Source: Macrostomum lignano
Lineage: Eukaryota
Assembly (NCBI GenBank): GCA_002269645.1
Contig: NIVC01004237.1
Span: 1 to 23,904 of the forward strand
Reading direction: 5' to 3'
Length of the DNA stretch: 23,904 bases
The number at the start of each line of letters is the position of its first letter. Position 1 is the first letter of the stretch. This document shows positions 1-23,904 of this stretch, in pieces. Made by a program: the position numbers and the translations under genes. The notes beneath the pieces were generated by a model that was not told the DNA's origin, did not search any database, and was given only the letters and a program-made list of their open reading frames with translations.

Positions 1-215
1 CCGTGTCGCCTCCGTTGCCGTCGCCCACCCGAAGCCAGTCCGTCAAGTCCGTTCAAGTCTAAGTTGTTTCGCCTGGCCTCTCGTAGCTAACATCGAATAA
101 CAGTAGTTCATGCGCGTTGTCGTGACCGCAACTGCTAGGCAGATCGGTGTCAGTCGGCGCCGATGCCAGCGTATCGTCGTCCACAAAATCAACGTGCGCG
201 TAGTGAATGCTGTTC

Positions 216-632
216 TCAATGTCCACTTGTTTGCCGGAGTGGCGAAAATATTTGACTGTTGAATTTCGGACAGTAGGCTTGGAATTCTTCAACCATGTCC
301 TGGTTGGGTGCGCGATTAACAATGGTCTTACATCTCCGTGTGAGTTGCATTCCATGCGGGGCCACAGAATTCGTGTCTGGTGTATGAATATTTGCCTGGG
401 GCTTGTTCAGAGAACCAACTCCAAAACCCTGGCACTGAGGAAGTGAGCCCTTGAATTTTTGCGGTTCCCTAAAGCCACAGCTACACAAGTACAGAGACAT
501 GAGGGGCGCACTAAAGATGCACTGCAGCCCGACTTTGTCTGCCATGGGTCGAGCAAAAATATCCCAATATGTGGATTCAAATTTGATGTAGCTACGCCTG
601 GAATCGAGCGAAAGCCTTCTGGCCCAAGTCCT
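216..632 (-). CDS. G-alpha-like gene, exon with helical-domain-like sequence (3' end uncertain)
   Basis: Acceptor tatcag|AGG at 632, phase 0, matches the upstream donor. KFESTYWDIFARPMADKVGLQCIF resembles Gq-type [22 protein letters not shown]. The frame stays open to a stop at 216, but similarity fades after ~45 codons. Confidence 0.5.
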   Translation of the reverse strand, partial: RTWARRLSLDSRRSYIKFESTYWDIFARPMADKVGLQCIFSAPLMSLYLCSCGFREPQKFKGSLPQCQGFGVGSLNKPQANIHTPDTNSVAPHGMQLTRRCKTIVNRAPNQDMVEEFQAYCPKFNSQIFSPLRQTSGH

Positions 633-728
633 CTGATAGATAATTTCTAGAATTTCGAAAAAGTCCCTTTGACCAACAACAGCTGCAATCAAACTTTGAT
701 GTAGAATAAAAAACCGCTACCTTCCTAC

Positions 729-913
729 CTTGATGTAGGGATCGTGAAACCAGATGTCCCTAGTGCGCATATTCTCCAGCACAATGTGCACCGCATCTGC
801 TAGATTCTCCAGCACCTGACCGATCAGCGCCTTGCGTTGCTCGTCCGGGAATGCGTCTCCGTAGTGAATTCGAAACTGTTTCACTAACGTACTCTTGCCG
901 CATCCGTTGCCGC
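729..913 (-). CDS. G-alpha-like gene, P-loop exon
   Basis: cttag|GC...AAG|gtagg. Encodes (G)GNGCGKSTLVKQFRIHYGDAFPDEQRKALIGQVLENLADAVHIVLENM...DPYIK, aligning to G-alpha GAGESGKSTIVKQMxIxH. The phase-1 intron splits the P-loop Gly as in animal G-alpha genes. The exon is 185 nt, the length I recall for GNAQ exon 2. Confidence 0.85.
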
Positions 914-1234
914 CTAAGTTAATGTCAAAAAGTGAAATCTGGATTAAACGTTAATATACGTTTTGGTTGAAAAAAACTTGGCAGTTAAAAAATCTAAAGG
1001 AATAGCGCTATGTAACGGATAATATGAATGAATACTGTCATTTTAATTTCATAAAATTAAACTTAAATTAAACTTCAGCATAAACTTAAACTTAATAGTG
1101 AGACACTCTTTTATTGATAGACACACTTATAGACTGTATACACATTTTAGCCTGTCGAGAGACGCACTACAGATGCCGTGAGACACGTTCCGAACTCTCA
1201 AAAGGGCACTTTAGACTGAGGTAAAAACACTTTG

Positions 1235-1748
1235 TCGAGAGACACACTTCAGATTGCGACAGACACACTTCATGCTGTGGTAGACACACTTCATGCTGTG
1301 GTAGACACACTTCAGGCTGTGGTAGACACACTTCAGGCTGTGGTAGACACACTTCAGGCTGTGGTAGACACTTCAGGATATGGTAATCACACTTCAGGAT
1401 ATGGTAGACACACTTCAGGATATGGTAGACACACTTCAGGCTGTGGTAGACACACTTCAGGCTGTGGTAGACACACTTCAGGCTGTGGTAGACACACTTC
1501 AGGCTGTGGTAGACACACTTCAGGATATGGTAGACACACTTCAGGCTGTGGTAGACACACTTCAGGCTGTGGTAGACACACTTCAGGCTGTGGTAGACAC
1601 ACTTCAGGCTGTGGTAGACACTTCAGGCTGTGGTAGACACACTTCAGGCTGTGGTAGACACACTTCAGGCTGTGGTAGACACACTTCAGGCTGTGGTAGA
1701 CACACTTCAGGCTGTGGTAGACACACTTCAGGATATGGTAGACACACT
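1235..1748. repeat. 21-bp minisatellite (CTGTGGTAGACACACTTCAGG)n in G-alpha-like intron
   Basis: Over 20 near-identical tandem units; explains the AVVDTLQ / CLPQPEV ORFs. Confidence 0.95.
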
Positions 1749-1836
1749 TAAGACGTCGAGGTATTTGGAATTATTAGATGTTTAAGAAAGAAACTGTTTT
1801 AACGTGTGTCGTGTTGTACTAGAGTAAAAAACAAAC

Positions 1837-1966
1837 CAATCAGCAGCAGGTGAATCTCCTTGCGCTTGGCTTCCTGGTCAGTCAGCAACAGCTGGTCAAT
1901 TTGCTTCGAACGCATCAGAGCCCTCTTCTGAGCCAGCTTGTTGATGCTGTTAAAATGATCCGATAT
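1837..1966 (-). CDS. G-alpha-like gene, alphaN helix/beta1 exon
   Basis: ttacag|ATA...ATT G|gtttg. Encodes ISDHFNSINKLAQKRALMRSKQIDQLLLTDQEAKRKEIHLLLIG, matching G-alpha (A..RSK.ID..L..D.....E.KLLLLG). Splices in phase to the 729-913 exon. Confidence 0.85.
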
Positions 1967-2820
1967 CTGTAAGAAGTTTTGATGCGAGTTGAATAAGAGA
2001 TCTCTAAGTCCTCAGCGGGTGTCTCTTGCGTGTACCCAGGTATCTGCCAACCAGACGTGAGTTGACGGAGAAGGACTGTTTGGCGCTTTTTAAATCCTCT
2101 GCAGAAACCGGCTCGTAACTCGAGCCGTCATCATTTCCTTAACACACTGAATTTGGCATTTCGCACTATAGATTGTTGGAATCGAAGAATAGGGAAGAAA
2201 ACTACGAGCTAGTTGGTATTCCCAACCACTACTCATTTTCCTAAGCACCCCACGCCGAATTTATTCCAATATATATTTGCTTATCTTCTAATCAAATATA
2301 GCTATAATGCGTGCCATAACTCAAAATAGAAAATTTAGTACTGGATAATTGAATTTCAATCGCAATTAGGGAACAAGCGTTGTTATATGCTTATAAAAAT
2401 ATGCGCGTTTCCCATCCTTTTTTCATAGTCAATTTCTTTATCTCTTCTTCAGCATAATTGGGCGCCCCAATGTTCTATAGGGGAATTAATACGGCCGAGC
2501 AATTGATAGTTTTGAAAAAGAATTGTTTGATTGCAATCTTATTGACTTGTATTCATATTTGATCATTATTTATAGTTACAGTCGGCTACAGCTACCTACC
2601 AGTGATGAAATGACATTGAGAACTTATCCCTACTGACATCTCAACCTTCATCCCTAATGAAATCTCGTCTTTATTGATATTGAATCTCCACTGAGCTCTT
2701 ATATTCACGGAAGTATAATCTTTACCTTCACCTTAACTCTATTTCTTTCTCATGTTATCTACTAATATCTGATCTCTAGTGAGATCTCATCTCTACTATC
2801 ATGGCATCTTCACTGACAGC

Positions 2821-3081
2821 TTTTTATTACACCTGCCTTAATAGGCAGATGTAGCTCGTACAACCGGCCATTGTGGCACGCATCTGAAGGCTGTTTGCGG
2901 CTGTTGAGTCTAAAATCTGTGGTTTGCCATCGCCACACAAGCCCTCAATTACCCCAGGTAATGCTGTCATCCATTTTACAGCTGGGTGAACTGAAGCAAT
3001 GCAGAGTTGAGGTGTCTTTCTCAAAGACACAAGTTGTTCCGAGTGGGTCGAGAACCGAATCCCCTAACCAGTAGGCTACAA
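2821..3081 (-). mobile_element. tRNA-derived CORE-like SINE, copy 1 (diverged, anticodon arm deleted)
   Basis: Reverse complement matches the copies at 4241 and 10725 (TGTAGCCTACTGG head; CAGTTCACCCAGCTGTAAAATGG core; 3' hairpin and A-rich tail). Confidence 0.85.
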
Positions 3082-3131
3082 CCCCCCCCCCCTCTGCTTG
3101 ATGCACATCTTGTGGCCTCCGATCTACTTAC

Positions 3132-3514
3132 TTTTTTACTTGTGTGCCTCTTGGACGATGCGATAGCAACCAGACTGGCCTTCTTAGCCAGCACCCGTCT
3201 GCCTCCAGCCACTCCGCCGCTGCCGCTCCGCCGCCACCATGGCTCGAAAATCTCTTGCTTCCGCCAATAACTGTACCGGCTCTTCTTAGCTTTCTCCTTC
3301 GCTTGTTGTTGCTGCTGCTGCTGTTTGAGGCTGCCGCTGGTGCCGATGCTGTTGCTGACAGTGCCGTAGTGACTGCAGCCGTCGATGAAGAAGTTGAAGC
3401 CTCCTCTACTATGGTAGCATCGATCGTGTCTCCTTGTGTCACCGTCGGCTTTTGCTGCTTCCATTCGTCGTCGTCTTTTGGTACGAGGCAGATTCGTTCC
3501 TCATTGTCGCTCAT
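3132..3514 (-). CDS. Probable first coding exon of the G-alpha-like gene (low-complexity N-terminal extension)
   Basis: GC-rich ORF MSDNEERICLVPKDD... ending at a perfect donor AA|GTAAGT (3131). I could not resolve an in-phase join to the 1966 exon; a small exon near 2050-2140 and/or an indel is needed. Confidence 0.45.
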
Positions 3515-4240
3515 CTTTGCGGAGGAAATCCGACAGCTGGTTTAGTGGGCTGGCCAGCTCTCGTTTGTAAACTGTATTGCCGGTGTCAGATTACAGCGGA
3601 TTTTCCTGCCGCAATGCTAAAATATTAAAGGCCATTTGTTGGCTGCGTCTCAAGGCCTATCACACCAGCTTTCGATTTTATTCGCCCGTGCTCGACTGTG
3701 TGTACCTTCGACTGACGCACCTCGTCCTTCCTTTTTTCCTTTTCTTCCCCTTTCTCCCTCGTGTCAAGGAGGCCCACAGCTAGAACTTGGCGTGCTAGGA
3801 TTGAGTAAACAAATAAAAACGCAAAAAACAAGAACCTTCCTCTATCCCAGTCTGCGAGTTTCTGACTGTTTCGAGTCATTTTGTTTGAACTTTTAAGTAT
3901 AAAGTACTTAAATCTGGAGGTGTAAAAATTGGATTGGTTCAGATTAGAAACTAAAGTGTGTAGAAAATCATGCCAAAAACACAGAGAAAACATTTTAAAA
4001 TGACAGTGTGGTAATTGGGACATGCCAAGGTTCGTGTGGGAAATGCTGAGATGTCAAGGCTCATTGGGGGGAATTGCTGAAATTCTGTGGCTCTTGGTGG
4101 TTACTCAGATGTTTTGAGCCAAAAAAACTCATAGGGAATCTCATATCTTCAGCTAGATAGCTGTTTCTCAAGACTGATGCTGCTTTCCTTTAAACATCAT
4201 TTTCCTGAAGAGATTAGCAATACTGACTTGACTGTACTAC

Positions 4241-4510
4241 GGCTGTTGTAGCCTAGTGGTTAGAGCGTCGGACTCACAATTTGAAGGTCAGGGGTTCGAT
4301 TTCCGATCCCACTGAAACAATTTGTGTCCTTAAACAAGACACTTAACTCTGCATTGCTTCAGTTCACCCAGCTGTAAAATGGGTGCCAGCATTAGCTGGG
4401 GTAATTGAGGCTGTGTGTGTGGCGACTCCCCAGTCCTTGGACTGAACAGCCGTACGCAACCTTCAAATGCGCCGCGAAATAGCTGCGGCTGAGCTGTCGG
4501 TTGCACATCA
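4241..4510 (+). mobile_element. tRNA-derived CORE-like SINE, copy 2 (3' truncated)
   Basis: A box TAGCCTAGTGG, B box GGTTCGATT, then TGTGTCCTT..CAAGACACTTAACTCT...CAGTTCACCCAGCTGTAAAATGGG, resembling the MIR CORE. Confidence 0.9.
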
Positions 4511-5470
4511 AAATACTTACATGTAGTTACTTACATATAGTTTACTCAAAACTGTTATTCCTTTCTTTGTTGCGTCACCAACAGAAGGAGCGCAGATTGC
4601 TAGTTCCTTAAACACAATTAACTGCATTCTGAGCAATATAAATGCGACCTAGTAATAAAAGAGAAGTTAAAAGACACTAAGCTACAATCAAGTTTTATAG
4701 TTGTCCAAAAATGTAAGGCTTGAATAAGAGTTGTCAGTCCAAGTTCTGAGTCTCCTTGCCCTCTCCCAACCACCTCCTCATTCTTATGCACTGTCATTAT
4801 CTCCCATTGAAAAGCAAACCGAACAAAATTCAATCCCAAGCCCCTGCAGTCTTCTCCCTTCTATGTATTATTATATACACGCTCGTATATAAATCAGTGC
4901 CTCTTTGCAACCAATCAACTCTTCGAACCGGTCGAAGCTCTGGAATTTGGTGCCTCCGCATTTTACTTTCTTCTATCTCTATCATTCCTATTCTATTTGA
5001 GTCTATACTGCTCAGAATCCCTATATATCACCCCTCACCATTTGCCTCTGGCCTATTCATTTCCGCCTTATTCTCATTCGGAACTTCACATTCCCCAGTT
5101 TCTTATAATTGCTCACTCGCTCTCTCTCTATCCGATCTAGCTCCTGTTGGTCTCTCTCTCTCTTTCTTTCCCATTTATGGCTCCCCCTCCCAACGATAAG
5201 ATGGGACAGCGCGAGTTTGGTGGCTTCAACCTCTATAGCTATGGGCATTTTAATCAAACTGCCAATGCGCTCAAGACTTTCGAATATAGAATCTATATAG
5301 TTCTTATAGTATAAGTGTGAGCGCTATCGATGCCGCGATTGAATGGGTCCTATCTATCTCACTACTGTCTGACACTTTGCCTCCATTCGATTCATTAACC
5401 CCCCTCCCCCATAGCAACCCCAAACTTCGTCGCTCGGCTTCTTATCGACAGGCAAATTAATCTTCTCCCT

Positions 5471-5573
5471 CTACGGCAAGAGAGAAGGACGATCGGTCTT
5501 ATATGGAACTGGAGCTGGGATTCTGTGTTTAGCGACTGGGGCCGCTTCATCATCATCTTGTTTAAAGTACCCA
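5471..5573 (-). CDS. NLR-like gene, probable terminal exon
   Basis: Donor AA|GTGAGG at 6004 and acceptor acag|T at 5573 join in phase 2 across an AT-rich intron, giving N-GYFKQDDDEAAPVAKHRIPAPVPYKTDRPSLLP-stop. Confidence 0.6.
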
Positions 5574-6004
5574 CTGTCTTAAATTTTCATTTAAAACCAA
5601 CCAAGTGTAAAAACTATTATTCACTTGTTTATATTTTTTCTAGAAAAATTGACAAGAACTTTTCCTGTTAGTCTGTTACAAAGCTGTCTGTTAAAAAATT
5701 GAAAATTATATTGTATCATTTAGCTTAATGTTATTATAGAGAATAAATAAACTTAAAACAATACTGTATGTTTTACGTACAGTTTTTACTTTAGAAAAAA
5801 TATCTTTGTCTCAGTAAGATATCGCTTAAATTCTAGGATTTCTCGTTCTGTGCAAACAGTTACAAAGTTCTTGTGGGCCGTATTAACGAAGGAGGGCAGT
5901 GCTAAACAAAAACTATTCACAACTTTTAAAAAGTTATTGAAATTCACTGTTATTTGATAATAATAGTTAGGATGCGTCTTCATCATCGGCCATGGTTTCC
6001 TCAC

Positions 6005-8539
6005 TTGACTGACAGCGGGTTTCTCTTAGTATTGGCCCTCTCGTTCGTCGGTCTCTGCCGATACTCCACCCCGATGCCGTCCACGACCGCCCGATTCTTG
6101 CGCGTCTCCGTCTGGCTCTCCTCGCCCAGAACCCGGCGACCCTCCTCGCTGACGACCTCCTGCGTGACCGTGAGAAGTTTCAGCATCTTATTAATCTTTA
6201 GAATTCTAGCCACCTCTTTGCAAGCTCTCGTGTCCATTGGCACCTGGCGTAAGAATAGCTTCTCAAGCTTGTTATTAATTTTCAGCGCTTCGGATAGAGA
6301 GAAGAAGCAGACATTGTCCAGGCGGATTCCGCTCAAATCCAGCAGGACAATGGTCCGATTGCTAGAGAATGCGGCGATGAAAGTGTTAAAGGCCATCGCA
6401 TCAATCTTGAGGTTAGCCAAGATCAGGCCTTCTAGACTCTTGCTCTCCATCAGCTTTCCGTTGAGATCCTGCGATGCCACTATGCTCATCTGGCAGCCAG
6501 AAAAGTCTAGAATGCGCAGGTTGTCCGCAAATTTAGTTGGCAAATTTTTTATTATGCTTCCAACCAGCGACATGTGGTGACAATTTTGAAATGCGAACGT
6601 TTCTAGTTTAGTCATGTTCGAGCAGGCTTCGCGCATGTTGTTTAGCATTTTTGGCGACAACTGGTCCAGCTTCTTTCCTGACTCGTCGATGCACTCAAGA
6701 TTCTTCAGATGAAAGCCGGTCTGATCGGGCTTCTTACGCCTGATTTCCATCTGGCCTGTAGAATTGGCGGGGTCCTCTGGCTCCGGACAGCACACGGTTT
6801 GAAGGAAGTCTGCCATTAGATCCTTCTCTGTCCAGTAGATGCGGAGCGTCTTGATGTGAACGTTCGTTTTCATTGCGGTAGCCAGACTTTTGTATGCCTC
6901 AAGCGTCTCTTTGGCTAGCAGATCTAGGCGCAAGTCCACCTCTTGGATGGTCGTGTGGTTAAACTTGATCATCTTGGACAGGCCTGTAAGCGACAATCTC
7001 GGAATGATGCCCTCGTGCTTCACGGTGAATCGCTCTGGCAGCGATTCAACAATTTTCTTGCCAAGATCTCTGCGGGCCATGTCCATGACCGCCACGCATT
7101 CCAGACTGAGCTGGTAGTCCATGATCTTGCCCTCGACCAGTTGACTGTCTTCTGGCGACGTAGCCGCTGGCATTTTCATGCGACTCGCTTTGCCTCGCCG
7201 TTTGTTATACTGCAGTATCTTTGCAAACAGTTCCCGGGTGGCCGGCGTGTCGTTGTCCGACTTGCGGATGCTGCAGTAGAACACAACAACATTGTAGGAG
7301 ATCGGAGTCATACTCATGTTCTGGAAGAAGCGGCTAGCTTCATCTGTTCCACTAGTGTCTAGATTTTTCGCGGCGAGATACTCTTGAATAAGACGATTGC
7401 CAAACATGTAGCGCTGGTTATCCTCTGCGGTGAGGTTTGTAGCCAGTTGAATCAGGCCGAACTTAGTCATCATGTGGTCCTCCTTGGCCAAAATGAAAGT
7501 TGCGCTGCCTTTCTTTATGGTGTCCATAGCGCGTTCGGACAGCATTGCGTAGGCGCGATTCGCTTCGAAGCGACTCTCCTTTTCGCGTTCGATCAGCTTC
7601 AACTTGATGCAGGAGACAAACTGTTCCACAATTGTTGTCGGAGAGTTCAGATCGATACTCATGCGCATGTCGGTCAGCAGGCAGAAGAACGAACAGTACA
7701 AAGGCACCTGTGAGTAATGTCGCAGGGACGCTATTTTGCTTTGATTTGAATTTTCACCGTTTGAATCCTGTTGTTGCTGCTGATCGTTTCCTTGACCCTT
7801 GCTAGAGCTGCGGCTTAGTTTTGTGCTGACTTTGTCCGTGTTTTCCCTCTCCAAAGGTCGCTCGTCTCTGGGCTTTGCCGAGGTCACAGATGTCGCCGAT
7901 TCTGACGACCCGCGTCGCCTCTGCGGCTCCTGCGACTTTTTCGCTGCATCCAGCAGCTTTTGAAGCTCAGTTGATTTTTTTGCCACTACTAGCTTGTTTA
8001 GAAACGAGGAAAAGTGTTCCCACGGCTTCTTAGCTAGTTTGACGTACTTCTGAACGTACTCCTCTGCCTGGGATTTGGCGAATCCGGTCAGAATTACCTT
8101 GCGCTGGTAGCGGTGCATCAGTCTGACTGTAAAGTTAGTCTGACTAAATACCAGAATGTGCAGTTCCGGCATGATGTTCTCAAATAGCAAACTCTTCATC
8201 TCATCATTTAGATTGTCTTCGTAGCCATCTATGATGAGCAGTGTGCTCGCCTGGTGCATGTTCATCACCTCCCAAATTTCGCGTTCGGCCAGCTTGCAGT
8301 CGCCTCCGAAAAGCTGTTCCATCATCATCACTTTCACTGTGGGCGCTGTTACTTTAAGATCAAGCAAGATTAGCAGTTGGAAAGGCCGTCCGAATACGTT
8401 TTCGTCCAAAGACCATTTGTAGGCCATATACTTAGCCAGCGTACTCTTCCCTGTTCCAGGGTCACCCTCAATAACTACTGTATGCGGGTCTTTTTCGCCT
8501 TCCTTATAATCAAAAACTTGGAAGGCGTTGACTGACTTT
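6005..8539 (-). CDS. NLR-like gene, NACHT-WHD-LRR exon
   Basis: Acceptor gcag|A at 8539. Walker A GDPGTGKS (8443-8466), Walker B LLIIDGYED, ILTGF, VPLYC, QEYLAA, then RI-type LRRs (LRILDFSGCQM, LEGLILANLKI, IVLLDLSGIRL, LEKLFLRQVPM). No frameshifts. If unspliced, it stops at 6001. Confidence 0.93.
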
Positions 8540-8616
8540 CTGCAATTTTAAATTGAGAAATCAAAGTTGAAAATTATGTCTTGCTTAATGATCTGATCTG
8601 TTTTCCTGCTACTTAC

Positions 8617-8758
8617 CCATTCAAATTGAGCAGCTGCTGTTGGCAGTAGAATTCGGCAATGTCTGTTTCAACTTTAGTGTACCATGGAATCGGATTCCAT
8701 TTGGCGTACGCGGTGGAGTACCGCTCTCGAAGAATGTTGTTACAGTAAGGTAGACCCT
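8617..8758 (-). CDS. NLR-like gene, pre-NACHT (FISNA-like) exon
   Basis: ttcag|AG...GG|gtaagt, phases 1 and 2 match both neighbours. Encodes GLPYCNNILRERYSTAYAKWNPIPWYTKVETDIAEFYCQQQLLNLNG, with the PxPW motif typical upstream of invertebrate NACHT domains. Confidence 0.88.
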
Positions 8759-8835
8759 CTGAAGAAACAGAAGAAACAGAAAAATCCTGTGATCAACTCT
8801 TAGAAGAGGATTTACTAATTATTATAAATACTTAC

Positions 8836-9970
8836 GTGGTTTATTAGCAAGGATGTCGGCCTTAGCGGCCTGGTAGTCCTGGTGCATCTGCTGGTACACC
8901 TGTTCGTTCTTGGGTTTCAGCGATTCAACGAACTCATCCAACACATTGCCAGATTTTGGCACTAGAAAGTCGATCAACGTCGACATCTGCTCGTTGTTGC
9001 GCAGAGTAGAAAATATTTCCGTGCTCTCGTCTTGGGTAATAATCTCCTTGTTCATCAGATGCTCAACCACTGTGTCCGCTTTTACATCGTTGAGCAGCTG
9101 TTCGTAGTACTTGTCGAGAATTAGGCGCTCCGCTAATACCATGCCAGTTTTGATATGAGCCCATCTCTGACAGCGCGACTTGTCGCTCATGTCCATCGTC
9201 GCCTTTCCAACAACCGACTGGCGTTTTTTCGTTTCCGACGTGTCCAAATCGCGCGTCTTGAGCCGTTTCTGCAGAATAGGAATCTCTTCGCGCTTCTTCT
9301 TTCGTTCTTGGTTTTCGATTTCTCTCTTCAACTGGCTGACCTCTTGGCGGTACCAGACGAGGAATTCGCCCAGAATGAAGCGCGATTCAGTCTCGTCCAT
9401 GCTAGTGTCCTGCTTGTATGCGTTCATACAGTCTGCTGCACCCGAGTGTCCCAGTCGCTGGAGCTGCTCGGCAATGCGGCTAAACAGTCTGTTAGCTGCG
9501 CTCGCCTTTAAGGTCTGCAGCGAGGCGAGCTCGCGTTGAATGCCCAGTAGGCGTTGCAGCGCTGCGCCCTGGCTGTCATCGCGAGGTTCCGGATCTCCCA
9601 TCCAGCCGTTTGGCTGCGGCTTCGTCACATCGCAGGTGTATTTTACTAACAGGAGCAGCAGACGCAGGTCGTAGTTGTCAGCGGACACGGAAGATTTCTC
9701 CTTCGGGTAGAGCGTCTGCCAGTCGTCTTCGGTTAGCATGTCTTTGATCTTAAGTCGCCTCAGCGTCCGGTGAATGTCCGGCGAGGCCAAGTGTTCCGTT
9801 AGCTCGTCCGTTGGATGCTTGGAATCGAATAGGCTTCTCAAGCACGCCTTGCCCTCTCGCATGAGAAAGTGGCACACCTGGATAGGTTCTCTACGCTCCT
9901 CTCGTCGGTCATGTCCAACTGCAGCTTGGGCGTGTTGTCTACCACGCCGAACTGAAATTTTGGATGTCAT
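8836..9970 (-). CDS. NLR-like gene, HEPN(DZIP3-like), coiled coil and CARD-like exon
   Basis: Donor C|GTAAGT at 8835. LRSLFDSKHP...WQTLYP...YDLRLLLLLVKYTC...NGW..P...D resembles DZIP3-type HEPN. LDKYYEQLLNDVKADTVVEHLMNKEIIT...LIDFL...DEFVESL resembles a CARD. The exon may begin at the acceptor at 9951 rather than the ATG at 9970. Confidence 0.88.
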
Positions 9971-10033
9971 TAACCAATGTTAAAATGCAACATTTTAGTA
10001 AAGTATCCAACAGTTAGACAGTTAGTAACTCAC

Positions 10034-10121
10034 AACCACTTGATTTTTCGGCCGAGCGGCCAAGGTCATTCGACGAACTTCTGGCATCCTCAGCTGTGAG
10101 CTGCAGGTTTTCTGTCAGCTT
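10034..10121 (-). CDS. NLR-like gene, candidate upstream exon
   Basis: taacag|AAG...T|GTGAGT, open frame KLTENLQLTAEDARSSSNDLGRSAEKSSG; phase 1 fits the acceptor tttcag|TT at 9951. The start codon lies further upstream and was not identified. Confidence 0.5.
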
Positions 10122-10724
10122 CTGTTAAGCTCAGATTTCAACTACTCAGATATTGGGCTTTAGTCTTTACTCTAAACTTCTATCTTTGTTAGCAGGTGAA
10201 AAAGCATGAAGATTTAAGAATTTTTATCTCTTTCTCTTGCTCTTCTGCTCAAGCGCACTTGCAGCCCAGCCCTCCTTGTTGAGTAGCTCTGGAAAGCTCT
10301 GAGCTCTATTGTTAGTCCGTCTCTTATGCCCTCGACACCCCCGTTAGACTCGAATAGCTCTGTGCTCTGTGCGCTGGAGACATGAAAGCTGTTAAAAGGC
10401 GGTGCGCGTTGCGTACTTTGAATGCATCTGTTCTCAAATATTTTCATTCTACTCTGCAGAGATTTACTGCGTGTGCAAAGATGTGGCTGTCTACTGTGTT
10501 TCTTCTGCTACCATTTTGCGCTGAGGAGTTTGTCTTATAAGACGCAAAATGGTAGAACAATAAAAATGCTCCTGCGTGTGTACGAGGGGGTCTATTCTAT
10601 CTTACAGACTCAGTTTTGTTGCCAAGGTGATGCAACACACTCTCGCGTACACACTTCTACGTACAATGTACTGACCCTCTGTTGCACTTTGTCTCCTGTG
10701 GCATATATTTATTGTATATTACTT

Positions 10725-11040
10725 GCACTCTGTAGCCAGTGGTTGGAGCGTCGGACTCACGACTTGAAGGTCGGGGGTTCGATTCCTGATCTCACCGGAA
10801 CGATTTGTGTCCTTTAGCAAGACACTAAACTCTGCGTTTCTTCAGTTCACCCAGCTGTAAAATGGGTGCCAGCATTAGCTGGGGTAATTGAGGCTGTGTG
10901 TGGCGACCCCCCCCCCCAGGTCCTTGGACTGAACAGCCGTACGCAGCCTTCAGATGCGCCGCGCAATATCTGAGGCTGAGCTGTTGGTTGCACATCTGCC
11001 CATTTAGGGCAGGTGTAATCAATTATAGTTTTATTATTGT
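10725..11040 (+). mobile_element. tRNA-derived CORE-like SINE, copy 3 (near full length)
   Basis: A/B boxes, core nearly identical to copy 2, 3' hairpin at 10992-11016, AT-rich tail. Confidence 0.9.
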
Positions 11041-11193
11041 GCTTTATAATTGTCTGAAAGCTGAAAATGTTATTAGCGCACAATGCGTACTTAGGGACAA
11101 ATTAGCACAGAGTCTTGCTCGAACAAGATAAAAATTCGATTTCGGCTCAACAAAATGAACCAAGATATTACTGCTTATTCCTCCATCAACCAG

Positions 11194-11337
11194 ACCCTGC
11201 ATTCGTCGAATTCTCGAGCGCGACTCTCCGCCCAGCTCGCGTCTAGCACTGCAGGTGGTCAGTCTGCGATGGAGCAGCAACTCGGACAGAACAGAGACTG
11301 GAAAGCAGCCGCGCAACAGCAGCAGCAGCAGCTCAAG
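11194..11337 (+). CDS. BRCA2: BRCA2 exon (helical domain/OB1 junction)
   Basis: ccag|A CCC TGC: PCIRRILERDSPPSSRLALQV matches human [21 protein letters not shown]. The 3' end is ambiguous: either a donor GTCAGT at 11258, or a 1-nt indel near 11265 and donor AAG|GT at 11338. Confidence 0.75.
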
Positions 11338-11434
11338 GTTCACTTTGCTGGCTTTGCATTTTATTAGGAAACTCCGGCTTCTATTCAATCCTTGCTGCCA
11401 TTGCCCTGTCAGACTGTGTGTATCCTCCCCTCCC

Positions 11435-12012
11435 CTCTACCTGTTTATGTCTCCCCTCTACCTGTCTGTGTCGCCACTCTACCTGTCTGTGTCTCCCCTC
11501 TACCTGTCTGTGTCTTCCCTCTACTGTCTGTGTCTTCCCTCTACCTGTCTGTCTTCCCTCTACCTGTCTGTGTCTCCCCTCTACCTGTCTGTGTCGCCAT
11601 CTACCTGTCTGTGTCTCCCCTCTACCTGTCTGTGTCTCCCCTCTACCTGCCTGTGTCTCCCCTCTACCTGTCTGTCTTCACTCTACCTGTCTGTGTCGCC
11701 ACTCTACCTGTCTGTGTCTCCCCTCTACCTGTCTGTGTCTCCCCTTTACCTGTCTGTGTCTCCCCTCTACCTGTCTTTGTCTCCCCTCTACCTGTCTGTG
11801 TCTCCCCTCTACCTGTCTGTGTCTCCCCTCTACCTGTCTGTGTCTCCCCTCTACCTGTCTGTGTCTCCCCTCTACCTGTCTGTGTCTCCCCTCTACCTGT
11901 CTGTGTCTCCCCTCTACCTGTCTGTGTCTCCCCTCTACCTGTCTGTGTCTCCCCTCTACCTGTCTGTGTCTCCCCTCTACCTGTCTGTGTCTCCCCTCTA
12001 CCTGTCTGTGTC
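11435..12012. repeat. 21-bp minisatellite (CTCTACCTGTCTGTGTCTCCC)n in BRCA2 intron
   Basis: Tandem units, diverged at the left and homogeneous at the right; explains the PLYLSVS / LPSTCLC ORFs. Confidence 0.95.
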
Positions 12013-12138
12013 TGGCCGTCTGACAATTGTCTCGCCAGCATTTTTCTCTGCCTATACTATTTACCACTTGCTACTGTTGGTCAGTAGTTTATAAGCAGCG
12101 TGTGATCATTTGACGCATTAATTAGTTTCCCGATTTAG

Positions 12139-12597
12139 GTGACCCTCACGGACGGCTGGTACTGCATCGGCGCACAGCTGGATCCCCTGCTGTGCCGCGC
12201 AGCCTCCGCCGGCCTCATCAAACCGGGCACCCGGCTGCTCACCTGCCAGGCTGAACTGATTGGCTGCTCTGAGGCCTGCCAGCCGCTGGAAGCGCCGGCC
12301 AGCGCCGCTCTCCGTCTCCATGGCAACAGCACCCGACGCTGCGTTGCCAACCGAAGAGTCCGGCTGGGCTTCGCCGACGCCTCGCCGATGCCGGTGTCGC
12401 TCAGCTCACTGCGGCCCGACGGCGGCAAGGCTGGCGCTCTGCACCTGTTCGTCAGCCGGCGGTACCCCCGGCAGTTCATGGAGCGCAGCCCTGGCAGCGA
12501 CGCCAGGGTGTTCCGCGGGGCTCGAGCCGAGGACCGACGGGCCAGGGAGTTCGAGGCTGAGGCCCGCCGGCGAATGGAGGAAGCTGTGGAGGACCAG
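12139..12597 (+). CDS. BRCA2: BRCA2 exon (OB1 and start of OB2/Tower)
   Basis: tttag|GTG...CAG|gttggt. VTLTDGWYCIGAQLDPLL...AELIGCSEACQPLEAPASAALRLHGNSTRR...SLRPDGG...RRYPRQFME matches human ELTDGWYAVKAQLDPPL...[29 protein letters not shown]...SLFSDGG...RAYPIQWME. Confidence 0.95.
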
Positions 12598-12611
12598 GTT
12601 GGTGGCTGCTT

Positions 12612-13056
12612 CCAGTTGCTGGGCCGCCAGCCTCCCAGATCCCCAGTTGCTGGACCAGACTCCCAGATCCCCAGTTGCTGGACCAGACTCCCAGATCCCC
12701 AGTTGCTGGCCAGACTCCCAGATCCCCAGTTGCTGGGCCGCCAGCCTCCCAGATCCCCAGTTGCTGGACCAGCCTCCCAGATCCTCAGTTGCTGGGCCGC
12801 CAGCCTCCCAGATCCTCAGTTTGCTGGACCAGACTCCCAGATCCCCAGTTGCTGGGCCAGACTCCCAGATCCCCAGTTGCTGGGCCAGACTCCCAGATCC
12901 CCAGTTGCTGGGCCAGACTCCCAGATCCCCAGATCCCCAGTTGCTGGGCCAGCCAGCCTCCCAGATCCCCAGTTGCTTGGCCAGACTCCCAGATCCCCAG
13001 TTGCTGGGCCAGACTCCCAGATCCTCAGTTGCTGGGCCGCCAGCCTCCCAGATCCC
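12612..13056 (+). repeat. ~28-bp composite minisatellite (CCAGTTGCTGGGCCAGCCTCCCAGATCC-like) filling a BRCA2 intron
   Basis: Tandem variants between the donor at 12598 and the acceptor at 13077; same family as 23022-23425. Confidence 0.93.
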
Positions 13057-13077
13057 AACACCGCATCCCAATTTCAG

Positions 13078-13461
13078 CTGGGCTCCAAGCCCCCGCAGCA
13101 GCGCGGCCGTCTCTACCAGCCTGATGAAGTGTCCCAGCTGAGCACCGGCGAGGAGCTTCAGGCCGCCCTGCGCTCCGCCCTGAACGCGGACGAACTGCAG
13201 GCCTGGCTGACGGAGCGTCAGCGAGACGTCCTGACTCGGCACCGGGAGCAGCTGCTGCCGCCGCTCGTCCAGCAGCGTCAGGTGACGCCGCTGGTTCGCC
13301 TGCTGGTCATCGGCACCGAGGACGCCGACTTGGACGAAGGCGCCGTGGCCACCCTGACTGTGTGGAACCCGGAGGAGGGCGCCGAGTCCTGGCTGCGCGA
13401 GGGCTGCGGCCTGCTGGTGCTCGGGGCGAATGTGGGATCCGCTGCTTCCGGCGGGCATCGG
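13078..13461 (+). CDS. BRCA2: BRCA2 exon (three-helix bundle and OB2)
   Basis: tttcag|CTG...CGG|gtgcga. VSQLSTGEELQAALRSALNADELQAWLTERQRDVLTRHREQL and RQVTPLVRLLV...LTVWNP...LREG match human LQDGAELYEAV...EEQLRALNNHRQML and RDVTTVWKLRIV...LSIWRP...LTEG. Confidence 0.88.
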
Positions 13462-13497
13462 GTGCGATTTTGTCGGGTGGGGGGGGGGGTTGGTTGC

Positions 13498-14030
13498 TAG
13501 GAAATCGCTCATAGGGTCATCGTGTTTTTAGGAAATCGCTCATAGGGTCATCGTGTTTTTAGGAAATCGCTCATAGGGTCATCGTGTTTTTAGGAAATCG
13601 CTCATAGGGTCATCGTGTTTTTAGGAAATCGCTCATAGGGTCATCGTGTTTTTAGGAAATCGCTCATAGGGTCATCGTGTTTTTAGGAAATCGCTCATAG
13701 GGTCATCGTGTTTTTAGGAAATCGCTCATAGGGTCATCGTGTTTTTAGGAAATCGCTCATAGGGTCATCGTGTTTTTAGGAAATCGCTCATAGGGTCATC
13801 GTGTTTTTAGGAAATCGCTCATAGGGTCATCGTGTTTTTAGGAAATCGCTCATAGTGTCATGGTTTTATAATGAAATCCCTCATAGGGTCATGATGTTAT
13901 AAAGGAATCGCTCATAGGGTCATGGTGTTATAAGAGAATCGCTCATAGGGTCATGGTGTTATAAGAGAATCGCTCATAGGGTCATGGTGTTATAAGAGAA
14001 TCGGTCATAGGGCCATGGTGTTATAAGGGA
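13498..14030. repeat. 31-bp minisatellite (GAAATCGCTCATAGGGTCATCGTGTTTTTAG)n in BRCA2 intron
   Basis: About 11-12 near-perfect copies to ~13860, then diverged ~32-bp copies. Confidence 0.95.
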
Positions 14031-14107
14031 GTCGTTTATCTCTCACAGATCCCAGCTAAGTCTCCAACAGGAAATCTCTTATTCGTTGCCATCACCCGGA
14101 CACGCAG

Positions 14108-14449
14108 ATGTCTCTGAACCTCAGCCGCGGCGGCCTTATCCGACCCCTGGAGCTCGGGCAGCGCGCCGACCTCATCCTGACGCGGCACCGACCTCGCAGT
14201 TTCCTCCGCCTGCCCTTGCCGCCAGCACAACACGCCGGTGCAATCATCGACAACGAATTAGACCTCCGCGGCCTGCTTGTCGCCGTGTGGGACGACGGCC
14301 GAATGATGGCGGTGCTGGCCGATCCGGAGCGTTGCGACGGCGACGGCGACTGCGGCAGCGCCGGCCTCGTCTGTGTCCGGGTCTGGGCTGGCCTGGCCAG
14401 TCTGGCCTGGCCGCTCACGGGCAGACCGCTTGCCGCCTTCAACCTGCAG
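14108..14449 (+). CDS. BRCA2: BRCA2 exon (OB2 end and OB3)
   Basis: cgcag|ATG...CAG|gtgggg. NELDLRGLLVAV...LVCVRVWAGL...LAAFNLQ matches human SEVDLIGFVVSV...LLAIKFWIDL...IAASNLQ. Confidence 0.88.
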
Positions 14450-14479
14450 GTGGGGCTGCTGATGGCCTGCGGTTCCTAC

Positions 14480-14630
14480 TGCTTCTCTCCCCTCTCCCTC
14501 TCACCCTCCCCTTCCCCCCTCACCCTCCTCTCACCCTCCTCTTACCCTCACCCTCCTCACCCTCCTCTCACCCTCCTCTTACCCTCGCCCTCTCACCCTC
14601 TCCCGCCCCGCCACCCAATTTTTATTGCCT
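14480..14630. repeat. C/T-rich low-complexity tract in BRCA2 intron
   Basis: Degenerate CCCT/CACCCTCCT units. Confidence 0.8.
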
Positions 14631-15046
14631 TCCTCGGTTGTTCCAGCCTAAATCTGCCATGTACATTTCTGTGGCCAATGTACATTATGACTGAACCAAT
14701 TAGCAAGCTGTTTACGCGCCTGCAAGCTTGGGCTTCTAAGCTTATCAAAGTCATTTCAGCTGCCTTTATTCTTATAAATTATGACTAGCTTATGTATTCT
14801 CCATTGCTACAGGACTGAAGTACTATTAGAAAAACAGCTGTTTTGCTAAGTATAAATGCCTGAGTGGCCAATCTAGTTATTCTAGTCTCCCTGTTGTCAG
14901 GCCTGATGAATAAGTATACCGGTAGACTATGGAAAATCGGCAATCTACCCAAATATTTCCTGGGCACTGGGTGTCTCTCCCTCTGTTCCCCTCTGCCTCC
15001 CATTCCCATGCCCTGTCAGCTCAGCAACTCAATATTTCTGCTCCAG

Positions 15047-15607
15047 CGCCGCTCAACCGGCGCCGAGGTGCTGCCCGGCCTGCCGCTGCTGCACTTCACC
15101 GATCTGAGCGACCTGTCAGCCTTGAACCCGGCCGACCTGCCCAGCTCGTTCCGCTCAGCTTTGAACTCGTCATCGACTCTGATAAGCAGGGCTCGGGAGT
15201 TTCTGTCTGGCCAGCTGGGCCTCGGCCTGCCCGACCTGGAGCCCGTTGCCATGCCAACCACGCCAGCCTCTTCTAATAGAAACCAATCCCTACTGCAGCG
15301 GCACAGATTTGTCGATAGTCCGACATTGACGCGTCAGATTGCCGGCGGCAGCGGCGTCCGACAGCCGGGCTTGCGTCGGTCGATCGGCTTCAAGAAACAG
15401 CAGCAGCAGACTCCTTCGTCTAGCGACAATAAAGAACACGCAGCGCTGGTTGCTACTACCAGTAGCATCAGTAGTAGCTGTTGCGGCGTGGGTAATTCGA
15501 GAAAGCGTCGGAGTCAAGATTCGATTGTCGGCGCCGATGGCGACGGCGGATTCGACGGGTCGTCTGCGGCGGCGGCGGCGGGCGCCGGGATTCGCAAGCG
15601 TCGCTAG
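15047..15607 (+). CDS. BRCA2: BRCA2 last exon (OB3 end, disordered basic tail)
   Basis: ctccag|CGC in phase 0. PGLPLLHFTDLSDLSALNP...FRSAL resembles human SGLLTLFAGDFSVFSASP...FQETF. Ends GIRKRR-stop (NLS-like) and may extend to 15681 if there is an indel. Confidence 0.82.
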   Translation, partial: RRSTGAEVLPGLPLLHFTDLSDLSALNPADLPSSFRSALNSSSTLISRAREFLSGQLGLGLPDLEPVAMPTTPASSNRNQSLLQRHRFVDSPTLTRQIAGGSGVRQPGLRRSIGFKKQQQQTPSSSDNKEHAALVATTSSISSSCCGVGNSRKRRSQDSIVGADGDGGFDGSSAAAAAGAGIRKRR

Positions 15608-15849
15608 ACGTGTCCATCGCTGATCTGGTGAAGACCAAGCGAAGGTCGCTGGCGGCCAGGAGTCCCAGCGTTGGCAACTAGGGACTGTGAGAAATGGACC
15701 GACTTCACAACTGTGTTGTTCGTGTTGGCAATGAGGATTCTTAAATACTGTTTGTGAGGAATTCCCTATCGACTGTTCATTGGGGATTTCTAAATTGTTT
15801 ATGGGAACTTCCTACGAAGTTTATAATGGGTGTTTATTGGTTTATAAAT

Positions 15850-16780
15850 AGTTTATGACAGTTTGTTAAAAGAATTGTTTATGGAAGTGCTTAAAGATTC
15901 TTATAAGAGTTTATGACAGGTTGCTTAAACAGTTTATGACAGGTTTGTTAAACAGTTTATGACAGGTTGGTTAAACAGTTTATGACAGGTTGTTTAAACA
16001 GTTTATGACAGGTTGGTTAAACAGTTTATGACAGGTTGGTTAAACAGTTTATGGGAGGTTGGTTAAACAGTCTATGAGAGGTTGGTTAAACAGTTTATGA
16101 GTTTGTTCAAACAGTTTATGAGACTGGTTAAACAGTTTATGGGAGGTTGGTTAAACAGTTTATGGAGGTTGGTTAAACAGTTTATGGAGGTTGGTTAAAC
16201 AGTCTATGAGAGGTTGGTTAAACAGTTTATGAGTTTGTTCAAACAGTTTATGAGACTGGTTAAACAGTTTATGACAGGTTGTTAAACAGTTTATGAGACT
16301 GGTTAAACAGTTTATGACAGGTTGGTTAAACAGTTTATGGGAGGTTGGTTAAACAGTTTATGGGAGGTTGGTTAAACAGTTATGAGAGGTTGGTTAAACA
16401 GTTTATGAGTTTTTTCAAACAGTTTATGAGACTGGTTAAACAGTTTATGACAGGTTGGTTAAACAGTTTATGGGAGGTTGGTTAAACAGTTTATGGGAGG
16501 TTGGTTAAACAGTCTATGAGAGGTTGGTTAAACAGTTTATGAGTTTGTTCAAACAGTTTATGAGACTGGTTAAACAGTTTATGACAGGTTGGTTAAACAG
16601 TTTATGGGAGGTTGGTTAAACAGTTTATGGGAGGTTGGTTAAACAGTCTATGAGAGGTTGGTTAAACAGTTTATGAGTTTGTTCAAACAGTTTATGGGAC
16701 TGGTTAAACAGTTTATGACAGGTTGGTTAAACAGTTTATGAGAGGTTGGTTCAATAGTTTTTTAGAGGTAGGTTAATTAT
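15850..16780. repeat. 20-23-bp satellite (TAAACAGTTTATGRSAGGTTGGT) with higher-order structure
   Basis: Monomer variants ATGACAGG, ATGGGAGG, CTATGAGAGG, ATGAGTTTGTTC and ATGAGACTGG recur in a fixed order. Confidence 0.93.
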
Positions 16781-17399
16781 TTTATGTAGGTATATTTAAA
16801 CAGTTTATGGGTGGCTTAAGAGTATATAGTTTTTGGAGGACTATGAAACTGTTTATTTGAAAGTTGTGAGAGGTCATTAAACAGTTTATAGAGAATCCCA
16901 TGAGTCTTGAGTGGAAGATGCATTCAACAGATTAAACAGGACTTTTCAAACAAAGATCATTATAGATATCGTTCAAGGCGCGGAAGAGCATCAGGTCCCA
17001 AACGTTGAAATTGAGGTTTTCAAGAGTTTTTTTTCAATTTTTTCTGGTCTTCTTTTGTTGCTCGGCATCTTACCACCAGCTTGTAGCCTCTCATTTTTTC
17101 AATTTCTTTAAAGCCTTTTTCTGCTTTGCATTTCCAATTGCATTGATTTTCTGTCAGTTCGTTGCATGTCTTTATTATTTATCTTCGGTACCGACCTTGC
17201 CGCTGTACTCGCACACAGCATGGCAGGTGCTGTTCAGCTTTTTAATATTTCTTGCATAAGTACGAAAGTTTTGCATGCGTAACACCCCAAATAAAAACTT
17301 TTTGTGAATTCAAACCGAAAGCCATCTGTTTTTTTCTAATGTCTGTTCTTTTTAAAACGCAGCTCTCTTTTGCTCGCTCTGTGACTTATTTCGCCTGAA

Positions 17400-17419
17400 G
17401 ACAGACAGACAGACAGATT

Positions 17420-17451
<32 letters not shown>

Positions 17452-17462
17452 CACACACACAC

Positions 17463-17501
<39 letters not shown>

Positions 17502-17613
17502 CACAGACAGACAGACAGACAGACAGACACACAGACAGACAGACAGACAGGCAGACAGACACACACACAGACACACACAGACAGACAGACAGACAAACAG
17601 AGACAGGCAGACA

Positions 17614-17651
<38 letters not shown>

Positions 17652-17804
17652 GACAGACAAACAGAGACAGGCAGACAGACACACACACACACACAGACAG
17701 ACAAACAGAGACAGGCACACACACACAGACAGACAGACAGACAGGCAGACAGACACACACACACAGACAGACAGACACACACACAGACAGACAGACAGAC
17801 ACAC

Positions 17805-17841
<37 letters not shown>

Positions 17842-17894
17842 CACACACACAGACAGACAGACACACACACAGACAGACAGACAGACAGACACAC

Positions 17895-17943
<49 letters not shown>

Positions 17944-17968
17944 CACAGACAAACAGACAGACACACAC

Positions 17969-18001
<33 letters not shown>

Positions 18002-18126
18002 TAGAGACAGACAGGCAGGCAGACAGGCAGGCAGACACACAGACAGACAGACAGACAGACACACAGACAGACAGACAGACAGACACACACACAGACAGAC
18101 AGACAGACAGACAGACACACACACAC

Positions 18127-18157
<31 letters not shown>

Positions 18158-18210
18158 CACACACACAGACAGACAGACACACACACAGACAGACAGACAG
18201 ACAGACACAC

Positions 18211-18259
<49 letters not shown>

Positions 18260-18284
18260 CACAGACAAACAGACAGACACACAC

Positions 18285-18321
<37 letters not shown>

Positions 18322-18442
18322 TAGAGACAGACAGGCAGGCAGACAGGCAGGCAGACACACAGACAGACAGACAGACAGACACACAGACAGACAGACAGAC
18401 AGACACACACACAGACAGACAGACAGACAGACACACACACAC

Positions 18443-18481
<39 letters not shown>

Positions 18482-18550
18482 CACACACACACAGACACAC
18501 ACACACACACAGACAGACAGACAGACACACAGACAGACAGGCAGGCAGAC
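17400..18550. repeat. Compound (CAGA)n/(CA)n microsatellite, ~1.15 kb
   Basis: Directly visible; explains the CLSV / DRQT ORFs. Confidence 0.97.
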
Positions 18551-19469
18551 AGTGCAAATACAAAAACCTGAAGACACAAGCCTACCTGAAGCTGTTATTA
18601 TACATCGAACCTGCGGTATGCTGTGGATATTGACAGCAGGTATAACATATGCCTGCCGCATTCCCTACGGCAGTTTGGCAGCAGCGGCAGCAACTTAAAG
18701 AAATGATAATTAAAGACTTCAGAAAGATTGGGTGCGACTCCAATTACTCATAGTAGTGCCGAAGGGTTTATAAAGCTGAATTATATTATATTATCAGACA
18801 GTGCAGCGCGCAGTTACAGAAAATGAGATGGACGAGAAAACAGATAGCTAAAAAAAGTGACACAAATCAATCAATCAATTAACCTAAAAATGAAGAAACA
18901 AACTCAGTTTATGTACAACAGTGCATGTAACACACGCAAATTAAACAGACATATATGACCTGCAACTATGGCACACAGCAATAAATCATAAATAATGATA
19001 TTCAATCACTCAATCGAACCCGTCGAGGAAACCCAAGCAACCAATATGAAGTATCAAAATTTGTACTTTGAAAATGAATTATTTATGAGCTAGGCTGCCT
19101 TAAGCCCTGGCCTGGTCGGGGTGCACATTTACACAAATATATATCGAATTAATTTAACTGGGCACAGATTAACTACTTAGTTAGTAGTTTTCCAATTTTG
19201 ACGCGTATTAAACAACGTGTTGAAAAATCACAATGCCCAGTTAAAATTAATTGGCAAAAGAAGTAAAAGTAAAAAAGCAGCTAAAAACAGCGATTCGTTA
19301 CGGGCAATTAAATAAAATAAGTATAGTTGCTGATGCTGACTGACTGTGATGGAGTTAATCCAATTTGATTCACGTTTTTTAAACTAGCAAACAATTTTAA
19401 ACCTATAATTGACAGGTTGACAGGTAACTTGAGGTTGAGTGATTAGTTAAGAGAGACGTTCTGAAGGTG

Positions 19470-19920
19470 GATTACACTAATTATGATGGGGATTATTGGG
19501 ACACCAATTATGATGGGGATTATTGGGACACCAATTATGATGGGGATTATTGGGACACCAATTATGATGGGGATTATTGGGACACCAATTATGATGGGGA
19601 TTATTGGGACACCAATTATGATGGGGATTATTGGGACACCAATTATGATGGGGATTATTGGGACACCAATTATGATGGGGATTATTGGGACACCAATTAT
19701 GATGGGGATTATTGGGACACCAATTATGATGGGATTATTGGGACACCAATTATGATGGGGACTTTTTGGGACACTAATTATGATGGAGATTATTGGGACA
19801 CTAATTACGGAGGGGATTATTGGGACACTAATTACGGAGGGGATTATTGGGACACTAATTACGGAGGGGATTATTGGGACACTAACTACGGAGGGGATTA
19901 TTCGGAGGCCAATTATGGTT
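19470..19920 (+). repeat. 27-bp tandem repeat (GGGACACCAATTATGATGGGGATTATT)n, possibly coding (DTNYDGDYW)n
   Basis: About 16 units; ORF 19467-19934 spans the array. Confidence 0.9.
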
Positions 19921-19988
19921 CAGATTACATCTAGGGACACGAACTCCGCAAACTTGTAAAATTCAAACCCACCCCACCGAGTCAAACA

Positions 19989-20840
19989 TCAGCGGTAGCC
20001 GCCCCAGCCTCCGCGACGACCACCGCGGCGTCCTCCACCGCGGCCGCCATTACCGAAGCCTCTGGCTCGGCGGAATCCTCCATTCTGAGAATTATTCCTG
20101 CCGCCGCGACTAGCAAACTGGTAGTCACCGCGGCCGCTGCCTCCGGCTAACGAGCGAAACGCAGCCGCAGTCGCGCACCAGCAGCCGCCGCAGAGGCGTT
20201 GGCGGCAGCCGCCTCCTTCTGCGCCTGAATCAGCGCCCTGGCCTGCATCAGGTAGGTTCGCTCCAGACTGCGCCGGTCTTTGTTGCCGCCGTTATTGTTG
20301 TCGAACCTGTCATTTGAAACTCGCACCCGAACCATGCTCACTGAGGATGCCGACGTCTTATTGGGCTTTGCAACGCCTCCGAAGGAGCGGCGCGGGGTAG
20401 CGGAGGCTCCGGCGGTGGCAGCGGCGCCACCGCGACCTCGACTGGCGCCTCTTCTGACGCCGGCGCCACTCTGACTCTGACTCTGACGACGCAAGAGCTG
20501 AAGCTTCTTGGCCCGGTTTAACGATTGGGCGGCGAGCTTCGCCACGGCCGAGCTGCCACCGCGACCGGCGCCGCCGCCTCCTCTTCCGCGGATATTTCTC
20601 GACCTTTTGCCACCCGCCGCCGCTACGAATTGGCGCTACGGTGTTGCGGCGCGGGGGAGGCGCGTTATTGGCGCCACCTCCGCGCCTGCGACTATTGGCG
20701 CCTCCCCGACCCCTGGCGCCGCCGCCGCCGCGCCCGCTGGCGCCGCCGCGCCGACCAGCGGCGGAATTGCCTCTGGCCGAATTCGAACGCTTTTTATTAG
20801 CCTTGATAATATCGTCAAGGGACATGTTGATCTTCTCCAT
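19989..20840 (-). CDS. RGG-rich protein with N-terminal UAP56-binding motif (ALYREF/UIF-FYTTD1-like, no RRM); two compensating frameshifts
   Basis: MEKINMSLDDIIK matches the ALYREF/UIF motif (MDMSLDDII). An extra base at 20613-20615 and a missing base near 20172-20177 join three frames into ~283 aa ending ...GGRGGGRRGGRRGGWGGYR-stop at 19989. Confidence 0.72.
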
Positions 20841-21080
20841 GCTTGGCTGCTGGGCTGGCCTGCTTCAGTGCTGGAATACACAATTACATGTATAACAGTA
20901 TAATATTTCACCATCGGTAACTCCATGAAAGATGCAAAGTTGGGGAAATTCCTAAGGGGAATCAGGGCATTCCTTATGGGAATTAGGAGAGATTCTTAAA
21001 GGGGAATTGGGGGCGATTTTTAAAGGGAATTGGATGAGATCATTAAGGGGAATTAGGGAACCTTCTTACCTGGAATGGTT

Positions 21081-22190
21081 GGAGAATCTTATGGGGAATT
21101 GGAGATAATCTTATGGGGAGTTTGGGAAGAATCATGAGGGGGATGGAGGAGAATCTTATGGGGAGTTTGGGAAGAATCATGAGGAGGATGGGGAGAATCT
21201 TATGGGGAGTTTGGGAAGAATCATGAGAAGGATGGGGGAGAATCTTATGGGGAGTTTGGGAAGAATTATGAGGGGGATGGAGGAGAATCTTATGGGGAGT
21301 TTGGGAAGAATCATGAGGGGGTGGGAGAGAATCTTATGGGGAATTTGGGAAGAATCATGAGGAGGATGGGGAGAATCTTATGGGGAGTTTGGGAAGAATC
21401 ATGAGGGAGTGGGGGAGAATCTTATGGGAGTTGGGGAAGAATCATGAGGGGATGGAGGAGAATCTTATGGGGAGTTGGGGAAGAATCATGAAGGGGATGG
21501 GGAGAATCTTATGGGGAGTTGGGGAAGAATCATGAAGGGGATGGGGAGAATCTTATGGGGAGTTTGGGAAGAATCATGAGGGAGTGGGGGAGAATCTTAT
21601 GGGGAGTTGGGGAAGAATCATGAAGGGGATGGGGGAGAATCTTATGGGGAGTTGGGGAAGAATCATGAAGGGGATGGGGAGAATCTTATGGGGAGTTGGG
21701 GAAGAATCATGAAGGGATGGGGGAGAATCTTATGGGGAGTTGGGGAAGAATCATGAGGGGATGGGGGAGAATCTTATGGGGAGTTTGGGAAGAATCATGA
21801 GGAGGATGGGGGAGAATCTTATGGGGAGTTGGGGAAGAATCATGAGGAGGATGGGGGAGAATCTTATGGGGAGTTTGGGAAGAATCATGAGGAGGATGGG
21901 GGAGAATCTTATGGGAGTTGGGGAAGAATTATGAGGGGGGTGGGGGAGAATCTTATGGGGAGTTTGGGAAGAATCATGAGGAGGATGGGGAGAATCTTAT
22001 GGGAGTTGGGGAAGAATCATGAGGGGGATGGAGGAGAATCTTATGGGGAGTTGGGGAAGAATCATGAGGGGATGGGGGAGAATCTTATGGGAGTTGGGGA
22101 AGAATCATGAGGGGATGGGGGAAATCTTATGGGGAGTTGGGGAAGAATCATGAAGGAGGTGGGGGAGAATCATAAAGGGAGTTGGGAAAG
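21081..22190. repeat. ~44-bp purine-rich minisatellite (GGGGAGAATCTTATGGGGAGTTTGGGAAGAATCATGAGGGGATG)n
   Basis: Over 20 tandem units of 43-45 bp, each with several G-runs. Confidence 0.95.
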
Positions 22191-22790
22191 AAACTTCAGA
22201 ACTGTGGGAGATTCTTAAAAATTAGGAAATAATCTTATCGGGCATTGGGTGCTGAGGATAATTGTTCGCTATACATACTAGAAACGCAAAAAAATAAACG
22301 AGACAAGAAAAAAATTTTAGAAGATATTTTAATGTTCACAGGGACAATGAGTGCTAAGGACAATAAGAAGAATTGTAGAAATTATTTTGAAATTTTATTC
22401 AGACAAAATCGTTTTACAGTTGCATACTTAACATCCAATATACATTGCTTACACCCGTTTACAACAAAAAATAGTGCAAATGACGGTAGAGAACTTCTTA
22501 AACATGCTTTATCAATTTTGCATAATAGAAGTTAAAGAAGCAACTGTACAACAATTTTTGTTAGAAAGTATATATTGTTTATATTAACGTGTCACTGGTA
22601 TTAAAACTTTTAATAATCAATAAATATTTAAAATAATACACGCTAAATAGAGATATTGTGCTTAAGTTTGAATCATAAATATTGATGAAATAGATTTTCT
22701 GCTTAAAAATTTTACTTACGAAAGTATGATTAATGAAGTATCCCATATACAAGCTATTATAATTATAACTAAACATTTTCTAATAGAAAT

Positions 22791-22987
22791 TCACGATGCT
22801 ATTATTCTGTAGAACTCGCGAAACACGGCAGCCAGGTTGAAGCCGCTCAAAAACTGCGGCGGATCTGAAGGGTTGTTGAGTAGCTCTCGCTGCCACTCCG
22901 ACTGGGCACTCAGGATGAGCTCCTTGGCTGAGTAGCGCTTCCTGGCAATGCGGGGAAGGGGGCTGAGCCTTGTGATACTCGGCTGGA
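22791..22987 (-). CDS. IAP gene, probable terminal exon
   Basis: ctgcag|T is in phase with the donor AG|gtgatt at 23434. Removing one base from the 5-base run at 22958-22962 gives SPAEYHKAQPLPRIARKRYSAKELILSAQSEWQRELL...FYRIIAS-stop. Confidence 0.5.
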
Positions 22988-23021
22988 CTGCAGAGGGAGT
23001 GGCCCAGCAACTGACACTGCT

Positions 23022-23425
23022 CTAGCAACTGGGGATCTGGGAGGCTGGCCCAGCAACTGGGGATCTGGAGGCTGGCCCAGCAACTGGGGATCTGGGAGGC
23101 TGGCCCAGCAACTGGGGATCTGGGAGGCTGGCCCAGAAACTGGGATCTGGGAGGCTGGCCCAGCAACTGGGATCTGGGAGGCTGGCCCAGCAAACTGGGA
23201 TCTGGGAGGCTGGCCCAGCAACTGGGATCTGGAGGCTGGCCCAGCAACTGGGATCTGGGGGCTGGTAGCCCAGCAACTGAGGATCTGGGAGGCTGGCCCA
23301 GCAACTGGGGATCTGGGAGGCTGGCCCAGCAAATGAGGAACTGGGAGGCTGGCCTAGCAACTGGGGATCTGGAGGCTGGTGGCCCAGCAACTGGGGATCT
23401 GGAGGCTGGTGTCCCAGCAACTGAG
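23022..23425 (-). repeat. ~28-bp composite minisatellite filling an IAP intron (same family as 12612-13056)
   Basis: Reverse complement units CCAGTTGCTGGGCCAGCCTCCCAGATCC, inside intron 22988-23434. Confidence 0.93.
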
Positions 23426-23434
23426 GACAATCAC

Positions 23435-23904
23435 CTAAACCGGATGAAGTTCCTAGCTAAAGCCAGCAGAACTTTAGTATCGTCCAGTCCAACGCCGCAG
23501 GCGACTCGGCCTACAGGCCACAAAAGTCTTCGCCAATGGTGCGCATCAGCTGATTGTGATCCTGCCTGGTGTACGATGCCGGATAATTAGTAGTTTGCGG
23601 AGTGACCGCCTGCAGACCGTCAAGACCCAGGCAGCTCTTCAAATGAAGCACAGCGGGCTGAACTTGGCGTGCTCCCGCTCGGGACTGTCCCCCCTGATCC
23701 AGTCCGCGTCCCAAGTCGCAGAAGAAGCACTTGACGTGATCAGCGTCGCCTAGGCTATAAAAACCGCACTCTGCCATGTCCTCGGCTGTTTGACCTCCGC
23801 CACTAACACCGCTACGATTGTCCCAGCCTACGCGAACAAATGAAGCCATCCGAGCTTCCTTAGAGACATAACTTAAAGAGCAGGCGCTCGAAATCAAGTA
23901 GACA
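23435..23904 (-). CDS. Inhibitor of apoptosis (IAP/BIRC family) exon: BIR domain and UBA-like segment; frameshifted, 5' end outside window
   Basis: EARMASF..W...AEDMAECGFYSLGDADHVKCFFC, then after a 2-nt gap at 23705-23708 DWIRGDSPEREHAKFSPLC, restoring the BIR spacing CxxC-x16-H-x6-C. Further indels at 23641-23643 and 23522-23525 lead to PVGRVACGVGLDDTKVLLAL (UBA-like). Confidence 0.88.

What the first reader, a model, noticed from the sequence alone, without database searches (positions are those of the whole stretch)
5471..10121. Intact NLR with tandem HEPN-like and CARD-like N-terminal domains (HEPN-CC-CARD-NACHT-LRR)
Seen: four to five phase-compatible exons encode ~1300 aa with no frameshift. 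Known: HEPN_DZIP3-NACHT-LRR proteins occur in marine invertebrates and CARD-NACHT-LRR is the NOD/NLRC layout, so each pairing alone has precedent. Inference: two effector-type modules in tandem, separated by a charged coiled coil (EVSQLKREIENQERKKKREE), is an unusual layout and may define a lineage-specific innate-immune or cell-death receptor. This is the best candidate for a new system in the window.
Basis: partly seen in the sequence, partly recalled or inferred. Interest (0 to 1): 0.8.

Follow-up and report, generated by a model that had tools for sequence, protein, structure and literature searches.

The report
Flatworm HEPN-CARD-NACHT-LRR immune-type receptor gene
This is a real, essentially intact NOD-like receptor gene of the flatworm Macrostomum lignano with HEPN, CARD, NACHT and leucine-rich-repeat modules, but the same layout is found in many other invertebrates, so it is not a new system.

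Summary
The domain calls are correct. Three minus-strand coding exons (9970-8836, 8758-8617, 8539-6001) give a stop-free 1271-aa product. It carries HEPN_DZIP3 (E 2.5e-17), CARD (6e-9; predicted fold TM 0.89 to Apaf-1 CARD), NACHT (4.6e-15, Walker A and B intact) and about 11 ribonuclease-inhibitor-type LRRs.

The organism is Macrostomum lignano. The gene is already annotated (BOX15_Mlig026612g2) with these Pfam domains.

The layout is neither unusual nor lineage-specific. Colinear orthologues at 21-26% identity (full-length alignment) have the same four modules in a brachiopod, a nemertean, two annelids, gastropods and a scallop. There are also fragments in a monogenean flatworm. Aplysia's only NACHT-plus-LRR protein was already described as having Death-like and DZIP3-HEPN domains.

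Two corrections to the finding:
- The HEPN domain has lost the catalytic RNx3-5H motif in all 14 HEPN-CARD-NACHT sequences scored (8 species-level orthologues plus isoforms). It is probably not an RNase effector.
- A 1-bp deletion at about 9879, relative to both reference copies, puts the annotated start exon (10087-10034) out of frame. Every domain still survives from a downstream ATG.

Between copies there are 9-10 synonymous changes against 1 non-synonymous, which indicates purifying selection.

Verdict: a new member of a known kind, of modest interest.

The parts
10034..10087 (-). 5' exon of the reference gene model (ATG at 10087, MPEVRRMTLAARPKNQVV). It is out of frame with the body in this window.
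   Evidence: The same exon set translates to P0001 in L001 and L002 but stops at codon 56 in the window.
9952..10033 (-). Intron 1 of the reference model (GTGAGT...TTTCAG, 82 nt). The window lacks 2 bp (AT) at about 9959 and carries an ATG at 9970-9968 that is in frame with the body.
9878..9880 (-). Site of a 1-bp deletion (GGG to GG) relative to both public copies. It frameshifts the annotated N-terminal 43 codons.
8836..9970 (-). Large coding exon, open from ATG 9970. The reference exon 2 starts at 9951. It encodes HEPN, the helical linker and CARD in one uninterrupted frame.
9389..9805 (-). HEPN_DZIP3 domain (residues 56-194 of the 1271-aa model).
   Evidence: E 2.5e-17, 63 bits. AF2 pLDDT 80-88, all-helical.
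9518..9538 (-). Degenerate HEPN active-site position (residues 145-151, QRELASL). Gln replaces the catalytic Arg, Arg replaces Asn, and the His column is deleted.
   Evidence: Alignment with canonical RNxxxxH members. Motif census.
9266..9325 (-). Charged segment EVSQLKREIENQERKKKREE. It sits within a predicted long single helix (residues about 193-239) that runs into a disordered linker. It is not conserved among orthologues.
8879..9118 (-). CARD (residues 285-364).
   Evidence: E 6e-9. The orthogroup profile matches RAIDD CARD at 6.7e-10. Foldseek to Apaf-1 CARD gives TMt 0.89 and rmsd 1.3-1.5 A.
8759..8835 (-). Intron (GTAAGT...TTCAG, 77 nt).
8617..8758 (-). Small coding exon holding the conserved pre-NACHT motif (Y..Y.K..PIPW).
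   Evidence: Invariant Y, P and W columns.
8540..8616 (-). Intron (GTAAGT...TGCAG, 77 nt).
6001..8539 (-). Last coding exon: NACHT, helical domains and LRRs. The TGA stop is at 6003-6001.
8038..8484 (-). NACHT NTPase (residues 445-593). Walker A GDPGTGKS is at nt 8466-8443. Walker B LLIIDGYED is at nt 8241-8215.
   Evidence: Orthogroup profile against NLRC4 gives 8e-39.
7753..7935 (-). Low-complexity Ser/Gln/Arg-rich insertion after the NACHT domain. It is specific to M. lignano and predicted to be disordered.
   Evidence: about an 80-column gap in all the other orthologues. (pLDDT below 50).
6079..7134 (-). Leucine-rich-repeat domain of ribonuclease-inhibitor type, with about 11 beta-strand/helix units. 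The last five are clear 28-residue repeats.

Best explanation
The locus is the Macrostomum lignano copy of a conserved invertebrate NOD-like receptor that appears to be about single-copy per species. Its order is N-terminal DZIP3-type HEPN domain, variable helical/disordered linker, CARD, NACHT NTPase with helical domains, then ribonuclease-inhibitor-type LRRs.

Shown here:
- All four modules are present and in one frame.
- Walker A and Walker B are intact.
- The NACHT-LRR part is predicted to fold like closed, ADP-state NOD2 and NLRP3.
- The CARD is predicted as a death-fold bundle like Apaf-1 CARD.
- The HEPN domain lacks the Arg-Asn...His catalytic motif.
- The gene has been under purifying selection since the copies diverged.

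Inferred from how solved NLRs and apoptosomes work:
- The LRRs and helical domains hold the NACHT domain in an ADP-bound off state.
- A cytosolic ligand or perturbation releases it, and nucleotide exchange drives oligomerisation.
- The clustered CARDs nucleate a CARD-bearing caspase or adaptor, giving a cell-death or inflammatory-type output.
- The HEPN domain is most likely a non-catalytic module. It could bind RNA or a ligand, mediate dimerisation, or contribute to autoinhibition. It is unlikely to be a second nuclease effector.

In this window a 1-bp deletion removes the annotated first 43 codons from the frame. If the deletion is real, the product would start at Met37 or at the ATG at 9970, with all domains kept.
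For: - Gene model and ORF.
- Pfam domains.
- Identity with BOX15_Mlig026612g2, and about 99.2% DNA identity to two M. lignano contigs.
- Colinear orthologues with the same Pfam set in 7 other taxa.
- Local HMM census: among the 150 best hits plus cluster members, HEPN+CARD+NACHT occurs only in this orthogroup and in one amphioxus model.
- CARD.
- NACHT-LRR: pTM 0.75; NLRP5 2e-47, NLRC4 8e-39, ribonuclease inhibitor 4e-37; NLRP3 closed form TM about 0.6, NOD2-ADP TMt 0.62.
- HEPN motif loss: 0 of 14 HEPN-CARD-NACHT sequences have RNx3-5H at the catalytic position. 13 HEPN-NACHT proteins without CARD do have it.
- Purifying selection: 9-10 synonymous against 1 non-synonymous difference (V to I) over 3723 nt. 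Synonymous sites 814, non-synonymous sites 2909, so dN/dS is about 0.03.
- Walker motifs.
Against: - No expression, ligand, partner or phenotype data exist. No paper in the held library mentions this gene or Macrostomum NLRs.
- Structures are predictions from shallow alignments of 8-9 sequences, with mean pLDDT about 74.
- HEPN inactivity is inferred from motif loss only. A non-canonical active site cannot be excluded.
- The 5' frameshift could lower or abolish translation of this particular copy, or it could be an assembly error.
- About one copy per species and strong conservation are atypical for fast-evolving pathogen sensors. They fit a conserved ligand or a housekeeping role equally well.
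Confidence: 0.6

Rival explanations
1. Dual-effector receptor. On oligomerisation the HEPN domains dimerise and act as an RNase, while the CARD recruits a caspase or adaptor. That would give two outputs from one sensor.
For: - HEPN_DZIP3 membership is solid.
- In cnidarian and bivalve HEPN-NACHT proteins the RNx3-5H motif is kept and RNase function is widely predicted (PMC3710099).
- An amphioxus model has HEPN with RNKYYGH, then CARD, then NACHT.
Against: - In this orthogroup the catalytic His column is deleted in all 14 sequences, and the Arg is lost in several, including M. lignano (Gln).
- The only R..H pattern inside the domain (RSLFDSKH, residues 45-52) sits in helix 1. It is also present in canonical members that have the true motif elsewhere.
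Confidence: 0.07
2. A conserved non-immune role. The protein would be a housekeeping or developmental STAND scaffold, or a cell-death switch comparable to Apaf-1 or to the oocyte-lattice NLRPs, rather than a pathogen sensor.
For: - There appears to be one orthologue per species across several phyla, with no lineage-specific expansion seen among the hits.
- Purifying selection is strong.
- The best structural and sequence matches include NLRP5 and NLRP14 of the oocyte cytoplasmic lattice, and the CARD is closest to Apaf-1 and RAIDD.
Against: - The PDB ranking among NLRs is not discriminating. NLRC4, NOD2 and NLRP3 score similarly.
- LRR-bearing NACHT proteins with a CARD are classically sensors.
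- No expression data are available.
Confidence: 0.2
3. This particular copy is a 5'-damaged allele or paralogue on its way to becoming a pseudogene. Alternatively, the indels are assembly errors and the copy is identical in structure to the reference.
For: - The 1-bp deletion in a GGG run at about 9879 and the 2-bp deletion at about 9959 are both absent from the two independent public contigs. The four-exon splice stops at codon 56.
- Homopolymer indels are a typical long-read assembly error (general knowledge).
Against: - The other 3.7 kb of coding sequence has no stop or frameshift, and 9-10 of the 10-11 differences are synonymous.
- An in-frame Met37 lies upstream of all the homology to orthologues, which begins at residue 40 of the model.
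Confidence: 0.12

Closest known systems
Macrostomum lignano BOX15_Mlig026612g2 (P0001; UniRef name 'CARD domain-containing protein'), on contigs NIVC01003379.1 and NIVC01004146.1
   Same: Same gene. The protein is 100% identical in the best local alignment over 98% of the query, with one V/I substitution in the body. The DNA is about 99.2% identical. The precomputed Pfam set is the same: HEPN_DZIP3, CARD, NACHT.
   Different: The window has a 1-bp and a 2-bp deletion near the 5' end, so the annotated start exon is out of frame. It also has 9-10 synonymous differences.
Spiralian orthologues: Lingula anatina XP_013410021 ('NLRC3-like'), Tubulanus polymorphus XP_074650995, Owenia fusiformis CAH1778043, Capitella teleta ELT89336, Lottia gigantea ESO97594, Mizuhopecten yessoensis OWF40290 ('NLRC4-like'), Haliotis spp. 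('NLRP13-like')
   Same: Full-length colinear alignment with HEPN_DZIP3, CARD, NACHT and LRR in the same order. They share the PPYPNGW signature, the loss of the HEPN His motif and the pre-NACHT motif.
   Different: Only 21-26% identity in the full-length alignment. M. lignano has an extra low-complexity insertion of about 80 aa after the NACHT domain and weaker LRR consensus. Haliotis lacks the Walker A lysine.
Aplysia californica NLR-like protein (PMC9334734)
   Same: Described as the only Aplysia protein with NACHT plus LRR. [quoted passage not shown] That is the same module set.
   Different: Its sequence was not retrieved here, so orthology is inferred, not tested.
Cnidarian and bivalve HEPN_DZIP3-NACHT(-LRR/TPR/WD40) expansions (PMC8260672, PMC9646362)
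   Same: An N-terminal DZIP3-type HEPN domain in front of a NACHT domain, often with LRRs.
   Different: These are large lineage-specific expansions (17-83 per cnidarian species, more than 50 in the pearl oyster). They have no CARD between HEPN and NACHT, and the catalytic RNx3-5H motif is usually kept.
Vertebrate CARD-type NLRs (NOD1/NOD2, NLRC4)
   Same: The CARD, NACHT, helical domains, RI-type LRR layout. The predicted fold superposes on NOD2-ADP (TMt 0.62) and NLRC4.
   Different: They have no HEPN domain. Subfamily orthology was not tested. The NCBI 'NLRC3/4-like' names are automatic.
Branchiostoma lanceolatum CAH1255554 ('NLRC5', 2143 aa)
   Same: Its second half has HEPN_DZIP3 (807-932), CARD (1114-1198) and NACHT (1395-1542).
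   Different: Its HEPN domain keeps RNKYYGH and lacks the PPYPNGW signature. The model looks like two fused tandem genes. It is probably an independent domain shuffle.

Membership tests
NOD-like receptor (NACHT-LRR STAND NTPase) | NACHT domain above the Pfam gathering score, with Walker A GxxxxGK[ST] and a Walker B acidic motif | tested here: met
   NACHT E 4.6e-15, 56 bits against 26.7. GDPGTGKS at residue 451 and LLIIDGYED at residue 526.
NOD-like receptor (NACHT-LRR STAND NTPase) | C-terminal leucine-rich repeats | tested here: met
   No Pfam LRR hit on this protein. However, phmmer of the window's C-terminus hits ribonuclease inhibitor at 9.6e-9. The orthogroup profile hits it at 4e-37. 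The AF2 model shows about 11 beta/alpha repeats.
NOD-like receptor (NACHT-LRR STAND NTPase) | Overall fold of NACHT, helical domains and LRR like solved NLRs | tested here: met
   Foldseek E 1e-20 to 6e-24 to NLRP14, NLRC4, NLRP3 and NOD2, with TM up to 0.6. This is a predicted structure only.
NOD-like receptor (NACHT-LRR STAND NTPase) | Ligand-induced, nucleotide-dependent oligomerisation | not testable with these tools
   Needs biochemistry.
HEPN_DZIP3 (PF18738) | Profile match above the gathering score | tested here: met
   63.4 bits against 27, covering 3-140 of 144 model positions.
Catalytically active HEPN RNase | Rx4-6H motif (RNx3-5H in the DZIP3 family) at the start of the last core helix | tested here: not met
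   Gln-Arg replaces Arg-Asn, and the His column is deleted. The motif is absent in 14 of 14 HEPN-CARD-NACHT sequences and present in 13 HEPN-NACHT relatives.
CARD (death-fold superfamily) | Profile match and CARD-like helical-bundle fold | tested here: met
   Pfam CARD 36 bits against 23.9. Orthogroup profile to RAIDD 6.7e-10, also Apaf-1, CARD9 and BCL10. All top 50 Foldseek hits are CARDs or CARD-based designs, with TMt 0.89 and rmsd 1.3-1.5 A to Apaf-1 CARD.
CARD (death-fold superfamily) | Homotypic binding to a CARD partner | not tested
Spiralian HEPN-CARD-NACHT-LRR orthogroup (defined here) | Colinear full-length alignment, same four modules, His-less HEPN domain | tested here: met
Spiralian HEPN-CARD-NACHT-LRR orthogroup (defined here) | Monophyly in a NACHT phylogeny and one copy per genome | not tested
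   There is only the pattern of one 50%-identity cluster per species among the hits. No tree or whole-proteome census was made.
Coiled coil between HEPN and CARD | Conserved heptad-repeat segment | tested here: not met
   The region varies in length and sequence among orthologues. In the model it is a single helix that fades into a disordered linker with pLDDT below 50. No dedicated coiled-coil predictor was run.
Vertebrate NLRC/NOD subfamily | Phylogenetic placement within the NOD1/2 or NLRC3/4/5 clades | not tested
   PDB profile scores are similar for NLRP5/14, NLRC4, NOD2 and NLRP3, so they do not discriminate.

The most novel reading that the evidence does not exclude
The gene represents an ancient spiralian NLR, about single-copy, in which a catalytically dead HEPN domain has become an RNA- or ligand-binding or autoinhibitory module upstream of a CARD output. 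It may also be the main or only NLR retained in flatworms. It is present in Macrostomum and in a monogenean, whereas Schistosoma is reported to have no NACHT proteins.
Probability: 0.25. Interest if true: 0.5.

Novelty: new member of a known kind. Interest (0 to 1): 0.3.

Why it matters
The case corrects an over-reading. The HEPN-CARD-NACHT-LRR layout is a conserved, already annotated invertebrate NLR type, not a flatworm invention.

Two modest points could interest comparative immunologists.
- This orthogroup, unlike the expanded HEPN-NACHT families of corals and bivalves, appears to be about single-copy per species and has lost the HEPN catalytic motif. This suggests the nuclease domain was repurposed once a CARD provided the output.
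- A free-living flatworm and a monogenean parasite keep it, although NLRs are considered scarce or absent in the flatworms examined so far.

M. lignano is amenable to RNAi and transgenesis, so function could be tested directly.

Tried and rejected
- The word-indexed protein search performed poorly. The full protein returned only the M. lignano entry and four weak NACHT hits. The N-terminal half alone returned nothing. The 8-sequence profile did not return the known orthologues. Orthologues came only from the exhaustive search.
- I tried to join the upstream ATG (10087) to the body with every donor position from 10030 to 10044. No canonical GT donor gives the right phase. This was later explained by the 1-bp deletion.
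- Gene-fusion artefact was considered and rejected, because HEPN and CARD share one exon.
- Pseudogene status was considered and judged unlikely from the synonymous to non-synonymous ratio.
- The R..H pattern at residues 45-52 was rejected as a catalytic motif, because it lies in helix 1 and is also present in canonical members. The R..H regex hit in fragment P0155 is also off-position.
- The sigma-70 promoter and terminator scan is irrelevant for a eukaryote.
- No AATAAA or ATTAAA signal occurs in the 700 nt after the stop codon.
- No tRNA or Rfam family is present in the window.
- Literature: nothing on Macrostomum NLRs or on Mlig026612. Zhu et al. 2022 on lophotrochozoan NLRs is not held. 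The planarian immunity review says nothing specific about flatworm NLRs. The Bcl10/paracaspase preprint does not mention flatworms.
- One search failed because of a wrong reading frame, and one search was lost.
- Most HEPN-only hits come from unnamed ENA or Logan contigs, so their taxa are unknown.

Full report
**1. What is in the sequence**

The region holds two long minus-strand ORFs, 8822-9970 (382 aa) and 6001-8427 (808 aa). Reading the minus strand shows two 77-nt introns with GTAAGT donors and AG acceptors, at 8835-8759 and 8616-8540.

Joining exons 9970-8836, 8758-8617 and 8539-6001 gives a 1271-codon frame with a single terminal stop.

Pfam on the spliced product:
- HEPN_DZIP3 at residues 56-194 (E 2.5e-17, 63 bits against a cut-off of 27).
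- CARD at residues 285-364 (E 6e-9, 36 bits against 23.9).
- NACHT at residues 445-593 (E 4.6e-15, 56 bits against 26.7).

In nucleotides these are 9805-9389, 9118-8879 and 8484-8038. HEPN, the linker and CARD lie in one exon, so their tandem order is not a modelling artefact. Walker A (GDPGTGKS) and Walker B (LLIIDGYED) are intact.

**2. The LRRs**

No Pfam LRR model reaches threshold on this protein. Three other lines show that the LRRs are real:
- The last 400 residues alone match ribonuclease inhibitor (E 9.6e-9) and NLRP LRRs.
- The sequence shows five clear 28-residue repeats at the C-terminus.
- An AlphaFold2 model of the NACHT-to-end piece (pTM 0.75, mean pLDDT 74) has about 11 regularly spaced strand/helix units.

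That model matches full-length NLR structures with Foldseek E 1e-20 to 6e-24. These include NLRP14, NLRC4, closed NLRP3 (TM about 0.6) and ADP-bound NOD2 (TMt 0.62). A profile of the orthologue alignment matches NLRP5 (2e-47), NLRC4 (8e-39) and ribonuclease inhibitor (4e-37).

**3. The N-terminal half**

An AlphaFold2 model of residues 37-440 has mean pLDDT 73. The HEPN part scores 80-88 and the CARD part 83-89. A disordered stretch (pLDDT below 50) lies between them.

All 50 best PDB matches are CARDs or designed proteins built on a CARD template. Apaf-1 CARD superposes with TMt 0.89 and rmsd 1.3-1.5 A. By sequence profile the best matches are RAIDD (6.7e-10), Apaf-1, CARD9 and BCL10.

The 'charged coiled coil' is part of one long predicted helix (model residues about 193-239) that fades into the disordered linker. 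The region differs in length and sequence in every orthologue. It is therefore not a conserved module.

**4. Source organism and annotation**

The protein is 100% identical over 98% of its length to Macrostomum lignano BOX15_Mlig026612g2. That entry is 1283 aa and UniRef names it 'CARD domain-containing protein'. Its precomputed Pfam set is HEPN_DZIP3, NACHT and CARD.

Two contigs of assembly GCA_002269645.1 carry it. The window is about 99.2% identical to both over 3936-12013, and 91-96% identical elsewhere. It is therefore a third copy, an allele, or another assembly of the same locus.

**5. Is the gene intact?**

The reference model has four exons. It starts at an ATG that corresponds to window position 10087 (exon 10087-10034, intron to 9952).

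Using those same four exons, L001 and L002 translate exactly to the 1283-aa protein. The window's version stops at codon 56. The cause is a 1-bp deletion in a GGG run at about 9879. A 2-bp deletion lies in the intron at about 9959.

The body frame has a Met (MREGKACL, Met37 of my model) three residues before the homology with orthologues begins. It is also open from an ATG at 9970, inside the reference intron. All domains would survive either way.

The rest of the coding sequence differs from the reference copies at 10-11 positions. Nine or ten are synonymous and one is a V-to-I change. With 814 synonymous and 2909 non-synonymous sites, dN/dS is about 0.03. The copy has therefore been under purifying selection. 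Whether the 5' indels are real or assembly errors cannot be decided here.

**6. Is the layout unusual?**

It is not. An exhaustive HMMER search of 1.84 billion representatives with residues 37-611 gave 928 hits. The top hits are full-length colinear proteins of 1098-1240 aa. Pfam finds HEPN_DZIP3, CARD and NACHT in all seven tested, with weak LRR_6 hits in four.

Their sources are:
- Lingula anatina (brachiopod)
- Tubulanus polymorphus (nemertean)
- Owenia fusiformis and Capitella teleta (annelids)
- Lottia gigantea and several Haliotis species (gastropods)
- Mizuhopecten yessoensis (scallop)

Each appears as one cluster per species. They align colinearly over all four modules at 21-26% identity.

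I built local HMMs from that alignment and ran them over all the retrieved proteins. HEPN+CARD+NACHT occurs in 15 sequences, all but one from this orthogroup. HEPN+NACHT occurs in 30 and CARD+NACHT in 8.

Two adjacent gene models on one 8-kb contig of the monogenean flatworm Cichlidogyrus casuarinus carry the HEPN-like region plus CARD, and the NACHT domain, respectively. Unnamed fragments at 39-52% identity (P0009, P0010, P0155) show the same order. An amphioxus model (CAH1255554) has HEPN, CARD and NACHT in its second half.

The literature already records these combinations:
- Anantharaman et al. 2013 list DZIP3-HEPN fusions to CARD, NACHT, DEATH and LRR (PMC3710099).
- HEPN_DZIP3-NACHT is the commonest non-LRR combination in many cnidarians (PMC8260672). 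It occurs more than 50 times in the pearl oyster (PMC9646362).

**7. The HEPN domain is probably not a nuclease**

Canonical DZIP3-type HEPN domains carry R-N-x3-5-H, for example YYRNTVYGH and FFRNKLYAH. I aligned the orthogroup with such members. The orthogroup has a 2-3-residue deletion exactly at the His position. M. lignano also has Gln-Arg in place of Arg-Asn (GIQRELAS-LQT).

I ran a motif census at that position. None of the 14 HEPN-CARD-NACHT sequences has the motif. Thirteen HEPN-NACHT proteins without CARD do have it. The amphioxus protein keeps RNKYYGH and lacks the PPYPNGW signature of the spiralian group. This argues for an independent shuffle there.

The 'two effector modules' reading is therefore weak. 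CARD is the likely output, and HEPN is a repurposed non-catalytic module.

**8. Most likely mechanism**

This is inferred from solved NLRs. The LRRs and helical domains keep the NACHT domain ADP-bound. A cytosolic trigger allows nucleotide exchange and oligomerisation. The clustered CARDs then nucleate a CARD-containing caspase or adaptor.

The apparent single copy per species and the purifying selection suggest a conserved ligand or a conserved cell-death or housekeeping role. They do not suggest an arms-race receptor. None of this has been tested experimentally. The held library has no paper on this gene or on Macrostomum NLRs.

**9. Verdict**

The claims of novelty and lineage specificity are not supported. 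This is a new, uncharacterised member of a known kind of NLR.

Two useful refinements come out of the analysis: the His-less HEPN domain, and the 5' frameshift in this copy. One mildly interesting phyletic point also emerges: the gene is retained in flatworms, whereas Schistosoma is reported to have no NACHT proteins. Interest 0.3.

Noticed in passing
window 4255-4509 and 10738-10996: A dispersed repeat of about 255 nt (two blocks, 90-91% identical, same orientation) flanks the gene on both sides. Short ORFs across it share the peptide HTQPQLPQLMLAPILQLGELK. It is probably a small non-autonomous mobile element. No tRNA-like or Rfam match was found.
   Followed up: partly
window 1240-1749, 11430-12013, 13498-14022, 15908-16809, 19474-19917, 21093-22192: The gene sits in a minisatellite-rich region. 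The arrays have units of 21, 21, 31, 23 (134), 27 and 44 bp, with 16-40 copies each. The long 'ORFs' at 11255-12094 (SPLYLSV repeats) are just the 21-bp array read in frame.
   Followed up: no
window 17399-18552: A 1.15-kb (AGAC)n microsatellite of about 295 copies. It explains the extreme AT skew in the composition profile and the spurious 400-440-aa ORFs there.
   Followed up: no
window 12612-13056 and 23024-23427: Two arrays of the same 28-bp unit lie in opposite orientation about 10 kb apart. They form a large inverted pair of minisatellites.
   Followed up: no
window 7753-7935 (minus strand; residues about 628-688): A Ser/Gln/Arg-rich low-complexity insertion between the NACHT domain and the helical domains. 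It is absent from all seven other orthologues and predicted to be disordered.
   Followed up: partly
P0014 (Haliotis orthologue), alignment A1 columns about 530-540: The abalone orthologue has GIGQTT instead of GxGK[ST]. The Walker A lysine is replaced, which suggests loss of NTP hydrolysis or binding in that lineage.
   Followed up: no
P0007 (Tubulanus orthologue), alignment A1 columns about 1000-1060: The nemertean orthologue carries a tandem SGVNRGITEL repeat (about 6 copies) inserted just before the LRR domain. This is a second example of lineage-specific low-complexity insertions in this protein.
   Followed up: no
P0020, P0023-P0025, P0028, P0030, P0034-P0037 (unnamed ENA/Logan/NCBI contigs): Many short proteins (190-420 aa) consist of just the His-less, PPYPNGW-type HEPN domain. 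They are either stand-alone paralogues or fragments of further orthologues in unsampled animals. No names or taxa are available.
   Followed up: partly
window 1-3909 and 12014-23904 compared with L001/L002: Identity to the two public contigs drops from 99.2% in the gene block (3936-12013) to 88-96% in the repeat-rich flanks, with many indels. The locus is structurally variable between copies.
   Followed up: no

What the first reader, a model, noticed from the sequence alone, without database searches (positions are those of the whole stretch)
7396..8466. NACHT keeps Walker A but three other nucleotide-switch motifs are substituted
Seen: Walker A GDPGTGKS is intact; Walker B is IIDGYED (8215-8229, usual DGhDE); sensor 1 is LVFSQ (8140-8148, usual hTSR/hTTR); the winged-helix motif is MFGNRLIQEYLAA (7396-7404, usual FxH...QEFLAA). 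Known: sensor-1 Arg contacts the gamma-phosphate, and the WHD His binds ADP in the autoinhibited state; NLRC4 H443 substitutions are autoactivating. Inference: a hydrolysis-poor or non-switching NLR acting as scaffold, helper or decoy, or constitutively primed.
Basis: partly seen in the sequence, partly recalled or inferred. Interest (0 to 1): 0.7.

Follow-up and report, generated by a model that had tools for sequence, protein, structure and literature searches.

The report
Flatworm NLR with family-wide altered ATP pocket
The odd ATP-switch motifs are real, but they mark a whole conserved family of HEPN-CARD-NACHT-LRR immune-type receptors found across flatworms, annelids, molluscs, brachiopods and ribbon worms, so this gene is a normal family member and not a broken one-off.

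Summary
On the minus strand the window encodes a Macrostomum lignano HEPN_DZIP3-CARD-NACHT-LRR protein (Mlig026612 copy). It has Walker A GDPGTGKS, Walker B LLIIDGYED, sensor-1 VFSQ (Gln for Arg) and winged-helix FGN (Asn for His) at the stated coordinates. Alignment to canonical NLRs and to NLRC4 puts these residues in the expected columns (Q571 = NLRC4 T280, N819 = NLRC4 H443).

The substitutions are traits of a family. In a 26-member clade with named members from Lingula, Tubulanus, Owenia, Capitella, Plakobranchus and Haliotis, sensor-1 Arg is kept in 2/26, the WHD His in 1/26 and the last Walker-B Glu in 3/26. In 108 canonical NLR modules the counts are 107, 101 and 106. The P-loop glycines, Walker-B Asp and HD1 Pro stay invariant in the clade, and the P-loop Lys stays in about 91%. 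The closest ortholog (about 45% identity, unidentified species) has DGYEE / FSH / FPN.

Mammalian NLRC4 (sensor-1 Thr, DGYNE, low ATPase) and NAIP (no WHD His) are functional precedents. The most likely mechanism, which is inferred, is that nucleotide is bound as a structural latch with little hydrolysis. Nothing points to a decoy. Interest is moderate.

The parts
6001..10087 (-). Whole gene: Macrostomum lignano Mlig026612-type HEPN_DZIP3-CARD-NACHT-LRR protein in four exons (about 10087-10034, 9951-8836, 8758-8617 and 8539-6001 including the stop).
   Evidence: The 845-aa exon is 100% identical to NCBI proteins PAA48099.1 and others. Exons were mapped by exact peptide matching, with splice contexts gtgagt / tttcag / gtaagt / ttgcag.
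9389..9805 (-). HEPN_DZIP3 domain.
   Evidence: Pfam PF18738, 67.8 bits against a cut-off of 27.
8879..9118 (-). CARD domain.
   Evidence: Pfam PF00619, 37.1 bits against a cut-off of 23.9.
8443..8466 (-). Walker A / P-loop GDPGTGKS (K469 of P0001), intact.
   Evidence: The G, G, G columns are near-invariant in both clade and canonical sets; the Lys column is 91% in the clade and 100% in canonical modules.
8215..8241 (-). Walker B LLIIDGYED. Asp542 is kept. The extended acidic pair reads ED where DE is usual.
   Evidence: The first Asp is present in 26/26 clade members and the last Glu in only 3/26.
8140..8157 (-). Beta-4 / sensor-1 ILVFSQ. Gln571 stands where canonical NLRs have Arg and NLRC4 has Thr280.
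   Evidence: AF2 predicts a strand at module residues 127-132 that ends at this residue.
7753..7980 (-). Low-complexity K/S/Q/E-rich insert of about 75-85 aa in HD1. It is absent from every aligned relative and is predicted to be disordered.
   Evidence: Gap in all other sequences. pLDDT is below 50 for module residues 207-257. The related species has an intron at this site.
7702..7707 (-). HD1 Val-Pro (P717), the adenine-contacting proline of the NLR 'GxP/P' motif, kept.
   Evidence: Invariant in the clade and in canonical NLRs. Its role is taken from PMC2323615.
7369..7410 (-). Winged-helix patch YMFGNRLIQEYLAA. Asn819 stands at the position of the ADP-contacting His (NLRC4 H443).
   Evidence: In the clade this column is N 10, C 8, S 6, T 1, H 1.
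7096..7134 (-). HD2 motif EGKIMDYQLSLEC, a signature shared with clade members (EGRxxDFxLSLECL).
   Evidence: Seen in the modules printed and in the ortholog L002.
6121..6534 (-). Ribonuclease-inhibitor-type leucine-rich repeats.
   Evidence: phmmer matches to the LRRs of NLRP14, NLRP5 and NLRP1 and to ribonuclease inhibitor, E 1e-7 to 1e-5, query residues 669-806.

Best explanation
The region encodes the NBD-HD1-WHD core of a genuine, conserved NLR. The gene is Macrostomum lignano Mlig026612, with architecture HEPN_DZIP3-CARD-NACHT-LRR. It belongs to a subfamily present across Lophotrochozoa (Platyhelminthes, Nemertea, Brachiopoda, Annelida, Mollusca).

The subfamily's common ancestor had already remodelled the nucleotide pocket. 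The residues that bind nucleotide are kept: P-loop Lys, Walker-B Asp and HD1 Pro. The residues that sense or hydrolyse the gamma-phosphate and lock ADP are gone: sensor-1 Arg, the terminal Glu of DGxDE and the WHD His. The His position now holds small polar residues, Asn in this protein.

Shown: the gene's identity, its architecture, the motif positions and the family-wide distribution of the variants.

Inferred: the protein still binds ADP/ATP but turns it over slowly or not at all. The nucleotide would then act as a structural latch, with Asn819 able to hydrogen-bond a phosphate. Activation would come from ligand- or partner-driven opening followed by CARD-mediated oligomeric signalling, as proposed for NLRC4, and not from an ATPase cycle.
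For: - **Identity and architecture:**
- **Motif columns:**
- **Clade versus canonical counts:** sensor-1 Arg 2/26 vs 107/108; WHD His 1/26 vs 101/108; last Walker-B Glu 3/26 vs 106/108; first Walker-B Asp 26/26. All three residues are lost in 20/26 clade members and 0/108 canonical modules.
- **Binding residues kept:** P-loop G/G/G, W480, D542, G590 and P717 are invariant and the P-loop Lys is 91% conserved in the clade.
- **Clade support:** the clade is recovered by NJ with no canonical intruder; exact monophyly in 59/100 bootstraps and two or fewer intruders in 72/100.
- **Named members:** Lingula, Tubulanus, Owenia, Capitella, Plakobranchus, Haliotis. The same HEPN_DZIP3-CARD-NACHT architecture is found in five of them.
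- **Nearest ortholog:** 42-47% identity, keeps DGYEE / FSH / FPN and the full-length layout.
- **Sequence link to solved structures:** the clade profile's best solved relative is NLRC4 (115 bits, against 77 or less for NLRPs and NOD2).
- **Structure:** the AF2 model (pLDDT 74, pTM 0.73) matches autoinhibited NLRC4 4KXF best (TMq 0.57). It matches closed NLRP3/NOD2 at about 0.46-0.57 and open or active forms at 0.29-0.36.
- **Functional precedent:** NLRC4 has low ATPase, its open form is nucleotide-free, and its ADP is thought to be structural (PMC10803261). NLRP3 R351T, E306Q and H522D reduce turnover to 0.10-0.22x (PMC9633759).
Against: - No biochemical data exist for any member of this family. 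Nucleotide binding and low hydrolysis are inferred from motifs and from mutants of a distant paralog.
- AF2 favours closed NLR states it has seen in the PDB, so the closed model is weak evidence.
- I could not read model coordinates to measure the distance from Asn819 to the P-loop.
- The clade was defined only from the best 150 HMMER representatives with an NJ tree of moderate support. Many members are exon-level predictions from unnamed assemblies.
- The sensor-1 column is highly variable in the clade (N, Q, E, S, H, T, K, D, G, R). That fits relaxation, but it would also fit compensation by a residue I did not identify.
- Two clade members (P0070, P0072) have even lost the P-loop Lys, so nucleotide binding itself may be dispensable in parts of the family.
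Confidence: 0.55

Rival explanations
1. The receptor lacks the ADP-His lock and so rests open or 'primed', as NAIP does. The NACHT would not be held closed by nucleotide. Inhibition would be steric, through the LRR, the HEPN domain or the disordered insert, and ligand binding would license CARD signalling.
For: The WHD His is absent here and in 25/26 clade members. NAIP also lacks it (PMC2323615), and inactive NAIP is reported to adopt a wide-open conformation (abstract of PMC10312664). NAIP is the second-best solved relative of the clade profile (87 bits).
Against: The AF2 model superposes far better on closed structures (TMq about 0.46-0.57) than on unliganded NAIP5 7RAV (0.33) or active NLRC4/NLRP3 (0.29-0.36). 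Asn, Ser and Cys at the His position can still donate a hydrogen bond. There are no BIR domains and no NAIP orthology.
Confidence: 0.17
2. One reading: this particular gene is a degenerate, non-switching NLR that acts as a scaffold, helper or decoy for canonical NLR partners.
For: Three switch residues deviate from consensus. NLRP3 mutants at the same positions lose ATPase and mostly lose signalling (PMC9633759). A unique disordered insert interrupts HD1.
Against: The variants are ancestral to a family conserved across at least five phyla with intact HEPN, CARD, NACHT and LRR, so they are not a lineage-specific decay. Five near-identical intact copies exist in M. lignano. The binding residues are under clear constraint. 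No canonical partner gene lies in the window. Family-level helper or scaffold roles are not excluded.
Confidence: 0.12
3. The protein is a normal ATPase switch with compensated chemistry. Asn819 replaces the His as phosphate ligand, and another basic residue, or a residue supplied in trans in the oligomer, takes over the sensor-1 role. The nucleotide cycle would then be essentially canonical.
For: The ED acidic pair is conservative (NLRP5 has DD; CIITA, NLRP4, NLRP8 and NLRP13 have EE). NLRP3 H522R keeps 0.86x activity and R351G keeps 0.40x. The P-loop, Walker-B Asp and HD1 Pro are invariant.
Against: A scan for columns conserved in the clade but rare in canonical NLRs found no new conserved Arg or Lys near the pocket. 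The sensor-1 column is not conserved within the clade (ten different residues), which argues that the position has lost its role and has not been re-tuned.
Confidence: 0.12
4. This copy is a pseudogene or a decaying duplicate.
For: The window copy has a 1-nt frame break near 9877 relative to the 1283-aa model. The genome holds several near-identical copies.
Against: The break lies upstream of Met49, and an annotated 1235-aa model (P0009) starts just after it with the HEPN domain intact. An 845-codon exon is open and 100% identical to other copies. The break is in a G-run and may be an assembly error.
Confidence: 0.04

Closest known systems
NLRC4 (mammalian CARD-NACHT-LRR; PDB 4KXF, 8FW2)
   Same: It has CARD, NACHT and RI-type LRR domains. 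Its sensor-1 position is not Arg (Thr280). Its extended Walker B is non-consensus with Tyr (DGYNE, against DGYED here). It is the best solved relative both by profile (115 bits) and by fold (TMq 0.57 to the autoinhibited form). It is a functional receptor with low ATPase and structural ADP.
   Different: NLRC4 keeps the WHD His (H443) and has no HEPN domain. Reciprocal phmmer from NLRC4 prefers canonical invertebrate NLRs over this clade, and NLRC4 falls inside the clade in only 16/100 bootstraps. The shared variants therefore look parallel, not inherited.
NAIP / NLRP6 / NLRP8 / NLRX1 / CIITA (human NLRs without the WHD histidine)
   Same: They lack the Sensor-2-like His in the FxHxxQEhxA patch (PMC2323615). 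NAIP has Ser at that column and is the second-best solved relative (87 bits).
   Different: All of them keep the sensor-1 Arg (AVR, TTR, TAR). Their effector domains differ (BIR, PYD, or other). None carries the triple loss as a family trait.
HEPN-NLRs of invertebrates (noted in TIAMMAt, PMC8662601)
   Same: They have an N-terminal HEPN domain fused to a NACHT-LRR and were reported in nine invertebrate taxa. This gene and the Lingula, Tubulanus, Owenia, Capitella and Haliotis proteins have exactly that layout plus a CARD.
   Different: In the passages I read, that paper describes domain architecture only. I found no description of the remodelled Walker B, sensor-1 and WHD residues, and no mention of a flatworm member.
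Canonical invertebrate NACHT-LRR proteins (e.g. P0002-P0008, DEATH/NACHT/LRR)
   Same: The fold and motif order are the same: GxPGxGKS, hhhhDG, the GF motif, PL(N/F)xx and QE(F/Y)LAA.
   Different: They keep DGxDE, (T/S)(T/S)RP and FxH in 98/108 cases. They are 22-30% identical to this protein and fall outside the clade.

Membership tests
NLR / NACHT-type STAND NTPase | NACHT domain above Pfam's gathering score | tested here: met
   PF05729, 57.3 bits against a cut-off of 26.7, residues 19-167 of the exon translation.
NLR / NACHT-type STAND NTPase | Walker A GxxxxGK[ST] | tested here: met
   GDPGTGKS at 8466-8443.
NLR / NACHT-type STAND NTPase | Walker B hhhhD with extended acidic pair (hhhhD[GAS]hDE) | tested here: inconclusive
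   LLIIDGYED has the Asp and two acidic residues, but in the order ED. The strict DE is not met. Comparable variants exist in human NLRs (DD, EE, NE).
NLR / NACHT-type STAND NTPase | Sensor-1 Arg after beta-4 (hhhh[TS][TS]R) | tested here: not met
   ILVFSQ has Gln at the Arg column, which aligns to NLRC4 T280.
NLR / NACHT-type STAND NTPase | HD1 proline that contacts adenine (GxP/P motif) | tested here: met
   VPLYC; P717 is invariant in both sets.
NLR / NACHT-type STAND NTPase | WHD patch FxHxxQEhxA with the ADP-binding His | tested here: not met
   F-G-N-R-L-I-Q-E-Y-L-A-A: the patch is present but Asn replaces His, and it aligns to NLRC4 H443.
NLR / NACHT-type STAND NTPase | NBD-HD1-WHD-HD2 fold | tested here: met
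   AF2 pTM 0.73. All top Foldseek hits are NLRs (NLRC4, NLRP3, NOD2), with E down to 3.6e-14.
NLR / NACHT-type STAND NTPase | C-terminal LRR sensor and N-terminal death-fold effector | tested here: met
   RI/NLRP-type LRR matches. CARD at 37.1 bits against a cut-off of 23.9.
NLR / NACHT-type STAND NTPase | ATP binding and hydrolysis | not testable with these tools
   This needs recombinant protein and nucleotide-binding and ATPase assays.
Lophotrochozoan HEPN_DZIP3-CARD-NACHT-LRR subfamily (defined here) | HEPN_DZIP3 then CARD upstream of the NACHT | tested here: met
   The window gene scores 67.8 and 37.1 bits. The order is the same in Tubulanus, Lingula, Owenia, Capitella and Haliotis.
Lophotrochozoan HEPN_DZIP3-CARD-NACHT-LRR subfamily (defined here) | Groups with these proteins to the exclusion of canonical NLRs | tested here: met
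   NJ recovers a clade of 26 with no canonical member. Exact monophyly is found in 59/100 bootstraps and two or fewer intruders in 72/100. Support is moderate.
Lophotrochozoan HEPN_DZIP3-CARD-NACHT-LRR subfamily (defined here) | Shared loss of sensor-1 Arg, WHD His and terminal Walker-B Glu; shared HD2 motif EGxxxD(F/Y)xLSLEC | tested here: met
   (20/26 clade members lose all three). The motif is seen.
NLRC4/NAIP orthologue | Reciprocal best similarity to NLRC4 or NAIP | tested here: not met
   The forward profile search favours NLRC4. NLRC4 and NAIP fragments score higher on canonical invertebrate NLRs than on clade members.
NLRC4/NAIP orthologue | BIR domains (NAIP) or the WHD His443 lock (NLRC4) | tested here: not met
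   No BIR hit. Asn stands at the H443 column.

The most novel reading that the evidence does not exclude
An ancient, pan-lophotrochozoan NLR lineage (HEPN-CARD-NACHT-LRR) has changed its NACHT from an ATP-hydrolysing switch into a nucleotide-latched module, and in some members perhaps a nucleotide-independent one. It shed the sensor-1 Arg, the Walker-B Glu and the WHD His together, more than 500 million years ago. Its activation logic would then differ from the canonical ADP/ATP exchange model. It might be coupled to RNA sensing by the HEPN domain, which appears to be non-catalytic.
Probability: 0.25. Interest if true: 0.6.

Novelty: new variant of a known kind. Interest (0 to 1): 0.4.

Why it matters
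NLR activation models rest on the ADP-locked / ATP-open cycle read out by the sensor-1 Arg and the WHD His. A whole animal NLR family has kept nucleotide-binding residues under constraint while discarding the hydrolysis and lock residues. It is a natural experiment on how far that cycle can be dispensed with. It complements the recent view that NLRC4 uses ADP structurally. It also gives a tractable model: M. lignano supports RNAi and transgenesis (my own knowledge). Flatworm NLRs and HEPN-NLRs are essentially uncharacterised. For genome annotation, the result warns against calling such motif-deviant NLRs decoys or pseudogenes on motif inspection alone.

Tried and rejected
1. **Word-indexed homolog searches.** Both runs returned only 8 and 17 hits and missed most of the family. 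The exhaustive HMMER representative search was needed.
2. **NLRC4/NAIP orthology.** The clade profile's top PDB hits and the 'NLRC4-like' name of the Plakobranchus member suggested it. I rejected it because the reciprocal phmmer prefers canonical NLRs and NLRC4 joins the clade in only 16/100 bootstraps.
3. **The HD1 insert as an unspliced in-frame intron.** A candidate runs 7989-7708 (GTAGTG...CACAG, 282 nt). The related species has an intron at this place. Removing it would delete the conserved helix before the HD1 Pro (IASLRHYSQVP, predicted helical). A second acceptor at about 7731 would shift the frame. I therefore treat the insert as coding, but this is unproven without RNA data.
4. **A compensating basic residue.** A scan for columns conserved in the clade and rare in canonical NLRs found none near the pocket.
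5. **Residue distances in the AF2 model.** No coordinate file is exposed.
6. **Literature.** I found no paper on Macrostomum NACHT genes or on Mlig026612. Zhu et al. 2022, Gene 843:146807, on lophotrochozoan NLR families, is not held. It might already describe this clade.
7. **dN/dS.** The M. lignano copies differ at only about 7 residues, and the next relative is saturated (about 45% identity), so I did not attempt it.
Full report
**What is there.** The finding lies in a single 845-codon exon on the minus strand (8539-6001). Together with three upstream exons (about 10087-10034, 9951-8836 and 8758-8617), this exon forms a gene with a clear domain order.
- HEPN_DZIP3: 67.8 bits.
- CARD: 37.1 bits.
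- NACHT: 57.3 bits (all Pfam).
- Ribonuclease-inhibitor-type LRRs.

The exon translation is 100% identical to NCBI proteins of Macrostomum lignano (BOX15_Mlig026612g1/g4/g5). It differs at one residue from the 1283-aa representative P0001. At least five near-identical copies are annotated, and all carry the same motifs.

**Check of the observation.** Reading the strand gives the following coordinates.
- GDPGTGKS at 8466-8443.
- LLIIDGYED at 8241-8215.
- ILVFSQ at 8157-8140.
- YMFGNRLIQEYLAA at 7410-7369.

MAFFT alignments with seven canonical invertebrate NLRs and with 154 modules from an exhaustive HMMER search place these strings under the canonical motifs.
- DGYED falls under DGxDE.
- FSQ falls under (T/S)(T/S)R.
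- FGN falls under F-x-H.

The flanking anchors are conserved (LTGF, VPLYC, QEYLAA). A profile of the family aligned to mouse NLRC4 puts the sensor-1 column on T280 and the WHD column on H443. The Walker B change is conservative. The Mg-binding Asp and two acidic residues are present, with only their order swapped. Human NLRs show DD, EE and NE at the same place (PMC2323615 Table 2).

**The variants belong to a family, not to this gene.** The top HMMER representatives split sharply. An NJ tree recovers a clade of 26 sequences that contains the query and no canonical NLR. Exact monophyly is found in 59/100 bootstraps and two or fewer intruders in 72/100.

| Residue | Clade (n=26) | Canonical modules (n=108) |
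|---|---|---|
| Sensor-1 Arg kept | 2 | 107 |
| WHD His kept | 1 | 101 |
| Terminal Walker-B Glu kept | 3 | 106 |
| All three lost | 20 | 0 |

In the clade the His position holds N 10, C 8, S 6 and T 1. The binding elements are still constrained. The P-loop G/G/G columns, W480, Walker-B Asp542, G590 and HD1 Pro717 are invariant, and the P-loop Lys is kept in about 91%.

Named members come from several phyla.
- Lingula anatina (Brachiopoda).
- Tubulanus polymorphus (Nemertea).
- Owenia fusiformis and Capitella teleta (Annelida).
- Plakobranchus ocellatus and Haliotis spp. (Mollusca).

Five of them have the same HEPN_DZIP3-CARD-NACHT order.

The nearest ortholog comes from an unidentified relative (Logan assemblies of runs ERR14224706 and ERR14224705; loci L001 and L002). 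It is 42-47% identical and has DGYEE, FSH and FPN, with the same overall layout. Whether those homologs are functional is unknown, but their conservation argues that they are.

**Structure-guided comparison.** An AF2 model of the module (14-sequence family alignment) gave mean pLDDT 74.4 and pTM 0.73. It has the expected strand order, with the sensor-1 residue at the end of beta-4. Only the insert and the C-terminal tail have low confidence. Foldseek against the PDB gave these matches.
- Autoinhibited NLRC4 (4KXF) ranks first: E 3.6e-14, TMq 0.57.
- Closed NLRP3 and ADP-bound NOD2 score about 0.46-0.57.
- Active NLRC4 and NLRP3 and unliganded wide-open NAIP5 score 0.29-0.36.

The model is thus a closed NLR. 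This is only weak evidence about the resting state, because AF2 tends to reproduce closed PDB states.

By sequence profile, NLRC4 (115 bits) and NAIP (87 bits) are the closest solved relatives, ahead of NLRPs and NOD2 (77 bits or less). The reverse search does not single out this clade. I therefore treat the NLRC4-like sensor-1 and Walker-B features as parallel and not as orthologous.

**How it most likely works.** Three points are shown: the protein is a full-length NLR, its nucleotide-binding residues are conserved, and its hydrolysis, sensing and lock residues are replaced across the family. The rest is inferred.

In NLRP3, R351T (the NLRC4 state) lowers ATP turnover to 0.10x, E306Q to 0.22x, D305A to 0.18x and H522D to 0.17x (PMC9633759). 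NLRC4 naturally has Thr at sensor-1. It shows low ATPase, is nucleotide-free when open, and is thought to use ADP structurally (PMC10803261).

By analogy, this family probably binds nucleotide as a latch, with Asn819 as a possible hydrogen-bond donor, and hydrolyses it poorly. Activation would come from ligand- or partner-induced opening and CARD-driven assembly. I give this reading about 0.55.

The rivals are as follows.
- An intrinsically open, NAIP-like resting state (0.17).
- A compensated, essentially normal ATPase (0.12).
- A decaying copy (0.04).

**Comparison with what is known.** HEPN-NLRs have been noted in nine invertebrate taxa (PMC8662601). Individual human NLRs lacking one of these residues are textbook cases. 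I found no description of two things: the coordinated triple loss as the ancestral state of a phylum-spanning family, and a flatworm member. One relevant paper (Zhu et al. 2022, Gene) could not be read. I therefore rate the finding a new variant of a known kind, with moderate interest.

**Caveats.**
- The clade was drawn from the best 150 representatives only.
- Many members are exon-level predictions from unnamed assemblies.
- The tree is NJ with moderate support.
- No coordinates of the model were available for distance measurements.
- All functional statements are inferences.

Noticed in passing
window 9875-9880 (minus strand): This copy reads TCCAGGTGTGCC. The 1283-aa model needs one more G (..AGG GTG TGC..). 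The frame from exon 1 and the start of exon 2 therefore breaks just before VCHFLMREGK. The copy fits the 1235-aa annotated model P0009, which starts at Met (MREGK, 9862). The break could be a real frameshift or a homopolymer assembly error.
   Followed up: partly
window 7753-7980 (minus strand); L001 about 2316; L002 about 300: A K/S/Q/E-rich, predicted-disordered insert of about 75-85 aa, containing an RRRGSSES stretch, interrupts HD1. It is unique to M. lignano among the aligned relatives. The closest ortholog has an intron exactly there (donor CAG|GTGAGC after LAKLS). The M. lignano sequence has a good acceptor-like CACAG|GTGCCT at 7708. This suggests the insert arose from intron sequence or that there is alternative splicing.
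   Followed up: partly
window about 9480-9520 (HEPN helix); P0018, P0019, P0031, P0035, P0070: In the HEPN_DZIP3 domains of this family, the segment where an Rx4-6H RNase motif would be expected reads R(E/K/R)(L/Q)L(A/V)S and has no His in any of six members. The HEPN domain may be non-catalytic. I did not check this against bona fide active DZIP3-type HEPN domains.
   Followed up: partly
P0070 (Haliotis cracherodii) and P0072: Two clade members have also lost the P-loop lysine (GAPGIGQT, GCSGSGNS). This hints that parts of the family may no longer need nucleotide at all.
   Followed up: no
window 12139-13500 (+): An ORF matches BRCA2 OB1 (72.8 bits) and, below the curated cut-off, the Tower domain (17.4 bits against 25). 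It is a BRCA2-like neighbour gene in a GC-rich stretch. A 28-bp minisatellite (12612-13056) lies inside the ORF.
   Followed up: no
window 1240-1749, 11430-12013, 13498-14022, 15908-16809, 17399-18552, 19474-19917, 21093-22192, 23024-23427: The window is dense in minisatellites (periods 21-44 bp, 14-40 copies), plus a 1.15-kb (AGAC)n array. The (AGAC)n array accounts for the 441-aa ORF at 17336-18661 and for the extreme skews in the composition profile. The 28-bp unit at 23024-23427 is the reverse complement of the one at 12612-13056.
   Followed up: no
L001 / L002 versus window 6001-8539: Gene structure differs between the two species. M. lignano encodes NACHT through LRR in one 2.5-kb exon. 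The relative splits the same region with at least two long AT-rich introns, one after the NBD/HD1 helix and one just before the WHD FPN motif.
   Followed up: partly

What the first reader, a model, noticed from the sequence alone, without database searches (positions are those of the whole stretch)
9401..9883. HEPN-like domain lacks the catalytic R-x4-6-H motif
Seen: where DZIP3-type HEPNs have RIxxxRNxxxxH, this protein has RLLGIQRELASL (QRELASL at 9518-9538). My alignment puts Gln at the Arg position and Leu at the His position, while flanking motifs (LYP, YDLRLL, NGW..P, RLG) are kept. Known: HEPN RNase activity needs this Arg and His in a dimer. Inference: a pseudo-nuclease retained for dimerisation, RNA or nucleotide sensing, or dominant-negative regulation of active HEPN-NLR paralogs.
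Basis: partly seen in the sequence, partly recalled or inferred. Interest (0 to 1): 0.7.

Follow-up and report, generated by a model that had tools for sequence, protein, structure and literature searches.

The report
Inactive HEPN domain in flatworm NLR
A flatworm (Macrostomum lignano) innate-immune-type receptor gene carries an N-terminal HEPN domain that has lost the residues an RNA-cutting HEPN needs; the same loss is shared by its counterparts in molluscs, annelids, brachiopods and nemerteans, so it is an old, conserved non-cutting version of a known domain, not a one-off oddity.

Summary
On the minus strand, 9389-9805 encodes a DZIP3/hRUL138-type HEPN domain (Pfam E 1.1e-18). At the family's R-N-x3-4-H site this protein reads Q-R-E-L-A-S-L (9518-9538). 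The flanking family motifs are kept.

The gene is intact and has the architecture HEPN-CARD-NACHT-LRR. It is one copy of the annotated Macrostomum lignano gene Mlig026612.

The loss is neither rare nor recent:
- Of 151 aligned domains from the 150 best relatives, only 76 have both Arg and His.
- Seven full-length proteins with the same architecture, from a brachiopod, two annelids, three molluscs and a nemertean, all lack the His.
- In that group the HEPN domain is the best-conserved part of the protein.
- A second family-typical Arg-Asn pair is also gone.
- The only other Rx6H string is a family-wide structural feature.

Most likely this is a catalytically dead HEPN kept as a binding or oligomerisation module, with CARD as the signalling output. 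Which non-catalytic role it plays is untested, and the dominant-negative idea has no support.

HEPN-NLR fusions and motif-less members of this family are already described, so this is a new member of a known kind, of modest interest.

The parts
9389..9805 (-). DZIP3/hRUL138-type HEPN domain (Pfam stretch). The family alignment extends it to about 9374-9877.
   Evidence: Pfam PF18738, E 1.1e-18, 67.8 bits, profile positions 3-140 of 144. Family alignment covers query residues 1-168. AlphaFold2 model has mean pLDDT 92.7 and is all-helical.
9518..9538 (-). QRELASL, the degenerate equivalent of the family's R-N-x3-4-H site. Gln is at the Arg column, Arg at the Asn column and Leu at the His column.
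   Evidence: Column counts. MAFFT check. In the model this lies at the end of helix 103-119 and the start of loop 120-124. That matches where PMC3710099 places the Rx4-6H motif.
9551..9553 (-). It is nearly invariant in the family whatever the motif state.
   Evidence: Arg in 146 of 152 domains. About 95% in both the canonical set and the degenerate clade.
9638..9643 (-). Lys-Tyr at the place of a second family-typical Arg-Asn pair (LLRNIC), which is also lost.
   Evidence: Canonical R+H domains have R 84% and N 76% here. The His-less clade has R 20% and N 22%. The query has K and Y.
9815..9838 (-). RSLFDSKH, the only Rx4-6H string inside the domain. It is a family-wide feature at the end of helix 1 and is not a replacement active site.
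   Evidence: Regex. The His column is replaced by Y, F, I or C in many canonical and degenerate members. The Arg and His occur together in 29 of 75 canonical domains as well.
8879..9118 (-). CARD domain.
   Evidence: Pfam PF00619, E 3.2e-09, 37.1 bits against a cut-off of 23.9.
8836..9877 (-). Coding exon carrying HEPN and CARD. The start codon of the matching annotated model (MREGK...) is at 9860-9862.
   Evidence: Splice donor GTAAGT at 8835. The spliced translation is identical to P0151 from MREGK onward.
8617..8758 (-). Short linker exon between two 77-nt GT..AG introns (8759-8835 and 8540-8616).
   Evidence: The translation matches P0001 across both junctions.
6001..8539 (-). Exon with NACHT (about 8038-8484; Walker A GDPGTGKST at 8440-8466; Walker B LLIIDGYED), helical domains and a C-terminal leucine-rich-repeat region, up to the stop codon.
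   Evidence: Pfam NACHT E 4.7e-15 on the full protein. Walker motifs aligned with the related proteins. LRR periodicity is visible in the translation. The related proteins hit LRR_6.
9879..9879 (-). One G fewer (GG instead of GGG) than in two other copies of the gene. This shifts the frame of the 43-residue N-terminal extension annotated there. It lies upstream of the HEPN domain.
   Evidence: Three-way DNA alignment. Models P0151 (Mlig026612g4/g5) start at MREGK, as this copy must.

Best explanation
The region encodes the N-terminal domain of an intact NLR-type receptor (HEPN-CARD-NACHT-LRR) of the flatworm Macrostomum lignano. The domain is a true member of the DZIP3/hRUL138 HEPN family, but its predicted RNase site has been dismantled.

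Shown:
- The catalytic-position Arg, the Asn after it and the His are replaced by Gln, Arg and Leu.
- A second Arg-Asn pair that accompanies the motif in canonical members is replaced by Lys-Tyr.
- The His is absent from every same-architecture protein found in brachiopod, annelid, mollusc and nemertean genomes.
- In those proteins the HEPN domain is the most conserved domain.

Inferred:
- The His was lost once, before these spiralian phyla diverged.
- With catalysis gone, the Arg then drifted in some lineages, including this one.
- The fold has been kept by selection for a non-catalytic job.

Most likely mechanism (inferred): ligand sensing through the LRRs and nucleotide-dependent NACHT oligomerisation cluster the N-terminal HEPN-CARD units. 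CARD carries the downstream signal. The dead HEPN acts as a self-association or ligand/partner-binding module that controls or assists that clustering, and it does not cut RNA.
For: Domain identity and site:
- Pfam HEPN_DZIP3 E 1.1e-18, CARD, NACHT.
- Q/R/L at the R/N/H columns in an HMMER alignment of 161 domains. MAFFT agrees on R and N and shows no His nearby.
- The AlphaFold2 model (pLDDT 92.7, pTM 0.85) puts the site at the end of helix 103-119 and the start of the loop to helix 125-141. [quoted passage not shown]

Whole-site decay:
- The LLRN pair is R 84% / N 76% in canonical domains, about 20% in the His-less clade, and K-Y here.

The gene is alive:
- GT..AG introns in phase, 1240 codons open, identical to annotated P0151 and P0155.
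- 9 synonymous against 1 non-synonymous difference to another copy.
- Walker A and B are intact.

Old and conserved:
- Lingula, Owenia, Lottia, Mizuhopecten, Haliotis, Tubulanus and Capitella proteins share the HEPN_DZIP3-CARD-NACHT layout.
- They are also the best matches of this protein's NACHT-LRR region (E 1e-48 to 1e-21). Three of them are the only matches of its CARD region.
- None of them has the His.
- Their mean pairwise identity is 41% in HEPN, 35% in CARD and 27% in NACHT.
- In the wider 'PYPNGW' clade of 41 domains, 38 have the motif region aligned; 36 of those lack a full motif.

Precedent:
- The 2013 HEPN survey lists the motif as only 'mostly conserved' in this family and predicts that motif-less HEPNs bind rather than cut.
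Against: - No biochemical data exist for any DZIP3-type HEPN, so 'inactive' is relative to a predicted site.
- An Arg sits one residue after the lost Arg and could conceivably reach the same pocket.
- An Rx6H string (RSLFDSKH) lies at the end of helix 1. That may be at the same end of the bundle as the site, and I could not obtain model coordinates to measure distances.
- Foldseek found no significant PDB neighbour (best E 1.2), so the HEPN fold assignment rests on Pfam and on secondary-structure topology.
- In a neighbour-joining tree the flatworm domain sits on a long branch next to, not inside, the His-less clade. It also lacks that clade's signature Tyr and His (KPQPNGW, and D in place of CH).
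- Orthology therefore rests on shared architecture and on best hits in all three regions.
- The non-catalytic role itself (self-association or ligand binding) is pure inference.
Confidence: 0.62

Rival explanations
1. The domain is still an RNase that uses non-canonical residues. Candidates are the Arg shifted by one position (R146 of the ORF) with another general acid/base, or the helix-1 R45-x6-H52 pair.
For: Arg is present at the Asn column. An Rx6H string exists at 9815-9838. PMC3710099 notes that some HEPN families use alternative histidines, such as AbiV and AF0298-like. The strong conservation of the domain fits any function, including catalysis.
Against: The helix-1 His column is freely replaced by Y, F, I or C in canonical and degenerate members alike, which is the behaviour of a packing residue. 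The pair is not specific to motif-less proteins. The shifted Arg is not conserved among the same-architecture proteins, which have Q, R, K or A there. There is no His within 24 residues after the site. The second Arg-Asn pair is also lost.
Confidence: 0.12
2. The protein is a dominant-negative or decoy partner that heterodimerises with catalytically active HEPN-NLR paralogues and restrains them.
For: Canonical and His-less family members can coexist in one genome. Lingula anatina has both the His-less P0009 and a canonical HEPN-NACHT protein, P0145. HEPN active sites are generally composite across a dimer (established knowledge of HEPN RNases).
Against: The protein has its own full sensor and signalling set (CARD, NACHT with intact Walker motifs, LRR), so it is not a truncated decoy. 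The lineage has kept one architecture across the phyla sampled. All M. lignano copies in the 90%-identity cluster carry the same dead site. Apart from its own cluster, the best relative scores only E 4e-25 at 30% identity. No active M. lignano paralogue was seen, but the genome could not be searched directly.
Confidence: 0.07
3. The domain is a decaying relic in a dying or dead gene copy, and the missing motif is simply erosion.
For: This copy has a 1-nt deletion at 9879 that disrupts the N-terminal extension annotated in two other copies. The M. lignano family includes truncated models P0152 and P0153. The flatworm domain scores lower against Pfam (67.8 bits) than the related proteins do (88-138 bits).
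Against: The reading frame from MREGK to the stop is open across three exons with canonical splice sites. Copies differ 9:1 synonymous to non-synonymous. The 570 nt of HEPN are identical in three copies. The same His-less state is conserved across phyla, with HEPN the best-conserved domain. Structural family columns are intact. The model is confident.
Confidence: 0.04
4. The motif only seems absent because the alignment is wrong.
For: HMMER and MAFFT differ on whether Leu or a gap faces the His column.
Against: The segment is gap-free between two strong anchors: the near-invariant Arg five residues upstream, and the F/W and RLG columns downstream. Both methods agree on the Arg and Asn columns. 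No His exists anywhere in the 60 residues around the site except H144 in RLGH.
Confidence: 0.02

Closest known systems
DZIP3/hRUL138-like HEPN family (Pfam PF18738; Anantharaman et al. 2013, PMC3710099)
   Same: Significant profile match over almost the whole model. All structural family motifs are present. The fusion to CARD, NACHT and LRR is one of the architectures listed for the family. The family's motif is described as only 'mostly conserved'.
   Different: The Arg, Asn and His of the predicted site are replaced, and so is a second Arg-Asn pair. The domain is a divergent, long-branch member.
HEPN-NACHT NLR expansions of cnidarians and other invertebrates (PMC8260672; PMC8662601)
   Same: N-terminal DZIP3-type HEPN on a NACHT receptor. 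A role as RNA sensor or RNase has been proposed but never tested.
   Different: The cnidarian, hemichordate and Lingula members sampled here carry the intact R-N-x3-4-H motif and match only the NACHT core of this protein (E 1e-16 or weaker). This protein belongs with a CARD-containing, His-less set of spiralian proteins.
Same-architecture spiralian NLRs annotated 'NLR family CARD domain-containing protein 3/4-like' (Lingula XP_013410021, Mizuhopecten XP_021374729, Haliotis XP_071116058, Lottia XP_009051454, Capitella ELT89336, Owenia CAH1778043, Tubulanus XP_074650995)
   Same: HEPN_DZIP3-CARD-NACHT order at the same positions. All seven are the best matches of this protein's NACHT-LRR region and among the best of its HEPN; three of them match its CARD. 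All lack the His.
   Different: Only 24-30% identity to the flatworm protein. Three of them keep the Arg. They share a PYPNGW/CH signature that the flatworm protein has only in part. The flatworm protein has an extra low-complexity insert after NACHT.
Motif-less HEPN domains predicted or known to act without cutting (MtlR and Swt1 in PMC3710099)
   Same: HEPN fold retained without the Rx4-6H residues. They are interpreted as binding or regulatory modules.
   Different: They belong to different HEPN families and different biological contexts. No binding partner is known here.
Vertebrate DZIP3 itself (shark Heptranchias perlo XP_067827061)
   Same: Same Pfam family. Its HEPN also lacks the His (LRLLYLRKRLVTR).
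   Different: It is an internal domain of a RING E3 ligase, not the N-terminus of an NLR. It keeps the Arg.

Membership tests
DZIP3/hRUL138-like HEPN (PF18738) | Profile match above Pfam's gathering score | tested here: met
   67.8 bits against 27, E 1.1e-18, profile positions 3-140 of 144.
DZIP3/hRUL138-like HEPN (PF18738) | Family structural motifs: LYP, (F/Y)D..LL..LL, C, P..GW...P, D.S..A...R, RLG | tested here: met
   The query carries the majority residue, or a conservative one, in these columns of a 161-domain alignment.
DZIP3/hRUL138-like HEPN (PF18738) | R-N-x3-4-H motif (the family's version of Rx4-6H) | tested here: not met
   Q, R and L (or a gap) occupy the R, N and H columns. This feature is not universal in the family: 76 of 151 sampled domains have it.
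HEPN superfamily fold | [quoted passage not shown] | tested here: met
   The AlphaFold2 model (pLDDT 92.7) has helix 103-119, loop 120-124 and helix 125-141, with the site at residues 114-120. This matches the description in PMC3710099.
HEPN superfamily fold | Structural similarity to a solved HEPN structure | tested here: inconclusive
   Foldseek against PDB: best E 1.2, no HEPN entries. Sequence and profile searches of PDB found nothing relevant.
Catalytically active HEPN RNase | Arg and His of Rx4-6H, plus a polar residue after the Arg | tested here: not met
   All three are replaced. The only other Rx4-6H string behaves as a structural feature.
Catalytically active HEPN RNase | Metal-independent RNA cleavage | not testable with these tools
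   Needs an assay on recombinant protein.
NLR (NACHT-LRR receptor) | NACHT NTPase with Walker A and Walker B | tested here: met
   PF05729, E 4.7e-15 on the spliced protein. GDPGTGKST and LLIIDGYED align with the related proteins.
NLR (NACHT-LRR receptor) | C-terminal leucine-rich repeats | tested here: inconclusive
   No Pfam LRR hit on the flatworm protein. The repeat pattern is visible in the translation. The region aligns with related proteins, two of which hit LRR_6.
CARD | Profile match above the gathering score | tested here: met
   37.1 bits against 23.9.
Spiralian His-less HEPN-CARD-NACHT-LRR lineage | Same domain order, with best matches in all three regions | tested here: met
   (architecture). 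(HEPN hits). (NACHT-LRR: the seven proteins are the best hits; CARD: three of them are the only hits).
Spiralian His-less HEPN-CARD-NACHT-LRR lineage | [quoted passage not shown] | tested here: inconclusive
   The neighbour-joining tree puts the flatworm domain on a long branch beside the clade. It has KPQPNGW, and D in place of the clade's His.

The most novel reading that the evidence does not exclude
The His-less HEPN of this old spiralian CARD-NLR lineage has been converted from an RNA-cutting effector into a dedicated ligand-binding (RNA or nucleotide) or partner-binding sensor or regulator domain. That would explain why it is the most conserved domain of the receptor. It would be the first animal NLR in which a pseudo-RNase supplies recognition or gating while CARD supplies output.
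Probability: 0.2. Interest if true: 0.6.

Novelty: new member of a known kind. Interest (0 to 1): 0.3.

Why it matters
HEPN-NLR fusions are among the commonest non-canonical NLRs of invertebrates, and they are routinely described as nucleases without any test.

In this sample half of the closest family members lack a full catalytic motif. A whole CARD-containing lineage spanning several spiralian phyla keeps a motif-less HEPN under stronger constraint than its NACHT domain. Domain counts therefore cannot be read as RNase effector counts.

The work also identifies a tractable case. It is a conserved gene in the laboratory flatworm M. lignano, where a non-catalytic HEPN function could be studied. 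For this window the result is mainly a correct annotation, not a new kind of system.

Tried and rejected
- The word-indexed protein search found nothing, either with the single domain or with a 54-sequence alignment. The exhaustive HMMER search was needed to find relatives.
- PDB sequence and profile searches gave only chance hits: Tic56 at E 0.12 and STI1 at E 0.76.
- Foldseek of a confident model against PDB gave no match better than E 1.2. The fold could therefore not be confirmed independently, and I did not run the viral structure library.
- Model coordinates are not exposed, so I could not measure how close R45/H52 lie to the site, nor build a dimer.
- I considered the helix-1 Rx6H string as an alternative site and rejected it on its substitution pattern.
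- I considered that the gene is a pseudogene because of the 1-nt deletion at 9879. I rejected this because the deletion lies upstream of the HEPN domain, annotated models of other copies start at the next Met, and the rest of the frame is open with a 9:1 synonymous excess.
- Within-species dN/dS for the HEPN exon is uninformative, because the 570 nt are identical in three copies.
- A survey of M. lignano paralogues beyond the 90%-identity cluster was not possible.
- The paper on lophotrochozoan NLR families (Zhu et al. 2022, Gene 843:146807), cited in PMC12849515, is not held.

Full report
**What is at the coordinates**

The feature lies on the minus strand. ORF 8822..9970 translates to a protein with a Pfam HEPN_DZIP3 match at aa 56-194 (nt 9389-9805). 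The match has E 1.1e-18 and 67.8 bits against a gathering score of 27. A CARD follows at aa 285-364. The next long minus-strand ORF (6001..8427) carries the distal part of a NACHT domain and a leucine-rich C-terminus.

Reading the DNA between the two ORFs shows two 77-nt GT..AG introns (8759-8835 and 8540-8616) and a short linker exon (8617-8758). Joining the three exons gives 1240 open codons, with Walker A GDPGTGKST at 8440-8466. The gene is therefore HEPN-CARD-NACHT-LRR and intact.

**Origin**

An exhaustive HMMER search with the HEPN segment found 323 relatives. The best, P0001, has E 2e-121 and 99% identity. P0001 is 'hypothetical protein BOX15_Mlig026612g2/g3 [Macrostomum lignano]', PAA48443.1. 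Two contigs of assembly GCA_002269645.1 carry it and are about 99.2% identical to the window over the gene.

From Met-37 (MREGK) on, the window's spliced translation is identical to P0151 (Mlig026612g4/g5) and P0155. Against the L001 copy the coding sequence differs at 9 synonymous sites and 1 non-synonymous site. This is a live gene present in several near-identical copies.

The window lacks one G at 9879 that both other contigs have. That shifts the frame of a 43-residue N-terminal extension annotated for P0001. It lies upstream of the HEPN domain and corresponds to the shorter P0151-type model.

**Checking the observation**

I aligned the 161 HEPN domains of the 150 listed hits by iterated HMMER. 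The query's Q (9536-9538) is in a column that is Arg in 113 of 151 domains. Its R is in the Asn column (89 of 151). Its L (9518-9520) is in the main His column (60 of 149, with 28 more one column earlier). The Arg five residues upstream (9551-9553) is kept, and it is Arg in 146 of 152. An independent MAFFT alignment agrees for the Arg and Asn columns and places a gap opposite the His. Either way no His follows for 24 residues.

The observation and its coordinates are therefore confirmed.

**Is it unusual?**

It is not. Of the 151 domains aligned at the site, 76 have Arg and His, 37 have Arg only, 12 have His only and 26 have neither. The sample leans towards the query's relatives, so the family-wide share of intact motifs is probably higher. 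The 2013 HEPN survey already scores the motif in this family as 'mostly conserved', lists CARD, NACHT and LRR fusions, and predicts that motif-less HEPNs are binding domains. Even a shark DZIP3 orthologue lacks the His.

**The clade**

The best-scoring hits share a PYPNGW signature. This clade has 41 domains. At the site, 23 have Arg only, 13 have neither residue, 3 are not aligned there, 1 has both residues and 1 has His only.

Seven full-length members are named proteins: Lingula anatina (brachiopod), Owenia fusiformis and Capitella teleta (annelids), Lottia gigantea, Haliotis and Mizuhopecten yessoensis (molluscs), and Tubulanus polymorphus (nemertean).
- All have HEPN_DZIP3, CARD and NACHT at matching positions.
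- All seven are the best matches of the flatworm protein's NACHT-LRR region (E 1e-48 to 1e-21). Three of them (Tubulanus, Lingula, Owenia) are the only matches of its CARD.
- The canonical HEPN-NLRs match only the NACHT core, at E 1e-16 or weaker. The named ones come from cnidarians, hemichordates and one Lingula paralogue.
- None of the seven has the His. Three keep the Arg.

Across these proteins the HEPN domain is the most conserved region. Mean pairwise identity is 41% for HEPN, 35% for CARD and 27% for NACHT. For the flatworm protein against the others, the HEPN and NACHT figures are 30% and 24%.

The simplest reading is one old loss of the His in a CARD-containing NLR lineage. The now unconstrained Arg then drifted, while the fold stayed under strong constraint.

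There is a caveat. In a neighbour-joining tree the flatworm domain is a long branch beside the clade, and it has only part of the signature (KPQPNGW, and Asp for the clade's His). Its membership therefore rests mainly on architecture and on the best matches in the three regions.

**Is the site really dead?**

Four lines of evidence agree:
- All three motif residues are replaced.
- A second Arg-Asn pair (LLRNIC) is R 84% / N 76% in domains with the full motif and about 20% in the His-less clade. It is Lys-Tyr here (9638-9643). The pocket as a whole has been released from constraint.
- The AlphaFold2 model built on 54 sequences is confident (mean pLDDT 92.7, pTM 0.85). It places residues 114-120 at the end of a long helix (103-119) and the start of the loop to the next helix (125-141). 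This is where the HEPN literature puts Rx4-6H, so the replaced residues occupy the canonical place.
- The only other Rx4-6H string in the domain, RSLFDSKH at 9815-9838, is a family-wide feature. Its His column is exchanged for Tyr, Phe, Ile or Cys in canonical and degenerate members alike. That is the behaviour of a packing residue.

Some doubts remain. No DZIP3-type HEPN has been assayed or solved as far as I could find. Foldseek found no PDB neighbour. I could not inspect coordinates.

**Mechanism**

Shown:
- An intact NLR with Walker A and B motifs, a CARD and a dismantled HEPN site.
- Strong conservation of the HEPN domain.

Inferred:
- Activation through the LRR and NACHT domains clusters the N-terminal HEPN-CARD units.
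- CARD carries the output.
- The HEPN acts non-catalytically, as a self-association module or a ligand/partner-binding module.

I put about 0.6 on this reading. The rivals are residual non-canonical RNase activity (about 0.12), a dominant-negative partner of active paralogues (about 0.07), a decaying relic (about 0.04) and an alignment artefact (about 0.02). The dominant-negative idea would need an active HEPN-NLR in M. lignano. I could not search that genome. All copies in the 90%-identity cluster have the same dead site. Lingula shows that both kinds can coexist in one genome.

**Comparison with what is known, and novelty**

The domain is a member of PF18738 on profile score and structural motifs. 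It fails the catalytic-motif feature, as do many members of the family. HEPN-NLRs are known from cnidarians and from 'nine invertebrate taxa', with only speculative function.

Two points may be new as far as I could check. One is that a CARD-containing, His-less lineage spans several spiralian phyla. The other is that it keeps the HEPN as its best-conserved domain. The one dedicated paper on lophotrochozoan NLRs could not be read.

I file this as a new member of a known kind and give it an interest of about 0.3.

Noticed in passing
window 9879 and 9959: Compared with two other copies of the gene (L001, L002), the window lacks one G at 9879. This is a frameshift of the annotated 43-residue N-terminal extension. 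It also lacks 'AT' at 9959, inside what those models treat as the 5' intron. Annotated models Mlig026612g4/g5 (P0151) start at MREGK, as this copy would.
   Followed up: partly
window 12139-13500 (+): The neighbouring ORF matches BRCA2 OB1 (E 2.9e-20) and weakly matches the Tower domain. It runs through a 28-bp tandem array (12612-13056) that is in frame in the mechanical ORF. A similar 28-bp array lies at 23024-23427, apparently in reverse-complement orientation (it aligns to L001 in the opposite orientation).
   Followed up: no
window 1240-1749, 11430-12013, 13498-14022, 15908-16809, 17399-18552, 19474-19917, 21093-22192: The window is dense in minisatellites, with periods of 21, 21, 31, 23, 4 (AGAC, about 295 copies), 27 and 44 bp. 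They account for most of the long mechanical ORFs and the extreme skews outside the NLR gene. Copy numbers appear to differ between the window and the other assembly's contigs, judging by staggered BLAST matches.
   Followed up: no
window about 7700-8000 (-), protein residues about 606-700 of P0001: A low-complexity Ser/Gln/Arg-rich insert (…QEPQRRRGSSESATS…QQQQQDSNGENSNQSK…) follows the NACHT core. It has almost no counterpart in the related proteins of other phyla (19 aligned columns).
   Followed up: no
related proteins P0116 and P0145/P0009: A shark DZIP3 orthologue (the family's namesake) lacks the motif His. Lingula anatina encodes both a canonical R+H HEPN-NACHT protein and the His-less CARD-containing protein.
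   Followed up: partly
M. lignano cluster members P0152, P0153, P0154: Other annotated copies include a model without the HEPN domain (1013 aa), a HEPN-only model ending in a shifted frame (224 aa), and a 1292-aa copy with six substitutions and a read-through of the stop. This suggests copy-to-copy variation or assembly and annotation differences in this polyploid-like genome.
   Followed up: no
The word-indexed protein search returned no hit at E <= 0.001, either for the domain or for a 54-sequence alignment of it. The exhaustive search found 323 relatives, including a 99% identical protein.
   Followed up: no
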